The notes beneath the pieces were generated by a model. That model had not been told where the DNA came from. It searched no databases and saw only the letters and a program-made list of their open reading frames with translations. Made by a program: the position numbers and the translations under genes. This document shows positions 1 through 64,000 of a stretch of DNA of 64,000 nt, one piece after another. Position 1 is the first letter of the stretch, and each line of letters opens with the position of its first letter. The stretch comes from Candidatus Eiseniibacteriota bacterium (GTDB taxonomy: Bacteria > Eisenbacteria > RBG-16-71-46): NCBI GenBank assembly GCA_041483195.1, contig JBGPFC010000004.1, positions 133,020 to 197,019 on the forward strand. The letters run 5' to 3'.

Positions 1-1124
1 AGCCACGGCGTGCCGTCGCGTCCCACGCGCCGCAGCCTGAGGCTCGCGTTCGGCCCATCGCCCTCGACCCAGATCACGAGCGCCGCGCCGTCGTCGAGCA
101 GCGCGACGTCCACCCGGCCGAGCGGGGCGCCCGCGTCGACGGAGGCCGCGGGTCCGAAGCTGCGCCCTCCGTCCTCCGAGAACGCGACCCGCACGCGCGG
201 CGTGTCGGCGGCGGCCGTGTACCACGCCGCGACCACTCGATCCCCGATCGCGTCGAGCGCGGGGCCGTTGACCGGGCATCCGTGGATCGTCCAGCCGTCG
301 GCATGCACCGGTCGTGGCTCGCTCCAGCGCTCGCCCTCCTCGCGCACCACCGCGACGTCGCGCACCTCGGCGGCGCCGCGATCGCGGTAGGCGACGAGCG
401 CGGCGCCCGATGCGCTCGCGATCGCGGTGCCGCAGCAATCGCAGACGCGCGCATCGAGCAGCGCCTCGTCGCTCAACGCTCCGCCGGGATGGAGCACCGC
501 GGTGCGCAGCGTCATCTCCGCTCCGCCCCCGTGCGCTTCGTCGTGTCCTGCGCCCGCTGCGGAATCGCCGGCAGGCCTCGCGAAGTTGCGCCCGTCGAGC
601 CACACGGCGCGCACGCCGTCGCCCGCGGGAAGCAGCGAGACGAATCCATGCTCGGTCGCCGTGCCGTCGCGATGCGGAACCACCGGCGCCGACCAGCTGC
701 GTCCGTCATCGCTCGAGAGCGCGAGGCGCACCTCGGAGGCTTCGGGATCGGGGCCGCTCGCCCACAGCCACGCCGCCGCGAGTCGCGTGCCGCCGAGCGC
801 GATCACCTGGGGAACGTTGGCCCAGTTGCCGACCAGCGAATCGCCGTCGGCGACCGTGCGAGGCGGCGACCAGCGGTTGTCATCGAGCTTCGCGATGCGG
901 AGCGCACCGCCGCCCGATGTGCGCGGCTCGATCCAGCTCAGCCATGTCGCGCCGCCTTCGCCCGCCGCGAGCCGCGGCGCGATGCTCCCCGCGGCCGCGG
1001 GCGGGGGCAACGGCTTGAGCGCGGCCTTCGGCGGGCCGGATGGCCGCCCCGCCAATGCCGTCGGGCCGGGTACGAGCGCCAGCACGCATGCGAGCGCGAT
1101 CGGCATGAAGCGCGTGCGGATCAT
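1..1124 (-). CDS. Secreted BNR-repeat / exo-alpha-sialidase-like beta-propeller protein (3' end runs off the window)
   Basis: Manual translation from ATG at 1124: MIRTRFMPIALACVLALVPGPTALA (signal-like), Asp-box motifs SSDDGRSW and SEDGGRSF, VCDCC and GCPVNGP motifs. Not in the ORF track because no stop lies inside the window. Confidence 0.75.
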   Translation of the reverse strand, partial: MIRTRFMPIALACVLALVPGPTALAGRPSGPPKAALKPLPPPAAAGSIAPRLAAGEGGATWLSWIEPRTSGGGALRIAKLDDNRWSPPRTVADGDSLVGNWANVPQVIALGGTRLAAAWLWASGPDPEASEVRLALSSDDGRSWSAPVVPHRDGTATEHGFVSLLPAGDGVRAVWLDGRNFARPAGDSAAGAGHDEAHGGGAEMTLRTAVLHPGGALSDEALLDARVCDCCGTAIASASGAALVAYRDRGAAEVRDVAVVREEGERWSEPRPVHADGWTIHGCPVNGPALDAIGDRVVAAWYTAAADTPRVRVAFSEDGGRSFGPAASVDAGAPLGRVDVALLDDGAALVIWVEGDGPNASLRLRRVGRDGTPW

Positions 1125-1246
1125 GAGCGGTGCAGGCTACGCGATCCGGGGCGGGAGCGCATCCCGGGAACGGCGCCACGGCGTCTCTCTCGCGCCGGTC
1201 CATCTGCCGCCCGCACCACGGACCAGCGCGCGAGGCGCCTGCACCA

Positions 1247-1275
1247 TTGACATCGCTCTACGTGCTGATGAAGAT
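1247..1275 (+). promoter_or_regulatory. Candidate sigma70 promoter for intI
   Basis: Perfect TTGACA (1247-1252), 17-nt spacer, weak -10 GAAGAT, about 50 nt upstream of the ATG at 1325. Confidence 0.35.
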
Positions 1276-1324
1276 CGGCGCTGCACGTTGTCCCCCGCGT
1301 GGGGGCTCCCGTGGGGGAATCGAG

Positions 1325-2389
1325 ATGTTCGAAGATCCGTGGGGTTCTTCGTCACCTCCGGCGTCGTGCGGGCTCGGAGGCTGCGTGCGTGAGGGCAGCC
1401 CGGTCGTCAGTGTCGTGGGCGCTCCAGAGCCGCGGCTGCTTGATCGGCTGCGCGAAGCCATCCGCGTAAGGCACTACAGTCGCAGGACCGAAAAGGCCTT
1501 CGTCGGGTGGGTGAGGCGCTTCGTCCTATTCCACGGCAAGCGCGATCCGCGGGCGATGGGAAAGGCCGAGGTCAGCGCGTTCCTCTCCCACCTCGCAACC
1601 GAGGGTCGCGTGAGCGCCTCTACTCAGAATCAGGCGCCGAGCGCCGTGCTGTTCCTGTACGCACAGGTGCTCAACCAGGATATCGGCTGGCTCGACGAGT
1701 TGGTTCGAGCGAAACGCCCCGCCCGCGTACCCGTCGTGATGACCGGGGATGAGGTGCGCTCGGTGCTCGGGCAGCTGGAGGGCACAGAGCACCTCATGGC
1801 CTCCCTGCTCTACGGCGCGGGACTGCGGCTGCTCGAATGCTGCCGGCTGCGGGTGAAGGACGTCGATCTGGAACGCGGCGAGATCGTGGTGCGCGATGGC
1901 AAGGGCGCCCGCGATCGCAGGACCATGCTCCCGGTTCGACTCGTGCCCGCGCTCGCCGCACAGCTCGAGCGCGTGCGGGCCCAACACGCCCGCGATCTAG
2001 CCGCAGGGACCGGCAGCGTTGAACTTCCGCTCGCGCTGGAGCGCAAGTACCCGCGGGCGCCCTACGAGATCGGCTGGCAATGGGTGTTCCCGGCGACGCG
2101 GTTCTACACGGACGCCGCGAACGGCCGGCGTCAGCGGCACCATCTGCACGAAATCGTGCTCCAGCGCGCCATGCATGGGGCCGTGCGACGCGCCCGCGTC
2201 ATGAAGCCGGCCAGCTGCCACACGCTTCGGCACTCGTTCGCGACCCACCTGCTCGAAAGTGGCTACGACATCCGGACGATCCAGGAACTGCTCGGCCATC
2301 GTGATGTAAGCACCACCATGATCTACACGCATGTGCTGAATCGCGGCGGGCGGGGCGTGCGGAGCCCGCTGGACAGGGGTTTGGGATGA
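1325..2389 (+). CDS. intI: Integron integrase (tyrosine recombinase, IntI family)
   Basis: [31 protein letters not shown], IntI-specific insertion ([12 protein letters not shown]...WQWVFPA...RHHLHE), [48 protein letters not shown]. Start set at ATG 1325; a later start is possible. Confidence 0.96.
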
Positions 2390-2545
2390 CGCGCTGCTCG
2401 CGCACGCGCTACACGGCCGCCGGCTCGCAGCGTATCTGCTTATCCCGCGAGCGGCGGAGGTGCAAAGCGTTGCGGCGGAGGCACAGAGTCGGGAGGCCCG
2501 CGACGAACGGCACCATTGGCCAGACGAAGCCCTGCTGCATATTTG

Positions 2546-2576
2546 GTTACACTGACCCGTCTACTACTCGTTAGGC
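2546..2576 (+). other. attI: attI-like recombination site (core GTTAGGC at 2570-2576)
   Basis: GTTAGGC is the exact complement of the inverse core GCCTAAC of the first attC (3129-3135). A second GTTACAC lies at 2546-2552. Site boundaries are uncertain. Confidence 0.7.
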
Positions 2577-2612
2577 GGCTGCTGTTATGTCCCGACGGAG
2601 TGGAGGCAAGAC

Positions 2613-3050
2613 GTGAGGGCTTCTCTGTTTTATCGAATCGCGGCTGTTCTTCTGCTGTTCTTTGCGGTCGGCCATACACTTGGTTTTCGCCAGTCCGATC
2701 CCACATGGGGAGTTGATACGCTTCTTAGCTCAATGCGGTCAATTCACTTTGACGTACAGGGGTTCAGCCGGACATATTGGGATCTCTTTGTCGCGGCTGG
2801 ATTTTCGGTCGGCGTGTTCTATCTATTCGCGGCGGTATTGGCATGGCAGCTAGGCAGCCTTCCGACAGAGGCTTTGGCGGCCATGCGCGTCACTGTGTGG
2901 GCTCTCGCTCTTTGCTTTGCCGCCATCACCATTGTGAGCTGGAGATACCTCTTTGTCCTCCCTATCGTGTCTTCAGTCGTGATTACAGTGTGTTTGACTG
3001 CGGCGGCATGGCTTTCAGCGAGGCCAATTCGTGGTTCCTCGGGAGCCTGA
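2613..3050 (+). CDS. Cassette 1: small 4-TM membrane protein (LIC_13387-like family)
   Basis: 145 aa, hydrophobic segments, GHTLGF...FDVQGFSRTYWDLF motif. Lies between attI and attC1. Confidence 0.7.
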   Translation: MRASLFYRIAAVLLLFFAVGHTLGFRQSDPTWGVDTLLSSMRSIHFDVQGFSRTYWDLFVAAGFSVGVFYLFAAVLAWQLGSLPTEALAAMRVTVWALALCFAAITIVSWRYLFVLPIVSSVVITVCLTAAAWLSARPIRGSSGA

Positions 3051-3128
3051 TTGTCGTCGGACCTCTCCTTGTCGTCGAGGCTGCCTCGCAGGCATGGTGA
3101 ATTTAATGGTGACCACAAGAACCGAGCC

Positions 3129-3188
3129 GCCTAACAACGCGCTGCAGCGGACTCGCTACGCTCGCCGCTGAGCTTGATATCGTTATCC
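3129..3188 (+). repeat. attC: attC site 1 (60 bp)
   Basis: GCCTAAC-N5-GCTGCAGCGG...CCGCTGAGC-N8-GTTATCC; L boxes pair with one extrahelical base. Confidence 0.9.
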
Positions 3189-3204
3189 CGCAGGAGGAAC
3201 CCAC

Positions 3205-3543
3205 ATGTACCAGATGAAGCTCGACACGTCCGCCCTACCCTGGTCGCCGACTGGCTGGCCCGGCGTCTCAATGAAGATGCTCCAGCAGGTCGAGTCGACC
3301 GGCGGCATGACGGGGATGATGCGAATGGAGGCCGGGAGTTCGATTCCGGCACACAGCCACACAAACGCCGACCAGATGGTCTTCGTGATCGAAGGGGACC
3401 TCGTCGAAGACGGCGTGAGTTACGGGCCCGGCAGCTTCTTCGTCGCCAAGGCGGGCTCCCCGCACGGCCCGCACGGCTCGTCGGGCGGCTGCGTCCTGCT
3501 GTCCTGGTATTCCGGCCCGCCGGACTTCGTTCCCGTCGGGTAG
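3205..3543 (+). CDS. Cassette 2: cupin-domain protein (ChrR-like cupin)
   Basis: IPAHSH...VIEG...YGPGSF...GSPHGPH cupin motifs; SD AGGAGG upstream. Confidence 0.85.
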   Translation: MYQMKLDTSALPWSPTGWPGVSMKMLQQVESTGGMTGMMRMEAGSSIPAHSHTNADQMVFVIEGDLVEDGVSYGPGSFFVAKAGSPHGPHGSSGGCVLLSWYSGPPDFVPVG

Positions 3544-3557
3544 GCGGCTGGGCTGCG

Positions 3558-3659
3558 GCATAACCAGCCAATGCAGTGGACCGAGCCGGCGGGTAAGCTT
3601 CCTGTGGTTCGAGAGCCTGCGAGGTGCCGGCTCGGCCACTGATCGGCATTACGTTAGGC
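3558..3659 (+). repeat. attC: attC site 2 (102 bp)
   Basis: GCATAAC...ATGCAGTGGACCGAGCCGGC...GCCGGCTCGGCCACTGAT...GTTAGGC imperfect inverted repeat. Confidence 0.9.
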
Positions 3660-3672
3660 ACCTGGAGGAGCG

Positions 3673-4242
3673 ATGATTCTCTCTACCGCACTGACAGTCA
3701 CAGTCATATTCTTCCCGGTCTCGGAGATTGCGCTGGCTATGCTCAAGCGTGCGACGCCGGCGGACTCGGATGTCGAAGATCGAGGCTCGATGCGTTTGCT
3801 GTGGGTGGCCATCGCGTGCGGCGTTGGTTCGGCGATCGCAGCTCAGTCATTGCGCCTGGCTCCTCTTCCCGGCCCGTTACGCATCCAACGCCTCGTCGCG
3901 CTCCTTCTCATGGTCGGCGGCTTGAGCATCCGGTGGGCAGCAATCCTCACTCTGGGCCGGTTCTTCACGGTCGATATCGCCACTCAAGCGCAGCAACCGG
4001 TGGTCCAGACTGGAGCTTATCGCTTCGTCCGCCACCCGTCGTATGCCGGTCTCCTGCTGAGCTTCGTGGGGCTTGGTGTCTATTTTGCTAACTGGCTCAG
4101 TCTCCTCATGCTCTTGGTTCCGATCACCGCGGCGGTGGTGAATCGCATCGTCAAGGAAGAAAGCGTGCTCCTCGTGACGCTCGGGACTCCATATGCAGAG
4201 TACTGCGCACGAACCAAGCGGCTCATCCCTGGTCTGCTGTAG
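3673..4242 (+). CDS. Cassette 3: isoprenylcysteine carboxyl methyltransferase (ICMT/PEMT) family membrane protein
   Basis: LGRFFT, GAYRFVRHPSYAG, RIVKEE..L, YAEYCARTKRLIP motifs; SD GGAGG. Confidence 0.9.
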   Translation: MILSTALTVTVIFFPVSEIALAMLKRATPADSDVEDRGSMRLLWVAIACGVGSAIAAQSLRLAPLPGPLRIQRLVALLLMVGGLSIRWAAILTLGRFFTVDIATQAQQPVVQTGAYRFVRHPSYAGLLLSFVGLGVYFANWLSLLMLLVPITAAVVNRIVKEESVLLVTLGTPYAEYCARTKRLIPGLL

Positions 4243-4259
4243 CGCCCACGAGGCCAGGT

Positions 4260-4352
4260 GCCTGACCACCCGCTGCAGCCGGCGACGGGCGGCAGGTGCT
4301 GGGTAGTGTTAGCGGGGACATCGCCCGTCGCGGCTGAGCCGGAGCGTTACGC
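4260..4352 (+). repeat. attC: attC site 3 (93 bp, degenerate inverse core)
   Basis: GCCTGAC-N5-GCTGCAGCCGGCGACGGGCG...CGCCCGTCGCGGCTGAGC-N6-GTTACGC. Confidence 0.85.
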
Positions 4353-4371
4353 GGGCAGGAAAGACGGGGTC

Positions 4372-4716
4372 ATGGCGTTCGCCGAACTGGAGCTCGGGCG
4401 AGTTAACCGAGTGGTCGGGGAGTTTTGCCGGCGGAAGTCTCCGCAGAAGCTCCATGATCGGGTCAGGATCGAGTTTCGCGTGGAGGGACACGAAGTCCTG
4501 ATCTACGAGACCCGGCCGGCGTTCCGTGATCCATCCCACTGGGTTGAGCAGGGTGTTGCGAAGCTGCGATTTGTACGCACGGCCGGCGAGTGGCGCTTGT
4601 TCTGGCAACGTGCGAGCTTGAGGTGGCAGAGCTACGAACCGCTGGCGTCGAGCCGCGACATCGAGATCCTGCTCGTCGAGATCGACCGTGATCCCCACGG
4701 CTGTTTCTTTGGTTGA
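4372..4716 (+). CDS. Cassette 4: DUF3024-like protein
   Basis: MAFAELE...IYETRP...VAKLRF...WRLFWQRASLRWQSY...EIDRDPHGCFFG, the pattern of DUF3024. Starts just after attC3. Confidence 0.85.
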   Translation: MAFAELELGRVNRVVGEFCRRKSPQKLHDRVRIEFRVEGHEVLIYETRPAFRDPSHWVEQGVAKLRFVRTAGEWRLFWQRASLRWQSYEPLASSRDIEILLVEIDRDPHGCFFG

Positions 4717-5022
4717 TCGCAAGCCTACTTCACGCTGGAGCGTCCGAGCGTCGCGCGCCGCACACCGTGAGCGCCACGCCGCGTCTCGCGGGCTCGCCTC
4801 TCCCGGGAGAGGACCCCCCGCTCGCTGGGGAACAATCCGATGAAACTGGACTCAAGATCCGATGCCCAGCGCCGGAGCACTCGGGCCCGCTCTAAGCGAG
4901 CGGCCGGCCCGATTTGCCACGCCACCCCCCGGACCCCTACTCTGCACGCGGTTCATCCTCTTTCGCGCCATTCCAACATCCGGCGATCGCACCAGCGTGC
5001 GGCGCCACCCCTGGAGGTTTCT

Positions 5023-6351
5023 CTGCCTTTCACAGCACTTGGCCTGCCCGCCTCGATCGTGCGCGGGGTGCGCGCCGCCGGCTACACCGAGCCCATGCCC
5101 ATTCAAAGTCGCGCGATCCCCATCATTCTCGAAGGCAAGGACCTGATCGGCGCGGCGCAGACCGGCACCGGCAAGACCGCGGCGTTCATCCTCCCGATGC
5201 TCGCGCGCCTGCTCGATGGCGTTCGCGCGCTGCGCGCGCTGGTGCTCACGCCCACGCGTGAGCTCGCGGCCCAGGTCGAAACCAACGCGCGCGACTACGC
5301 GCGCTTCACCCAGCTCAAGGTGGGCGTCGTATACGGCGGCGTGCCGATCCCGCCGCAGGAGCGGATGCTGCGCAATCAGGGCGTCGATCTGCTGGTCGCG
5401 ACCCCGGGCCGCCTGCTCGATCTCCACGGCCGCCAGTCGCTGAGCCTCGAGGAGGTCGAGATCCTGGTGCTCGACGAGGCCGATCGCATGGTGGACATGG
5501 GCTTCGCGCCCGATCTCAAGCGCATCCTCAATCTGCTGCCCGCGCACCGCCAGACCCTGATGTTCTCGGCGACCATGCCGCCCGAGCTCAATCGCGTCGC
5601 GAAGGAGGCGATGCGCGATCCGGTGCGCGTGGACCTCGCGCCGCCGAGCCGCCCGGCGGCCGGCATCACGCAGGCGATCTACCCGGTGCCCCGCCACCTC
5701 AAGACCGACCTCCTCGACCAGATGATGGGGGGCACGGAGGTGACGAGCGTCATCGTTTTCACCCGCACCAAGCATGGCGCGGACCGCCTCGCGCGCCAGT
5801 TGTCCCGGCGCGGTCACAGCGTGGCCGCACTCCACGGCAACCGCAGCCAGAGCCAGCGCGAGCGCGCGCTCTCCGATCTCAAGCGCGGCCGGGTGCAGGT
5901 GCTGGTCGCGACCGACATCGCATCGCGCGGGATCGACGTCAAGGACATCTCGCACATCGTGAACTTCGACGTGCCGCACACGCCCGAAGACTACGTGCAC
6001 CGCATCGGCCGCACCGGTCGCGTGGATGCGACCGGCGACGCATTCACGCTGATGAGCCCCGAGGAGCAGAAGGACGTGACGGCGATCGAGCGCTTCCTGG
6101 GCAAGTCGATCCCGCGCGTGACGCTGCCCGACTTCGACTACAGGAAACGCGCGACCGAGGAGCCGCGCGGACACGGCGACGAGTCCCGCTTCGAGCGGGG
6201 CGGACGCGGCGGACGCGGGCGGCATGGTGAGCGCGGCGGGTCCGGGCAGGGGGCGCCGCGCGCGGCCGCGGCCGCGCCGTCCGAGCCAGCGCACGGCCGC
6301 AGCCTGCGCCGCGCGCGGCCCACCGACCGCCGCGGCCGCGGCAAGATGTGA
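5023..6351 (+). CDS. rhlE: DEAD-box RNA helicase (RhlE-like)
   Basis: Q motif, AQTGTGKT, PTRELA, TPGRL, DEAD, SAT, RGID, HRIGRTGR, and an Arg/Gly-rich tail. Start placed at CTG 5023 behind SD GGAGG. Confidence 0.93.
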   Translation: MPFTALGLPASIVRGVRAAGYTEPMPIQSRAIPIILEGKDLIGAAQTGTGKTAAFILPMLARLLDGVRALRALVLTPTRELAAQVETNARDYARFTQLKVGVVYGGVPIPPQERMLRNQGVDLLVATPGRLLDLHGRQSLSLEEVEILVLDEADRMVDMGFAPDLKRILNLLPAHRQTLMFSATMPPELNRVAKEAMRDPVRVDLAPPSRPAAGITQAIYPVPRHLKTDLLDQMMGGTEVTSVIVFTRTKHGADRLARQLSRRGHSVAALHGNRSQSQRERALSDLKRGRVQVLVATDIASRGIDVKDISHIVNFDVPHTPEDYVHRIGRTGRVDATGDAFTLMSPEEQKDVTAIERFLGKSIPRVTLPDFDYRKRATEEPRGHGDESRFERGGRGGRGRHGERGGSGQGAPRAAAAAPSEPAHGRSLRRARPTDRRGRGKM

Positions 6352-9300
6352 TCAGGCCGCTCTCGGCCCCGTCCTCCACACCCGCCCCACCAGCTTCGAT
6401 CCGTCCTCGAGCAGCGTGTAGAGGCATGGCACCAGGATCAGCGTGAGCACCGTCGCCGCCAGCAGGCCGCCGATCACGGTGCGCGCGAGCGGGAAGTAGA
6501 GCACGTCGCCAACGTGCTCGCTCCCGAACGCGAGCGGGATCAGCCCCAGCGTCGTGGTGAGCGTGGTCATCAGGATCGGCCGCAGCCGGTCGTGGGCTGC
6601 GTCCATGATCGCGCGCGCGCGCTCCACCCCACGCTCGCGCAGCTGGTGCACGTGGTGAATGAGCACGATGCCGTTGTTCACGACGATCCCGACCAGGATC
6701 AGCAGGCCGATCTGCGCCATCAGGTTGAACGGTGATCCGGTCAGTACGCAGATCCACGCGATCCCCACGAACGCGAACGGCAGCGCGAACATGATGGCGA
6801 ACGGGTGTAGCAGCGACTCGAACAGGCTCGCCATCACCAGATAGACCAGCATCAGCGCCAGCACCAGATTGATGAGCATCTCCTTCTGGGTCTGGTCCTC
6901 CTCCTCGAATCCGTTCCCGAACGACCACGAGTACCCGCTCGGGAAGCTCATCGCTCCCATCTCGCGGGTCAGGCTCTTGCGCACCTCCCCGGCCTTCTTG
7001 GGATCGCAGGTGGCGTTCAGCTCGAGCACCGATCTCCGCTGCTGGCGCTCGATGGTCTGCGGCGTCGCGACCACGTGAAAATCGGCGACCACCGAGAGCG
7101 GGACCGCCTCGCCGTGCGCGCCGGTGAGCCGCAATTCCTGGAGCTTCGCGAGGCTCGCGCGATCGTCTGCGGCGAGCCGCGCCTGCACCTGCACCTCGCC
7201 CTCCGGCCCCCGGAAGCGCGCGAGCGGCCGGCCGCGGAAGAACAGCGAGACCGCACCCGCAATGTCCGCGGTGTTCAGCCCGTAGCGCGCGGCGCGATCC
7301 CGGTCGACGTGGAGTTCGAGCTCCTGCGCGCCCTTGTCGTTTCCGATGTGCACGTCGTCGAGACCGGGCACCAGCGCCATCCGCCGCGACATCTCGCCCG
7401 CCAGCTCGTCGAGCCGCGGACCGGGCTCGCCGAACAGTCGAAGGGTGAGCTGCGATGGGCCGCTTCCGTTCTCGCGGTCGTCGAACTTGACCTTCACCCC
7501 CGCCAGCGGCGGCAGCTGCGCGCGCAGCTTCTTGCGCAGCGCGTTCGCCCCCTCGTCGTCGGTGTAGCCGGAGGCCAGATACGCGCGCGTGAAGGCCAGG
7601 TTGTGGGTGAAGTACGAATACGTGGACCGCACGTGCAGCGAGTCCTTCCGCCCCTGGATCCAGCTCTCGAGCTTCGAGACCACGCGCTCGACCTCGCGGT
7701 AGTTGAGATTGTCCGCGAACTCGTACTCCATGCGCACCGCCTCGATCTTGCTGGCGGTGAACGCGCTCTTGTCGACGCGTCCGAATGCGACCGCCGCGGT
7801 GGCGACCACCAGCAGCGCGAGGCCCACCGTGGCCGGCCGGTGTGAGAGCGTCCAGCGCAGCGCCCGCAGGTAGCGCTCGGTGATCCAGGTGATGACCCCC
7901 AGCTGGCGGACCGGCATCGAGGGCAGCAGGCGGCCCATCGCGAGCGGGATCGCGGTGAGCGACAGGAACAGCGAGCAGCAGAGCGTGAAGATGATGGTGC
8001 GTCCCACCTCGCCGATCCAGGTGGTGATCTCGGTGCGCCCGCCCAGCACCAGCGGCAGGAACACGATGATCGACGTGGCGGTCGATGACACGACCGCCGG
8101 GAGCACCTCGCGCGAGCCGACCAGCGCCGCGCGCAGCGGCCCAGCCCCGCGCTGCCGGTGGCGGTAGATGCTCTCGAGCACCACCACCGCGTTGTCCACC
8201 AGCATGCCGACCGCGAGCATCAGGCCCATCATGGACAGGATGTTGAGCGTGCGGCCCGTGAAGCGCAGCAGCGCGGCCGCCGCGAGCAGCGAGAACGGGA
8301 TCGCGAGCCCCACCACCAGCGTCGTCACCCAGCTGCGCAGGAACAGGAACAGCACGATGATCGCGAGCGTGCCTCCGATCAGGCCGGCGCGCAGCAGGCC
8401 GGTCAGCGAGTTCTCGATCTCCTCGGCCTGATCGGTGAACACCAGCACCCGCACCCCCTGAAGCTGCGGATCGCGCCCGATCGACTCGAGCACGCTGCGC
8501 GCGCGGCGCGCCACCTGCACCGTGTTCGCGCCCGACTCCTTGATGACGTTGAGACCGATCGCGCGCGACTGGTCGAGGTGCCGCCCGTAGTCGAGCTCGG
8601 GTTCCGCGTAGCCGACGGTCGCGACATCCGTGAGCCGGAGCCCGCGCTCGGTGAGCGGGAAGTTCTTGATCTCGTCCAGGCTCGCGAACTGGTTGACCAC
8701 GCGCAGCGGCCACGACTCGTCGCCCGGATGGATCTGTCCAGCGCTCATGCTGTGGCTGGCGGCATCGAGCCGGTCGAGCAGCGTGCGCGTGTCGATCCCG
8801 TGGCGCTCGAGGTCGGCGAGATGGAAGTCGATCTGCACCTGGGGCGGCTCGATGCCGTAGAGCTCCACCTTCGCCACCCCGGGCACGCGGCGCAGCGGGT
8901 CGGCGATGTGCCGGTTGAGCAGCTCGTAGTCGCGCGAGAGGTCGCGGGAGGCGGAAACCCGGCACTCGAGCACCGGGATGTCGCTCGAGCGCTGGCTGTT
9001 GACCTGGATCACGTCGACATCGGCCGGGAGCTGGTCGCGGATGCGGTCGAGCTTCTCGCGCGCCTCGGTCCGCAGCGGCCCGATGTCCTCGCCCCAGTCG
9101 AACTGGATGTAGATGTTCGACTCGTTGGCGGACGACGACGACTGGATCCGCCGCACCTTGGAGAGGGTCGAGAGCGCCTCCTCGGCGGGGCGCGTGATCT
9201 CCTCCTCGACCTGCGCCGGCAGCGAGTTGGGGTAGGGAATGCTGATCTCGATCCCCGGGAACTCGACGTCGGGCAGGAAGGCGAGCGGCAGCTTGGGCGC

Positions 9301-9384
9301 CGCCAGCGCGCCCAGCACGACGATGCAGAGCAGCACCATGCCCGCGGTGATCGGGTGACGCAGGCTCCAGCGCGACAGGTTCAT
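6352..9384 (-). CDS. RND efflux permease (AcrB/AcrD/AcrF family)
   Basis: 1010 aa; GMLVDNAVVVLESI, GIVVNNGI, RLRPILMTT motifs. Confidence 0.95.
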   Translation of the reverse strand: MNLSRWSLRHPITAGMVLLCIVVLGALAAPKLPLAFLPDVEFPGIEISIPYPNSLPAQVEEEITRPAEEALSTLSKVRRIQSSSSANESNIYIQFDWGEDIGPLRTEAREKLDRIRDQLPADVDVIQVNSQRSSDIPVLECRVSASRDLSRDYELLNRHIADPLRRVPGVAKVELYGIEPPQVQIDFHLADLERHGIDTRTLLDRLDAASHSMSAGQIHPGDESWPLRVVNQFASLDEIKNFPLTERGLRLTDVATVGYAEPELDYGRHLDQSRAIGLNVIKESGANTVQVARRARSVLESIGRDPQLQGVRVLVFTDQAEEIENSLTGLLRAGLIGGTLAIIVLFLFLRSWVTTLVVGLAIPFSLLAAAALLRFTGRTLNILSMMGLMLAVGMLVDNAVVVLESIYRHRQRGAGPLRAALVGSREVLPAVVSSTATSIIVFLPLVLGGRTEITTWIGEVGRTIIFTLCCSLFLSLTAIPLAMGRLLPSMPVRQLGVITWITERYLRALRWTLSHRPATVGLALLVVATAAVAFGRVDKSAFTASKIEAVRMEYEFADNLNYREVERVVSKLESWIQGRKDSLHVRSTYSYFTHNLAFTRAYLASGYTDDEGANALRKKLRAQLPPLAGVKVKFDDRENGSGPSQLTLRLFGEPGPRLDELAGEMSRRMALVPGLDDVHIGNDKGAQELELHVDRDRAARYGLNTADIAGAVSLFFRGRPLARFRGPEGEVQVQARLAADDRASLAKLQELRLTGAHGEAVPLSVVADFHVVATPQTIERQQRRSVLELNATCDPKKAGEVRKSLTREMGAMSFPSGYSWSFGNGFEEEDQTQKEMLINLVLALMLVYLVMASLFESLLHPFAIMFALPFAFVGIAWICVLTGSPFNLMAQIGLLILVGIVVNNGIVLIHHVHQLRERGVERARAIMDAAHDRLRPILMTTLTTTLGLIPLAFGSEHVGDVLYFPLARTVIGGLLAATVLTLILVPCLYTLLEDGSKLVGRVWRTGPRAA

Positions 9385-9412
9385 CGCCGGCCCGCCCGTG
9401 CGCGCCCGGACA

Positions 9413-12400
9413 TCACGGCCGGCGGTCCAGCGTCGCGTACACCACCGGGATCACGACCAGCGTGAGCAGGGTCGCGAACGAGAGCCCGCCCATGATCGTC
9501 ATCGCCAGCGGCGCCCCCACCTCGGAGCCCTCGCCGATCCCGAGCGACATCGGCAGCAGGCCGAGCACGGTGGTGAGCGTGGTCATGAGGATCGGGCGGA
9601 GCCGCACGGTGCCCGCCGTGATCAGCGCCTCGCGCTTCGGGCGTCCCTCCGCCCGCAGGCGGTTCGTGTAGTCCACCATGATGATCGCGTTCTTCACGAC
9701 GATGCCGGAGAGCACCAGCAGCCCGATCAGCACCATCACGCTCACCGCGTTGTGCGTCAGCACCAGCGTGAGCACCACGCCGATCACGCCCAGCGGGAGC
9801 GTGAACATGATGACGAACGGGTGGAGCAGGGACTCGAACTGGCTCGCCATCACCAGGTAGACGAGGAACACCGCCAGCAGCAGCGCGAAACGGATCGATG
9901 CGAAAGAATCACCCAGCTCGCGATTCTGGCCGGCCAGCGTGACGCGCGCCCCGGGCGGGAGCGCGAGCCCGTCGAGCGAGGCCAGGATGTCGCGAGAGGC
10001 CGAGGCCAGGTCGCGGCCCTTGAGATTCGCGGAGACCACGGCGGCGCGCTGCTGCGCGATGCGCCGGATCTCGCCGGGTCCGCGTTCGACCGACACCAGT
10101 GCGACGCTCGCGAGCGGAACCGGCCGGTCCGCGTTGCGCCCGACCTCGAGATTCGCGAGCTGCGCGACCTGCGAGCGCTGGTCTTCGGTGGCGCGCACCC
10201 GCACGTCGAGCTTGCGATCGACGTCGCTGAACTGCGTCGCGGCCTCGCCCTGCACCGCGTTGCGCACCAGGCGCGAAGCCGAGACCGGATCGAGATGGAG
10301 CGCGGCGAGGCGCTCGCGGTCGAACGAGATCCGGACCTCGGGATCGCCGAAGCGCATCGAGGATTCGACGTCTTCCACCCCGCGGATATCCGCGACCCGG
10401 CGCGCCACCTGGGAGGCGAGGGTGCGGAGCGTGTCGAGGTCGTACGCGTAGACCTCGACCTCGACCGGGCTCTTGAAGGTGAGGAGCTGGGGCCGGCCGA
10501 ACTCGTAGGAGAGCCCCGGCATCTCGTTCATCGAGGCGCGGAGCCGGGCGGCGATCCCCTCCTCGGCTTCACCCGGGCTTCCCGGCTTGAGCACCACCGC
10601 GAGCTGGCCGCGATTGGGCTCGCGCGACCCGCCCGCGAAATCCGAGAGGTCGGTCTGCCCGGCGGTCGTATATGCGAAGCGCACGTGGGGATCGTGCTCG
10701 ATGGTGCGCGCGAGCCGCTCCAGGGTCTCGTCCGTGACATGCAGCGCGGTCCCCTCGGGGAGGCGCAGGTTGAAGTGGAACTCGCCCTGCGCGAACGACG
10801 GGAACAGATTGCGCGGCAGCAGCAGTCCGGCCGTGACCGCCGCCGCGAGCGCGAGCGTGGCCACCGACAGGACGCGGCGCGGATGGCCCAGCGCCGAACG
10901 CACGATCCGCGGGTAGACGCGCTCGAGCGCGTCGTAGCCGGCCTCGACCGGGTAGAAGAGGCGCCGCACCCAGGGACGGAGCACGGGGCCGAGCCACCGC
11001 GTCGCGCGCACGATCATCCGCGGGACGAACAGCACGGCGAACAGCGTCCACGCGATCACGGCGCTCCAGCGTCCGCGGCGCTTCGGGGTCTCGACCAGCG
11101 TGGCGTCCGGATCGGCGACCGGCACGTCGTGGCGGCCGCCGCCGCCGAGCGCGGCGATGGTGGGCACCACGATCAGGGCCACGATCAGCGAGGCCATCAG
11201 CGAGAAGGACACGGTGAGCGCCTGGTCGCGGATCAGCTGGCCCGCCACCCCCTCGACGAACACCAGCGGCAGGAACACGACCACCGTCGTGAGGGTCGAT
11301 GCCGTGATCGCCATCGCCACCAGTCCGGTGCCGCGGCTCGCAGCCGAACGCGCGTCGTGACCCTCCTGGCGGAAGCGGAAGATGCTCTCGAGCACCACGA
11401 TCGAGTCGTCCACCAGCATCCCGACGCCGAGGGCGAGCCCGCCCAGCGACATGAGATTGAGCGAGAGCCCCATGCGGTACATGGCGATGAAGGTCGCGAA
11501 CACCGAGAGCGGGATCGAGAGGCTGATGATGACCGTCGATCGCAGGTCGCGGAGGAAGGCGAAGATCACGAGCACCGCGAGCAGCCCCCCGATCAGGGCG
11601 GAGTTCACGACGTCGCGCACCGACTGCTCGATGAAGCGCGACTGGTCCGCCACCGTCAGGAGCGTCATGCCCGCGGGCAGCGGGATGCGCTTCATCCGCG
11701 CCTTCACGGTGCGCGCCACCGCCACGGTGTTGGCGTCGCCTTCCTTGTAGATCGCGATCTCCACCGCCTCGTCGCGGTTCACGCGGGTCACCAGCTCGCG
11801 CTCCTTCGCGCCGCGGCTCACCGTGGCCACGTCGGCGAGGCGGACCGCGCCATCGGGGCGCGACACGAGCACGATGCCGCCCATCTCCTCGGGCGTGAGG
11901 AACTGATTCGCGACCCGCACCAGGTACTCGGACCGGCCCTCGGTGAGCGAGCCCCCCGCGAGATTGATGTTCTCCTGCCCGAGCCGGCGCGTGACGTCCG
12001 TGAGCGAGAGCCCCGCCGAGGCGAGGCGCTGCGCGTCCACCTCGACGTGGATCTCCTCCTCTTCGCCACCCGCGACCCGCACCGCGGCGACCCCGGGCGC
12101 GCCTTCGAGGTCGGTCTTCAGCGTGCGCTCGGCGATGCGGCGCAGCCGCTGGAGGTTGCCGCCCCCCGCGAGCCGGTAACGCAGGATCGGATCGAGCGAC
12201 GGGTCGAATCTCAGGATGGCGGGACGCTTGGCCTCGCGCGGCAGCGCGACCAGGTCGAGCTTCTCGCGCACGCCCAGCGATGCGAGGTCCATTCGCGTGC
12301 CCGAGCCGAATTCCATCGTGACCTCGGACTGGCCAGGGTGGGAGACGGAATGCATCCGCACGAGTCCTGGCACCACGCCCACGCCCTCCTCGACCGGGCG

Positions 12401-12592
12401 CGTCACGAATTGTTCGACGTCGCTGGGCGCGGCGTCCGGCAGGTCGGTGCGAACGGTGAGCGATGGGTACGAGATGTCGGGCAGGAGATCGACGGACAGC
12501 CGTGAGGCCGCGACCAGGCCGAACACCACGAGCCCCGCGGTCACCATGAACACCGTGACCGGCCGCTGCAGTGACGAGTCGACGAGGCGCAT
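9413..12592 (-). CDS. RND efflux permease (AcrB/AcrD/AcrF family), second subunit
   Basis: MRLVDSSLQRPV start; GMLVDDSIVVLESI, GIVVKNAI, RLRPILMTT motifs. Confidence 0.95.
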   Translation of the reverse strand: MRLVDSSLQRPVTVFMVTAGLVVFGLVAASRLSVDLLPDISYPSLTVRTDLPDAAPSDVEQFVTRPVEEGVGVVPGLVRMHSVSHPGQSEVTMEFGSGTRMDLASLGVREKLDLVALPREAKRPAILRFDPSLDPILRYRLAGGGNLQRLRRIAERTLKTDLEGAPGVAAVRVAGGEEEEIHVEVDAQRLASAGLSLTDVTRRLGQENINLAGGSLTEGRSEYLVRVANQFLTPEEMGGIVLVSRPDGAVRLADVATVSRGAKERELVTRVNRDEAVEIAIYKEGDANTVAVARTVKARMKRIPLPAGMTLLTVADQSRFIEQSVRDVVNSALIGGLLAVLVIFAFLRDLRSTVIISLSIPLSVFATFIAMYRMGLSLNLMSLGGLALGVGMLVDDSIVVLESIFRFRQEGHDARSAASRGTGLVAMAITASTLTTVVVFLPLVFVEGVAGQLIRDQALTVSFSLMASLIVALIVVPTIAALGGGGRHDVPVADPDATLVETPKRRGRWSAVIAWTLFAVLFVPRMIVRATRWLGPVLRPWVRRLFYPVEAGYDALERVYPRIVRSALGHPRRVLSVATLALAAAVTAGLLLPRNLFPSFAQGEFHFNLRLPEGTALHVTDETLERLARTIEHDPHVRFAYTTAGQTDLSDFAGGSREPNRGQLAVVLKPGSPGEAEEGIAARLRASMNEMPGLSYEFGRPQLLTFKSPVEVEVYAYDLDTLRTLASQVARRVADIRGVEDVESSMRFGDPEVRISFDRERLAALHLDPVSASRLVRNAVQGEAATQFSDVDRKLDVRVRATEDQRSQVAQLANLEVGRNADRPVPLASVALVSVERGPGEIRRIAQQRAAVVSANLKGRDLASASRDILASLDGLALPPGARVTLAGQNRELGDSFASIRFALLLAVFLVYLVMASQFESLLHPFVIMFTLPLGVIGVVLTLVLTHNAVSVMVLIGLLVLSGIVVKNAIIMVDYTNRLRAEGRPKREALITAGTVRLRPILMTTLTTVLGLLPMSLGIGEGSEVGAPLAMTIMGGLSFATLLTLVVIPVVYATLDRRP

Positions 12593-12667
12593 CGGATTGC
12601 CTCCGGAAGAGGGTGCTCCGCCCGCGCATGCGGGCGACACGAACGCGCGGGCGCGCGGCGCGGACCG

Positions 12668-13762
12668 CTAGGAGCGCACGACCCGGATCTTCGAACCCTG
12701 CTTCAAGCCGCCCTGCCCCACCGTGACCACGCGCTCTCCCGCCCTGAGCCCGGCGAGGACCTGCGCCGTTTCGTTCTCGACCGCGCCGAGCTTGACCGGG
12801 AGCCGCACCGCGCTGTCACCCCGTGCGACGAACACGAAACTCTCTCCATCCTCGCTCACCACTCCCCGGCGCGGGAGCAGGAGCGCACCCGGGAAGCTTC
12901 CGGTCTGCAGGCTCACGCGCGCGAACGCCCCGGGGCGCAGCGCGCCCTCGGGATTGGGCAGCTCGAGCGTGACCTTGCAAGTGCCGTTGCTCTGGTCCAC
13001 GACCGGATTCAGGCGCACCACGCGCGCCTCGAACGTGCGGCCGGGTTGCGAATCGATCGTGAGGCGCGCCGACTGTCCGACGCGAATCGCGGAGAGATCG
13101 CGCTCTGGGAAGAACAGCCGCACCAGCAGCGGGCTGAACTCGACGAGCTGGAAGCAGGCCTTGCCCGGCGTGACGGTCTCGCCCATGTTGATCTGGCGCT
13201 CGGTGACGCGCCCCGAGAACGGCGCGGTGATGCGGGTGAGATCCAGGTTGTGCTTCGCCTGCTCGAGTTCGACCGAGGCGGTGCGGCGCTTGAGATCGAG
13301 GTCTTCCTGCTCGCGGGGGGAGAGGTAGCCCTGCGCGTGCAGCTGGTCGCCGCGTTCCGCCTCACGCTTCACCACCTCGAACGAGAGGGTGGCGCGGTCC
13401 ACCGCCAGCGAGGCCTCCCGATCCTCGAAGCGCGCGAGCACCTCGCCGGCCTTCACCCACTGGCCTTCCTCCGCCAGGAGCTCGATCACCTGCCCCTCGC
13501 GCCGCGCCATGAGCACGGCGCTGTTGCGCGGCTCGAGCGTGGCCGAGGTCTGGAGGTAGGTCGAGATCGGACCCACCGTGACCGTGCTCAGCTCGACCGG
13601 CGCGGCGGGCGCGGTTTCCTTGTCGGACTTCTTCTTGGCGGGCGCGTTGCTCCCTGCGCTCTTGAACGCGAGGCTCAGGACGACGGCGCTCGCCACCAGC
13701 ACGAAACCGACGGACGACCAGATGATGACGCGCCGGCGGCGATGGCTTGCATGGGCTTCCAT
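12668..13762 (-). CDS. RND efflux periplasmic adaptor (membrane fusion protein)
   Basis: N-terminal TM, lipoyl-like EEGQWVKAGEVL, ITAPFSG, LRPGAFARV, GLRAGERVVT motifs. Confidence 0.93.
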   Translation of the reverse strand: MEAHASHRRRRVIIWSSVGFVLVASAVVLSLAFKSAGSNAPAKKKSDKETAPAAPVELSTVTVGPISTYLQTSATLEPRNSAVLMARREGQVIELLAEEGQWVKAGEVLARFEDREASLAVDRATLSFEVVKREAERGDQLHAQGYLSPREQEDLDLKRRTASVELEQAKHNLDLTRITAPFSGRVTERQINMGETVTPGKACFQLVEFSPLLVRLFFPERDLSAIRVGQSARLTIDSQPGRTFEARVVRLNPVVDQSNGTCKVTLELPNPEGALRPGAFARVSLQTGSFPGALLLPRRGVVSEDGESFVFVARGDSAVRLPVKLGAVENETAQVLAGLRAGERVVTVGQGGLKQGSKIRVVRS

Positions 13763-13889
13763 GACGACCTCCCCAACGCGATCTCGCTCACCGGCGCCGC
13801 GGCCCGGCGCGAATCCGGGGCGAGGGGCCTTCGAGCGTCATGGCCGGACCGGGACGATCGGGCCGGCCGGAATGCCGCATCTACGGCTT

Positions 13890-13916
13890 CCGCCCGTTGC
13901 AGGTTGCAGCGGGCGG
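13890..13916 (-). terminator. GC-rich hairpin just after the true stop of the radical SAM gene
   Basis: CCGCCCG-CTGCA-ACC-TGCAA-CGGGCGG on the minus strand, immediately after TAG 13917-13919. No U-tract. Confidence 0.35.
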
Positions 13917-15368
13917 CTAGAGAGGCGCGAACTGCGCCTCGGTGGGTTCCGCTCAGCAATACCATGGCTCGGTGAGAAAGGGCACCGGCGGCCGGTGCGG
14001 CGCCCGTGCGGCGGCCGCGAGCGGCCGCACGCGCTCCCCGGACGCCTCGACCGCGAGCGCGTACGCCCGATCGAACACCACCCCCCGCGCTTCGCCCCGG
14101 CCTGAGGCCTCGGCCACCATCGACTGCACCCGTCCGCACAGCGCGTCGACCCGCGGCTCGGGATGCCGCCACGGATGGCACAGCAGGACCGGGTCGAGCG
14201 GCTGCGCGAGCGCGCGGGCCTCCGGCAGCTCGAGCAGCCGGGACCCCGGCGGGATCAGCAACCGAATCCCGAGCTGAACCGGCGCCACGTGCTCGATCAG
14301 CCCGAGTTCGGCGATGGTCTCGAGCAGCTCGGCGTAGCCCGCCCGCGAGATCCACGGGGTGAACGCGACGAAGGTGGGATGCAGGATCAGGGACTCCTCC
14401 CGGAACAGTCGCACGACCTCGACGAAGTCGGCGCGAGTATGCCCCTTCTCGAGCCGCTCGAGCACGCGGTCGTCCACCGATTCCACCGCGCTCGTCACGA
14501 ATCGGCACCCGGTCTCGCGCAGGGTGGCGAGCTGTTCACGGTGCGCGAGCAGATGCTCGATCTTGATCGTGACGTCGTAGGTGAGGGCGGGGAACTCGGC
14601 GTGCAGCGCCCGCACCAGCGGTATCGCGTGCCCGATGCCGTTCCAGAAGTCGGGATCGCCGAACGTGACGTGCCGCGCCCCGGCCTCGACCTGGCGTCGC
14701 ACGTCATCGAGCACGATCGCGCGCGGCACGACCCGGAAGCGCCCGCCGTAGATCGGAACCACCGGGCAATGGCGGCACAGGTGTTTGCAGCCACGGCTCG
14801 ACTCGGTGTAGCCCACGGTGAGGAGCGAGCCGTCGCCCGGATCGAGCCGCGCGTAGCGATCGAGCGCGGGCAGCCCCTCGCGATCCGGCGCGAGAAACGC
14901 GAGGCGTTCGAGCGAGACGCCGTCGTGCGCGCGTGCGTCGGGGCCCCGGCCCGCGAGGCCCATCGCCCATTCGGTGAGCCCCCGCTCGAACTCACCCGAG
15001 AAACACGCCTCGACGCCCAGCGCCCGCAGCGCTCCCGCGTTCATCGCGGCATAGAGTCCATACGCGGAGAGCGGCGCGCGCGGGTTGAGCGCGCGGACCC
15101 GCGCGATCACCGGCGCCGCGAGCCGGGTCGCGGTATGCATCGGGAGGAAGAAGGCGACGGCGTCGGCCGACCCCGCCGCGACCTCGTCCAGCGGATCGAC
15201 CGCGAGATCGCAACAGACGACCGAGGCCCCCGCGCGGCGCAGCCACGCCGCCGGGGAGGCGAGTCCGAATGGCTGACGGCCGAGGTCGTAGGTCGAGATC
15301 AGCACCACGCGCGGCGCATGGCGCGGGGCGCGGGACTCGGGCGCCTCGGACGACACCGCGCTCTTCAT
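13917..15368 (-). CDS. CUAEP/CCAEP-tail radical SAM selenoprotein (UGA at 13953-13955 read as Sec)
   Basis: B12-binding-like N-domain, SRGCKHLCRHC (CxxxCxxC). The C-terminus reads PFLTEPWYC-TGA-AEPTEAQFAPL-TAG, with a SECIS-like hairpin after the TGA. Confidence 0.88.
13922..13940 (-). promoter_or_regulatory. Putative bacterial SECIS element
   Basis: GAGGCGC-AGTTC-GCGCCTC: perfect 7-bp stem starting 12 nt 3' of the in-frame UGA, G at loop position 2. Confidence 0.75.
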
Positions 15369-15402
15369 CGGCCGACGGTTCCGGCGTCCAGGAGCCCGGC
15401 GC

Positions 15403-16008
15403 TCATTCGAGCGGCGAGCGGCCGCCTTTCGCGGGCTGGTAATAGGGGTTCCTCCCCCCCGCGTGATCGGTGCTGTCCACGATCTCGCGGATCGCGGGGA
15501 CCGCGTCGCGGATCCGCACCTCGATGCCCTGCTTGAGCGTGACGTCCACCATGCCGCAGCCCTGGCAGCCGCCGCCGAGGCGGATGTACGCGACGTCGCC
15601 CTTCACGTCGAGCAGCGTCACGTTGCCGCCGTGCGAGGCCACGGCCGGATTGATCTCGTCGTCGAGCACCTTCTGGACCGCCAGCGCCGTGGGGTCCGAC
15701 CACAACGGGTTCGGGTTGTCGATCTTGAATCCGCTGCCGTATGACGATTCGACGTAGTCGATGCTCGCCCCCGTCAGCAGCGGCACGCTGGGCTGGTCGA
15801 TCATCACCGGCAGGCCGCCCACCTCGAATCCCACGTCCTCCGGCGTGCGCTCGCTCTCCGGCACGAACGCGAGCCGGTACTGGAATCCGCCCGGGCCGCG
15901 GCCCACGACGCCCATTCGGAGGCCGAGCCCGTCGCGGCCCTCGGCCTGCATCAACTCGCGAATCTTCGCGAGCCCCGCCTCGGAAATCGTGATCAACGCT
16001 GCCGTCAT
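15403..16008 (-). CDS. nfuA: Fe-S cluster carrier NfuA (A-type-like domain + NifU-C domain)
   Basis: ITISEA..., GASIDY...GFKIDNPN, EINPAVASHGG, GGGCQGC, TLKQGIE, DSTDH...NPYY. Confidence 0.92.
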   Translation of the reverse strand: MTAALITISEAGLAKIRELMQAEGRDGLGLRMGVVGRGPGGFQYRLAFVPESERTPEDVGFEVGGLPVMIDQPSVPLLTGASIDYVESSYGSGFKIDNPNPLWSDPTALAVQKVLDDEINPAVASHGGNVTLLDVKGDVAYIRLGGGCQGCGMVDVTLKQGIEVRIRDAVPAIREIVDSTDHAGGRNPYYQPAKGGRSPLE

Positions 16009-17306
16009 GCCTCGCTCCCTTCAACCCCGGATGCCCGCGCCCCGGCGCGCGGCGTGCGGGGATCGATGTCGAACGTCAGGTGCCGATGCGCCTCGCGCAA
16101 CGCCGCCTCCACCTGCTCGGGCAGCTCGCCGCGCGCGAAGATGAAGCCCAGGTAACGATCCCCCTCCGGCAGCGGTACGAGCTCCTGCCCGGGCGGAACG
16201 GTGATGCGCAGCTCGTCGATCAGGTCCACGCCGCGCGCGGCGTCAACGCCGCCCACGGCGCGCAGCACGCCCGCCCGCGGGATGGGAATCATCATGACCC
16301 CCGAGGCGCAGCGTTCGCGCTCGAGCGCCGCGACGTCGACGCCGAGCGCATCGCTCAGAATCAGCGCCTCGAGCGACACGCCGTCGCCGAATCGGAGCGA
16401 GCGCGAGCATAGCCCGCCGATGCTGCGCGGGGCAATCTCGAGCGGCCACGCGCCGGCCGTGTTCCAGCGCAGCTCGGCGTGCACCGGTCCCTGCCCGAGC
16501 CCGATCGCGGCGACGGCCCGCGCGGCCGCCGCCTCGATCGCCCGTTGCGTCGCACGATCCAGGCGTGAAGGGGTGACGTAGATCGTCTCCTCGAAATACG
16601 GGCCATCGAGCGGATCGGGCTTGTCGAAGATCGCGAGCACCCGCAGCGCCCCGCGCGTGACCAGCCCTTCGACCGCGACTTCGATCCCGGGAATGTAGTC
16701 CTCGATCAGGATCTCCGTGGCGAGCGCCCCACCCGCCGCCGCGACCTCGGGGCGCGCGAGCAGCGCTGCGATGCGCCGGAACGCCACGGCCAGCGCCCCG
16801 GGATCGTCCGCGCGGATCACCCCGCGGCTCGCCGCGAGGAACAGCGGTTTGAGCACGCAGGGGTACTTGACCCGCGCCGCGATCGCCTCCGGCCCTGCGC
16901 TCACCGCGCAGCGCGCGATCCGCGGCGTGAGCAATCCCGCGCGCGCGAAGGCCTCGCGCGTCGCGAGCTTGCTGCGGGCGGTGCGCACCGCCGCTGCGGA
17001 ATGGTGCGGCAGGCGCAGCGCCTCTGCGGCGCGCGCGGCCAGCAGCACGCCCTCGTCGTCGGCGGCGATCACAGCGTCCAGCGGATGCTCGCGCGCGAAC
17101 GCCTCGATCGCGCGGGTCGCGGCGTCCGCGTCTCCGAACGCGAGCGCCAGGTTCCCGGCCGGGTTGAGGGGCGCGAGCGCCTGCGGCCGGTCGGTCGCGA
17201 CGACCGCCTCCGCGCCGATGGCCCGCGCGGCGTCGAGGAACGCACCGGCGCGGTAGGACGCCGTGGTCATCAGCAGCAGCACGCGCGGTCTGCGGGATGC
17301 GCTCAA
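16005..17306 (-). CDS. ATP-grasp domain protein (L-amino-acid-ligase-like)
   Basis: YPCVLKP..AASRGV, IEDYIPGIE, IFDKPDPLDGPYFEETIYVTPS, HAELR, EIAPRSIGG. TTG start overlaps the upstream stop (TTGA); the stop overlaps the nfuA ATG (ATGA). Confidence 0.88.
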   Translation of the reverse strand: MSASRRPRVLLLMTTASYRAGAFLDAARAIGAEAVVATDRPQALAPLNPAGNLALAFGDADAATRAIEAFAREHPLDAVIAADDEGVLLAARAAEALRLPHHSAAAVRTARSKLATREAFARAGLLTPRIARCAVSAGPEAIAARVKYPCVLKPLFLAASRGVIRADDPGALAVAFRRIAALLARPEVAAAGGALATEILIEDYIPGIEVAVEGLVTRGALRVLAIFDKPDPLDGPYFEETIYVTPSRLDRATQRAIEAAAARAVAAIGLGQGPVHAELRWNTAGAWPLEIAPRSIGGLCSRSLRFGDGVSLEALILSDALGVDVAALERERCASGVMMIPIPRAGVLRAVGGVDAARGVDLIDELRITVPPGQELVPLPEGDRYLGFIFARGELPEQVEAALREAHRHLTFDIDPRTPRAGARASGVEGSEA

Positions 17307-19660
17307 CGCCGGCCCCGATTCGCGAGCCGCTCGAGCTCGGCGCGCGCGTCGCGCCCCACGTCGCTCGCGGCCGGGGCGCGGCCCGCGACCCACTCCAGCT
17401 CGCCGCGCGCGGCCGATGCTGCGCCCAGCCGCGACAGCGCGCGTCCGTGCTGCAATCTCAGATACGGCAGCAGGGGATCCGCGCCGCCCGCGCGAGCGAG
17501 CGTGCGCTCGATCGCGACGTTCGCCTCCCGCCACGCCCCGAGCTCCGCGGCGCAGGCCACGTACGCGAGACACGGGAGCACTTCGGCGGGCCGCATGACG
17601 TGAATCGCCTCCGCGAGCGGCATCGCCGCGGCCATGCGGCCGAGGCCGGCGAAATCGTAGGCCATCCGTTCGGCGAACGGGCGGACGTTCGATGCGAAGA
17701 ACGCATCGAGGCCCAGCACCCAGGGCGCTGGCGAACCGTCCGGCCGGCGCAGCGCGCCGCCGGTCCGCCCTTCCGGCGGAACCGCGACCGACTCGAACTC
17801 GAGCCGGTAGGGACGCGGCACCGTGGCCGCCCACCACAGCGGATCCAGATCGCCGAGACGCTCGAGCGAGGCGCGCGCCCGCTCTCCCAGGCGGTACACC
17901 CGGATCTCGGGACCGGTCACGTCGCCCCCGGGATCGAATCGCGCGGCGAGCACCGCGCTCGAGTCGAGAAACGCGTAGAAGCGGCGCTGGGCGGGGAAGC
18001 TCGACGGCTGCGCCTCGTAGCGGCCTCGAATCGCCCCGCTGGTGAACACGTAGTCCACGCCGTGCAGCAATCGCAGATCGTAGAAGATCTGGTTGATCGC
18101 CTGGGGCTGCGGGTACACGACGAGCCGCCGCTTCGTACCGTCCGGCAGATCCAGCATCGCGGTGGCCTGCCCGGCCACCACCAGCGGGAGATCGACCGAT
18201 GAATAGGTGCGACGCGCGAGGAGACGCCGCTGGAACGGCGCGCTCGCCGCCCCGAATCCGCGACTCGAGCGCACCACCGCGACCCGCTGGCGCGTGAGCA
18301 GCTCGCCGCTGTACCCCTCGCGCAGCAACAGGTCTTCCGGCTTCACGTGCGACTCGCACCAGCGCCGCGCCTCCACCTGGGTGTCGTCCCTTCCGCTCGC
18401 GCCGGTCCGTACCCCCGCCGGCAACACCGGAAGCGCGAGCGACAGCGCCGCCAGCGCCCCCGCGAACCGCCGCACCCGGCCGATGCGGCCGAACAGGTCG
18501 ACGGCGGCGGCGGCGGCCAGCAGCGCGGCGATCGGAATCAACGGCATGAGATAGCGCTCGGCCTCGACCCGCGCGAGCGAGATCGCGACCCCGAGCGGCA
18601 GCATGAACAGCCAGAGCGCGGCGCGGTCGGCGTTCGCGCGCGGATGACGCAGCGTGAACGCGAGCGAGGCGCCGAGCAGGGCGAGCCCCGGCCAGCCGAT
18701 GTCGCGCGCGAGCGTGCCGAGCTGGAACAGGAATCCGCGCCGGTCCGCGCTTCCGAGATGGCCCTGCGCCATGTGGAGGCTCTCGAACGCGAAATCCTTT
18801 CGGAACTGCGCGAAGTCGATGGCGACATAGGGCGAGCTGATCAGGAACACGCCGAGCGCCGCGACGCAGGCCAGCGCCCACAGCGGCAGCGCGCGCACCC
18901 CGCGGCGTTCGAGCAGCACCCATGCGAGCGGAACCACGAGCGCCGCGGCCGGATACTTGCAGCCGGCCGCGAGCCCCAGGCACGCGGTCGCGGCGATCAG
19001 GGCGCCGCGGTGACCGGTCGCGCGCCAGCTCAGCATGCGTTCGAGCGCGACCGCTGCGAACGCGGTCATCGGCGTGTCGGTGTAGATCGCTCGCGAGGTC
19101 AGGATCATGGTGGGCGCGATCGCGACCACCGCAGCTGCCGCGAGGCCCGCGCCGCGCCGCATGCGCTCGCCGATGCGCACCACGGCGATCAGGGTCACAG
19201 CATCCGCGATCACCCCGATGAGCCGCGCCGCGATCACCATCGGCGTGGGATCGGTCTCGTAGGCGGTGAGGTAGTCCGCGAGGCTCGCGTAGTAGTGGAT
19301 CGCGCGTCCCGCCATCAGGGTGATTCCCTGCACCAGCAGCTGAAGGTAGATGGTGAGCGATGGGTAGTTGAAGAAGTGCGGGTTCCAGTCGACGCGGCCC
19401 TCGCCTGTCCACATCCGGAGCGCGATCTTGAAGGGAATGGCCTCGTCGAGGACATCCGGCAGTCCGTAGCCGATGTGCCACAGCCGCAGCGCGAGGCCGG
19501 CCGCGAGCAGCGCGATCGCGGCCGCGATCGTGCGCGCGTCCATCGACGCCCGCCCGGCTTCCGCCGGCGGCGCCGGCGGCGCCGGCGCGCCCGGCGCGGC
19601 CGCGGCCGCCGCCGCCGCGCGGGCGGCGCGTGCGCGGCCGCGCCGGGGGGGTGGCTTCAT
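17303..19660 (-). CDS. GT-C fold (ArnT/PMT, family 39-like) polytopic glycosyltransferase with a large C-terminal soluble domain
   Basis: LRLWHIGYGLPDVLDE, PHFFNYPSL, YTDTP, GCKYP, ERYLMP motifs with many TM helices. Alternative start at 19543. Confidence 0.8.
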   Translation of the reverse strand: MKPPPRRGRARAARAAAAAAAAPGAPAPPAPPAEAGRASMDARTIAAAIALLAAGLALRLWHIGYGLPDVLDEAIPFKIALRMWTGEGRVDWNPHFFNYPSLTIYLQLLVQGITLMAGRAIHYYASLADYLTAYETDPTPMVIAARLIGVIADAVTLIAVVRIGERMRRGAGLAAAAVVAIAPTMILTSRAIYTDTPMTAFAAVALERMLSWRATGHRGALIAATACLGLAAGCKYPAAALVVPLAWVLLERRGVRALPLWALACVAALGVFLISSPYVAIDFAQFRKDFAFESLHMAQGHLGSADRRGFLFQLGTLARDIGWPGLALLGASLAFTLRHPRANADRAALWLFMLPLGVAISLARVEAERYLMPLIPIAALLAAAAAVDLFGRIGRVRRFAGALAALSLALPVLPAGVRTGASGRDDTQVEARRWCESHVKPEDLLLREGYSGELLTRQRVAVVRSSRGFGAASAPFQRRLLARRTYSSVDLPLVVAGQATAMLDLPDGTKRRLVVYPQPQAINQIFYDLRLLHGVDYVFTSGAIRGRYEAQPSSFPAQRRFYAFLDSSAVLAARFDPGGDVTGPEIRVYRLGERARASLERLGDLDPLWWAATVPRPYRLEFESVAVPPEGRTGGALRRPDGSPAPWVLGLDAFFASNVRPFAERMAYDFAGLGRMAAAMPLAEAIHVMRPAEVLPCLAYVACAAELGAWREANVAIERTLARAGGADPLLPYLRLQHGRALSRLGAASAARGELEWVAGRAPAASDVGRDARAELERLANRGRR

Positions 19661-19670
19661 CCCGCCGCCA

Positions 19671-20687
19671 TCACCCGCGCGGCCCGGCCGCCGCGCGGCG
19701 CCCGCCCAGTTCGATCGCGGTCCCGGCCCCCGCCGCCTCGGCCCGAACCCACACCGCGTGCGCGGCCGCCAGATCCTCGACCGCGAGCCCCAGCGACTCG
19801 AAGAGCGTGATCTCGTCGCGGGTCGCCCGTCCCGGATGCGCGCCGCTCACCAGCTCGCCCAGCTCCGCGCGGATGTGCCCGGCCCCGATCGCGCCCTCGG
19901 CGATCGGGATCAGGATGTCCCCCGCTTCCTGCAGCGCCGATTCGCGCCGGTCCACGAAGAGTCGCGCCCGCGCGACCGCCGCGGTGTCGAGCTCGCGGGC
20001 GTCGCGGAAGCACGCGCCCACCGCGTTGACGTGCGCCCCCTCCGCGAGCCACGCGCCATCGAGCACCGGCGTTCGCGAGGCGGTGGTCGTGCACACCAGA
20101 TCCGCGCCATCGACCGCCGCGCGGGCCGAGGCGCACACCTCGATCGCGAGCCCGAGCCGCGCGGACTCCCGCGCCGCGAAGCCACGCGCGCTCGCGGGGC
20201 TCCGGCTCCACACCCGGACGCGCCGCAGCGGCCGCACCGCGGCCATCGCCCGGGCGTGGCTCGCCGCCTGCACCCCGGCGCCGAGCAGCGCGAGATCGCC
20301 GGCGTCTTCGCGCGCGAGGCACCGGGTCGCGAGCCCGCTCACCGCGGCGGTGCGGAGCGCCGTGATGGCGCTCGCGTCCACGATCGCCCGCAGGCTGCCG
20401 CGTACGGTCTCGAACACCAGCACCACGCCCTGGTGGGAATCGAGCTCGGTGCCGTGATTGCCCGGCATCACCGTGACCACCTTGATGCCGATCGCGAGCG
20501 GGCTGCCGGTGTACGCCGGCATGAGTCCGAGCAGGCCGCTGCGATCGGGGAGCCAGACCATCGAGCGCAGCGGTTGCACGGCGTCGCCGCGCGCGAGCGC
20601 CTCGAACACCTCGCGCATCACCTCGATGCACTCGAGCATCGGGAGCAGCGCCTCGACCTCCGCCTGCGCGACGACCCGCACGCTCAC
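19671..20687 (-). CDS. Ornithine cyclodeaminase / mu-crystallin family protein
   Basis: LMPAY, GIKVVTV, ITALRTAAVS, GAGVQA, GAHVNAVG, ITLFESLGLAVEDLAAA. GTG start overlaps the upstream stop (GTGA). Confidence 0.92.
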   Translation of the reverse strand: MSVRVVAQAEVEALLPMLECIEVMREVFEALARGDAVQPLRSMVWLPDRSGLLGLMPAYTGSPLAIGIKVVTVMPGNHGTELDSHQGVVLVFETVRGSLRAIVDASAITALRTAAVSGLATRCLAREDAGDLALLGAGVQAASHARAMAAVRPLRRVRVWSRSPASARGFAARESARLGLAIEVCASARAAVDGADLVCTTTASRTPVLDGAWLAEGAHVNAVGACFRDARELDTAAVARARLFVDRRESALQEAGDILIPIAEGAIGAGHIRAELGELVSGAHPGRATRDEITLFESLGLAVEDLAAAHAVWVRAEAAGAGTAIELGGRRAAAGPRG

Positions 20688-21658
20688 GGGGCCGCCCGGC
20701 TCGCGGCATCGAGCGCCGCCGCGAAGCGCGCCGGATCGATGTTGCCGCCCGAGACGATCGCGGCCACGCGCGCCCCGCGCGGCAGGCTCACGCGACCGGC
20801 GATCAGCGCCGCGGTGGCGGCGGCGCCCGCGCCTTCGGCGCAGAGCTTCGCCCGGCTCGCGAGCCACAGCATCCCCGCCCGGATCTGCGCCTCGCTCACC
20901 GTGACGATCTGGTCGACGCACTCGCGCGCGATCGCGAGCGGAAGCGCTCCCACGAAGGGCGGCGTCATGCCGTCCGCGAGCGTGTCCGCGGGCCTCGCCA
21001 CCGGGATCGGCTTTCCAGCCGCGAGCGCCGGCGCGAGGCCCGGACCCGCCTCGAGCTCGACCGCGATCACGCGCGCGGCCGGGCGAAGCTGCTTCACAGC
21101 GCTCGCGACGCCGCCCATGAGTCCGCCCCCTCCGACCGGAACGACGACCGCATCGACCCCGGGCAGATCTTCGACGATTTCGAGCCCGACCGTTCCCGCG
21201 CCGGCCAGCACCACCTCATCGTCGAACGGATGGACGAAGGTCGCGCCGGTCGCGGCGCGCACCGCTTCGAGCTTCTCGAACAGCGTGGCGCGATCCGGGT
21301 GGAGGATCACCTCGGCGCCGTAGCCGCGCACCGCTTCGATCTTGGCGCGCGGCGCCGAATCCGGCATCACCACCGCGCACGGCACCCCCACCGCGCGCGC
21401 CGCCCACGCCACCGCCTGCGCGTGGTTGCCCGCCGAGACCGTGACCAGTCCGCGCGCGCGCTCCTCAGGGGTGAGCGTGAGCACGCGGTTCAGCGCGCCG
21501 CGCGCCTTGAACGAGCCCGTCTTCTGAAAGCTCTCGCACTTGAGCAACAGCTCCACCCCGGCGCGCGCGCCGATCGCGCGGCTCGAGAGCAGCGGCGTGC
21601 GATGCAGCTGGCCGCGGATGCGGGCGGCCGCCGAGCGAATCGCCTCCAGCTCGATCAT
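20684..21658 (-). CDS. PLP-dependent threonine/serine dehydratase family protein
   Basis: HRTPL, KCESFQKTGSFKARGA, SAGNHAQ, VPVGGGGL, SGGN. Confidence 0.92.
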   Translation of the reverse strand: MIELEAIRSAAARIRGQLHRTPLLSSRAIGARAGVELLLKCESFQKTGSFKARGALNRVLTLTPEERARGLVTVSAGNHAQAVAWAARAVGVPCAVVMPDSAPRAKIEAVRGYGAEVILHPDRATLFEKLEAVRAATGATFVHPFDDEVVLAGAGTVGLEIVEDLPGVDAVVVPVGGGGLMGGVASAVKQLRPAARVIAVELEAGPGLAPALAAGKPIPVARPADTLADGMTPPFVGALPLAIARECVDQIVTVSEAQIRAGMLWLASRAKLCAEGAGAAATAALIAGRVSLPRGARVAAIVSGGNIDPARFAAALDAASRAAP

Positions 21659-21961
21659 GCGCGGGGAGGGCGAGCGCGCGGAGCGGCAGGGCCCGGACCC
21701 GGGCGCGGCGAGCGCATGGAACGATGGGCGGACATCGGGGCGGCGGGGCTCCTCGCGGTGGGGGTCTCGGCCATCTTAGCATTCCCGCGGCGAGCGGGGC
21801 GCTGGCCGCCGCGCCGCTCGACCCGCGATCCGTCCCATCATTCCGGCCTCGACAGGCGCGCGCCGCCGATTCTACACTCGACGCTTCGCATCCCTTCATC
21901 GCGCCGGCGCCCCGCAGCGGGCCGCCGGTGCCGCGCCGCTCCATCGACTCACGAGGCCGCC

Positions 21962-23023
21962 ATGTCACCGCCGCATTCGCTTCGATCTCGGGCGAGCGCC
22001 ATCTCCGCGCTCGCGCTGATCTGCATGGCGCTCGCGCCGGTGCCCGCCGCGGCGACCGACCCTCAGCCCCCCACGCCGCAGGAGCAGCAGATCTTCCAGC
22101 AGAAGCTGGCCCGGTTGAAGTCTCACTCCAACCTGTACCCCGCGAACGGGGGAATCGCGAGCGTGCTGAACAGCCTGGACCACATGGTCACCATCCCGCT
22201 GATCTGCGGCACCGGGGATCCGGTCACGCGCGTCGAGGTCCGCGTGAACACCACGTTGAAGAAGTGGGACGCCGCGCTGGTGAAGGCCCGGCTCGGGAGT
22301 GAAGGCAAGGTCGGCGCCTACCTCTGGAACTACGAGGTCACCGTGGTCGACGGGGTCAAGATCATCACTTGCGACAACTGGATCATGCTCGACCCGGCCG
22401 TGAGCGGGCCGCAGGAGGGCAATCCGCCGATCGGGCCGATCGCCGACGAGACGCTTCTCTACCACGAACTGCTGCACGGGCAGCTGCTGCTCGACTCGGT
22501 GATGACGTCCGCGGCCTGGAAGCAGAACGTGTGCGCATGCAACGCCCCCGACCTCGCATCGAGCGACCCCGACCACGCCGTGATCGCGGGACTCGAGGAG
22601 GCGTTCATGACCGCGCTCGCGGGCGGCACCTCCGCCGTGCGCATGGTCCGTCCGCCCGCGCAGCCCGCGGACGGTGACGGCAAGTTCTCGATCGACCTGG
22701 GCGCGATCGAGAAGGAGAACCTCACGGTCACGCCGTACTATCCCGACGGCAGCAACGTGGATCCGGCAGACGTCACCGTCGAGCTGCCCGAGAACGGGCA
22801 CGTCATCGTCAAGGGCAAGCTCACCGACAAGACGAAGCGCGGCTACATCCTGGTGCACGTCGATCCGCCGACCCTCTACGTCGTCGCGGGGATCGAGCAG
22901 GCGATCGTGATCCTTCCGACCTCGGTTGCCCCGGGGCTCGACGGATGGCGGCTCGGCCTGCTGGCTGCGCTGATCCTCGCGAGCGCGCTGGTGGTGGTGA
23001 GGCGCAGGGAGCGCCGGGGCTGA
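21962..23023 (+). CDS. Secreted HExxH-motif protein with a C-terminal membrane anchor / sorting-like signal
   Basis: Signal peptide (ALALICMALAPVPAAA), LYHELLHG, and a C-terminal APGLDGWRLGLLAALILASALVVVRRRERRG. Confidence 0.7.
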   Translation: MSPPHSLRSRASAISALALICMALAPVPAAATDPQPPTPQEQQIFQQKLARLKSHSNLYPANGGIASVLNSLDHMVTIPLICGTGDPVTRVEVRVNTTLKKWDAALVKARLGSEGKVGAYLWNYEVTVVDGVKIITCDNWIMLDPAVSGPQEGNPPIGPIADETLLYHELLHGQLLLDSVMTSAAWKQNVCACNAPDLASSDPDHAVIAGLEEAFMTALAGGTSAVRMVRPPAQPADGDGKFSIDLGAIEKENLTVTPYYPDGSNVDPADVTVELPENGHVIVKGKLTDKTKRGYILVHVDPPTLYVVAGIEQAIVILPTSVAPGLDGWRLGLLAALILASALVVVRRRERRG

Positions 23024-23069
23024 TTCGGGTAGCGGGCGCGCGGCCCCGTGAGTCGCGGGGCCGGCGCGC

Positions 23070-24302
23070 TCACCCGATCGAGCGCGCCCGGGTCTCGGGC
23101 AGCAGCCACACCCACGCCCCGGCCGCGAGCGCGAAGCCCGCGGCCAGCGCCACCCCGCCGAGCAGCGAAGCGCCGCCCACCGCGACCACCAGCAACGGCG
23201 CCGCGAACTGGATTCCGCGCGCCACGTTCATGCAGATTCCGGACGCCGTGTTGCGCACCCGGGTCGGGAACAGCTCGGCGTAGAGCGGCCCGTAGTTCGA
23301 CCAGGTGCCGGTGCCCACCCCCGCGATGAAGATGAACGCGAGGATGATCGCGGGCTGGCCGCGAATCGCGCCCTGGAACACCGTGATCATGCCGAGCCCG
23401 ATCGCCATCACCGCGCTGAAAGCGCTGAACGACCGCCGCCGCCCCCAGCGATCCGAGCTGAGACCGTAGAGCACGTAGCCCGCCAGCGACCCGGCGACGA
23501 ACACCATCGTCCACGCGCCGGAGCGCTGGATCGTGAGGTGCCACTGCCGGCCCAGGTACTCGGGGAGCCACGAGGTGGTGAACCAGTAGCTCGCCATGTT
23601 GAAGATCGTGAGCACGAACGCGATCGCGAAGGCGGCCCTCACGTCGGGCGCGAACAGCTCGCCGAGCGGCGCGCGATCGGGCCGCTCGCCCGCCGCGATT
23701 CGCGAGCGATGATCGAGCCATACCGGCGATTCCGGAACGAGCGAAAGCACGAACGGCGAGTACAGCGCGGGCGCCGCCGCGAGCAGGAAGCAGGCGCGCC
23801 ATCCGATCGCGGGCGCGAGCTGCGTCGCGCAGAGCGTCGCGAGTCCGAGTCCGAGCGGGGCGCCGGTCTGCGCCAGCGCCCCGAACCGCCCGCGGGTTCC
23901 GGCCGGGACGCTCTCCGCGAGCAGCGTCTGGCCCGCCGCCCATTGCCCGCCGATGCCGAGCCCCGCGACCCCCGCCGCGACCAGCATCACCGCGAGCGAA
24001 TGCGCGAGCGCCGCCGCGATCGCGCCCGCCGCGTAGATCAGGATCGACACCAGCATCGCGGGCCGGCGTCCGGCGCGGTCCGCGAAGACTCCCAGCAGCA
24101 GCCCGCCCGCGCCGCTCGCCCCGAGTATCAGCGACTTGATGTGCTTCACCGCCTCGTCGTCGAGGCCGAGATCGACGCGATAGAGCAGCGAGAGCTGGAA
24201 GAACGTGAGGAGCGCGAAGAACACCGCGAGCCAGCCGAGCCATGTGAAGAGCAGGACGCGGCGGTGCATGCGCGCGGTGTCGGCGGAGGCCTGATCGGGC
24301 AT
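23070..24302 (-). CDS. MFS transporter (aromatic acid/sugar-like)
   Basis: About 12 TM; ADRAGRR and SDRWGRR motif A, AESVP, AELFPTRVR. Start moved to ATG 24302 because ATG 24371 overlaps the tRNA. Confidence 0.9.
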   Translation of the reverse strand: MPDQASADTARMHRRVLLFTWLGWLAVFFALLTFFQLSLLYRVDLGLDDEAVKHIKSLILGASGAGGLLLGVFADRAGRRPAMLVSILIYAAGAIAAALAHSLAVMLVAAGVAGLGIGGQWAAGQTLLAESVPAGTRGRFGALAQTGAPLGLGLATLCATQLAPAIGWRACFLLAAAPALYSPFVLSLVPESPVWLDHRSRIAAGERPDRAPLGELFAPDVRAAFAIAFVLTIFNMASYWFTTSWLPEYLGRQWHLTIQRSGAWTMVFVAGSLAGYVLYGLSSDRWGRRRSFSAFSAVMAIGLGMITVFQGAIRGQPAIILAFIFIAGVGTGTWSNYGPLYAELFPTRVRNTASGICMNVARGIQFAAPLLVVAVGGASLLGGVALAAGFALAAGAWVWLLPETRARSIG

Positions 24303-24370
24303 CGTCGGGTGGCGACTCACGGTGGATCGGTCCCGCGGCGGGCGCGTCTCGCCTCCGCGATCGAACGTCA

Positions 24371-24454
24371 TGGGCTAGGTGGGATTCGAACCCACATGTC
24401 CGCGAGGACACGACATTTTAAGTGTCGCGCGTCTGCCAGTTCCGCCACTAGCCC
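24371..24454 (-). tRNA. tRNA-Leu (anticodon UAA), 84 nt, CCA not encoded
   Basis: GGGCTAG acceptor stem paired with CTAGCCC-A; D arm GCGGAACTGGCAGACGC; anticodon arm CGACA-CTTAAAA-TGTCG; long variable arm TGTCCTCGCGGACA; GTGGG-TTCGAAT-CCCAC. Confidence 0.96.
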
Positions 24455-24535
24455 CTGTTCCGAGACACGAACGCCCGGCGTCCTCGTGCTTCGAGGACCC
24501 GGGCGCCGTTGCGCGCGGAGGAGTCGGACCGCGCG

Positions 24536-25792
24536 CTAGTGCCCGTGCCCTCCGCTCCGGGATAACACGTCGGCGACCACCACCGACGGGTAGCGGCTCA
24601 GGAAACCCTGCACCACCCAGCCGAACAGGCCGAGAAATCCGATCGTCACGCCGATCTCCGGCAGGCCCAGCCACACCCGGTCGGGGTTGAGCGACGGCAT
24701 CACCAGGATGTGCCGCTCCATCCACAGGCCGGAGAGGATGATCAGGCTGAACAGCGCGAGCCAGAACGGGCTCTTCTTGGTCGCCATGTTCATGAGCCCC
24801 AGGAAGGGGAGCAGGAAGACGAACGTGAACGCCGTGAAACCCAGCGCCCGCCACGGCTCCTCGAAGCGCAGGAACACCCAGCCGGTCTCCTCCGGCAGGT
24901 TGCCGTACCAGATGACGAGATACTGCGCCCAGAATTGATAGACCCAGAAGATGCTGAAGCCGAACGCGAGCTTTCCGATGTCCCAGAAATGGTCGCGCGT
25001 GATATAGGCCTCGAGGCGATAATGCCCGCGTAGGCGCGTGAGGAGAAACGCGACCATCGCGATGCCGGAAAGGAACGCGCCCATGAAGAACCACCAGCCG
25101 AACAGCGTGCTCGCCCACTCCGGCGTGAGCGACATGACGTAGTCCCAGCACATCACCGTGTACACGATCGCGTACAGCACGCAGATCAGCGGCGCGCGCT
25201 TGGCGAGGCGGTCGCGCTGCCACTCGACCTCCTCCGCGTCGCCGCGCCAGCCCTCGCACAGCTTCTCGTAGGCGGGCCGGAGCGTCGGATCGACGTGCGA
25301 CTTGAGCAGGTAGGCGTCGGTGCGCAGCGAGACCCGCACCATGTCGCGCGACAGCCACCACAGCAGGCCGAGCCCGATCAGGGTGCGCGCGTAAAGGAAC
25401 GGCACGTTAAGATACGCGGCCTGCCGCGGCTCGACGTATTTCGTCCACGGCAGATAGGTCCGGATCCCCATGACGAGCAGGATCACCATGAGCCCGTAGC
25501 CGATCGGCAGGAAGGCCGAGAGCGATTCGGCCACCCGCACCACCGGCCCGGCCCAGCGGCCGTTCGCGAGCCGGATGCCGCATGCCAGCACGATCGCGCC
25601 CTGCGCGATGCCCATCCAGTAGAGCGTGTTGATCGCGTAAGAGCCCCACGCCCGCTGCGGCTCGCGCACGAACAGGAACGCGAGGGAGGCCAGGCCGATC
25701 GCCATGCACAGCATCCACAGCTGGCGCCGCCGCGGATTGGGCGTGACCGGCAGCTTGCCGGCGATGTCCGCGAGGATCGCGTCGTGGCTCAT
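24536..25792 (-). CDS. actF: Alternative complex III membrane subunit ActF
   Basis: Polytopic; WDYVMSLTPEWASTLFG, WDIGKL.F..FW.Y..WAQYLVIWYGNLPEE; last gene of the act cluster. Confidence 0.85.
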   Translation of the reverse strand: MSHDAILADIAGKLPVTPNPRRRQLWMLCMAIGLASLAFLFVREPQRAWGSYAINTLYWMGIAQGAIVLACGIRLANGRWAGPVVRVAESLSAFLPIGYGLMVILLVMGIRTYLPWTKYVEPRQAAYLNVPFLYARTLIGLGLLWWLSRDMVRVSLRTDAYLLKSHVDPTLRPAYEKLCEGWRGDAEEVEWQRDRLAKRAPLICVLYAIVYTVMCWDYVMSLTPEWASTLFGWWFFMGAFLSGIAMVAFLLTRLRGHYRLEAYITRDHFWDIGKLAFGFSIFWVYQFWAQYLVIWYGNLPEETGWVFLRFEEPWRALGFTAFTFVFLLPFLGLMNMATKKSPFWLALFSLIILSGLWMERHILVMPSLNPDRVWLGLPEIGVTIGFLGLFGWVVQGFLSRYPSVVVADVLSRSGGHGH

Positions 25793-26340
25793 CGCGGGCT
25801 CGTCTTCTGCCGGTGGCGGATGAAGTTCACGATGTTCCACGCCTCCTCGGCGGTCACCTGCGCGCCGTAGGCCGGCATGACCACCCCGCCGAAGCGGATG
25901 TACGAGTAGATGAATCCGTCCTTGCGATTGCGGGTCGCCTCCGCGAGCAGATCGGGCGGCGGCATGAAGAGCGGCGCGACCGGACCGTCGCCGGCGAGGG
26001 CCGTGCCGTGACATGGCACGCAGGTCTTGATGAACTTCTGCTCGCCACGCGCGATCGAGGAGTCGGAGGGCTCGACCGGGTTCACGCGGGATTGCCCGCG
26101 CTCGTACGGCGGGTCCTCGCCGGCCTGGTCGCGGCCGGTCACCGGCACGCTCGCATCGTCCGGCGCGCGCACCACGAGCTTCTGCGGCGGGATCGCGACC
26201 GAGGTGCGCATGTCGCGGATCGGGTAATAGCTCAGGTGAGTCGCCGAGCGGGTCGCGTCCCGGCAGCCCTGCTTCGCGTTGCCCACCGTGAACATCGTGA
26301 GCACGCCGAGCAGCACCACGCCCACGATCGCCTTAGGCAT
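25789..26340 (-). CDS. actE: Alternative complex III monoheme cytochrome c ActE
   Basis: Single CVPCH, GDGPV, MPAYG, AWNIVNFIR motifs. Confidence 0.85.
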   Translation of the reverse strand: MPKAIVGVVLLGVLTMFTVGNAKQGCRDATRSATHLSYYPIRDMRTSVAIPPQKLVVRAPDDASVPVTGRDQAGEDPPYERGQSRVNPVEPSDSSIARGEQKFIKTCVPCHGTALAGDGPVAPLFMPPPDLLAEATRNRKDGFIYSYIRFGGVVMPAYGAQVTAEEAWNIVNFIRHRQKTSPR

Positions 26341-26887
26341 GGACCGTCACCTCCTCGGCGCCGTGGCCACGCATCGTCTCCTGCGCCCGCAGCGCCTCCT
26401 CGCCGGAGCACGGGACCCAGATGCCGATCCGGTCCTGGCTGAACCTCGGATCGTACGGGGCCTTCGCCTTGAGCTGCGGCAGCCGCGCCAGCGCCAGCAT
26501 GCCGAGCAGGTTGGCGATCGAGCCCAGCAGGATCATGGACTCGTAGCCGATCACGACGAACGGCGGCAGCGAGATCAGCTCCTTGCCGCCCACCACCAGC
26601 GGGTAGGAGAGCACCGAGTAGATGCACAGCGCGAAGCCTCCCGTGAGGCCGCACACCGCGCCGCCGAACGTCACCCATCGCACCAGCGACGGACCCTTCT
26701 CGAGCGCCGATTCGATCGAATGATACGGCACCGGCGAGTACACGCTCAGCTGCCGATGCCCCTGCTGGCGGAGCGTGCGCACCGCCTCCGTGGCGTCGTC
26801 CACGTAGTAGTAGATCCCCATCACGCCGTGGAACTTCTGCGGCGGGCCGGCGATGAGCCTTTCGACGGTGCGCTCGACGGTCTGCAT
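26333..26887 (-). CDS. actD: Alternative complex III subunit ActD (DUF3341)
   Basis: YSPVPYH, two TM helices, YPLVVGGK, YE..IL, YDPRFSQD. Confidence 0.87.
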   Translation of the reverse strand: MQTVERTVERLIAGPPQKFHGVMGIYYYVDDATEAVRTLRQQGHRQLSVYSPVPYHSIESALEKGPSLVRWVTFGGAVCGLTGGFALCIYSVLSYPLVVGGKELISLPPFVVIGYESMILLGSIANLLGMLALARLPQLKAKAPYDPRFSQDRIGIWVPCSGEEALRAQETMRGHGAEEVTVHA

Positions 26888-26892
26888 CAGGC

Positions 26893-28263
<1,371 letters not shown>

Positions 28264-28276
28264 GCGCGGCCCTCGT

Positions 28277-31200
28277 TCATACGGTGTCCTGCTTCACCCG
28301 CTTCAGGTAGGTGACCCCGGGTTTGGTGTTGAGCTCGTTGAGCACCCAGTAGCGCCGCGCTCCGAACGAGCGCTGGTGCACCGCGCTCGCGGGATCGGCG
28401 AGGTCGCCGAACACGATCGCCTGGGCCGGGCAGGACTGCGCGCACGCGGTTTGAATCTCGCCGTCGCGCAGCTTGCGGTTCTCGTCCTTCGCGTTGCCCT
28501 TGCCCTCGAGGATGCGCTGGACGCACATCGTGCACTTCTCCATGACGCCCTTCGAGCGCACGGTGACGTCTGGATTGAGCTGCCAGTTGAGCGGTTCCGG
28601 GAACGCGAAGGTGGCCTTCTCGGGCGCCGCGTAATCGAACCAGTTGAACGCGCGCACCTTGTACGGGCAGTTGTTGGAACAGTAGCGGGTGCCGACGCAG
28701 CGGTTGTACACCTGGGCGTTGAGGCCCTCGGGGTTGTGATAGGTCGCATAGACCGGGCACACCGTCTCGCACGGCGCGTCGCCGCAGTGCTGGCACATCA
28801 TGGGCACCATGCGAACGTCGCTGGCGCCGGGCTCCAGCCTCTCCTCGAAGCGCTCGATACGGATCCAGCTCATCTCGCGTCCGCGCTGGATCAGCTCGGG
28901 GCCCACCGTCGGGATGTTGTTCTCCGCGTAGCACGCCACGACGCACGCTGCGCAGCCGGTGCACGCGTTGAGATCGATCGCCATCGCCCAGCGGTGCTCG
29001 GCGTGCTTGTAGCTGCCCTGGTCGACCGGGATCGCGCGCGGGCCGCGCGTGTGATGCTCCGGCTCGAACGCCGTGATCGCGTGGGCGGGCGGCACGTAAC
29101 CCTCGGGGTGCTGCATCGGCGTGGTGTGGAGCCCGGGCCGGGTCTGCGATGGCTTAGGGGGCTCCGGACCCTCGAAGTGGCCGGAGAGCGTCTGGTGAAT
29201 GTTGTAGATCGGCCGATCGGCGGCGCCGCGGGTCGCGACCTGCGCGAACAGCGCAGACACCGGGATGACCTGCGCGATGCCGCGGTCGTGCTGCCGCTTC
29301 TCGCGCTGGGTGGTCACGAAGTCCATCGCCTTCGCGCCCTTCGCGAGCCGCGCGCGCGTGCTGAGATACGCGACCGCGCCGGAGGCCGCGTCCTGCGCGG
29401 GCGGGAGCAACGCGAGCGCGTTCACGCCGCGGTCCTTCGCGTAGCGCCCGTACGCCGTGTGGCCCTGGCCGAGCGGAACCGCCGCGACGTCCCTGCGCAT
29501 TCCGCCGTAGAGGTAGGCCGGCAGCTCGATGGCGCCCGCCTCGGTCTCGATCCGCACCGGATCGCCGGTCTGGACCCCCAGCTTGCCCGCGGTCTCGGGA
29601 TGGATCTCGACCCAGGTGCCCCACACGCCCTTGCTGGTAGGATCGGGAAGCTCCTGGAGCCATGGCTTGTTCGCGCCGCGCCCGTCGTAAAACGCCTGCG
29701 ATGGGTAGAGCAGGAGCGCGACCTCGCCCGGGCCCCTGAGGCCCGGGGAGGCGAACGCCGGTGTCGCGTTCCACCGCACCGGCGTCGGACTCGCGTCCTC
29801 CCACACCCCGCCCTTCGCGAGCGAGTCGCGCCAGAAGGTGTCGAAGTCGCGCCCCGCCCCGAATCGCTGATGCTGGGGCTTCCACTGGGCCTTGAGATAA
29901 TCGGCCCAGGTCGCGGGCCATGCCGCCCCGCGGCCGGCCGCCTTGCCGAGCGCCAGCAGCGTTTCGCCGGCGGGCCGGGCGTCGAACATCGGGAGCTTCT
30001 GCATCGCGGGCTGCGTGAGCGCGTGCACGCCGCGGGCGGTCTCTGCGTCGCCCAGGGTCTCGAGCCAGTGCGTGGAAGGCAGCAGCAGGTCGCAGCGGTC
30101 CGCGGTTTCGTCCAGCACCGGCGAGAGCGAGATCTTGAAGATCACCCTGTCCATCGCCGCCGCGAACTCGGCCCAGGCCGGCACGGCGTAGACGGGATTC
30201 GCGCCGCTGACGATCAGCACGTCCACCTTGCCGTCGCCCATCGCGCCCATCAGCCGCTGCAGCTCGCCGAAGCCGCCGACCGCCTCGTAGCTCGGGGTGC
30301 GATCGAAACGCACCGTGCGGCCGACGTTGCCCGCGACGTAGTTCAGGAGGTTGACCGCTGCGTGGAGCGCGACCGACTGATCGCTCTGCGCCGCGATGCC
30401 GCCGGTCACCGCCAGCGACGGCCCGGCCTTCGCGAACGCGCGCGCCAGCTCCCGCACCTTCGCGGCCGGCACGTCGCTCTGTCGCTCGACCGCCTCGGGC
30501 GTGAACGCGGCCACGGCGTCGCTCAACGCGCCGCGCTCCGCGAGGGCGGGACCGAGGCTCTCGCTCAGGATGACGCGGCTCATCCCGAGCGCGAGCGCCA
30601 TCTCGCCGCCGGGACGTACCGCGATCCACTCGTCGGCGTTGGCGCCGGTCAGCGAGAGCCGGGGCTCGACCGTCACGAAGCGCGCCGGATTGTCCGCGGT
30701 GCGCGCCGTGGCGAGGCCGCGCGCGTGCCCGACCGGCGAGAGCCAGGTCTCGACGAAATCGGCGCCGAACGCGACGATCATGCGCGCGGCGGCGAAGTCG
30801 AAGTTCGGGATCGACGCCTGTCCGAAGGTGCGGCGGTTGGCCTCGCGCAGACTCTCGTGCGCGAACGGCTCGTATACGAGATGCGTCGCGCCGATCGCCG
30901 CGCTCCACTCGGCGGCGAGCCGCTGGAGCGAGCCGGTGGCGTTGTCGGTGAGCAGCGCGACGCCCCGCTTCGCCTTCACCGCTTCGCCGAGCTTCCCGGC
31001 CGCGAGCTGCAGCGCGGCCTCCCAGTCGATCGTCTTCCACGCGCCGTTTTCCTTGACCATCGGCGAGCGCACCCGGTCGGGATCGTAGAGCCCCTGCAGT
31101 CCCGCCTGCCCGCGCGAGCACAGCCCGCCCCGATTCACGGGATGCGCGGGATTGCCCTCGATCTTGATCGCGCGGCCCTCGCGCGCCTTGACCAGCACGC

Positions 31201-31393
31201 CGCACCCCACGGGGCATTCGCGGCAGGTGCTCGCGTACCAGTAGGGCACGCCGGGGAGGATGTCGGTGGGCGCGACCAGGTACGGGATGAGCTTCTCGAC
31301 AGGGGGCTGCGCGCAGCCCGCCGCCGCGCCGGCGACTCCGATCCCGACCAGTCTCAGGAAATCGCGGCGATTGAAGACGAAGTCGTCGCTCAT
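28277..31393 (-). CDS. actB: Alternative complex III subunit ActB (Tat-exported molybdopterin-oxidoreductase-like domain + 4Fe-4S dicluster domain)
   Basis: NRRDFLR Tat motif, ANKPWLQELPDP, CTGCAACVVAC, CQHC..APCETVCP, RCVGTRYCSNNCPY, RSKGVMEKCTMC. Confidence 0.93.
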   Translation of the reverse strand: MSDDFVFNRRDFLRLVGIGVAGAAAGCAQPPVEKLIPYLVAPTDILPGVPYWYASTCRECPVGCGVLVKAREGRAIKIEGNPAHPVNRGGLCSRGQAGLQGLYDPDRVRSPMVKENGAWKTIDWEAALQLAAGKLGEAVKAKRGVALLTDNATGSLQRLAAEWSAAIGATHLVYEPFAHESLREANRRTFGQASIPNFDFAAARMIVAFGADFVETWLSPVGHARGLATARTADNPARFVTVEPRLSLTGANADEWIAVRPGGEMALALGMSRVILSESLGPALAERGALSDAVAAFTPEAVERQSDVPAAKVRELARAFAKAGPSLAVTGGIAAQSDQSVALHAAVNLLNYVAGNVGRTVRFDRTPSYEAVGGFGELQRLMGAMGDGKVDVLIVSGANPVYAVPAWAEFAAAMDRVIFKISLSPVLDETADRCDLLLPSTHWLETLGDAETARGVHALTQPAMQKLPMFDARPAGETLLALGKAAGRGAAWPATWADYLKAQWKPQHQRFGAGRDFDTFWRDSLAKGGVWEDASPTPVRWNATPAFASPGLRGPGEVALLLYPSQAFYDGRGANKPWLQELPDPTSKGVWGTWVEIHPETAGKLGVQTGDPVRIETEAGAIELPAYLYGGMRRDVAAVPLGQGHTAYGRYAKDRGVNALALLPPAQDAASGAVAYLSTRARLAKGAKAMDFVTTQREKRQHDRGIAQVIPVSALFAQVATRGAADRPIYNIHQTLSGHFEGPEPPKPSQTRPGLHTTPMQHPEGYVPPAHAITAFEPEHHTRGPRAIPVDQGSYKHAEHRWAMAIDLNACTGCAACVVACYAENNIPTVGPELIQRGREMSWIRIERFEERLEPGASDVRMVPMMCQHCGDAPCETVCPVYATYHNPEGLNAQVYNRCVGTRYCSNNCPYKVRAFNWFDYAAPEKATFAFPEPLNWQLNPDVTVRSKGVMEKCTMCVQRILEGKGNAKDENRKLRDGEIQTACAQSCPAQAIVFGDLADPASAVHQRSFGARRYWVLNELNTKPGVTYLKRVKQDTV

Positions 31394-31400
31394 CTGGCCC

Positions 31401-31931
31401 CTAGTGATGGCACGCGATGCAGTCCATGGTGGTCGGGAAGCGCGGATCGTCGAGGCGCTGGCGGTGGCAGCTCAGGCACCAGCCCATCTTGAGCGATGGG
31501 TACTGGTAGACGACTGCCATCTCCTGGACGGGGCCGTGGCATTCCGCGCACTGCATCCCGGCGCGCACGTGCCGCTTGTGATTGAACTTCACGTGCGAGG
31601 GCAGGCGGTAGACCTCGGCCCATGGCACCTGCTCGCCCCGCTCGAAATAGCCGGCCAGCTTCATGATCTCGGGCCGGTCGGCGCGGGCCAGCTTGTGGCA
31701 CCCCATGCAGGTGCTGACCGGCGGGATGTTCGCGATCGGGGACTTGTCTGCGCTGTAATGGCAGTAAAGGCAATTCATGCCGAGCTTTCCGGCATGGATC
31801 TGGTGGCTGAAGTTGATGGGTTGCGCGGGCCCTTTTCGGTCGCCCATCTGCACCGAAAACGACTGCGTGAAGGCCGCGGTGCCGGCGGCGAGGGTGGACA
31901 GCACGGCGACGACGACGAGGGCTCTTTTCAT
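31401..31931 (-). CDS. actA: Alternative complex III pentaheme cytochrome c ActA
   Basis: QPINFSHQIH and five CxxCH motifs (CLYCH, CMGCH, CAECH, CLSCH, CIACH). Confidence 0.92.
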   Translation of the reverse strand: MKRALVVVAVLSTLAAGTAAFTQSFSVQMGDRKGPAQPINFSHQIHAGKLGMNCLYCHYSADKSPIANIPPVSTCMGCHKLARADRPEIMKLAGYFERGEQVPWAEVYRLPSHVKFNHKRHVRAGMQCAECHGPVQEMAVVYQYPSLKMGWCLSCHRQRLDDPRFPTTMDCIACHH

Positions 31932-31943
31932 AGTAAGGCGCGG

Positions 31944-31972
31944 AACTTACGCACCCGTCCCGACGCTGTCAA
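31944..31972 (-). promoter_or_regulatory. sigma70-type promoter of the act operon
   Basis: TTGACA-17 nt-TAAGTT, ending 12 nt before the actA ATG. Confidence 0.65.
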
Positions 31973-32126
31973 CCACTTTGAGAATGCGCGATCAATCCGG
32001 CGCGAACGCGCTGAGGAGCGCGGCGCTAGGCGCGCGAGGCGCGTCGGTCAGAGCGCTCGGACGTCGTGCGGGCGGGCCGCGAAGGGGACCAGGACCCGCG
32101 CATTTCGAGCGCGGGACGCCCGGATG

Positions 32127-32909
32127 TCAGGCGGCGCGGTCGGTCGAGTCCGGGAGCTCGGCGGGCCTGGATTCGCGGCGCGAGTAGCGGCGCATCGCGT
32201 CACACGCGAACACCAGCGGGAGCGCGACCAGCAGCGTGCCCGCCATCCCGATCGCCGAATAGTGCGTCGCGACCAGCACGCCCAGCGAGAACACCGCGCC
32301 GCCCGAGAGCAGCTCGTACTGGCTGCCGAAGTTGCTGCGCCATGCCGCGAGCGGCGAGACGCCGGTGCTGGAGGCGACCGCCAGCGAGACCGCTCCGCGG
32401 TTGACCGCGTAGTAGCACGCGGCCGCGAGCGCGAAGGGCAGCAGACGGAAGCTCGAGATCATCGCGACCAGGTCGTGGGATCCGCCCCCCGCCCAGTCGA
32501 ACATCCACACCGCGGACGTGACGGCGAGCGCGGTCTGCGATGCGTTGAAGAGCGCGCGCACCGGCGACTTGCGCATGATGGCGATCTCGGCGATCAGCGT
32601 CGCGAGCGCGGTGACGGCCATTGCCTCGCCGCGCGTGACCACCAGCAACGCCGCGAAGTTGAAGCACGACGCCATGCTGATGGTGGCCGACCCCAGCGGC
32701 AGGCGGATCCACAGCACCTCGCCCGCCACGCACGCGATCAGCCAGTAGGCGAAGGTCGCCGGCGTGGTGCCGGCCCACGCGCGCCACATGGCGATTGCGG
32801 CCACCAGCACGGTGGTCGCGACCAGCGCCGAAGTGCGGATGCGGGCGTGCGCGTTCACCCCGGGCCTCGCTCCCGGCGCCGCATCGCGCACACCGCGCAC
32901 GCTTGCCAC
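32127..32909 (-). CDS. Polytopic membrane protein resembling the membrane input domain of HD-GYP/GGDEF proteins, with no output domain
   Basis: ATISMASCFNFAALL, KSPVRALFNASQTALA, YYAVN...VSLAV, LLVALPLVF, then a stop soon after the last TM. Start uncertain. Confidence 0.6.
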   Translation of the reverse strand: MASVRGVRDAAPGARPGVNAHARIRTSALVATTVLVAAIAMWRAWAGTTPATFAYWLIACVAGEVLWIRLPLGSATISMASCFNFAALLVVTRGEAMAVTALATLIAEIAIMRKSPVRALFNASQTALAVTSAVWMFDWAGGGSHDLVAMISSFRLLPFALAAACYYAVNRGAVSLAVASSTGVSPLAAWRSNFGSQYELLSGGAVFSLGVLVATHYSAIGMAGTLLVALPLVFACDAMRRYSRRESRPAELPDSTDRAA

Positions 32910-32922
32910 GCGTTCATGACGA

Positions 32923-33624
32923 TCACCAGCCCGCCTTCGCCCTGAAGATTTCCTGAACCGAGTACTCGGAGAAATGTCCGAGCGGAGCGCGAATCACCCG
33001 GTGGGCGGCATCCACCGTGCTCGGGATCTCCACCCAGATTCCGCTCTGCTCGTCGAGCCACAGCACGCCCATGCCCTGCGGGTTGGGGAAGTGCGAGAGG
33101 TCGGCGGAGAGCGTCACCGGAATATCGAACTTGTTGGGCACGCCCTTGATGCGGAGCGTCACGCGCATCCCGATCGAGTCGCGGACGATGAGCGAGACCT
33201 GCGCCTTGCCGTGGAACGCGCCCTTCGGGATGCGAAGCTGGAACGGGCCGGCCTTGAGCGTGGCGCCGTCCTCGCCGAACACCGGCGAGACCTGGCTCGC
33301 CACGGCGGCGGCGATCGTGTCGATCGAGCCGTCCTCCACCGGCGACACCGGCGGCAGCGCAGGCGGTCCGGTCGGATGCCCCGGAGCATCGTCGCCGTCG
33401 TCGCCTTCCGGAATCAGCGCGCCCGAGACCGTCGCGTCCGCGTGCTTGATGGTTTCGGTCCCGGCAGCCTTGCGGGGTGCGGTCGGCAGCGTCGAGCAGC
33501 CGGCGATGAGCGCGAGGCACACGAGCACCAGCGTGAGGCGCATCGGATGCCGCACGCGACCGGGTCCGGGGATGGGCCGTTCGCGGCGCGCTGCGTGATG
33601 GACGAACCGTTCGCTGCTGCCCAT
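32923..33624 (-). CDS. Lipoprotein with a ZU5-like beta domain and C-terminal KAGW tail
   Basis: Lipobox LIAGC; LRIPKGAF, WLDEQSGIWVEIPSTVD, APLGHFSEYSV; ends AKAGW. SD GGAGGAG before ATG 33624 (alternative start 33543). Confidence 0.65.
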   Translation of the reverse strand: MGSSERFVHHAARRERPIPGPGRVRHPMRLTLVLVCLALIAGCSTLPTAPRKAAGTETIKHADATVSGALIPEGDDGDDAPGHPTGPPALPPVSPVEDGSIDTIAAAVASQVSPVFGEDGATLKAGPFQLRIPKGAFHGKAQVSLIVRDSIGMRVTLRIKGVPNKFDIPVTLSADLSHFPNPQGMGVLWLDEQSGIWVEIPSTVDAAHRVIRAPLGHFSEYSVQEIFRAKAGW

Positions 33625-33718
33625 GGTGTCGCTCCTCCGGCCGGTCGTTCCGGCCGTCGTTGGGGCCAGGAGCCGGCCAACGAGCCGGCCCTCTCGACGC
33701 ACTCTCCCTATTTAGAAC

Positions 33719-33734
33719 CGCATCGACCGTGCCG
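33719..33734 (-). promoter_or_regulatory. Candidate sigma54 (-24/-12) promoter
   Basis: CGGCACGGTCGATGCG = GG-N10-GC with GGCACG intact, about 95 nt upstream of the lipoprotein ATG. Confidence 0.5.
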
Positions 33735-33941
33735 GGAACGCGCGGCGCGGGGACATGGCCGAGCCTCTTGCGGCGCAAGCGATTCGAGGGACGCGCGCGG
33801 CACGGGACGCCCGGCGCCGGAGACTGCACGGTGCGCAATGGCGGAGTGCACTGGGGCGATGGGGAAGATTGCGCGAGCGCTGGACGATTTCGCCCGATCC
33901 GCATCGCATCGCGGCGGGGCGGCAGGACGCAGGACGACGGG

Positions 33942-35399
33942 TCAGCGCAGCTTGCCGGCCACCACGATCTTGAGCGACTGCCCGGGAAGCACCTGCTCGT
34001 CGGTCTGCAGATTGTTCAGGATCGACGTGCCTTCCGCGTCGATCGCCTGCGCGGGAAAACGCGGCAGCAACTCGCCCAACGTGCCCGCCGCCGGGACGCG
34101 CACCACACTCACGCGATCCGGCGTGGCGCGCAGACGGCCGGGGTCGGTGAGGGGACGGAGCGAACGCACGCTCGTGACGATCCGCGTCTCGTCTTCATCA
34201 CCGGCGGCGGCGCTGCGGCCCAGCAGCTGGAGCATCGATTGCGGGCCACGGCGAACGAACGCCGCGATCAGGGTGGTCGTCGTTCCGCCGGTCCCCGCCA
34301 CCGCGACGTGTCCGACCCAGGCCTCGTAGCCGCCGATCGTCTCGGGCGCGCCGCGCGCGTCCGCGATGCTGCCGCGGCGCAGAAGCTCCGTGACGAAATC
34401 CGCAGGGCCGAACGCGCCGGCGTCGGCCAGCGAGAGATCCATCTCCGCGTGCTGCTGCGGCTCGAGCGCCGACAGGCCGCGATGCGAATCCTGGATCGTC
34501 CACCCGGCGGGCAGGGCGATCTGGAAACCGAGCTGCGGGTGATAATAGCGATCGCCCTCCGCGTAGCCCTGCCTCGGGTCCCTGCCGAACACGATCTGAT
34601 CCGTGCGCGCGAGGTAAGAGCGGGTGCGAATCTCGAGCCCGGTCTTGCCGTACACCGCGGCGGCCGCCAGTTCGCGCGTTCGCTGCTCGCGATTTCCGGG
34701 ATCGGGATGCGTCGAGAGGAATCCCGGGAGCCGCTGCCCGGCGCGGTCGCTCACGCGCTTCAGCATCGCGTAGGTGCCGGGGATCTCCCGCGGATCGTAG
34801 CCCGCCTTCGTGGAGTACTCGACGCCCAGCTCGTCTGCCTGCGTCTCGTCGTCACGGCTGTACTTGAGGAACACGAGGCCGAGGGCCTGTTCGGCCGCCG
34901 CGCTGTACTGCCGGAATCCGCTCGAGAACGCCGAAGCCAGCGACAGTCCGAAGCCCGCGAGCTGCTGCTGCGTGAGCTGCTGCGCGGTGTGACGCGCCGT
35001 CACGTGTCCGATCTCGTGGCCGAGCACGCCGGCGAGCTGCGCCTCGGAGTTCAGGTAGGCGAGGATGCCGCGGGTGATGTAGATGTAGCCGCCGGGCATC
35101 GCGAACGCGTTCACGGTCGGATCGTCGAGCACCGTGAACGTGAACTTGAGGGTGGGCAGGTGCGACACCCGCGCCAGCCCCTGTCCGACGCTGTCGACGT
35201 AGGCCGCGATCCGCGCGTCGTCGTATGCGCCGTACTCGGCGAGCACGGCGGCGCGGCCCTCGGTCCCGATGCGCAGCTCCTGCTGCGTGCTGACCAGCGA
35301 GAATTGCCGACGGCCGGAGACCGGATTGGTCGCGCAGCCCGAGAGCACGATCAGCGCGACGGACGCGGCGAGGGCGAGGGGGAGCGGCCGATTCATCAT
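33942..35399 (-). CDS. M48 family zinc metalloprotease lipoprotein with a LysM-like tail
   Basis: Lipobox LSGC, VNAFAMPGG, GHEIGH (HExxH), YSRDDETQAD, FLSTHP. Confidence 0.9.
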   Translation of the reverse strand: MMNRPLPLALAASVALIVLSGCATNPVSGRRQFSLVSTQQELRIGTEGRAAVLAEYGAYDDARIAAYVDSVGQGLARVSHLPTLKFTFTVLDDPTVNAFAMPGGYIYITRGILAYLNSEAQLAGVLGHEIGHVTARHTAQQLTQQQLAGFGLSLASAFSSGFRQYSAAAEQALGLVFLKYSRDDETQADELGVEYSTKAGYDPREIPGTYAMLKRVSDRAGQRLPGFLSTHPDPGNREQRTRELAAAAVYGKTGLEIRTRSYLARTDQIVFGRDPRQGYAEGDRYYHPQLGFQIALPAGWTIQDSHRGLSALEPQQHAEMDLSLADAGAFGPADFVTELLRRGSIADARGAPETIGGYEAWVGHVAVAGTGGTTTTLIAAFVRRGPQSMLQLLGRSAAAGDEDETRIVTSVRSLRPLTDPGRLRATPDRVSVVRVPAAGTLGELLPRFPAQAIDAEGTSILNNLQTDEQVLPGQSLKIVVAGKLR

Positions 35400-35405
35400 C
35401 GGCCG

Positions 35406-35434
35406 AGTAAAGCGCGGCCGCCGTTCGCGGTCAA
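35406..35434 (-). promoter_or_regulatory. Candidate promoter giving a leaderless M48 transcript
   Basis: TTGACC-17 nt-TTTACT, then 6 nt, then ATG 35399. Confidence 0.45.
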
Positions 35435-35464
35435 CTCGCGGCGCGCGCTCGCGGGGCGCGCCCC

Positions 35465-36937
35465 TCAGTAGCGCGGCACCGCCGGATCGATCTCGCGCGA
35501 CCAGGAGTCGATCCCGCCTCGCAGATTGCGGAGCTTGCGGAATCCCGCGCGCCTGAGCATCTCGAGCGCGCGCATGCTGCGGGTCCCATGGTGGCAATGC
35601 AGCACGATCGGGCGGCTCGAATCGAGCTCCGCGAGCCGTTCCGGCAACGTCGCGAGCGGGATCAGCCGCGCGCCCGGGATGCGCGCGATCTCGAACTCGT
35701 GAGGCTCGCGCACGTCGATCAGCACCAGGTCCTCGCCGCGCGCCTGAAGCGCCTGCAGCTCCTTCACCGTGAGCTCGACCCCGTCCGCTTCTGCGTTCGC
35801 CTGCTCGGTGGGCGTGAGCCCGCAAAATTGCTCGTAGTCGATGAGCGCCGTGATGCTGCGGCGCTCGCCACACAGCGGACAATCGGGGTCCTTGCGCAGC
35901 GTGAGCTCCCGGAAGCGCATCGCCAGCGCGTCGAACAACAGCAGCCGACCGATCAGCGTCTCCCCCACCCCCAGAATGAGCTTCAGCGTCTCGATGCCCT
36001 GGATGACGCCGATCACGCCCGGCAGCACGCCCAGCACGCCGCCCTCTGCGCACGATGGCACCAGCCCCGGCGGCGGCGGATCAGCGTAGAGGCACCGGTA
36101 GCACGGGCCGCGCGCGGCGTCGAAGACACTCGCCTGCCCCTCGAAGCGGAAGATGCTGCCGTACACGTTGGGCTTCCCGAGCAGCGCGCAAGCGTCGTTC
36201 ACCAGGTAGCGCGTTGCGAAGTTGTCGGTGCCGTCGGCGACGATGTCGTAGCCGCGGATGATGTCGAGCGCGTTCCCGCTGGTGAGCCGCGTCTCGTGCG
36301 TCTCGACCCGCACCCCCGGGTTGAGATCGGCGAGCCGCGCCCGCGCCGATTCCAGCTTCGGCCTCCCCACGTTCGCGGTGCCGTGGAGGATCTGGCGCTG
36401 GAGATTGCTCTCGTCCACCACGTCGAAGTCCACGAGCCCGATGCGGCCGACGCCGGCCGCCGCGAGATAGAGCGCGAGTGGCGAGCCCAGCCCGCCGGCG
36501 CCGACGATCAGCACGCTCGCGGCCTTGATCTTGCGCTGGCCGTGCAGCCCGACCTCGGGAAGGATGAGGTGGCGGCTGTAGCGGAGCAGCTCCGGCTGCG
36601 AGAGCGGCGGCATGCCGTCCTCCCCGGTCGCCCACGCCGGCGCGCGGCGCGGCGGCGGGCCCGCCCCGCCCGCGATGCTCGGCACGATCGAGAGCGCGTC
36701 GTCCGGGCCGAGCGGCGTCGCCTCGCGCTCGAGATGCCGCACGTCCACGTCGTTGCGATAGACGTTCACGAAGCGCCGCAGCTGGCCCGCCTCGTCGTAC
36801 AGATGGCGGCGCAGCCCGGGATGGCGGTCCACCAGCGCGCGCAGCGCTTCGCCAACGGTCGCGGCCTCGACCTCGACCGCGGGGAGCTGGCCGGCGTAGG
36901 CCCGCAGCGGGGTCGGGATGTGAATGCGGGTCGTCAT
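35465..36937 (-). CDS. moeB: Fusion of a MoaD/ThiS/CysO-like sulfur carrier + MoeB/E1 adenylyltransferase + rhodanese
   Basis: IPTPLR...RRFVNVY...SIVPSIAGG (Ubl, residues 1-91); RYSRHL, GAGGLG, SNLQRQ, CYRC, SCAEGG, CPLC; DVREPHE...CHHGTRS rhodanese. Confidence 0.93.
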   Translation of the reverse strand: MTTRIHIPTPLRAYAGQLPAVEVEAATVGEALRALVDRHPGLRRHLYDEAGQLRRFVNVYRNDVDVRHLEREATPLGPDDALSIVPSIAGGAGPPPRRAPAWATGEDGMPPLSQPELLRYSRHLILPEVGLHGQRKIKAASVLIVGAGGLGSPLALYLAAAGVGRIGLVDFDVVDESNLQRQILHGTANVGRPKLESARARLADLNPGVRVETHETRLTSGNALDIIRGYDIVADGTDNFATRYLVNDACALLGKPNVYGSIFRFEGQASVFDAARGPCYRCLYADPPPPGLVPSCAEGGVLGVLPGVIGVIQGIETLKLILGVGETLIGRLLLFDALAMRFRELTLRKDPDCPLCGERRSITALIDYEQFCGLTPTEQANAEADGVELTVKELQALQARGEDLVLIDVREPHEFEIARIPGARLIPLATLPERLAELDSSRPIVLHCHHGTRSMRALEMLRRAGFRKLRNLRGGIDSWSREIDPAVPRY

Positions 36938-37401
36938 GATCTATCTCCGGTCGCGCGCTGCGCCGCGGGTGCGGCGCCCGGCACGAGCTCCAGCGGTTCG
37001 GGTTCGAATCGCGAGCGATCCTCGGCGAGCCGCCACGCGCGCGAGTCGCGCGCCGCGCCGCCCTCGACGCTCACGATCAGGTACGAATAGTAGGGCCATG
37101 CGTGCTCGAGATCGAATGCCGAGGGCCGGGCGGGGTGATCCGGGTGCGAATGGAAGAAGCCGAGGACCTCGAGCCCTTCCGCGCGCGCCGCGCGGTCCGC
37201 CTCGAGAAATTGCTCGGGGGCGATCAGGTAGCGGTTGCCCCTCGAGTCCTCGCGCCGGTTCTCGAAAGCGACCACACGCTCGACCTCGCGCCACGCCCCG
37301 GCTTCGCGCCCGAGCATCACGCCGCAGCCCTCCTCGGGATACGCGCGACACAGGTGTGCGTGGATCTGCTCGGTGTGCAACGCGCGCATGCGCAGGCTCA
37401 T
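36934..37401 (-). CDS. JAMM/MPN+ (M67 family) metalloprotease, Mec-like
   Basis: YPEEGCG and FFHSHPDHPARPSAFD (E...HxH-x7-S-x2-D). ATGA overlaps on both sides. Confidence 0.92.
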   Translation of the reverse strand: MSLRMRALHTEQIHAHLCRAYPEEGCGVMLGREAGAWREVERVVAFENRREDSRGNRYLIAPEQFLEADRAARAEGLEVLGFFHSHPDHPARPSAFDLEHAWPYYSYLIVSVEGGAARDSRAWRLAEDRSRFEPEPLELVPGAAPAAQRATGDRS

Positions 37402-38336
37402 GCCTCCTCCCAGAGCGGATCGCCTAGGTAGCGCTCCGCGCCGTCGGGGAGGATGCACACCACCACGCCGCGTTCGATCCCGCGCGCGACCCGCTCCGCC
37501 GCGACCACCGCGGCGCCCGCGGACCAGCCGAGCAGGAGTCCGCGGCGCGCCTGGGATTTCGCCATCGCGATCGCGTCCTCGCTCGTGACCGTGAGGGTCC
37601 GCTGGTGCGCGCGCGGGTCGTAGATCGCTGGCACCATCGCGGTCGGCAGGTGCTTGAGCCCTTCGAGCGCGTGGTACGGCGAATCGGGCTGCACCGCGAT
37701 CGCCTCGAGCGACGGGTTCAGCTCCCGCAGCCGGCGCGCGCAGCCCACCAGCGTGCCCGAGGTGCCCAGCCCCGCGACCAGATGCGTCACGCGACCCCGC
37801 GTCTGCGCCCAGATCTCCGGGGCGGTGCCGTGATAGTGGGCGCGCCAGTTCGCCGGATTCGAATACTGGTCGGGGTAGAAATAGCGTTCGGGGTGCGCTG
37901 CGAAGCGGCGCCGCGCCTCGAGGATGGCGCCGTCGGTGCCTTCCATGGGATCGGTGAGCACCAGCGCCGCGCCCAGCGCCGACATCAGGCGGCGCCGGCT
38001 CTCGCCGGCGTTCGATGGCACGCACAACTCGACGGGAAAGCCGAGGGCGGCTCCGATCCAGGCGTATGCGATGCCGGTGTTGCCGGAGGTCGCGTCGATG
38101 AGCGTGCGTCCCGGCGCGAGCGCGCCCGAGCCGCGGCCGGCGTCGATCATCGCCCGGGCCGCGCGATCCTTCACCGAGCCGCCGGGATTGAACCACTCGG
38201 CCTTGCCCCAGACCTCGACCCCCTCGCGCAGGCCATCGAGGCCCTCGATCGAAGCCAGCGGGGTATCCCCGATTCGATCCAGGAGGCCGGGGTTCGAGCG
38301 GGCGGCGGTCAGCAGGCGGTCTTCGATGGGATCCAT
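37398..38336 (-). CDS. PLP-dependent cysteine synthase family (CysM-like)
   Basis: IGDTPL, NPGGSVKDR, ATSGNTG, DQYSNPAN, GLGTSGT, PDGAERYL. Confidence 0.9.
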   Translation of the reverse strand: MDPIEDRLLTAARSNPGLLDRIGDTPLASIEGLDGLREGVEVWGKAEWFNPGGSVKDRAARAMIDAGRGSGALAPGRTLIDATSGNTGIAYAWIGAALGFPVELCVPSNAGESRRRLMSALGAALVLTDPMEGTDGAILEARRRFAAHPERYFYPDQYSNPANWRAHYHGTAPEIWAQTRGRVTHLVAGLGTSGTLVGCARRLRELNPSLEAIAVQPDSPYHALEGLKHLPTAMVPAIYDPRAHQRTLTVTSEDAIAMAKSQARRGLLLGWSAGAAVVAAERVARGIERGVVVCILPDGAERYLGDPLWEEA

Positions 38337-38494
38337 GGTGAAGCCGTTGGATGCGGCCCCCCGCCCCGGGTTCGCTGCGGATTCCGGGGCAGCTGCCCCG
38401 CCGCGATCCCCGGAAGCCGCGCGGGACGCGCCCGCGAGCGCCCTCGATCACGGACCTGGCGCGGTTTGCTCCCGGTCGCATAGGATGCGCGATC

Positions 38495-39469
38495 GTGATC
38501 CTCGCCGGGGACGTAGGCGGCACCAAGACCCAGCTCGCGCTCTTCGAGCCCGGGGCCCGCGCACGCGCGCCCGCGCACAGCGCCAAGCTCGCGAGCCATG
38601 GGCACGCGTCGCTCGCGGCGCTGGTGCGCGAGTTCGTCGACCCACTGGGCGCGCGGCCGGCACGCGCGGTATTCGGGATCGCGGGTCCGGTGGTGGGCGG
38701 CCGCTGCGAGGCGACCAATCTCCCGTGGATCGTGAGCGAGCCCGAGATGAGCGCCGCGCTCGACGGAGCGAAGGTCACCCTCATGAACGATCTCGAGGCC
38801 ACCGCGTGGGGCCTCGAACAGCTCGACGCCTCCGATCTCGTGACGCTCCAGCCGGGCGAGCCTCACGCCGGCAATCGCGCGCTGATCGCGGCCGGCACCG
38901 GTCTCGGTGAGGCGCTGCTGGTGTGGAACGGAAGCCGCTGGCGCCCGAGCGCCTCCGAGGGCGGGCACGCCGACTTCGGCGCGCGCGATCCGCTCGAGGA
39001 CGAGTTGCTGTTGTGGCTGCGCGCGGCGCACGGCCGCGTGAGCTACGAGCGCATCCTCTCGGGACGCGGCCTCGCCGATCTCTATCGCTTCCTGACCGCC
39101 ACCGCGCGCGGCGCGGAACCGCCGGCGTTCGCATCGCGCTTCGCGGCGGCCGAGGACCCGGCCGCTCTGGTGACCGAGGCCGCGCTCGACGGATCGTGCG
39201 GGCGCGCGCGGCTCGCGGTCGAGCGCTGGGTGGACATCTACGGAGCCGAAGCGGGAAACCTCGCGCTCAAGGCGCTGGCGGTCGCCGGCCTGTTCGTGGG
39301 CGGCGGCATCGCGCCGCGCCTCATCGACGTGATGCGCGACGGGCGCTTCGCGCGCGCTTTCGGCGCCAAGGGACGGCTCGCCCCGATGCTCCGCGAGATC
39401 CCGATCGCCGTGATCCGCGACGAACGCACCGCGCTGTGGGGCGCGGCCGCGGTGGGGCTCGCGGCGTGA
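38495..39469 (+). CDS. glk: Glucokinase
   Basis: [40 protein letters not shown] start. Confidence 0.93.
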
Positions 39470-41508
39470 GCGCCGAACGCGAACGGGATCCGGCCGCGGC
39501 GACCGGCGGCGAAGGGGACCGCGCGGCGCTCGAGCAACGCGCTGTGAACACCATTCGCTTCCTCGCGGCAGACGCCGTCGAGCAGGCGAAGAGCGGACAT
39601 CCCGGATTGCCGATGGGCATGGCCGACGTCGCGTTCGTGCTGTGGACGCGCTTCCTGCGTTATCAACCGCAGGACCCGGCGTGGCCGGATCGCGACCGCT
39701 TCGTGCTCTCGGCCGGGCACGGCTCGATGCTGCTGTACGCGATGCTTCACCTCTCGGGCTACGACCTGCCGATGGACGAGCTGATGCGCTTCCGCCAGCT
39801 CGGCAGCAAGACCCCCGGCCATCCCGAGCACGGCCTCACCCCCGGCGTCGAGACCACGACCGGGCCGCTCGGCCAGGGGTTCGGCAACGGCGTGGGCATG
39901 GCGCTCGCCGCGAAGATGATCGCGGCGCGCGTGGGCGACGGATTCGCGCCCGCCAGCTTCCGCGTGTTCGGCATCGTCAGCGACGGCGACCTGATGGAGG
40001 GCGTCGCGTCCGAGGCCGCCTCGCTCGCCGGACACTGGGGCCTCGGCAACCTGGTCTACGTGTACGACGACAACCACATCACGATCGAGGGCGACACCGC
40101 GCTCGCGTTCGGCGAAGACGTCGCGATGCGCTTCGCGGCTTACGGCTGGCACGTCGAGCACGCGAACCCCTACGATCGCGAGGCGCTCGCCGCCGCGATC
40201 ACGCGCGCGGTCGACGAGGCCGCGCGGCCGAGCCTGGTCATCGTGCGCAGCCACATCGCCTACGGCGCGCCGAAGAAGCAGGACACCGCTGGCGCGCACG
40301 GCGAACCGCTCGGCGCGGAGGAGCTGGCGGCCGCGAAGCGCGCGCTGGGCTGGCCGCCATCGCCCTCGTTCCTGGTCCCTCCCGAGGTGCGCGAGCTGTT
40401 CGCCGCCCGCGCCCTGGCGCTCCGCCCCGGCTACGATGCGTGGCGCTCCGGAATCGAGGCCTGGCGAGCACGCGCTCCGGAGGACCACGCGCGCTGGCAA
40501 TCGCTGATCGAGAAGCGGGTGCCGGCCGACGTGCTCGAACAGCTGGTGGCGCGCGCGCCCCAGGGCGCCGCGGCCACCCGCGCGCACGGCCAGGCGGTGC
40601 TGCAGGTCGCGGCCGCTCTCGCGCCGTCGCTCGCGGGCGGCAGCGCCGATCTCGAGCCATCCACCAAGACCTGGATCAAGGAATCACCCGCGATCGCCCG
40701 CGGGCAGTTCGGCGGCCGGAACTTCCATTTCGGAATTCGCGAGCACGGGATGGGCGCGATCCTGAACGGCCTCGCGCTCGCCGAGGGATTCATTCCGTAC
40801 GGCTCGAGCTTCCTGGTGTTCACCGATTACGCACGCCCCGCGATCCGGCTCTCCGCGCTCATGCGCCAGCAGGTGATCTGGGTCTTCACGCACGACAGCG
40901 TGTTCCTCGGGGAAGACGGGCCGACCCACGAGCCGATCGAGCATCTCACCACGCTGCGCGCGATCCCGAATCTGCTGGTGGTGCGCCCGGCGGACGGCGT
41001 CGAGACCGCCGGCGCATGGGGCGTTGCGCTCGAGCGGCGCGAGGGCCCCACCCTGATCGTGCTCACGCGCCAGTCGCTTCCCGCGCTCGATCGGAGCGCG
41101 ACGTTCGAGCCGTCGTGGCTGCGGCGCGGTGGATACGTGCTGCGCGAGACGCCAGCGCGCGGGGCGGTGACGCTGATCGCGACCGGCTCCGAGGTCGCGC
41201 TCGCGCTCGACGCCGCGCGGCGGCTGGAGGCGGGCGGGCTCGCGACGCGCGTGGTGAGCATGCCCGCGCCGCAGCGCTTCTTCGAGCAGGAAGCGGCGTG
41301 GCGCGAGGCCGTGCTCCCCCCGGGCGGCTTCCGGGTCTCGATCGAAGCCGGAGCCACGCTCTACTGGCGGCACGTCGTCGGCGAGCGCGGTCTCGCGATC
41401 GGGATCGACCGGTTCGGCGAATCCGCGCCGCTCGCGCAGATCCAGGAACACTTCGGGTTCACGCCCGATCGGGTCGCGGCGCGCGTGCGGGAGTGGGCCG
41501 GGCGCTGA
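39466..41508 (+). CDS. tkt: Transketolase
   Basis: [44 protein letters not shown]...GEDGPTH; GTGA overlap with glk. Confidence 0.96.
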
Positions 41509-41632
41509 GACGCCGCGGTCGAGCGGCGCTCGCCCCCGCTCGCACTTTAGGGGTTGATTCCCGAAGCGCCCGGCGGAACACTCCGCGCACCGCGGTTCCC
41601 CGACGCGCGCACTTCAACATGGAGGCCCGCCC

Positions 41633-42277
41633 ATGCGACGCTCGCTCGTGATCACGCTCATCCTGCTCCTGGTTCCAACGCTCTCCCTCGCGCAGCGCAG
41701 CCCACGGAGAAACTTTCCGAAGTACGAGGTCACCCTCGGACTGGGAGGCGCGGCCGGATTCGAGAAGAGCATCTTCAACCTCCAGGCCGACGAGAAGTCC
41801 GCCCCCGAGGCGGCGTTCTCCATCGAGGGCCGTCAGAATCTGGACGAACACGTCGCCGTGGGCATCCATGCGTTCGGCGTCGGAGAGGACACCCCCGAAT
41901 ACGCGCTGGTCGACGCGCAGGGGACCGCGTTCGTCACGACGTTTTCGCTGGTGAGCGTCAACTTCGGCCTCGACGGGCGTTACACGCTCATGCGCGGCCC
42001 GCTCACGCCGTACGTCTGGGGCGGGCTGGGCGTGGTCAGCGGCAGCGCCGATGCTTCGCGGGCGGGCACCCTGAATCTCACCGGGTTCAGCGCGGGCTTC
42101 GGCCCGGGTGTCACCATCGCGCTCGGCCCCAATTTCGCGCTCGGCGCGCAGGGATTCGCGTCGTTCGGCAGCGCGAAGTGGGAGAAGGCGCCGTTCGTCA
42201 ACTCGAGCGGCCGCGACTTCAATCCGTCGCTGCTCGGAGCGCTCGTGACCCTCAACGTGATGTGGGGCTACGAGTAG
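41633..42277 (+). CDS. Outer-membrane beta-barrel domain protein
   Basis: Signal peptide, alternating beta-strand pattern, LTPYVWGGLG; SD GGAGG. Confidence 0.7.
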   Translation: MRRSLVITLILLLVPTLSLAQRSPRRNFPKYEVTLGLGGAAGFEKSIFNLQADEKSAPEAAFSIEGRQNLDEHVAVGIHAFGVGEDTPEYALVDAQGTAFVTTFSLVSVNFGLDGRYTLMRGPLTPYVWGGLGVVSGSADASRAGTLNLTGFSAGFGPGVTIALGPNFALGAQGFASFGSAKWEKAPFVNSSGRDFNPSLLGALVTLNVMWGYE

Positions 42278-42322
42278 GTCCCGGTTCCGGGCGTCTCGAC
42301 CGCTCCGCCGATCGCGCGCGGT

Positions 42323-42718
42323 TCAGCGGGCCGCGGCCGGGGCCGTCCCCGGAAGCGCCCGCAGCGCGGCGACGAACGTCAGCAGGAACGCGAGGTCGAT
42401 CCACGCGAACGGCACCCACATCGCGGGCATCTGGCCCTGGGCGTAGTACGTCAGCACCGGCAGCGCGTAGGCGAGCTTGAGCATGATGCCGAGCTTGATG
42501 ATGTCGCGATTGCGCTCCGGCGCCTGCGCCACGAACCCGAAGCCGATCCCGAAGATCGCGATCAGGAGCGCGGGCACCTGGATGTAGGCCGGATGATTCG
42601 GCAGCGTCACCCCGAACCGCGCGTAGACCGCGCGCCACGCGAACAGGAACCCCGCGCCGAGCAGGAAGTCGTAGAGCCCGGCGACGACGAACAGCGGACG
42701 GATCCATTCACGCTTCAT
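42323..42718 (-). CDS. Small 4-TM membrane protein of unknown function
   Basis: 131 aa hydrophobic, GLYD, KLAY, WIDLAF; start overlaps the radical SAM gene end. Confidence 0.75.
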   Translation of the reverse strand: MKREWIRPLFVVAGLYDFLLGAGFLFAWRAVYARFGVTLPNHPAYIQVPALLIAIFGIGFGFVAQAPERNRDIIKLGIMLKLAYALPVLTYYAQGQMPAMWVPFAWIDLAFLLTFVAALRALPGTAPAAAR

Positions 42719-44063
42719 GGGACGGTTCCTCCCTCGTGGCGGGTGGCGCGGCGTGGCGCGAGTCGCGCAGGTCGCGGAAGAAGCGCGTGCGGCGCGCCTC
42801 GATGAAGCTCTTCTCGTACAGCCGGCGGCTGAGGTCGACCAGACCCTGCTGGAGCCGCTCTGGCGACATGCCGGCCGGCACGAAGTTCACGTCGAACAGC
42901 GTGCACCGTTCCCACGCGCCGTCCTCGATGATGCGGCCCTCCCGCCGCAGCCGCTCGTGGAGCGGCGTGCCGGGGAACGGCGTCAGCACCGTGATCTGGA
43001 CCTCGTAGAGGCCGGAGCGCTCGACGAACTCGTACACCTGGTCGAAGATCGCATCGGTGTGGCCGTCGAGCCCGAGCACGAAGCAGCCGTTCACGGTGAC
43101 GCCGTGCGACTGGATCACCCGCACCGCGCGCTCGTAGTCGTCGAGCCGGCGCCGTTTCCAGTTGCTGCGCAGCTCGATGCCGTCGAGCCCGGCGGCGACC
43201 GGGCTCTCGAGCCCGATCAGCACCTGCCGGCAGCCGCTCTCGCGCATCAGCTCGAGCAGCTCCTCGTCGCCCGCGATCGAGACGTCGGCCTCCGTGAACC
43301 ACTTCACCCGCTCGTCGCGCAGCGCGGCGAGCAGGCGCTTCGCGTGCTCGCGGTCGACGAAGCTGTTGTCGTCCGCGAACTCGATGAAGGGATTCGGCCA
43401 GAGCTCGCGAATGCGGCGGATCTCGGCGATCACAAGCTCGACCGGCTTGAGCCGGTACTTCGGCGTGAGCAGGATCGAGCTGGCGCAGAAGTCGCAGCGA
43501 TGGGGGCATCCGCGGCTGGTCTGCACCGTGAGGCGGTTGTAGCGGGCGACGTCGAGCAGGTCGTAGCGCGGCATCGGCGCGTCCGCGAGATCGAACCATT
43601 CGTCCGGCGGGGGGCGGTACTCGCGCCGCAGCCGCCCGCGCCCCCAGTCGTCGATCACGCGCGGCCAGCTCATCTCGCCCTCGCCCACCACCGCGACCGC
43701 GCCGTGGGCCAGCGCCTCCTCGGGCCGCACGCTGACGTGCAGCCCGCCCATGACCACCGGGACGCCGCGCTCCCGGTAGATGTCGGCGACGCGATACGCG
43801 TCGGCGATCTGGGCCGAGTACGAAGCGACCGCCACCAGGTCGTAGCCGCGCGGCAGCTCCGGCTCCTCGCGCAGATCGGGGATCTCGCGGTACTCGATCT
43901 CGACGTCCGGCGGGGTGAGCGCGGCCAGCGTCAGCAGCGACAGGCTCGGGAGCGACGCGATCACCTTGCTGCGCTCGACGAAGCCCGGCAGCGTGAGACC
44001 GATCGCGGTGAGCTCGGGATCGGCGGCGCGCACGCCGCTCATGGCGATCAGCCCGAGCTTCAC
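42708..44063 (-). CDS. B12-binding-domain radical SAM protein
   Basis: LPSLSLLTLAALTP, VVMGGLH, GEGE, TSRGCPHRCDFC, FADDN, IGLES, LTPFPGTPL; GTG start overlapping the upstream stop. Confidence 0.9.
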   Translation of the reverse strand: MKLGLIAMSGVRAADPELTAIGLTLPGFVERSKVIASLPSLSLLTLAALTPPDVEIEYREIPDLREEPELPRGYDLVAVASYSAQIADAYRVADIYRERGVPVVMGGLHVSVRPEEALAHGAVAVVGEGEMSWPRVIDDWGRGRLRREYRPPPDEWFDLADAPMPRYDLLDVARYNRLTVQTSRGCPHRCDFCASSILLTPKYRLKPVELVIAEIRRIRELWPNPFIEFADDNSFVDREHAKRLLAALRDERVKWFTEADVSIAGDEELLELMRESGCRQVLIGLESPVAAGLDGIELRSNWKRRRLDDYERAVRVIQSHGVTVNGCFVLGLDGHTDAIFDQVYEFVERSGLYEVQITVLTPFPGTPLHERLRREGRIIEDGAWERCTLFDVNFVPAGMSPERLQQGLVDLSRRLYEKSFIEARRTRFFRDLRDSRHAAPPATREEPSHEA

Positions 44064-44440
44064 GGCCGCAGCATCCCGAGCACGATCAGCGCCGTGCCCA
44101 GCACCAGGCTCACGACCGGCACCGCGAACAGCGGCTGCAGAGCGGGCCTCCACGCCATGAGCCCGCAGCAGGCGGGCATGGTGACGCCGCCCGCGATCAG
44201 CGCCCAGGACGCGACCTCGCCCGCTCCCGGCGCGAGCCGGAGGCGCTCGCCGCCGAGCGCGAACAGGATGTTGATGATGCCGAGGCCGAGGAAGGAGATG
44301 TGACCGAGGCGGATCAGCCGACGCGGGTGGGATGCGTACCCGCCGAGCCAATCCTGGCGCTGGAAGCGCATCCCGAGCGTGAGGCCCGCGAGCAGCCCGG
44401 CGAGCAGCCAGATCCAACCGAAGAGTTCGTTGCGCGGCAT
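44060..44440 (-). CDS. Small 4-TM membrane protein of unknown function
   Basis: WLGGYASHPRRLIRLGHISFLGLG; coupled to the radical SAM gene (GTGA). Confidence 0.75.
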   Translation of the reverse strand: MPRNELFGWIWLLAGLLAGLTLGMRFQRQDWLGGYASHPRRLIRLGHISFLGLGIINILFALGGERLRLAPGAGEVASWALIAGGVTMPACCGLMAWRPALQPLFAVPVVSLVLGTALIVLGMLRP

Positions 44441-44587
44441 CGCGACCTCGCGTCCACAGGCGAACGCATGACCCCCGCGTCGCGCGGGGACCTGTGGGAG
44501 GTCACGACCGGGACGTTAGCCCCGGAACGCCCGTCGTGTAAAGCGCCGCGGCGCCCGTCGCGCTCGCGGCTCGAAGCTCCCGCCCGG

Positions 44588-45538
44588 TCAGACCTTGAAC
44601 TGGATCCACATCGGGCGGTGGTCCGAGAGGTAGTACTTGATGTAGCCGTTGAACGGCACCTTGCCCTTCGCGTCCCAGAGCTCCCGGAACACCGCGCCGT
44701 CGAAGTCGAACACGCCCTTCTTGCCCGTGTACTCGGCTCGCGTGTGCTGCGGGAAGAACGCGATCTGATCGTAGTGCTTGTCCGATGCGAGATTCGATCC
44801 GATCAGCCCGGAGTGGTCAGGCGCCTCGAGTCCCTTCGCCGTCAGCGCGCGGAAGATGGGATCGCCCGGCTCCGTCATCGGCAGATTGAAATCGCCGACC
44901 GCGATGATGTCCTGGGTGAGCGCGTACTTGCTGCGCTCGCGACTCGCCGCCCAGTACGCGACGGCAAAGGTCTCGAGCGCGCGACGCGCGATGTCCTTCG
45001 GGTCCGCGTCGCTCCCGAAGAACTGGTGCGCGTTGGCGACCTGGAACACGAACTGGCCCGCTTCGAACGAGGCCATGTAGGGATTGCGGTCGAAACCGTC
45101 GAACTTACCGACGATCCCGGGGAGCTTGATGTTCTTGTAGTCCGATGGCGACACGGTGAGGGAGCCCACCTCCTCGCGCAGGCGGATCTTGCTCGAGTCG
45201 AAGAGGAACGTCAGGCGCTCGTCGTTGCCCTCGACGCCCGAAAACACCACCCGCCAGGGAGCGCCCAGGAGTCGCAGCACCGCGATCAAGTCCTGGATGT
45301 TGTCCTTGCATTCCTGCAGCGCGACCATGTCGAACCAGCCCATGATCTCCGCGATCAGGCGCAGATCCTGGGGGCGCCGCTGCTGCTGCCCGAAGTTCGC
45401 GATGTTCCAGGTCGCGAGCAGCACGTTGCCGGCGAGCCTCGCGGGAATCCCTCGTTCGGCCTTCTTCGCGCGCAGGCGGCCGATCTCGACATCGACGTCG
45501 TACGCGAACGGGAACTTCGGTTTCGGAAATGCGGGCAT
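44588..45538 (-). CDS. Endonuclease/exonuclease/phosphatase (EEP) family protein
   Basis: ATWNIANF, VALQE, GDFN, HYDQI, LSDHRP; SD GAGGAGG. Confidence 0.9.
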   Translation of the reverse strand: MPAFPKPKFPFAYDVDVEIGRLRAKKAERGIPARLAGNVLLATWNIANFGQQQRRPQDLRLIAEIMGWFDMVALQECKDNIQDLIAVLRLLGAPWRVVFSGVEGNDERLTFLFDSSKIRLREEVGSLTVSPSDYKNIKLPGIVGKFDGFDRNPYMASFEAGQFVFQVANAHQFFGSDADPKDIARRALETFAVAYWAASRERSKYALTQDIIAVGDFNLPMTEPGDPIFRALTAKGLEAPDHSGLIGSNLASDKHYDQIAFFPQHTRAEYTGKKGVFDFDGAVFRELWDAKGKVPFNGYIKYYLSDHRPMWIQFKV

Positions 45539-45593
45539 CGCGGCACCTCCTCGTTTCGAAATCGGGTCCGGTCGCCGGCGCGCGCAGCCGCGC

Positions 45594-47402
45594 TCAGCGC
45601 CCGGCGGCGACCGCGGCGGCCTGCAGGCGCCGCTCGAGCGCGGCCAGCTCCTCCTTCAAACCCTGTGGCAGGCGGGCGCCGAACTTCTCGAAGTGCTGCT
45701 TGATCGATGGCAGCTCGGCGATCCAGCCCTCGACGTCCACCTTGAGCAGCTCGGCCATGCCGGCGTCCGGAATGCGAAGCCCGCCCATGTCGAGCGCGCC
45801 CGGGGCGGGGACCCGCCCGATCGGCGTGTCGAGGGCCTTCGCCGTGCCCTCGACGCGCTCGAAGATCCACTTCAACACGCGGCTGTTGTCGCCGTAGCCC
45901 GGCCACAGATACTTCCCGTCCCCTCCCTTGCGGAACCAGTTCACGTAGTAGATCCGCGGCAGCTTCTTCTGATCCGCGGCGGCGCCCACCTTGAGCCAGT
46001 GCGCGAAATAATCGCCCATGTGGTAGCCGCAGAAGGGAAGCATCGCGAACGGATCGTGACGAAGCGTGCCGACCGCTCCGGCCGCGGCGGCGGTGGTCTC
46101 GCTGCTCATGATCGAGCCGAGGAACGTGCCGTGCCGCCACGAGAGCGCCTCGTTCACGAGCGGCACCACCCCCGCGCGCCGGCCGCCGAACAGGATCGCC
46201 GAGATCGGAACGCCCAGCGGGTTCTCCCAGTCGGGCGAGATCGCCGGACACTGCCGGGCGGGCGTCGTGAAGCGCGCGTTGGGATGCGCCGCCTTGCGTC
46301 CGCTCGCCGGCGTCCACGGGCGCCGCAGCCAGTCCACCATCTCGGGGGGCGCTGCGTCGGTCATCTCCTCCCACCACACGTCGCCATCGGGCGTGATCGC
46401 GCAGTTCGTGAACAGCGTGTTGGCCGAAGCGGTGCGCATCGCGTTCGGATTGCTCTTCATGCTGGTGCCGGGCGCGACCCCGAAGAAGCCGGCCTCGGGA
46501 TTGATCGCGTGGAGACGGCCGTCGAGTCCGAACTTCATCCACGCGATGTCGTCGCCGATGGTCTCCACCTTCCACCCGGGCAGGGTCGGGTTCAGCATCG
46601 CGAGATTGGTCTTGCCGCACGCCGAGGGAAACGCCGCCGCCATGAACAGCTTGCGGCCCTCGGGGTTCGTGATCCCGAGGATCAGCATGTGCTCGGCGAG
46701 CCAGCCCTCGTCGCGCGCCTGCACCGACGCGATGCGCAGCGCGTGGCACTTCTTGCCGAGCAGCGCGTTGCCGCCGTAGCCGGAACCGTACGACCAGATC
46801 TCCCGCGTCTCCGGAAAGTGGCAGATGTACTTGATCTGCCCGTTGCACGGCCACGGCGAGTCGGCCGCGTTCGCGGCGAGCGGCGCGCCCACCGAGTGGA
46901 GGCCGCGCACGAACTCGCCGGAGCCGCCCAGCGTCTCGAGCACGCGGGTTCCGACGCGCGACATGAGGTGCATGTTGGCGACCACGTACGGCGAGTCGGT
47001 GATCTCGACCCCGATGCGCGCGATCGGCGAGCCGATCGGGCCCATGCTGTAGGGGATCACGTACATGGTGCGGCCCTTCATCGCGCCGGCGAAGAGCCCG
47101 CCCAGCGTCTGCCTCATCTCGGCGGGATCGCGCCAGTTGTTGGTGGGGCCGGCATCTTCGCGCTCGGGCGAGCAGATGAACGTGAACTCCTCGACGCGCG
47201 CCACGTCGGCCGGGTCGGAACGCACCAGCACGCTGTTCGGCCGCTTGTTCCAATCGAGCCAGGTCGCGGTGCCGGCCTGCACCAGCAGGCGCAGCATCGT
47301 CTGATATTCGCGCTCCGACCCGTCGCACCTCACCACCCGGTCCGGCTGGCAGAGGGTCGCGGTCTCGTGGACCCAGGCCTCGAGCTCCTTGTGCGTGGTC
47401 AT
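45594..47402 (-). CDS. pckG: Phosphoenolpyruvate carboxykinase (GTP)
   Basis: [61 protein letters not shown]. Confidence 0.96.
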
Positions 47403-47628
47403 GGTCGATGCTCTCTCCGGTTCGTGATCCACCAGCCATACCCGGGCGGGGCCGACGGCGCGTTCCTCATGATCGGGACGGAATTCGCGAGGCATTCTAT
47501 CCAAACCCGCGAGGCAGGCAAAGTACGGAGCGGGCTCGTCGCTTGCGCCGCTCGCACGCGTGGCGCATCTTTGCCCCACGAGCCCGCAGTTCCGTGGGCG
47601 CCGACTCGGACCGCCTGGAGGTGCTTCG

Positions 47629-48195
47629 ATGGTCGCCCCCAAGTCGAATCGCAAACGCCCCGCGACGACATCGCGCAAGCGGCCGGCGCGGCGCGTCGCG
47701 AAGCGCCCGACCGCGCGTGGAGAGCGGCCCGCCGCGAAGCCCGCGGCGCGCTCCGCCGCGCGGCGCCCGGCGAAGCCGGCGCTCCCCCCCGCACCGGCCG
47801 CGGGACCGGTCCCGAGCGCGATCGGCGCCTACCTCCATCATGCGGATTACACGACCCACGACCTCGAAGCGATCAAGCGTTTCTACACGGGGGTGCTGGG
47901 CTTCTCGCGCTTCACCGAAGACCCGCGTGCCGGTTATCTCTCGATCCGCACCGGAACCTCGTCGAGCCTCGGCTTCATGGCCCCGGCGCCGGGCCCTCCG
48001 GAGCAGTGGCGTCCGCCGGGTGAGCCCGGCCTCTACTTTCTCGTGAATGACGTGGACCGCGTGTATCGCGAGCTGCTCGCGAAGGGTGTCGAGTTCGAGC
48101 AGCCGCCGAGCGACCGGCCATGGGGCCACCGCATGGCGATCTGCCGGGACCCCGAGGGCCGCATGGTCTGTCTGGCTCAGGACAAGTCGCGCTGA
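47629..48195 (+). CDS. VOC/glyoxalase family protein with a basic N-terminal extension
   Basis: [39 protein letters not shown]. Confidence 0.85.
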
Positions 48196-48220
48196 GGCGC
48201 GACGACAGAGGAGAACGCAC

Positions 48221-49357
48221 GTGCCCAGCCGCGCCGAACAGCTCCGCCAGCTCGGCCAGAGTGTCTGGCTCGATTTCATCCGCCGCGGGCACCTGCTCTC
48301 CGGCGAGTTCGACAGCATGGTGCGGGAGCAGGGCGTGGTCGGGGTCACGTCGAATCCCACCATCTTCCAGCTCGCGATCGCGGAGAGCGACGACTACGAC
48401 CGCGCGATCGCGCAGCACGTGGCGCGCGGACTCTCGGGTCCCGCGTTGTTCGAGGCGCTCGCGGTCGAAGACATCCAGATGGCCTGCGACAAGCTGCGGC
48501 CGGTGTGGGAGTCGAGCCGCGGTCTCGACGGCCGCGTGAGCATCGAGGTCAGCCCCCGGCTCTCGCACGACACGGCGGGCACCATCGCCGAGGCGCGCCG
48601 CCTGCATGCGGAGGTCGCGCGCCAGAACCTGCTGGTCAAGGTTCCCGCGACCGCGGAGGGATTGCCCGCCATCACGGCGCTGCTCGCCGACGGCATCTCG
48701 ATCAACGTCACGCTCATCTTCTCGCTCGCGCGCTACGAGCAGGTGATGGACGCCTACCTCAGCGGCCTCGAGCGGCGCGTGGCCGCCGGCGCGCCGCTCG
48801 ATTCGATCTTCTCGGTCGCGTCGTTCTTCGTCTCGCGGGTGGACGCCAAGCTGGACAAGGTCATCGACGCCGCGCTCGCCGCGCTCCCGGCATCGGCCCC
48901 CGCGCGGGCCGAGCTCGAGGCGGCGAAGGGCAAGGCCGCCGTCGCGAACGCGCGGCTCGCCTACGCGCGCTTCGAGCAGGTCTTCGCGACGCCGCGCTTC
49001 ACCGCGCTCTCCGCGAAAGGCGCGCATCCGCAGCGCCCGTTGTGGGCGTCGACCAGCACCAAGAACCCGGCCTACCCCGACACGCTCTACGTTGACGAGC
49101 TGATCGGGGCGCACACCGTGAACACCATGCCGCCGCAGACGCTCGCGGCATTCAACGACCACGGCACGCTCGAGGCGCGCATCGGCCGCGATCTCGGCGC
49201 GGCGCGCGCGTTGTTCTCGCGCCTGCCCGCGCTCGGCGTGCCGATCGACGAGCTGATCGGCCAGCTCGAGCCCGAAGGCGTCTCGGCGTTCGTGAAGTCG
49301 TACGAATCGCTGCTCCAGACGCTCGAGGCGCGGCGCGTGCAGTTCGCCGGACGGTGA
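48221..49357 (+). CDS. tal: Transaldolase
   Basis: GQSVWLD, GVTSNPTIF, VSIEV, VKVPAT, NVTLIFS, SVASFFVSRVD, QRPLWAST. Confidence 0.95.
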   Translation: MPSRAEQLRQLGQSVWLDFIRRGHLLSGEFDSMVREQGVVGVTSNPTIFQLAIAESDDYDRAIAQHVARGLSGPALFEALAVEDIQMACDKLRPVWESSRGLDGRVSIEVSPRLSHDTAGTIAEARRLHAEVARQNLLVKVPATAEGLPAITALLADGISINVTLIFSLARYEQVMDAYLSGLERRVAAGAPLDSIFSVASFFVSRVDAKLDKVIDAALAALPASAPARAELEAAKGKAAVANARLAYARFEQVFATPRFTALSAKGAHPQRPLWASTSTKNPAYPDTLYVDELIGAHTVNTMPPQTLAAFNDHGTLEARIGRDLGAARALFSRLPALGVPIDELIGQLEPEGVSAFVKSYESLLQTLEARRVQFAGR

Positions 49358-51087
49358 GCGCGAACGATCCCCGGCTCGCGCTCGGGGCCGCGGCGGAGGC
49401 GGTCGAGACGCGGCTGGAACTGCTGGATCGCGCGCGCTTCGTCGCGCGGCTCTGGTCGCGCGACGACGCGCTGTGGGGCGACGATCCCGCGCGCCGCGCG
49501 GTCGCGGCGAACCGGCTCGGCTGGCTCGATTCCCCAGCCCGCATGCGGGGCGAGGTCGCGGCGCTCCGCGCCTTCGCGCGCGAGGTCGCGGCCGATGGCT
49601 TCACCCACGCGGTGCTGCTCGGGATGGGCGGCTCCTCGCTCGCGCCCGAGATGCTGCGCCTCACCTATGGGGTCGCGCCCGGGGCGCTCGAGCTGACGGT
49701 GCTCGACAACACCTCGCCGGCCGCGGTGCGCGCGGTGTCGGCCGCGCACGATCCGAAGCGCACGCTGTTCGTGGTCTCTTCCAAGTCCGGCGGGACGCTC
49801 GAAGTCGCGAGCTTCGAGCGCCATTTCTTCGAATGGACGCGCGCCGCGCGCCCCGAAGCCGGCCGCGCGTTCGTCGCGGTGACCGATCCCGGCACCCCGC
49901 TCGAGCGGCTCGCGGCGGAGCGCGGCTACCGCCGCGTGTTCGCCGGCATCCCCGACATCGGCGGGCGCTATTCCGCGCTCTCGCCGTTCGGCCTGGTGCC
50001 GGGCGCACTGATCGGGCTCGACCTCGATGCGCTGCTCGATGCCGCGCGCGATGAAGCGCGCGCGTCCGGCCCCGAGGCTCCGGCCACCGCGAATCCCGCG
50101 GTGCGGCTCGGCGCAGCGCTCGGCGAGCTCGCGCTCGCGGGAGCCGACAAGCTGACGCTGGTGCTGGGCCCGGAGATCGCGGCGCTCGGTTCGTGGATCG
50201 AGCAACTGGTCGCCGAGAGCACCGGCAAGGAGGGGCGCGGCATCGTGCCGGTCGCCGACGAAGCGCTCGGGCCGCCGTCGGTCTACGGGAACGATCGCGT
50301 GTTCGTCTCGGTCTCGGTCGGCGCGCCGCCCCCCGCGACCACCGCAGCGCTCGCGGCGCTCGAGGCGGCCGGCCACCCGGTGCTCCGCTGGACGCTCGCC
50401 TCGGCGCTCGCGCTCGGGGGCGAATGCCTGCGCTGGGAGATCGCGACTGCGACCGCCGGCGCCGTGATCGACGTGGACCCGTTCGACGAGCCCAACGTCA
50501 CAGAGGCGAAGCAAGCTTCCCGCGCGGTGCTCGACGAGTATCTCGCGGCCGGCCGGTTCCCAGAGGCCTACCTGCTCGCGAGCGCCGCGGGGCTCGAGAT
50601 CGAAGCCCCCACCTCGGTGGCCGACGCGCTGGAGCATCGCGTGTCAGACCCGGCGGATCCGGCCGCGTGGGCGGCATCGCTGATCAGCATGGCCCGGCCC
50701 GGCGACTACTTCGCGCTCTGCGCCTATCTGCATCGAACGCCGGCGCGGCACGCGCGGCTCGAGCGCCTGCGCACGGCGCTCCGCGACCCGAGCCGGCTCG
50801 CGACGACGCTCGGATACGGTCCGCGCTTCCTCCACTCGACCGGACAGCTCCACAAGGGCGGGCCCAACTCCGGGATCTTCATGCAGCTCACCGCCGACGA
50901 GGGCGAGGAGCTCGCGATCCCGGGCGAGCGTTACGGCTTCGGCGCGCTGCGCCGGGCGCAGGCGGCCGGCGACTACGAAGTGCTCGAACGCCGGCGACGG
51001 CGCGTGATGCGCGTCCATCTCGGGAGCGAGGTCGAGCCAGCGCTCGATCGATTGATCGCGGCCGTGACGGCCGGGGCGCGCGCGTAG
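49354..51087 (+). CDS. pgi: Glucose-6-phosphate isomerase (Tal-Pgi-type Pgi)
   Basis: LGWL, GMGGSSL, SSKSG, GGRYS, EQLVAESTGK, PFDEPNV, GPRFLHSTGQLHKGGP. Confidence 0.9.
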   Translation: MSANDPRLALGAAAEAVETRLELLDRARFVARLWSRDDALWGDDPARRAVAANRLGWLDSPARMRGEVAALRAFAREVAADGFTHAVLLGMGGSSLAPEMLRLTYGVAPGALELTVLDNTSPAAVRAVSAAHDPKRTLFVVSSKSGGTLEVASFERHFFEWTRAARPEAGRAFVAVTDPGTPLERLAAERGYRRVFAGIPDIGGRYSALSPFGLVPGALIGLDLDALLDAARDEARASGPEAPATANPAVRLGAALGELALAGADKLTLVLGPEIAALGSWIEQLVAESTGKEGRGIVPVADEALGPPSVYGNDRVFVSVSVGAPPPATTAALAALEAAGHPVLRWTLASALALGGECLRWEIATATAGAVIDVDPFDEPNVTEAKQASRAVLDEYLAAGRFPEAYLLASAAGLEIEAPTSVADALEHRVSDPADPAAWAASLISMARPGDYFALCAYLHRTPARHARLERLRTALRDPSRLATTLGYGPRFLHSTGQLHKGGPNSGIFMQLTADEGEELAIPGERYGFGALRRAQAAGDYEVLERRRRRVMRVHLGSEVEPALDRLIAAVTAGARA

Positions 51088-51118
51088 CTCAGGCCGGCGC
51101 CGGGCGCGCGGCCACGCA

Positions 51119-51493
51119 TCAGGCCGTGGCGGCCAGCAACTCCTCTACCGCCTGCAGCAAGGCGGGAAGATCCAGCGGCTTCGACATCGTCCGGTCGGCG
51201 CCGAGCATCTCGGCGACCGGCAGCGGATCGTAGTCCGTGCGGCTGCTTCCGCCCGACATCGCGAGGATCGGAGTCGATGGGTGATCGCGCTTCACCTCGC
51301 GAATCACCGCCAGCCCTTCCTTCACGGGCATCAGGATGTCGGTGATGATCAGATCGGGGGGCCGCGCGTGGAAGAGCGCGGCACCGACGCTGCCATCCGG
51401 CGCATCCACCACTTCGTGACCCACCCGCTCCAGGACCAGATGGATCAGATCCCGCACCGGTTGCTCGTCCTCGATCAAGAGAATGCGTGCCAT
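51119..51493 (-). CDS. Single-domain response regulator (CheY-like)
   Basis: ILLIEDE, IITDILMP, AMSGG, SKP; SD GGAGG. Confidence 0.92.
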   Translation of the reverse strand: MARILLIEDEQPVRDLIHLVLERVGHEVVDAPDGSVGAALFHARPPDLIITDILMPVKEGLAVIREVKRDHPSTPILAMSGGSSRTDYDPLPVAEMLGADRTMSKPLDLPALLQAVEELLAATA

Positions 51494-51594
51494 CTCGGTA
51501 CCTCCCGTCCAGGGGTTCGAGCGCGTACTCAGGCAGCTTTGTCCAACGCATGATCCGGCACGTCTCGCACCCGTGTCGCGGGCGCGGTGGACGC

Positions 51595-52866
51595 TCACAC
51601 TTCGCTCGCCTGGAGGCGCCGCTTCACGATCAGGGCGAATGCCTTGAGCGCGAGCTCCATGTAGAGGAACGGCTTCGCCATCAGGTCGTCCCCGCCGCGC
51701 AGCTCGGTCCGCACCGGTTCCTCGAAATCCGACAGGTAGGTGATGAACACGACCGGCAGCTTCTCGTACCCCGGCAAGCGCCGAAGGTGCGCGCACAGAT
51801 CGGTGCCGCTCATGAGCGGGAGCTCGACGTCGAGGAACGCGAGGTCGATCTTCTCCACGCCGAGCATCCGCAGCGCGGTGGTCGGGTCCGAGACGCACAC
51901 GGTCGAGAATCGCGCCTTCTCGAGCGCGAACCGCACCGAGCGGAGCGCGATCTCGTCGTCGTCCACCACCAGCACCCGCGGCTCCGCCAGGTTGCCCGCC
52001 GGCAGATCGCCGCCCGCGGACACCATCATCACGAGCGCGTCGAGCGCCTGATCGAGGGTGCGCAGCGTCGAGATGTTGATCTGTTCCGGCCGCTTCATCA
52101 GGATCTTCACCAGTCCCTCGATGGCGCCGGTGAACCTCGACATCATCGGCAGATCGGCGAGCGCCGCGCTTCCCGCGAGCGAGTGCGCGGAGGCGAACAG
52201 CGACCCGACCAGCCCGCGGTGGCGCGGGTTGCGCGCGAAGCCCAGCACCATCTGACGCATGGACTCGATGGTCGCGGGAGCCGAGCGCAGACACGCCGCG
52301 CGCAGCTCGTCGCGGAAGCTCGCGTCCACCTGTGTGGAGTCGCCCGCCGCAGCCGGGACCCGGAGCGACCCGTCCGCGACCGCCCCCGCGGGACGTTCGG
52401 CCGCCAGGACGGCGGAGGGCTGGCGTTCGTCGGGAGCCCCGCCCGCCGCGCCGGGACGAGACTCGTCGCCGGGCCGCCCAGGGCCCCGGGAGGCGGACCC
52501 ATGCTCGATGACGTAGCGCACGCGCTCGATGACCTGCCACGGGGTGTGGTCGAACTTGGTGAGGGTCGCGGTCGCGCCGGACAGTTCCGCTTCATGCAGC
52601 ATGTCCCCAAGGAATCCGTTCGAGAACGCGATCACTGGAAGATCGCGCCACGCCGCCTGCGCGCGGATCTGCCGCAGCACGTCCAGGCCGTCCATGCCGG
52701 GCAGCATCAGATCGAGCAGCACCGCGTCGGGATTCATGCTCGCAAGCTGCTCGAGGCCCGAGCGTCCGTCGAGCGCGGTTTCGGCGTGGTAGCCGAGACG
52801 CTGGAACATCTGGCGGTAGATCGTTGCGGTCACGGGATCGTCTTCGATGATCAGGATGCGATTCAT
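51595..52866 (-). CDS. REC-Hpt-REC phosphorelay protein
   Basis: ILIIEDD/LLDLMLP, AHSLAGSA (Hpt), VLVVDDD/FLDVELP/AKPF. Confidence 0.85.
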   Translation of the reverse strand: MNRILIIEDDPVTATIYRQMFQRLGYHAETALDGRSGLEQLASMNPDAVLLDLMLPGMDGLDVLRQIRAQAAWRDLPVIAFSNGFLGDMLHEAELSGATATLTKFDHTPWQVIERVRYVIEHGSASRGPGRPGDESRPGAAGGAPDERQPSAVLAAERPAGAVADGSLRVPAAAGDSTQVDASFRDELRAACLRSAPATIESMRQMVLGFARNPRHRGLVGSLFASAHSLAGSAALADLPMMSRFTGAIEGLVKILMKRPEQINISTLRTLDQALDALVMMVSAGGDLPAGNLAEPRVLVVDDDEIALRSVRFALEKARFSTVCVSDPTTALRMLGVEKIDLAFLDVELPLMSGTDLCAHLRRLPGYEKLPVVFITYLSDFEEPVRTELRGGDDLMAKPFLYMELALKAFALIVKRRLQASEV

Positions 52867-52918
52867 GTGATGGGTCTCCTGTTCTGCGTACGGGACGCGG
52901 TGAATCGGTCGTCGGGAT

Positions 52919-55900
52919 TCACGCCGCCTCCTCCACGGCTTGCGCGGCACCGAGGAAGGGATGGAGCTCGAGCCGGATCTGTTCCAGACGGGCGGCGAGC
53001 TGCGCGAACACTTGCGGGGCTTGGGACAGGCGGCCGTCGTGGGCCATCCGCTCCAGATCGCGAAAGCCGGGCACCAGGGCGAGCATGCCGCAGCTCGCGC
53101 TCGACCCGGCGCAGCGGTGCGCGATCCTTCGCACGTCCTCGGGGGATCCCGCGAGGATCTCGGCGTGGAGCTGGAACAGCAGCTCGTCCGTGTTCCTGAA
53201 ATAGAGCCGGATCAGCTCGTGCAGCTTGGCGGTGTCATCGCACGCCGCGTCGCGGAGCAGGCTCATGTCCACCAGCGACCCGGCGGGCGCAGGCACCGCG
53301 CACGCATCCGCCCCGCCCGGCGCCGCGGGACCGTCGGCCAGCCAACACTGGATGATGCGGTCGAGCGCGGCGCCGCGAATCGGCTTGCTCAGGTAATCGT
53401 CCATCCCGGCGGAGAGACACTTCTCGCGATCGCCCTCCAGCGCGTAGGCGGTCATCGCAATCACGATGGTGTGGCGGCTCGCGCCCTCTCGCTTCCGGAT
53501 CTCCTCGGTGGTTTCGAATCCGTCGAGGTCCGGCATCTGGCAATCCATCAGGATCATGTCGTAACTCTGGCGCTCCATCGCCGCGAGCGCCTCGCGGCCG
53601 CTCGACACCACTTCCGCGAAGTGGCCGTGCGCCTCGAGCTGCCCCAGCGCGACGTAGAGATTGACGGGGTTGTCGTCGACCACCAGCAGGCGCTGCCCGC
53701 GCACGGAGCAGGCGGCGGCCTCGCGCGCGTCGGGAGCCCGGGCCAATTCCGCGTCCGTTCCGGCCGGGGCCGCGAGGTCGACGGCCGTCGCGCGCGACTC
53801 GGACCGATCCCAGGCCTCGCCCGCGGCGAGAGCGGGGCCCGCCGCAGGCGCGGCTGCTCGCGGGGGATCGAGCAGACTCAGCAGACACTCCCAGAGCTGC
53901 GATTGCTTGATCGGGCGCGCGAGGCAGGCCGACACCCCAGCGACGCGCGAGACTTCCTCGCGACTTCCCATCGGCGTCAGCATGACGAGCGAGGGATGGC
54001 CGAGCCTCGAGCTGCTGCGAATCGCGAGCGCGAGCGCAAGGCCGTCGATGTCCGGGAGGTAGAGATCGAACACCACGACGTCGAAGGGCGCGCCGGATTC
54101 GGCGGCCACCCGCAACGCTTCGAGGGCCCCGCCCCCGGCCGGAACCTCGCGCACCTCCAGACCCCAGGCCTGCAGCGTGCGCAGCAGGACGTCACGGCTC
54201 GACGGACTCCCGTCCACGAGCAGCACGCGGCGTCCGGCGACCGCACCGGCGCCGGTCGGCGCGACGGGCGCCGACGACTTCTCGAATGGAAGCGTGAACC
54301 AGAAGGTCGAGCCCCGGCCGGGCTGGCTCTCGACCCCGATCCGTCCGCCCATCAGCTCGACGAGCTGACGGCAGATCGCGAGCCCGAGCCCGGTGCCGCC
54401 GTGGCGACGAGTGGAGGACGAATCCACCTGCGAGAACGAGAAGAAGAGCGCCTTGCGCCCTTCTTCGGAGATGCCGATGCCGGTGTCTTTGACCTCGAAC
54501 CGCAGCACCGCCCGGGCGGCCGTTTGCTCCACCAGGGACGCCTCGAGCGTCACCGCGCCGCGCTCCGTGAACTTGATCGCGTTGCCGATCAGGTTGGTCA
54601 GCACCTGGCGAACGCGTGACGCGTCGCCACGCACCCAGACCGGCACGTCTGGGGTCACGCGTCCCGCAAGGTCGAGCCCCTTGCTCTGCGCCCGCTTCGC
54701 GAACAGGTCGAGGGCGTCCTCCACCGTGAGGGTCAGGTCGAAATCATCGGCGGCGATCCCGACCTTGCCCGCCTCCAGCTTCGAGAAATCGAGGATGTCG
54801 TTCAGCACGGTGAGGAGCGCGTCCGCGCTGGCCCGGATGGTGTCGGCGTAGCGCCGCTGCGTGGCGGTCAGCGGGGTGGACATGAGCAGCTCCGACATCC
54901 CGATCACCCCGTTCATCGGGGTGCGGATCTCGTGGCTCATGTTCGCCAGGAACGCGGACTTCACCCCGGACAGTCGCACCGCGTCGTCGCATGCGGCCTC
55001 CAGCTCGTCGCTGAGCCGCCTCTGCTCGGTGACGTCGCGCGCCGTGGCGTAGACGATTCCCTGGTCCGACGCGGTGCGGGTCTTCCACTGGAACCATCGA
55101 TACTCGCCGGACTTGGTGCGATAGCGGTTCTCGAACGACGCGACGTCATGGCCGGCCTCGATCTGCTCCGCGGTGGAGCGCGTGATGTCACGGTCGTCCG
55201 GGTGAACGAATTCCACGTACGGCCGCGAGAGCAACTCGTCCACGCTGTAGCCCAGCACCGTCGTCCACGCCGGGCTCAATCGCTTGAAGAACCCGTCGAA
55301 CCCGGCGATGCACAGCATGTCGGGGGAGAGCATGAAGAAGCGATCGCGCTCCTCCTCCGCCTGCTTGCGGGCGGTCACGTCCATCATCGATCCGAACACC
55401 CGCCGTGCGCCGCGCCCCGCCTCGTGAACGATGAACGCACGATCCGACACCTCGGCGTACGTCCCGTCACCCCGCTGAAAGCGATAGTCCGACGCCCAGG
55501 TCTCGCTGCCACCATCGATCGCCGCCTGCATGCTGGCGACGACCCGGTCGCGATCCTTCGGGTGCACGCGCTCCTCCTTCGAGTGCATGCCGGCGCGATG
55601 CTCGTCGGGCGAGAGGCCGAATAACGCAAACGCTGAGGAGTTCCACCACAGCTCGCCGCTGATAAGGTCCCAGCTCCACACCGCGTCGTTGGTCGCGCGC
55701 GCCACCATCTGGAACCGCTCTTCGCTCATGCGCTGCTCGCGCTCCACGAGCCGCCACTGGCCGATCCCCTCGGCGAGGCGCTGGCGCGCCTCGCGCGCCT
55801 CGCGCTCGCGCAGCCGCGACGTGTGCGCGAGCTGCGCCGCGAGCCACAGCAGCGCCGCGAGCAGCGCGCCCACCGCAAGCGTGATCGCGGGCATCGCACG

Positions 55901-57307
55901 GCCGCTAGCCGCAGCGGGAAGAGCGGGCCAGATCTCGATCCGCCACGAACGGCCCAGGAGGTCGAAGGTGCGCTCGGTCTCCAACGGGGGGCGCGGGCCG
56001 GCCCCGGGCCCGTCTCCCGCGTAGAGCCGCTCGCCGTCTTCCACGAGCTCGACTCGGTGATCGCGGAGCTGGGCAGGGCTGACCCAAGGCTCCACCAGCG
56101 TACGCGCGTCGATGATCCCCGCGATCCATCCTCCGGACTGCGCGCCGCGGCCCATCCGGACGCTCACGATGATCGCGCGGTCCCCGTTCCGCCACGCGAC
56201 CGGGCGCGACGCCACGGAGCGCGCGAGATCGCGTGCCGCGCTCGTGCCCTCCCCGGCCCGCGACTGGCGCATGAGGTCTCGAGCGGCTCCGATGTCGGTC
56301 GCGTCCTGCGTCGCGACGCGCGGCGCACCGCGCGACGGGTCCCCCCACGCGACGGCGCGGAAAGTGCCGAGATTGGAGACCAGCAGTTCGGCTTCCGCCT
56401 CCCAGGCGTCACCCGAAAGCGAAGTTCGCCCCTCCCAGCCCCGGGCCATGCGCTCGAGCGGGAGCGTGGTGCTCGCCACCCCGCTCGCGATCCGGTCGGC
56501 CATCTCCTCGCCGATCGCGCGCGACAACTGATCGTCGCTCGCGAGTCGTTCGGCGACCTCGACCTGGCAGATCACCAGCGTAAGGGTGAATCCCGCCGCA
56601 CCCACCAGCATGGGGGCCCAGCGCGGAATGCCTTCCTGCCGGGCGCGGCTCTCGGCCCACGCCGCGCCAATCAGCCCGATGCCGCAGCCGGTGATCGCGA
56701 TCGCGCTCTGCAGCGCGCCGCGCGTGAGATCCGCGAGCAGCATTCCGGGCGTGTTTCCGCTGAGGTGGGCGAACGCGCCGGTCAGCCCGAGCGCGCTCAC
56801 CGCCGCGCCGATCGTGCCGATCGTGGCCGGGCGCCAGGGAACCTGGCGGCGCAGCGCGAGCAGCGCAAGCGCCACGCCGATCAGCACGAATTGCAGGCTC
56901 ACCGTGGGCAGAAGCGCGTGCCCCCCCGCCGCCGCGAGCGGCAGCCGCCCGCTGAGCGGGCCGACCCACAATTCCGGGCGCAGCGGCGTGAACTTCGAGG
57001 CGATCACCAGCCCGCCGGTCACGATCCCCACCACCGCACCCGGGTAAGCGAGCGGCCGCCGGCCGGTCGCGAGGCCGATCAGGCCGGCGCCGCACAGCAG
57101 CACCACGACCGCCAGTCCGTAGCTGGTGGGCGCGCCATGAAACCAGGCGCGAACGAGCCCCGGGTTTCCGGTGTGCCAGCCGGCGATGACGATCGCGCCA
57201 AACGCGATGGTCGACACCCCCATGGCCATCACCACCAGGCCTGGCCAGCGACTCCCACGCGTGCTCGACTCCACGCCCCGCGCGAAGGCAGACGACGCAC
57301 CGCTCAT
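52919..57307 (-). CDS. Hybrid sensor histidine kinase (TM region, extracytoplasmic domain, 2 PAS, HisKA, HATPase, 2 REC, Hpt)
   Basis: FLANMSHEIRTPMNG, NLIGNAIKFT, DTGIG, GGTGLGL, ILMDCQMP, AHRCAGSS; PAS motifs VHPKDR and VHPDDR. Confidence 0.95.
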   Translation of the reverse strand: MSGASSAFARGVESSTRGSRWPGLVVMAMGVSTIAFGAIVIAGWHTGNPGLVRAWFHGAPTSYGLAVVVLLCGAGLIGLATGRRPLAYPGAVVGIVTGGLVIASKFTPLRPELWVGPLSGRLPLAAAGGHALLPTVSLQFVLIGVALALLALRRQVPWRPATIGTIGAAVSALGLTGAFAHLSGNTPGMLLADLTRGALQSAIAITGCGIGLIGAAWAESRARQEGIPRWAPMLVGAAGFTLTLVICQVEVAERLASDDQLSRAIGEEMADRIASGVASTTLPLERMARGWEGRTSLSGDAWEAEAELLVSNLGTFRAVAWGDPSRGAPRVATQDATDIGAARDLMRQSRAGEGTSAARDLARSVASRPVAWRNGDRAIIVSVRMGRGAQSGGWIAGIIDARTLVEPWVSPAQLRDHRVELVEDGERLYAGDGPGAGPRPPLETERTFDLLGRSWRIEIWPALPAAASGRAMPAITLAVGALLAALLWLAAQLAHTSRLREREAREARQRLAEGIGQWRLVEREQRMSEERFQMVARATNDAVWSWDLISGELWWNSSAFALFGLSPDEHRAGMHSKEERVHPKDRDRVVASMQAAIDGGSETWASDYRFQRGDGTYAEVSDRAFIVHEAGRGARRVFGSMMDVTARKQAEEERDRFFMLSPDMLCIAGFDGFFKRLSPAWTTVLGYSVDELLSRPYVEFVHPDDRDITRSTAEQIEAGHDVASFENRYRTKSGEYRWFQWKTRTASDQGIVYATARDVTEQRRLSDELEAACDDAVRLSGVKSAFLANMSHEIRTPMNGVIGMSELLMSTPLTATQRRYADTIRASADALLTVLNDILDFSKLEAGKVGIAADDFDLTLTVEDALDLFAKRAQSKGLDLAGRVTPDVPVWVRGDASRVRQVLTNLIGNAIKFTERGAVTLEASLVEQTAARAVLRFEVKDTGIGISEEGRKALFFSFSQVDSSSTRRHGGTGLGLAICRQLVELMGGRIGVESQPGRGSTFWFTLPFEKSSAPVAPTGAGAVAGRRVLLVDGSPSSRDVLLRTLQAWGLEVREVPAGGGALEALRVAAESGAPFDVVVFDLYLPDIDGLALALAIRSSSRLGHPSLVMLTPMGSREEVSRVAGVSACLARPIKQSQLWECLLSLLDPPRAAAPAAGPALAAGEAWDRSESRATAVDLAAPAGTDAELARAPDAREAAACSVRGQRLLVVDDNPVNLYVALGQLEAHGHFAEVVSSGREALAAMERQSYDMILMDCQMPDLDGFETTEEIRKREGASRHTIVIAMTAYALEGDREKCLSAGMDDYLSKPIRGAALDRIIQCWLADGPAAPGGADACAVPAPAGSLVDMSLLRDAACDDTAKLHELIRLYFRNTDELLFQLHAEILAGSPEDVRRIAHRCAGSSASCGMLALVPGFRDLERMAHDGRLSQAPQVFAQLAARLEQIRLELHPFLGAAQAVEEAA

Positions 57308-57555
57308 GATCGCCTCCAGCGCAGGGGAAATGATCCGCGGCCGAGAATTCGGAAATCGCGATCGGAGAGGGGTCCGGTGGAGGGAGGGTGCTGCGGGAAA
57401 TCATGGACCCGATCGCTGGGCCGGCGGCCTGCTTCGCCGTTTCGGTCGAGTCTGGTATCGGCTGGCCCCGGGTAGACCTTTGGGGAATCGCAGCGGGTCC
57501 GGTGGGGGCAGGTCGCGGGAGGCCGGCACCCTGGGGGCGGACGGGCCGCCGACCC

Positions 57556-58551
57556 TCAAGCGGCACTCGGGCCGAACCACTCCGCGATGCGCGCGACGTC
57601 CACGTTTCCACCCGACACGATCACCCCGACCCGCTCCCCCACTCCGCGCACCCGCCCCGAGAGCAGCGCCGCCAGCCCGAGGGCGCCGGTCGGCTCGATC
57701 ATGATCTTCATGCGCTCCGCCGCGAAGCGCATCGCATCGATCAGCGCGGCGTCTGGCACCGCGACCATGTCGGCCACGTGCGCGCGCACGATCGGAAACG
57801 TGAGCCGGCCGAGCGATGGGGTGCGCGCCCCGTCGGCGATGGTGTCCCCGACCTCGATGCGCGTGAGCGTGCCGCCGCGGAACGATCGCCCGCCGTCGTC
57901 GCCGGCTTCGGGCTCGACTCCGATCACGCGGCACCCGGGAGCGGCGTGTCGCGCCGCGAGCGCGGAGCCCGCGATCAGCCCGCCGCCCCCCACCGGCACC
58001 AGCAGCGCATCGAGCGCGCCGCATTCCTCGAACAGCTCGAGCGCGGCGGTGGCCTGGCCCGCGATGATGTCGGGATGATCGAAAGGCGGAATCAGCGTGA
58101 GCCCGCGCTCGCGCGCGAGACGCTCCGCCATCGCGTCGCGGGGCTCACCGTCGAGGTCGTAGTGAACGATCTCCGCGCCGTAGCCGCGCGTCGCCTCGAG
58201 CTTCGCGGCGGGGGCCGTGCTCGGCATCACGATCACCGCCGGAATCCCGAGCCGCTGCGCGACCAGCGCCACCGCCTGGGCATGGTTCCCAGACGAGAAC
58301 GTCACCACTCCCCGGCGGCGCACCTCCTCCGGGAGCTGCGCGATCGCGTTCCACGCGCCGCGGAACTTGAAGGCCCCGGCGCGCTGGAAGCTCTCGCACT
58401 TGAGGAACACGCGCGCGTTCACCCTCGCATCGAGCGTGCGGGAGGTGAGCACCGGCGTGCGGTGCGCGACCCCCCGCACGCGCTCGCGCGCGGCGGGGAG
58501 CCGCGCGGCGATCGCGGCGATCGAAGCGTCTTCGCCGGAGGCGACGCTCAT
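57556..58551 (-). CDS. PLP-dependent serine/threonine dehydratase family (hydroxyaspartate ammonia-lyase-like)
   Basis: HRTPV, KCESFQRAGAFKFRGA, SSGNHAQ, VGGGGL, TIADG, SGGNVD. Confidence 0.9.
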   Translation of the reverse strand: MSVASGEDASIAAIAARLPAARERVRGVAHRTPVLTSRTLDARVNARVFLKCESFQRAGAFKFRGAWNAIAQLPEEVRRRGVVTFSSGNHAQAVALVAQRLGIPAVIVMPSTAPAAKLEATRGYGAEIVHYDLDGEPRDAMAERLARERGLTLIPPFDHPDIIAGQATAALELFEECGALDALLVPVGGGGLIAGSALAARHAAPGCRVIGVEPEAGDDGGRSFRGGTLTRIEVGDTIADGARTPSLGRLTFPIVRAHVADMVAVPDAALIDAMRFAAERMKIMIEPTGALGLAALLSGRVRGVGERVGVIVSGGNVDVARIAEWFGPSAA

Positions 58552-59948
58552 CCGCCCGCGCCGCCGCCCAGCTCGAGCCCGGGCTCGGTCTGACGCCGCG
58601 GATCGAGCGCACGCTCGATCTCCTCGGGCTTGAGCGTCGTCATCTCGCGCGCCAGCTCACGCACCGGGCGGCGCTCCTGGTACGAGCGCTTCGCGATCTC
58701 GGCCGCCTTGTCGTACCCGATGAGCGGGTTGAGCGCGGTCGCCATGCTGGGCGAGATCTCGACGTAGCCACGGCAGGTGTCCTCGTTCGCGGCCAGGCCG
58801 GCGACCGCCTTGTCTGCGAACACGCGGCTCGCGCGCGCCAGCAGGCGCACGCTCTCGAGCAGATTGCGCGCGGCCAGCGGCAGCATGGTGTTCAGGTCGA
58901 GCTGCCCCCACTGCGCGGCGAGCGTGACCGCGACGTGGTTGCCCATCACCTGCGCCCCGACCTGGATGAGGGCCTCGCACATCACCGGGTTCACCTTGCC
59001 CGGCATGATGCTCGAGCCGGGCTGCACGGCGGGCAGCGTGAGCTCGCCCAGGCCGCAGCGTGGGCCGCTGGCGAGCAGCCGCACGTCGTTCGCGATCTTC
59101 ATCAGGCTCGCCGCGACGCTGTTCAGCGCCCCGCTCGCCCACGCCGCGCCGTCCTGCGCGCCCTGCGCCTCGAAGTGGTCGCGCGCCTCCAGGAATATCG
59201 TGCCCGCCAGGCCCGAAAGCTCGGCGGCCATGCGCCTGCCGAACTCCGGGTGGGTGTTGAGCCCGGTCCCGACCGCGGTGCCGCCGATCGCCAGCTCGCG
59301 CAGGTCGGGAAGCGTGGCCTGGATGCGCGCGATGCCGTGCTCGACCTGGGAGGCGTAGCCGCCGAACTCCTGGCCGAGCCGGATCGGGGTGGCGTCCATG
59401 AGATGCGTGCGCCCGGTCTTGATCACGTCGCGGAACTCGCGGGCCTTCTGCTCCAGCGCGCGGAGCAAGTGGGCGAGCGCCGGGAGCAGCTCGCGCTCGA
59501 TCTCGAGCACGGCCGCCACGTGGATCGCGCTCGGGATCGCGTCGTTGCTGCTCTGCCCGAGGTTCACGTGATCGTTGGGATGGACCTTCTTCCCGAGCAG
59601 CTCGCTCGCGCGGTGCGCGATGACCTCGTTCGCGTTCATGTTGCTGCTGGTGCCGCTCCCGGTCTGGAACACGTCGATCGGAAACTCGGCGTCCCACTTG
59701 CCTTCCATCACCTCGGAGGCGGCGCGTTCGATCGCCTGCGCGATCGCCGGATCCAGGAGGCCGAGGCCGGCGTTGACCCGCGCGGCGGCCATCTTGATGA
59801 GTCCCAGCGCGTGGACGAACGCGGGCGGCATGGGATCGCCCGAGATCGGAAAATTGTCCACCGCGCGCTGCGTCTGCGGGCCGTACCGCGCCGAGGCAGG
59901 CACCTTCATCTCGCCCATGCTGTCCTTCTCCATTCGATATTCCGTCAT
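58548..59948 (-). CDS. fumC: Class II fumarate hydratase
   Basis: EKDSMG, QTGSGTSSNMN, HPNDHVN, KTGRTHLMDATP, GSSIMPGKVNP. Confidence 0.95.
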   Translation of the reverse strand: MTEYRMEKDSMGEMKVPASARYGPQTQRAVDNFPISGDPMPPAFVHALGLIKMAAARVNAGLGLLDPAIAQAIERAASEVMEGKWDAEFPIDVFQTGSGTSSNMNANEVIAHRASELLGKKVHPNDHVNLGQSSNDAIPSAIHVAAVLEIERELLPALAHLLRALEQKAREFRDVIKTGRTHLMDATPIRLGQEFGGYASQVEHGIARIQATLPDLRELAIGGTAVGTGLNTHPEFGRRMAAELSGLAGTIFLEARDHFEAQGAQDGAAWASGALNSVAASLMKIANDVRLLASGPRCGLGELTLPAVQPGSSIMPGKVNPVMCEALIQVGAQVMGNHVAVTLAAQWGQLDLNTMLPLAARNLLESVRLLARASRVFADKAVAGLAANEDTCRGYVEISPSMATALNPLIGYDKAAEIAKRSYQERRPVRELAREMTTLKPEEIERALDPRRQTEPGLELGGGAGG

Positions 59949-60394
59949 GTCGAGGCTCCCGGGATGGTGACGTTCAGGTGTTCGAAGCCGCACAGCTCGA
60001 CCCGATGATCGTCCGGGTCGCTGAAGTAGATGGAATCCGCATTCCAGAACCCGAAGTGAACCGGTCCTTCGACCGCGATGCCGAGCGCCTCGAGCCGTGC
60101 CCGCTCCGCCCCGATCGCGGAGCGTGGCACCGCGATCGCGAAGTGCGCCGGCCCGCCGCAGTGCGCTGCGCCGAACGAGAGCGGCCGGCTGGTGAGCCCG
60201 AGCCGGGGCGAGGCCCCGGGGATCCCGCTCCACAGCCACGCCCAGCTCGGCGAGTCGCGCTTCTCGAGCGCGAGCCCGACCACGCCCACGTAGAAGGCGA
60301 GCGACCGGTCGACGTCGGCGACGCGCAGGATCAGCTCGGAGAAGCCGAGCCGGGGCGCGGCCGGGGGCGGCGCTCGACGCGACGCGGGATCCAT
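59945..60394 (-). CDS. VOC/glyoxalase family protein
   Basis: LRVADVDRSLAFYVGVVGL, HFAIAV, SIYFSDPDDHRVEL. Confidence 0.85.
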   Translation of the reverse strand: MDPASRRAPPPAAPRLGFSELILRVADVDRSLAFYVGVVGLALEKRDSPSWAWLWSGIPGASPRLGLTSRPLSFGAAHCGGPAHFAIAVPRSAIGAERARLEALGIAVEGPVHFGFWNADSIYFSDPDDHRVELCGFEHLNVTIPGAST

Positions 60395-60402
60395 GGCCGC
60401 GG

Positions 60403-60837
60403 CTAGGCCTCTGCGATCTCGAAGCGGCTGGTGATGCCCACCGCGCACCGCATCATCGCGTGCACCGAGCAATATTTCTCCTCGCTGAGCCGGATGGCTT
60501 CCTCGACCGCGGCGGGCTTGAGGTCGTGGCCGGTGAAACGATGGAGCACCTCGATCTTCGTGAAAACCTTCGGGTGCTCGGTGGCGCGCTCGCCGGTCAC
60601 CGCGATCGCGTAGGCGGTCACCTGCTGGCGTTTCTTGCGCAGGATCGAGATCACGTCCATCCCGGTGCAGGCTCCGACCGCGACCAGCACGACCTGGACC
60701 GGGCTCGGGCTCGTGACCTCGGGCCCGCTGTCGAGATCGAACGCCACGTTTCCGGTCGTGGCCTTGAAGTGCAGCCCGCTCTCGATCGATGCCAGCTCGA
60801 GCCGGGCGTTCATGACGGTGTGGGTGGTGGTGCTCAC
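60403..60837 (-). CDS. OsmC family protein (YhfA-like)
   Basis: GACTGMDV...LRKKRQ...HPKVFT...LSEEKYCSV. Confidence 0.9.
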   Translation of the reverse strand: MSTTTHTVMNARLELASIESGLHFKATTGNVAFDLDSGPEVTSPSPVQVVLVAVGACTGMDVISILRKKRQQVTAYAIAVTGERATEHPKVFTKIEVLHRFTGHDLKPAAVEEAIRLSEEKYCSVHAMMRCAVGITSRFEIAEA

Positions 60838-60919
60838 GTGCTGTCCTCCGCTGCGGAATGCCGCGCGCGAGCGGGACCGGGCGCGCGCAGCGGATGAGCG
60901 CCGTCGAGGGCGGCTGGAT

Positions 60920-62350
60920 TCATGGCGTGCTGCCGGCCGGGCGGGCGGTCTTCATGACCCGGCTCAGGTCCTTCAATTTGTTGTAGCCGTCGAGCGCGGC
61001 CACCTTGTAGCACTCCGCGAGAGTGGGGTAGTTGAATACGCTGTCGATGAAATAGTCGAGCGTGCCCCCCAGCGCCATCACCGCCTGCCCGATGTGCACC
61101 AGCTCGGTGGCCTGGGTGCCGAGCACCCACACGCCCAGGATGCGGCGCGTGTCGAGATGGAAGATGAGCTTCAGCATCCCGTCGTGGTCGCCGATGATCT
61201 GGCCGCGCGCGATCTCGTTGTAGCGCGCGACCCCGGTCTCGAACGGCACGTCCTTCACGGTTAGCTCGGTCTCGTGCATGCCCACCCACGCGATCTCCGG
61301 GATCGCGTAGATGCCGTATGGGAACAGCTCGGGCACGCTGTGCGTGCCGACTCCGAACGCGTGGCAGGCCGCGAGCCGCCCCTGCTCGCTGCTGGTCGAT
61401 GCCAGCGCGGGAAATCCGATCACGTCGCCCACCGCGTAGACGTGCGGCGCCGACGTCTGGTAGTGCTCGTTCACGGTGATGCGCCCGCGCTCGTCGGCCT
61501 CGAGCCCCGCGCTCTCGAGCGCCAGCTCCGAGGTCGCGCCCTGCCGGCCGGCGGAGACCAGCACCATGTCGGTCGCCATGCGCTTGCCGCTCTTCAGCAC
61601 CACCGCGGCGGTACCGTCGGCGCCGGGCTCGAGCCGCGAGACTTCCTCGCCGAGCCGCAGCGTGACCCCCATGTTGCGCGCCTGGTAGGTGAGCGCGTCC
61701 ACCAGCTCGCGGTCCACCATGTCGAGCAGCGTGGTGCGCTTGTCGAGCAGCGTGACCTCGACCCCGAGCGCCGCGAACATGGTCGCGTATTCCACGCCGA
61801 TGATGCCCGCCCCCACCACGGTGAGCGAACGCGGCAATCTCGGCAGCGACAGGATGTCGTCGCTGGTGAGCACGGTCTTGTGGTCGACGGTGAGCCCGGC
61901 GGGCAGACCCGGCGTGGTGCCGACCGCGATCACAACGAACGCCCCATCGAGCCGCTGCTGCGCGTCCCCGGTGTCGGCGATCACCGTGTGTTCGCCATCG
62001 AAACGGCCAGCGCCCTCGATCACCTTGACGCCGTTGCGCTGCAGCTGCGCCCGGATCACCTCGCGCTCGCGCGCCATGACCTGGCCGGTGCGATAGAAGA
62101 GATCCTGCACCGTGATCTCGCTCTTGCCGCGGTAAGCCGGGCCGTAGAGCGAGCGCTGGCGCAGGCCGGAGAGGTCGAGCACGGCCTCGCGCAGCGTCTT
62201 GCTCGGGATGGTGCCGGTATTGATGCACACCCCGCCCACGTCGCGCCGCTTCTCGATGATGGCGACGCGCTTGCCGAGCTTGGACGCCTGGACGGCCGCC
62301 CGCTGCCCGGCCGGTCCGCTGCCGATCACGATGAGATCGAAGTTCTGCAT
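60920..62350 (-). CDS. sthA: Soluble Si-specific NAD(P)+ transhydrogenase
   Basis: GSGPAG, GGVCINTGTIPSKTLRE (single-Cys CxxxGT), GDVIGFPALAS, GIYAIPEI, FNYPTLAECYKVAALD. Confidence 0.93.
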   Translation of the reverse strand: MQNFDLIVIGSGPAGQRAAVQASKLGKRVAIIEKRRDVGGVCINTGTIPSKTLREAVLDLSGLRQRSLYGPAYRGKSEITVQDLFYRTGQVMAREREVIRAQLQRNGVKVIEGAGRFDGEHTVIADTGDAQQRLDGAFVVIAVGTTPGLPAGLTVDHKTVLTSDDILSLPRLPRSLTVVGAGIIGVEYATMFAALGVEVTLLDKRTTLLDMVDRELVDALTYQARNMGVTLRLGEEVSRLEPGADGTAAVVLKSGKRMATDMVLVSAGRQGATSELALESAGLEADERGRITVNEHYQTSAPHVYAVGDVIGFPALASTSSEQGRLAACHAFGVGTHSVPELFPYGIYAIPEIAWVGMHETELTVKDVPFETGVARYNEIARGQIIGDHDGMLKLIFHLDTRRILGVWVLGTQATELVHIGQAVMALGGTLDYFIDSVFNYPTLAECYKVAALDGYNKLKDLSRVMKTARPAGSTP

Positions 62351-62499
62351 GCGCGCTCCGGTCGCTGATGGACGAATGGAGTCGCGAGTCTATGCAGTCC
62401 CGGCCTCTGGCGCCAGTCGGCGCGCGGCGCCTCGGATGCTGGGCCGCACGCCGGGCGTGCCCGGAGGCGCGCCGCGCGGCGGTCGCTCGCGGCGTGGCG

Positions 62500-63840
62500 T
62501 CATGGCGGCGCGGACGCGCCGCGCTCCGAATCCTCGAGCGAGAGGTTCATCTCCTCGTCCGACAGCACCTGGCGGCGCGCGAGGATCTGCGAGGAATCGT
62601 GCTCGAACAGCATGTGGGTGAGGTGGTCGATCCCCACCTCGAGCTGCTTGCGCAGGCCCACCATCTTCACGAGGTAGGTCGCCGCCCACATCAGCCACCC
62701 CAGCTTGCCGGAGAGCGGCACGCCGAACAGCTCGAGCACCGAGCTGTGCTTGCCGAGCGAGATGATGTAGCCGACGTCGTGAAAGCGGAACGGCTCGCTC
62801 GCGCGGCCCGCGGCCTGCCGCGTGAGCCGCGTGCCGACGTGGTTCCCCATCGCGATCGCGGTCTGGGAGAGCGCGGGCTGATAGCGGCCGTCCTCCCGCA
62901 GCGAGGCCGCGCAATCGCCGATCACGTAGACGTCGTCGATCGGCTTGCCGCCCGTGTCGACGGCCCGCAGCTGTTCGTCCACCATGACGCGCCCGTCGGC
63001 GAGGTGTTGTACCGGCAGCTCCTGGACCAGCGCCGGCGGACACACCCCCGCGGTCCACACGATGGTGAATGCCTCGAGCGTCGAGCCATCGGCGAGGTGG
63101 ACCCGCTTCTCCCCGACGCTGCGCACCGCCGCGCCGAGCCGCACCCGCACGCCGCGGCGCTCGAGGAACCGCAGCACGTACGCCGAGTGCTCGGGTCGGG
63201 CCGTGGGCACCACGCGGTCGCCGCCCTCCACGATCGTCACCGAGAGCTGGGAGGCCTCGAGGCCCGGATAGCGCGGGAGCAGCGTGTCGCGCGCCATGTC
63301 CATGAGCTCGGCCGCCACTTCGACGCCGGTGACGCCCCCGCCCACGATCAGGAACGAGAGCAGACGGCGCCGCTGCTCGGTGCTCCCGGCCTGGACCGCC
63401 ATCTCGAACTGCTCGACGACGCGCGCGCGCAGCGTCATGGCGTCCACGATGGTCTTGAAGGGCCGGGTGAACCGCTCCGCGCCCGGGACGCCGTAGTAGT
63501 TCGTGACGCTGCCGACCGCCACCACCAGCGCGTCGTACGACTCGACCAGGTTGTTGTGAAGCGCCACGCGGCGGCGATCGAGGTCGATATGAATCGCCTT
63601 GTTCTTGTAGAAGCGGATCTGCCGGTGGCGCGCCATCTCGCGCAGCGGATAGACGATGTGGCGGGTCTCGACCGCGCCCACCGCCACCGCGGGCAGCAGC
63701 GGATTGAACTGGAAGAAGTTCTCCTTGTCGATCAGGAGCGTGTCCCAGTAGTCCCGCGCGGCACGCGACCGCCCGAGCGAGCGAGCGACGTCGAGCCCGC
63801 CGAAACCACCTCCGAGGATGACGAGCCGCATTCCGGCCAT
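62500..63840 (-). CDS. ndh: Type II NADH dehydrogenase family FAD oxidoreductase
   Basis: GGGFGG, FNPLL, YDALVVAVGS, VGGGVTGVEVAAE, WTAGV, VIGD. Confidence 0.85.
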   Translation of the reverse strand: MAGMRLVILGGGFGGLDVARSLGRSRAARDYWDTLLIDKENFFQFNPLLPAVAVGAVETRHIVYPLREMARHRQIRFYKNKAIHIDLDRRRVALHNNLVESYDALVVAVGSVTNYYGVPGAERFTRPFKTIVDAMTLRARVVEQFEMAVQAGSTEQRRRLLSFLIVGGGVTGVEVAAELMDMARDTLLPRYPGLEASQLSVTIVEGGDRVVPTARPEHSAYVLRFLERRGVRVRLGAAVRSVGEKRVHLADGSTLEAFTIVWTAGVCPPALVQELPVQHLADGRVMVDEQLRAVDTGGKPIDDVYVIGDCAASLREDGRYQPALSQTAIAMGNHVGTRLTRQAAGRASEPFRFHDVGYIISLGKHSSVLELFGVPLSGKLGWLMWAATYLVKMVGLRKQLEVGIDHLTHMLFEHDSSQILARRQVLSDEEMNLSLEDSERGASAPP

Positions 63841-63847
63841 GCGCGGC

Positions 63848-63856
63848 AGAATAGCA
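63848..63856 (-). promoter_or_regulatory. Extended -10 promoter (TGcTATTCT), leaderless ndh
   Basis: TG-C-TATTCT lies 7 nt upstream of ATG 63840; no SD. Confidence 0.5.
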
Positions 63857-64000
63857 TGCGCCTCTAGCCCGACCTATTCATGAACGCGACGTCGTCAGGG
63901 TCTGGGGACGAGATCGCGGTGACCGACGCGATCGAGAAGGTACTCCGAGGAGCTTCGCAGTGGTGAGGAGTATCGCGACGCGACGAACGGTGAGCGGCGA

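Follow-up and report, generated by a model that had tools for sequence, protein, structure and literature searches.

The window, i.e., the whole 64,000-nucleotide stretch of DNA analysed here (Candidatus Eiseniibacteriota bacterium, contig JBGPFC010000004.1 of assembly GCA_041483195.1), carries on its minus strand, in this order, a glycosyltransferase-like gene, an ATP-grasp ligase gene, nfuA, a radical SAM gene and RND efflux genes. The features relevant to this study are as follows:

16005..17306, minus strand: ATP-grasp ligase of the L-amino-acid-ligase type (domain matches to ATPgrasp_N, ATP-grasp_4 and LAL_C2); its stop codon overlaps the nfuA start
15403..16008, minus strand: NfuA-like Fe-S carrier with A-type and NifU domains (domain matches), directly upstream of the radical SAM gene and a neighbour, on one side or the other, in the loci of 16/18 relatives
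13917..15368, minus strand: CUAEP-tail radical SAM selenoprotein gene (NF040546 match, domain search, AlphaFold2)
14766..14789, minus strand: CxxxCxxC motif (C194, C198, C201) for the SAM-cleaving [4Fe-4S] cluster, invariant in 67/67 aligned rows
13953..13955, minus strand: in-frame UGA, almost certainly Sec472, directly after Cys471 (sequence, Cys/TGA codon alternation, Sec machinery)
13922..13940, minus strand: bacterial SECIS element with a 7-bp stem, a 5-nt loop (AGUUC) whose second nucleotide is G, and the loop 19 nt past the UGA (folding, comparison, and the criteria in the available part of PMC13188914)
13917..13952, minus strand: read-through tail AEPTEAQFAPL and true stop codon TAG at 13919-13917 (translation, homologue tails)
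13890..13916, minus strand: second hairpin after the stop codon, probably incidental (folding; not terminator-like, not conserved)

The ligase presumably begins at a TTG codon at 17306.

Selenocysteine codon and SECIS element of the radical SAM gene

In the list of open reading frames, the radical SAM product is 471 aa long and ends in EPWYC, and the protein's own database entry is likewise 471 aa long, cut at the UGA. On the minus strand, the 3' end of the gene reads GAG CCA TGG TAT TGC TGA GCG GAA CCC ACC GAG GCG CAG TTC GCG CCT CTC TAG, which translates as EPWYC-U-AEPTEAQFAPL* and yields a product of 483 aa with the TGA as Sec. From sequence comparisons, we consider it virtually certain that the UGA at 13955-13953 is decoded as Sec, aided by an in-frame SECIS element, placing a vicinal Cys471-Sec472 pair near the C-terminus. 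A sequence-only reading of this DNA had claimed that the apparent stop of the gene is a hidden Sec; homologue tails, a SECIS element that tracks the UGA and the Sec machinery of the genome all bear out the Sec itself, while "hidden" is apt for gene callers but not otherwise, as the recoding, though real, is already catalogued in a family curated as a (seleno)protein.

Among 61 related genomes, 18 (including the genome that contains the window) encode an NF040546 protein, and in 16 of these 18 loci, the window's own included, a TGA is followed by AEP; the other two loci are cut by contig ends. The comparison was extended by a GTDB scan, which confirmed 596 stretches; the best 80 of these were kept, a sample that leans to close relatives and mostly comprises Acidobacteriota. 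At these best 80 loci, the codon at the Sec position is TGA in 55, TGC in 21 and TGT in four, and the tail motif is always ExW[YF]C-(U/C)-xEP. Homologues with Cys at the UGA position (CCAEP) and a tail conserved beyond it, for which the sequence-only reading had suggested a search, thus exist (25 Cys codons among the best 80 of 596 loci), and homologues do not all end at WYC without an AEP extension, as both Cys forms and TGA-AEP loci were found. In a tree of 95 family rows and three ArsL proteins, computed with no outgroup, 13-14 changes between Sec and Cys were placed, at least 6-7 of which are forced by well-supported branches, so that the contrast between UGA and Cys genes does not reflect a single inherited event. 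Natural Cys forms include one in a cultured actinomycete, and the repeated replacement of Sec by Cys indicates that the reaction can proceed without Sec. The closest named database matches include Candidatus Eisenbacteria and Methylomirabilota, and the family as a whole comprises at least 8000 sequence clusters.

The alternative that the UGA is a true stop, and that the protein ends at WYC, can draw on database proteins: 118 of 120 close matches end at the Cys before the UGA, as do 38 of the 80 distant representatives with a readable tail (from a set of 150 assessed as proteins only; 41 of the 80 continue as CCxxP and one differs). Wherever DNA was read, however, such ends proved to be a TGA followed by a conserved xEP tail, and the Cys codons at this position, the independent switches in the tree, the SECIS element that tracks the UGA and the complete Sec machinery of the genome (both detailed below) also speak against termination. 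A true stop is hardly credible on this evidence and was rejected on the basis of codon alternation, the SECIS contrast and the repeated Sec/Cys switches. While the recoding is not new, recognizing it corrects a common annotation error, since the 118 close database proteins that are cut at the UGA lose a residue that probably matters. A plasmid-table entry for Thermomicrobium roseum is likewise cut at the UGA.

A perfect 7-bp hairpin starting 12 nt after the UGA, as had been described from the sequence, is present at 13940-13922, with the arms GAGGCGC (13940-13934) and GCGCCTC (13928-13922) enclosing the loop AGTTC (13933-13929); it appears in 3/3 folds that contain its sequence. Criteria for bacterial SECIS elements, as given in the available part of PMC13188914, comprise a loop of 3-9 nt, a stem of 4-16 bp, a G within the first two loop positions, a spacing of 16-37 nt and an MFE of -7.5 or lower. 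Applied by hand, these criteria, in the form available there, accommodate the hairpin throughout (loop of 5 nt with GU as its second and third nucleotides, stem of 7 bp, spacing of 19 nt, -14.7 kcal/mol). In a genome with a GC content of 70%, the fold energy alone is only modest evidence (39-nt piece; z = -2.0; 12/200 shuffles equally stable). Comparison of UGA and Cys genes, with the window's own locus and one duplicate left out, gave a contrast that exceeds chance: at least 6 of the 7 stem pairs are present in the same register in 40/69 UGA genes versus 1/25 Cys genes, with the loop G retained in 69/69 versus 17/25. In an alignment of the 69 distinct UGA sequences, 80% of cells pair, versus 70% in shuffles (0/500 as high) and 45-58% when the register is slid, and changes on both sides were seen at five of the seven stem pairs; the outermost pair is broken in 41/69 sequences, and the number of covarying pairs, for a structure taken from the window sequence, was matched by 209/500 shuffles.

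The second hairpin, which had also been reported as following the TAG, is real (13916-13890; z = -2.9). It shows no U-tract, a terminator search found zero terminator-like sites, and the DNA past the stop differs among same-genus loci, in which the hairpin is not kept. The lack of a terminator-like site and the variable sequence after the stop indicate that this hairpin probably lies outside the feature, and a role as terminator or as part of the SECIS element was rejected on the same grounds.

With regard to the Sec machinery, the search for selA, selB, selC and selD proposed earlier found all four in the genome (4.17 Mb, 96.8% complete): profile matches for selA (552 bits), selB (353 bits) and selD (349 bits) all exceed their cut-offs, and a single tRNA-SeC(TCA), on contig C9, adjoins selD. 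Two genes served as in-genome controls, selD itself and a second ArsM-like methyltransferase gene, each of which has an in-frame TGA and a downstream hairpin. Presence of selA was also considered as a discriminator between genomes with UGA and Cys forms, but was set aside because of its weak contrast (22/25 hand-picked UGA genomes, out of 55, versus 15/25 Cys genomes; Fisher p = 0.05); a weak contrast is expected, as the hosts in which Cys forms arise are competent for Sec and the assemblies are not complete.

Family assignment, predicted structure and relationship to ArsL

The protein scores 618.4 bits against NF040546, the equivalog model for CUAEP/CCAEP-tail radical SAM (seleno)proteins (cut-off of 500 bits; residues 21-481 aligned to profile positions 1-467 of 468), and its EPWYC-U-AEP end matches the C-(U/C)-A-E-P motif of this model; the radical SAM domain PF04055 was matched at 49 bits (cut-off of 29.5). 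Both the score and the tail thus agree with the family originally proposed for this gene, of which the protein is an ordinary Sec-type member, with no difference found. In the available text of one preprint (bioRxiv 10.1101/2022.07.06.499078), the CUAEP family is mentioned once, as uncharacterized, and CU motifs are suggested to interact with heavy-metal atoms; its passage on NF040546 mentions neither the partner ligase nor a reaction. Neither "CUAEP" nor "NF040546" occurs in the main text of a selenoproteome review from 2026. In the largely open-access main texts searched, no reaction is described for the CUAEP family; the earlier statement that the family lacks an established reaction is in line with the designation as uncharacterized in the accessible portion of the above preprint.

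An AlphaFold2 model built from 67 sequences, with Cys in place of Sec, has a mean pLDDT of 95 and comprises a Rossmann-type, B12-binding-like N-terminal domain, a radical SAM barrel and two added helices (405-443). In this model, a softer linker at 441-460 (pLDDT of 82-86) precedes a tail, residues 461-483, with a pLDDT of 90-93. Within the family alignment, E467 and W469, just before the C-U pair, are invariant, as are H233, H310, D238 and D240, while no Cys is invariant in the 67 family rows besides the CxxxCxxC motif and the tail pair. The suggestion that the pair sits on a flexible C-terminal arm like those of TrxR or MerA does not agree with the pLDDT of the tail or with the invariance of E467 and W469; the predicted structure fits a docked arrangement, though movement during turnover is possible. 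The top match in a fold search was AprD4 (TM 0.66), closely followed by TsrM, OxsB and QCMT; the best sequence match in the PDB was QCMT entry 9ccb (E 2e-8).

A likeness to ArsL, previously drawn for the tail, proved closer than stated, as ArsL is a full-length homologue. The ArsL model NF040542 is the second-best NCBIfam match (249 bits, with the next model at 45 bits), although this score lies below the cut-off of 450. An alignment with an annotated ArsL spans 405 aa at 30% identity (E 1e-58). Of the 55 positions that at least 90% of the 67 family rows share, 39 are identical in 3/3 ArsL proteins and 16 differ. The shared positions include H233, D238, D240, F241, N243, D265, T267, H272 and E296, as well as P331, F336, P338 and W339; those that differ include H200, P202, K269, H310, P373, E467 and W469. 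The sister relationship to ArsL is supported by profile scores and not by the tree, which lacks an outgroup. Both proteins have the same two-domain build with a vicinal thiol/selenol pair at the C-terminus, and MAFFT puts the ArsL CC on C471/U472. By contrast, the ArsL tail, RCCLKC, contains three Cys (CCxxC), whereas the C-U-A-E-P tail offers two ligands, the third having been lost, and is preceded by approximately 45 residues inserted relative to ArsL.

ArsL converts SAM to MTA and a 3-amino-3-carboxypropyl (ACP) radical, with As(III) held by the tail and no extra cluster (bioRxiv 10.1101/2024.02.01.577332; available part of bioRxiv 10.64898/2026.04.29.721666), and moves the aminocarboxypropyl group of SAM onto arsenic held by the CCxxC tail; according to its authors, no other CxxxCxxC enzyme makes an ACP radical (bioRxiv 10.1101/2024.02.01.577332). 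According to section 5.1 of PMC13598754, the part of that source available, an ArsL cysteine mutant designated "MCCA", which by its name would have a two-Cys tail, is the best catalyst on methylarsenate. AprD4, a radical SAM diol dehydratase (PDB 6FD2; E 1e-17 in the fold search), has a B12-like domain that is cobalamin-free, and ArsL homologues and AprD4 are both reported not to bind cobalamin (PMC12931638, available text). AprD4 differs from the CUAEP enzyme in its substrate, an aminoglycoside, and in sequence (19% identity; 29 bits on the AprD4 model), with a match that stops at residue 368 and no aligned Cys-Sec tail seen.

Partner ligase and gene neighbourhood

The tightly coupled ATP-grasp ligase, which the sequence-only reading had overlooked, is the best clue to the function of the enzyme. 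Genes flanking the best 80 of 596 GTDB loci include the ligase (52 loci), YggX (40), DUF169 (10) and NfuA (8), and the ligase was found in 42 of the 54 loci among these 80 that have at least 3 kb on both sides. Among the relatives, 16/18 genomes with the enzyme and 0/43 without it carry the ligase, and in both misses a contig end lies beside the gene. In a second phylum, represented by 201 genomes centred on one (G088) chosen because it has the enzyme, the ligase is present in 30/31 genomes with the enzyme versus 6/170 without it; of these six, one match is weak and one genome (G133) represents unpublished data. These counts overstate significance, as kin are not independent. The link exceeds synteny, since several enzyme and ligase pairs are separated by long distances on the chromosome, such as 2.4 Mb in G088. 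Based on this co-occurrence, the enzyme and the neighbouring ligase very probably work in one pathway.

The best solved relative of the ligase is BL00235 (PDB 3VOT; E 1.6e-71), which has the same three-domain ATP-grasp fold and is listed in the available part of PMC6920838 as making Met-Gly and Met-Met. Pocket residue P85 of BL00235 is E in the partner ligase and R in 16/26 family rows. An ATP-grasp gene was also found in two of three ArsL clusters viewed; the ligase from the ArsL cluster is 25% identical to the partner ligase over 257 aa, and the match to BL00235 may be generic, as this protein is the best solved match for both. An ESM Atlas search with the ligase returned unnamed ATP-grasp/LAL clusters only. 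TGA codons flagged inside the ligases of two genomes (G002 and G020) were considered as extra Sec sites and rejected, as the frames proved to be open in tblastn, without any stop over the aligned stretch.

Of the best 80 of 596 loci, 48 have either NfuA (8) or YggX (40) adjoining the module, never both, and the genome analysed here has no YggX match. Among the relatives, NfuA was found in 33/61 genomes overall, including 17/18 with the enzyme and 16/43 without it; in the second phylum, hand counts for YggX were 73/201 overall, 18/31 with the enzyme and 55/170 without it. Both are thus enriched alongside the enzyme, but given their presence in many genomes that lack it, NfuA and YggX were rejected as dedicated module members and are preferred neighbours only. 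An OsmC-like gene, as read from the open reading frame, lies near the module in 5/13 relatives' regions.

While ArsL sits in an ars cluster with ArsM, ArsQ and ArsN1, the neighbours of the CUAEP gene are nfuA and the ligase. Across 92 loci, arsQ, arsN1, arsB and an aquaglyceroporin gene were never found beside the CUAEP gene; arsM clearly lies beside it at one locus (L077), in an arsR-arsM-arsC-like group, another locus (L102) has one weak methyltransferase match nearby, and ArsR-like genes occur near the gene in three of the 92 loci. The queries used also gave no arsQ or arsN1 match in the genome that contains the window. Co-occurrence with ArsM as a test for an arsenic substrate was discarded as uninformative, ArsM being present in 56/61 relatives.

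Candidate reactions of the enzyme and ligase pair

By analogy with ArsL, we propose, with a probability of about 0.5, that the enzyme transfers ACP onto a sulfur, selenium or metalloid atom bound by its tail and that the product is then ligated into a dipeptide. As in ArsL, the radical SAM chemistry would be non-canonical and independent of cobalamin, with SAM split into methylthioadenosine and an ACP unit; the docked Cys-Sec pair would hold a soft acceptor atom beside the cluster, ACP transfer would give a methionine-like amino acid, 2-amino-4-X-butanoate, and the ligase would join this amino acid to a second one. The adjacent NfuA or YggX would provide the Fe-S cluster or protect it, and a two-ligand Cys-Sec site would suit an acceptor with two open positions. 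If ACP transfer does take place, X has close to an even chance of being a sulfur or selenium species, as suggested by the rarity of ars genes and by the neighbours that handle Fe-S; methylarsenite or arsenite is a plausible, somewhat less probable choice, with methylarsenite allowed by the missing third ligand and by the efficiency of the ArsL "MCCA" mutant on methylarsenate (PMC13598754, available part), while any other acceptor would be unlikely.

Several other reactions were weighed against ACP transfer. Fold matches that include MiaB and RimO, the invariance of H233, H310, D238 and D240, and the adjacency of NfuA or YggX to the module could indicate that the Cys-Sec pair and the conserved His/Asp residues bind an auxiliary iron or Fe-S centre, or carry a persulfide or selenosulfide, that is consumed as S/Se donor in 5'-deoxyadenosyl chemistry of the LipA or MiaB/RimO type and rebuilt by NfuA or YggX. 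NfuA regenerates the auxiliary cluster of LipA, which accords with such a scheme. We nevertheless regard S/Se donation as unlikely, as the tail provides only two ligands and no other Cys is invariant beyond CxxxCxxC, NfuA and YggX are general housekeeping genes that are frequent without the enzyme, MiaB-type models score 20-24 bits versus 249 for ArsL, and no auxiliary cluster is bound by the tail of its homologue ArsL (bioRxiv 10.1101/2024.02.01.577332). A role as a redox centre, in which a selenenylsulfide like that of thioredoxin reductase would reduce the substrate (e.g., As(V) to As(III)) or recycle an oxidised intermediate, appears less likely still. A requirement of ArsL for thiol reduction of As(V) substrates in situ (PMC13598754, section 5.1, the part available) and the OsmC-like gene near the module would be consistent with this role. 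In nearly all of the best 80 of 596 loci, however, at least 10 residues follow the C-U pair, unlike the penultimate Sec of thioredoxin reductase; moreover, the tail is predicted to be ordered, and the 60 largest neighbour clusters include no recurrent reductase. A vicinal C-U pair near the C-terminus is the thioredoxin reductase arrangement, but a dithiol does not serve as reductant for a one-electron radical SAM cluster.

It is improbable that ACP or another radical goes onto the protein's own Cys/Sec or onto a partner protein, making a protein modification the product rather than a free metabolite. A selenolate is a strong nucleophile, an electrophilic Fe-ACP species has been proposed for ArsL (bioRxiv 10.64898/2026.04.29.721666, available part), and the surroundings of the module show no recurrent transporter, self-resistance gene or tailoring enzyme, which would be unusual for an exported metabolite; set against this, the partner ligase is from a family that joins free amino acids, self-alkylation would be single-turnover, and no conserved small substrate peptide was seen among neighbour ORFs of at least 70 aa. 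A cobalamin-dependent (class B) radical SAM methyltransferase whose tail binds the substrate is, by a small step, the most improbable of these reactions. The B12-binding Pfam match at residues 28-128 is weak (PF02310; 23.4 bits, below the cut-off of 32.1) and no B12 methylase model exceeds 45 bits; TsrM, OxsB and QCMT are nearly level with AprD4 among the top fold matches and QCMT is the best PDB sequence match, yet according to the available text of PMC12931638, the closest relatives (AprD4 and ArsL homologues) do not bind cobalamin.

We tentatively view the CUAEP enzyme and its obligate ligase as an uncharacterised two-enzyme pathway that is widespread among uncultured Acidobacteriota, Chloroflexota, Methylomirabilota and other phyla, in which a Cys-Sec pair may present a chalcogen or metalloid for ACP transfer and the product may be ligated into a dipeptide. 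The interest of the system lies in its function, as a large family close to ArsL and an unstudied ligase go together almost one-to-one. If ACP transfer is the true reaction, ArsL-type non-canonical SAM cleavage would extend to this entire large family, and selenocysteine would gain a substrate-presenting role in radical SAM chemistry.

Genes beside the module in relatives

Among the best 80 of 596 confirmed stretches from GTDB genomes (L024-L103), the gene pair encoding the CUAEP-tail radical SAM enzyme and its ATP-grasp ligase lay beside NfuA in 8 loci and beside YggX in 40, with the two Fe-S-related neighbours occurring together in none. In G088, a genome of a second phylum, YggX still accompanies the ligase gene, even at a distance of 2.4 Mb from the radical SAM gene. 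Gene order is reversed in the genus of L006 (genome G018) and G036, with the radical SAM gene leading in L006; the NfuA match there is limited to the NifU half and a TAG is flagged. Other genes close to the module in the 13 relatives' regions include an OsmC-like gene (five regions) and an ORF that we take to resemble an EgtB/SenA-type non-haem iron enzyme (two regions, L111, at 11540-12853, and L113).

Arsenic genes and ArsL clusters

Only one of 92 loci, L077, has a clear ars group adjoining the enzyme gene, the Sec-form enzyme gene being followed by arsR, arsM and an ArsC-like gene within 2.3 kb; two further DUF169-bearing loci, L087 and L092, are flanked by ArsR-like genes. Two Bacillota clusters of ArsL, the nearest characterised relative, also contain an ATP-grasp ligase and a carboxymuconolactone-decarboxylase-family gene, hinting at an arsinothricin-containing peptide; in the accessible portions of the literature naming arsinothricin together with ATP-grasp, nothing was found on such a peptide.

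L077:9291-13741, DUF169, Sec-form enzyme, arsR divergent from arsM, and ArsC-like gene
L105:1738-2961 and L106:433-1665, Bacillota RCCLKC/ArsL clusters with ATP-grasp ligase and carboxymuconolactone-decarboxylase-family gene

Other features of the window

21900-23023, plus strand, predicted exported protein with C-terminal membrane anchor and HExxH-like stretch LYHELLHG
24536-31931, minus strand, operon resembling alternative complex III/Qrc
35468-38336, minus strand, CysM-like cysteine synthase, then MoeB/MoeZ-like gene
42711-44417, minus strand, second B12-type radical SAM gene, without family assignment

The Qrc-like operon encodes cytochrome c, a molybdopterin-like and Fe-S fusion that scores 297 bits for QrcB and 207 bits for QrcC (both below cut-off), and membrane subunits; HpnJ (102 bits) and Sden_1168 (94 bits) are both far below cut-off for the second radical SAM gene. 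The MoeB/MoeZ-like gene is extended at its N-terminal end, perhaps by a sulfur-carrier domain, and this sulfur-relay set lies about 20 kb from the module. A Pfam/NCBIfam profile search with the exported protein ORF gave no matches.

Further selenocysteine codons, one of them probable

G000:C1:43339-43923, minus strand, second ArsM-like methyltransferase gene (195 bits, below the NF008823 cut-off)
G000:C9:87187-88583, minus strand, selD, with its own Sec codon (CAG-U-ASKLG) and hairpin
L104:7977-9450, CUAEP-type radical SAM gene, Thermomicrobium roseum plasmid NC_011961.1

In the organism's own genome (G000), where a tRNA-Sec gene adjoins selD, the second ArsM-like methyltransferase is probably a further selenoprotein: a strong hairpin (-23.9 kcal/mol) lies downstream of its in-frame TGA (KLWAS-U-IGGA), and about ten relatives carry comparable, lower-scoring copies with one TGA each. 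Around the T. roseum enzyme gene, the annotated genes up to 8 kb away include no ligase. The annotated CDS of that gene stops at ESWFC-TGA, past which the open frame reads AEPLEDPSGP and a stem-loop is present; T. roseum is a cultured organism carrying the Sec form of the enzyme.

Follow-up and report, generated by a model that had tools for sequence, protein, structure and literature searches.

A putative selenocysteine radical SAM, ATP-grasp ligase and Fe-S helper module related to ArsL in a Candidatus Eiseniibacteriota bacterium

ArsL is the radical SAM enzyme of the ars operon for arsinothricin (arsQLM), in which its partners are ArsM, ArsQ and ArsN1. According to the available parts of two reports, ArsL forms an ACP radical and transfers the aminocarboxypropyl group of SAM to arsenite bound at its tail, the tail cysteines being required for As(III) binding (10.1101/2024.02.01.577332; 10.64898/2026.04.29.721666). 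The accessible text of the latter describes the arsenic as held by all three cysteines, single Cys-to-Ala variants being reportedly inactive (10.64898/2026.04.29.721666). In the published ArsL work, as far as its available text goes, ArsL is the sole CxxxCxxC radical SAM enzyme giving an ACP radical. A radical SAM enzyme beside an NfuA-type carrier is known from LipA-NfuA, and a PLP fold-II enzyme beside an enzyme of the ornithine cyclodeaminase/mu-crystallin (OCD) family from SbnA/SbnB. The Pfam domains ATPgrasp_N, ATP-grasp_4 and LAL_C2 occur together in BL00235 and in BacD/YwfE of bacilysin, whose logic is a dipeptide bearing a warhead amino acid.

The window is the whole stretch of DNA analysed, 64,000 nucleotides of a Candidatus Eiseniibacteriota genome. 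Its sequence bore out the layout and family calls of a preliminary description, namely six genes on one strand with overlaps, short gaps and a selenocysteine codon, followed by RND genes. All six open reading frames lie on the minus strand. A PLP fold-II enzyme of the Ser/Thr-dehydratase type (20684..21658) overlaps by GTGA with an OCD-family protein (19671..20687), which is followed after 10 nt, at the annotated start, by a GT-C/PMT_2 membrane glycosyltransferase (GT; 17303..19660). Residues 1-39 of the GT are of low complexity and alignments of its homologues begin only near Met40 (19543), the probable start, with which the gap would be 127 nt, not 10 nt. The GT gene overlaps by TTGA with an ATP-grasp gene of the L-amino-acid-ligase type with a TTG start (16005..17306), and this in turn by ATGA with the gene of an NfuA-like Fe-S carrier (15403..16008). 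After a further 34 nt comes the gene of the 483-residue radical SAM selenoprotein (13917..15368), separated by 154 nt from the RND genes (6352..13762, minus strand), an adaptor (12668-13762) with two permeases after it. A scan of the cluster for promoters and terminators, of limited power at 70% GC, gave no signal exceeding that of shuffled sequences.

The radical SAM protein scored 618 bits against the NF040546 (CUAEP/CCAEP) profile (cut-off 500), 249 bits against the ArsL model NF040542, under its cut-off of 450, and 45 bits against the next-best family. It comprises a B12-binding-like N-domain, a CKHLCRHC cluster motif and a WYC-U-AEP tail. The in-frame TGA at 13953-13955 (minus strand), translated as selenocysteine 472, gives the sequence PWYC-U-AEP, and among 178 parsed tails of the family this position is TGA in 69 and Cys in 109. 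A SECIS-like hairpin (13922..13940, minus strand) lies within the last codons, 12 nt past the UGA; its 5-pair stem is complete in this register in 49 of the 67 distinct TGA tails versus 2 of 103 Cys tails. The stem contains a C-G pair here and an A-U pair in most relatives. The genome encodes selA, selB and selD above model cut-offs as well as tRNA-Sec, and contigs from three of four sediment runs match the TGA region letter for letter. A sequencing error and a genuine stop were both ruled out as readings of the TGA by the tail and hairpin survey together with the matching runs. In the predicted structure the tail is ordered (pLDDT 91-92) and the preceding linker is looser (71). The family, already catalogued, is uncharacterised and is termed so in the available part of its source (10.1101/2022.07.06.499078). 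At least 585 stretches of species-representative genomes match the family, as do 569 sequence clusters with E below 1e-30, some of which may be of the ArsL type; of 251 genomes sampled from one actinobacterial order, only 2 gave a match.

ArsL is by far the closest family to the CUAEP enzyme. The two align over their full length at 30-35% identity, with the same domain order, the same N-domain (Pfam) with its G-x-Y-A motif, and the common CxxxCxxC motif. In a comparison of 59 CUAEP with 117 ArsL proteins, 47 positions reach a conservation of 85% or more in each family and 13 are fixed differently, among them a His/Tyr difference in the cluster motif. The C-U pair of WYC-U aligns with the CC of the ArsL motif KRCCLKC, present with its third Cys in 117 of 117 ArsL proteins. 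That third Cys is absent from the CUAEP enzyme, whose tail thus has two ligands against three in ArsL. An ArsL 'MCCA' variant, judging from its name, presumably keeps the CC and lacks the last Cys. The CU/CC-AEP tail also differs from the RCCLKC tail in sitting on an insertion of about 45 residues and, unlike that of ArsL, often carries selenocysteine (69 of the 178 tails). In a quick tree of 47 rows both families form one branch against two outgroups (support 99); the placement of ArsL, as sister group of the more diverse CUAEP family or within it, has a support of 59, and ArsL might have arisen as a specialised branch of that family. The gene partners differ as well, a ligase and an Fe-S helper standing beside CUAEP enzymes in place of ArsM, ArsQ and ArsN1, and both ArsL-family loci inspected lie within arsenic operons. 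At one Priestia RCCLKC locus an ATP-grasp gene lies close by; at 25% identity it was ruled out as a member of the same subfamily as the ligase here.

Based on this likeness, we propose that the core of the locus makes an undescribed metalloid amino acid that is ligated into a dipeptide, a tentative reading to which we give a little under an even chance. Similar to ArsL, the radical SAM enzyme would transfer an aminocarboxypropyl group onto a soft atom bound at the Cys-Sec tail, and the ligase would act on the product. Radical S/Se/metalloid chemistry had been suggested earlier without ArsL being named, and it is ArsL that points to aminocarboxypropyl transfer to a tail-bound soft atom. The acceptor may be a mono-substituted arsenical, for example methylarsenite, a guess made because the tail gives two ligands and ArsL three; in that case the dipeptide would contain an arsinothricin-like residue. 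Arsenic specifically is likewise a guess, and a rather unlikely one. In its boldest form, which we consider somewhat unlikely, the proposal describes a widespread orphan pathway to an undescribed organometalloid peptide. The CUAEP enzymes would then be, besides ArsL, a second and more diverse class of CxxxCxxC enzymes that give an ACP radical. Their Cys-Sec clamp would alkylate methylarsenite, or some other soft metal(loid), in a single step, and the product would be packaged as a Trojan-horse dipeptide by a ligase lined with Cys. The CUAEP family often places selenocysteine at the predicted substrate clamp, and work on the module could uncover a new way of forming carbon-metalloid bonds and a new role of selenocysteine, and possibly a peptide version of an inhibitor of the glutamine-synthetase type. 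A literature search on CUAEP/CCAEP/NF040546 found the Haft preprint as the sole relevant item, and nothing relevant was found that joins arsinothricin with ATP-grasp, YggX with radical SAM and ATP-grasp, or ArsL with selenocysteine. No published link of an NF040546 enzyme to a dedicated ligase and Nfu/YggX was found within a scope that ended at subscription journals and preprint supplements.

The B12-binding-like N-domain raises the alternative of a canonical 5'-deoxyadenosyl radical, or of class B-like methylation of a tail-bound substrate with cobalamin, which we consider very unlikely. The Pfam match to the B12-binding domain is weak (23 bits, cut-off 32). The closest PDB sequences, among which no ArsL or CUAEP structure was found, are 9ccb (named only 'radical SAM core domain') and AprD4 (6fd2), and CpaM/HgcAB-like corrinoid neighbours occur at three loci. 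These points speak for this alternative; however, the G-x-Y-A motif is common to both families, and ArsL, with the same N-domain, is active as purified in the available text of its report, where cobalamin is unmentioned (10.1101/2024.02.01.577332).

Conservation was surveyed over 182 related loci, 22 in the phylum and 160 among the matches listed in genome and metagenome scans, and co-occurrence over 151 phylum genomes, 23 of which carry the radical SAM gene. All 21 ligase orthologues fall in these 23 genomes; seven weak phylum matches (151-178 bits) were excluded from the 21 because none of the five checked was accompanied by a CUAEP enzyme. Where at least 2 kb of flank was available (107 loci), the ligase gene stands no more than 3 kb from the radical SAM gene in 87 cases, and 20 loci have no ligase near it. 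The locus survey and ligase co-occurrence support the core favoured in the preliminary description, ATP-grasp plus NfuA plus radical SAM. Judged by sequence, the conserved core is a CUAEP radical SAM, an ATP-grasp of the L-amino-acid-ligase type and an Fe-S helper (Nfu or YggX), with an uncharacterised pathway apparently present around it, as had been supposed. The PLP enzyme, the OCD protein and the GT are each found in 2 of the 22 phylum loci, in close kin only, and in none of the 160 loci listed in the scans, so that of the partners to be compared across phyla only the ligase and the Fe-S helper were conserved. RND genes occur in 6 of the 22 phylum loci, with other genes in between, and beyond the phylum in 1 of 80 and 0 of 80 among the loci listed. 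These four kinds of genes are likely local bystanders, in line with the earlier remark that the others may be passengers.

A single six-gene pathway, in which the PLP and OCD enzymes would make diaminopropionate for ligation, modification, glycosylation and RND export, is accordingly extremely improbable, even though its genes share a strand, overlap by 4 nt at three junctions and are otherwise separated by short gaps. Three same-genus genomes also have the PLP, OCD or GT gene upstream, but osmC is inserted in all three, the GT is missing there in one and the OCD gene in another. All six genes together were found at none of the 182 related loci listed, one same-genus contig ending before the OCD position. 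Of the genomes with the radical SAM gene, 14 of 22 encode OCD homologues and 10 of 22 GT homologues, versus 6 of 20 and 5 of 20, respectively, of those without it; the GT has paralogues elsewhere in this genome. The six-gene unit was ruled out by synteny and these genome profiles, and a dedicated RND exporter by synteny. The SbnA/SbnB-type reading also failed, both proteins scoring far under the models: 65 bits for the PLP enzyme against TIGR03945 (SbnA, cut-off 350), its best score being with Ser/Thr dehydratase, and 152 bits for the OCD protein against TIGR03944 (SbnB, cut-off 327). Both are nearer to the Ser/Thr dehydratase and imine-reductase/cyclodeaminase families, none of them above cut-off. 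The exact six-gene arrangement is a local variant, and the CUAEP family matters more.

The ligase shares the three Pfam domains of BL00235 and BacD, which were its top matches among PDB sequences (E 8e-37 and 2e-12, respectively). With 51 bits against the BacD model (cut-off 850), it belongs to an orthologous group separate from BacD. The residues K113, K153, E202, E278 and R294, corresponding to the ATP-binding Lys/Glu and the loop Arg, are invariant in 43 rows, and Cys300 in the motif RSIGGLC (codon 16407-16409) is kept in 109 of 109 sequences. In alignment, the Cys300 loop falls on the BacD loop Arg...Trp/Ala-Asn-Met, in which Met334 presumably has a role in the binding pocket. At the position of BacD Trp332, a binding-pocket residue (PMC6920838), the ligase has Gly, with the invariant Cys two residues further. 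One locus encodes a fusion of the ligase with a GNAT.

Three loci, two actinobacterial, combine the radical SAM gene with keto-acid C-methyltransferase-like, aminotransferase and 2OG dioxygenase-like genes, which fits an amino-acid product. Organometal(loid)-type neighbours also speak for the proposed metalloid chemistry, although they form a small minority; among the 183 loci listed, they were MerB-like in five, SaoD/DsrE in four, CpaM with HgcAB-like genes in three and ArsM-like in one. As to arsenic, an ArsR-family gene was seen in 2 of the 182-183 loci listed and a strong ArsM-like gene in one. Counting against the proposal, ArsB, ArsC, ArsH, ArsN1, ArsQ and aquaporin were found in 0 of the 182 loci listed, and homologues of the Acr3-like transporter of this genome in 0 of the 183 listed. 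ArsM is encoded above cut-off in this genome; 22 of 23 carriers of the radical SAM gene have it and so do 19 of 20 non-carriers, which made it uninformative as a test for arsenic.

The NfuA-like protein consists of an A-type domain (Fe-S_biosyn) and a NifU domain with a CQGC motif, and at 133 bits against TIGR03341, under the cut-off of 269, it is filed as NfuA-like. Nfu adjoins the radical SAM gene in 17 of the 22 phylum loci, and most other lineages have YggX in its place; one or the other stands no more than 3 kb away at 86 of the 107 flanked loci, both together at none. The analogy to LipA and NfuA drawn in the preliminary description is weakened: the NfuA-type neighbour is real, but YggX replaces it in most lineages, 7 of 20 genomes that lack the radical SAM gene also have NfuA-type genes, as for a general carrier, and unlike LipA the CUAEP protein has no second three-Cys cluster motif. 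Nearest to that earlier idea is S/Se insertion, in which the Cys-Sec tail would hold a persulfide, a selenotrisulfide or an auxiliary Fe-S cluster reloaded by NfuA/YggX, and an S- or Se-amino acid would be ligated. We regard this as unlikely. The constancy of one Fe-S helper speaks for it, together with DsrE/TusA/TusD-like and cysteine desulfurase genes at a few loci and the absence of arsenic transport and reduction genes from the loci listed. Against it, the tail has two ligands only and NfuA-type genes occur in those 7 of 20 non-carriers; moreover, we know of no sulfur-donor role for YggX. The homologous ArsL tail carries no auxiliary cluster according to the available text (10.1101/2024.02.01.577332).

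That the constant partners are Fe-S protection proteins is also consistent with a metal-stress module, which would capture a thiophilic metal or metalloid poisonous to Fe-S proteins and dispose of it by alkylation or conjugation, or else act on a protein, with no free bioactive dipeptide. Thioredoxin, peroxiredoxin, OsmC and Rdx genes recur near the module, and the radical SAM-ligase pair stands amid housekeeping genes at many acidobacterial loci. The related loci listed showed no exporter that is conserved, which fits such a module, and no conserved gene for self-resistance; both absences count against the proposed dipeptide. We regard a metal-stress module as unlikely, as the domain set of the ligase is that of free-amino-acid ligases and amino-acid tailoring genes stand beside the radical SAM gene at the three loci named above.

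The six ORFs (PLP enzyme, OCD, GT, ATP-grasp ligase, NfuA-like protein and radical SAM) lie on the minus strand in a genome of 70% GC, with the junctions recorded in the preliminary description. GC and third-position GC are similar between the genes, and DNA of the window genome is also present in sediment metagenomes. The 10-nt OCD-GT gap is the weak junction because the alignment with GT homologues begins only near Met40, and the PLP enzyme, OCD and GT each have paralogues elsewhere in the genome. The top model for the PLP enzyme is threonine ammonia-lyase (318 bits, under the cut-off). An SbnA/SbnB-like diaminopropionate step, suggested earlier, was not borne out by the scores, which are 65 for the PLP enzyme against an SbnA cut-off of 350 and 152 for OCD against 327 for SbnB.

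Neighbours of the radical SAM gene were compared in the best 80 of 585 loci from species-representative genomes (mostly Acidobacteria), 22 loci from the phylum of the window, and the best 80 of 587 loci that an actinobacterial query retrieved from metagenomes. In these three sets, respectively, matches were found to the ligase in 65/80, 18/22 and 47/80 loci, to YggX in 59/80, 2/22 and 35/80, to Nfu in 6/80, 17/22 and 6/80, to DUF169 in 8/80, 0/22 and 8/80, and to RND genes in 1/80, 6/22 and 0/80. Short loci are common; where both flanks reach at least 2 kb (107 loci), the ligase lies within 3 kb in 87 and Nfu or YggX in 86, and Nfu and YggX occur together in none of the 107. The phylum profiles, which are descriptions and not tests because kin are not independent, revealed the radical SAM in 23 of 151 genomes and a ligase orthologue (>370 bits) in 21, all within those 23 and one with the two genes unlinked; the two radical SAM genomes lacking the ligase are 87-88% complete with the gene close to a contig end, and over 42 of the phylum genomes homologues occur with versus without the radical SAM in 14/22 versus 6/20 (OCD), 10/22 versus 5/20 (GT) and 20/22 (Nfu) versus 7/20 (full-length Nfu). 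Therefore, based on the locus counts and genome profiles, the core consists of the radical SAM, the ligase and a replaceable Fe-S helper. The neighbourhood check thus upheld the ATP-grasp and Fe-S helper as core partners, whereas the PLP enzyme, OCD and GT, each matched in 0/80, 2/22 and 0/80 loci, are likely passengers. Within the genus the block upstream also differs (PLP-OCD without GT, PLP-GT without OCD, or GT at the contig start), and all three same-genus loci have osmC ahead of the ligase. A single six-gene pathway is highly improbable. The radical SAM family is already catalogued (NF040546); no description of the three-part module was found in the literature searched, subscription journals and preprint supplements lying outside it.

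The apparent stop of the radical SAM gene (13953-13955) lies within PWYC-U-AEPTEAQFAPL, and the genome encodes selA, selB, selD and tRNA-Sec. Among 178 tails parsed from 183 sequences (182 loci and the window), the codon is TGA in 69 and Cys in 109. Of 67 distinct TGA tails, 49 have all five pairs of a stem in fixed register, as against 2 of 103 Cys tails, and contigs from three of four other runs span the TGA codon without differences. Two further probable selenoproteins in the genome are a second ArsM-like gene with TGA inside the match (G000:C1:43339-44100) and a selD with in-frame TGA beside tRNA-Sec (G000:C9:87187-88583). Annotation of the Thermomicrobium roseum plasmid member (L138:7977-9413) stops at WFC, truncated at the probable Sec codon.

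The radical SAM scored 618 bits with NF040546 (cut-off 500), 249 bits with the second-best family, ArsL NF040542 (cut-off 450), and 45 bits with the third. It aligns with ArsL end to end, placing the C-U pair on the CC of ArsL. Comparison of 59 full-length CUAEP rows (51 taken from 65 full-length matches, 7 of which had no tail, and 8 locus proteins) with 117 ArsL rows revealed 47 positions conserved at ≥85% in both families and 13 fixed differently. A quick tree of 47 rows joined the two families (99) against two outgroups, with ArsL as a compact clade (support 99). In the AlphaFold model (mean pLDDT 94.9), a looser linker leads into an ordered tail. ArsL cuts the Cγ-S bond of SAM, yielding methylthioadenosine and an aminocarboxypropyl (ACP) radical whose final acceptor is As(III) bound by the RCCLKC tail; this tail contains no extra cluster (10.1101/2024.02.01.577332). 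A second ArsL study places As on all three Cys and describes an Fe-ACP intermediate; according to work that it cites, single Cys changes abolish activity (10.64898/2026.04.29.721666). Because of the alignment, shared positions, tree and ordered modelled tail, the most economical reading is that ACP is transferred to a soft atom bound by the C-U tail, and the radical SAM likely works like ArsL. The enzyme is not ArsL itself, failing the NF040542 score, tail and context. ArsL has three tail Cys, whereas the window enzyme lacks the third, leaving two ligands; a mono-substituted centre such as methylarsenite would match that number. According to a review (PMC13598754), an ArsL 'MCCA' mutant was the best catalyst on methylarsenate. 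ArsM is encoded in the window genome.

The ligase contains ATPgrasp_N, ATP-grasp_4 and LAL_C2 domains, with BL00235 and BacD as the nearest solved proteins; the NfuA-like protein is a two-domain carrier under the TIGR03341 cut-off. All 109 ligase sequences share Cys300 of RSIGGLC, which lies in a loop aligning with Arg-Phe-Ala-Gly-(Trp/Ala)-Asn-Met of BacD. BacD Trp332 is a pocket residue (PMC6920838), whereas this position is Gly in the window ligase. Judged from sequence, an invariant thiol in the substrate loop would fit a thiophilic substrate handed over by the radical SAM.

We therefore tentatively propose, at slightly less than even confidence, that the module makes an ACP-metalloid amino acid and ligates it. 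Several findings count against this proposal: ArsB, ArsC, ArsH, ArsN1, ArsQ and aquaporin in 0/182 loci, the genome's presumably Acr3-like gene in 0/183, ArsM not tracking the radical SAM, and no conserved exporter or resistance gene in the loci compared. Both ArsL-family loci viewed lie in arsenic operons, unlike the 182-183 CUAEP loci. S, Se or a different metal might instead be the acceptor, and the module might serve a stress function. On a Priestia plasmid, an arsenic locus with an RCCLKC (ArsL-family) enzyme (L140:4427-14729) includes an ATP-grasp gene as well, with 25% identity to that of the window; here an ACP-arsenic enzyme and a ligase may have been paired independently.

Minority neighbours, as raw counts from 183 loci, comprise MerB-like genes (5/183, some with CALD and some without Asp), SaoD/DsrE (4/183), CpaM with an HgcAB-like protein over cut-off (3/183), a keto-acid methyltransferase-like gene with an aminotransferase and a 2OG dioxygenase-like gene (3/183), an ArsM-like gene (1/183), and ArsR-family regulators with a ligase-GNAT fusion (1/183). 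S/Se insertion, on which Nfu and the DsrE-like genes bear, is rather unlikely. A metal-stress module is of similarly low probability. Haft and co-worker argued for CU/CC motifs as markers of heavy-metal binding, and the CUAEP/CCAEP family is uncharacterised in their list (10.1101/2022.07.06.499078). Canonical or B12 chemistry, on which the CpaM and HgcAB-like neighbours bear, is quite improbable.

Three loci (L034:11446-16417, L191:3593-9425 and L222:9137-15777) combine a CCAEP radical SAM with keto-acid C-methyltransferase-like, aminotransferase, HilA/WelO5-like 2OG enzyme, MerB-like and DUF169 genes, with no ligase match, and appear to form a separate cluster for tailoring amino acids. Two MerB-like genes occur in each of L034 and L222, of which one has CALD and the other lacks the Asp. 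In L168:1457-6699, L169:8007-14028 and L173:1066-5338, CpaM and an HgcAB-like corrinoid/ferredoxin protein follow immediately downstream of the radical SAM, with one triple fusion (L169); two of these loci have SaoD/DsrE close by, and L168 has a cysteine desulfurase. In L061:23-5175, the radical SAM and DUF169 are flanked by two ArsR-family regulators, followed by a ligase-GNAT acetyltransferase fusion. In two genomes of the same genus as the window, iodothyronine-deiodinase-like genes (L106:12703-13086 and L107:10025-10399) separate the radical SAM from the RND adaptor.

In the window, the ORF at 21230-23023 (+) has no Pfam or NCBIfam match and is likely coding from about 21963, with a signal-peptide-like start, a zincin-like HELLH motif and a membrane anchor at the C-terminus. 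An alternative complex III-like operon (24536-31931, minus strand) encodes cytochrome c, a molybdopterin/Fe-S subunit and NrfD-like membrane subunits, labels read from translations and not from a family scan. A CysM-like cysteine synthase and a ThiS-MoeB-rhodanese fusion (35465-38336, minus strand) form a sulfur-carrier set 14 kb upstream of the gene block.
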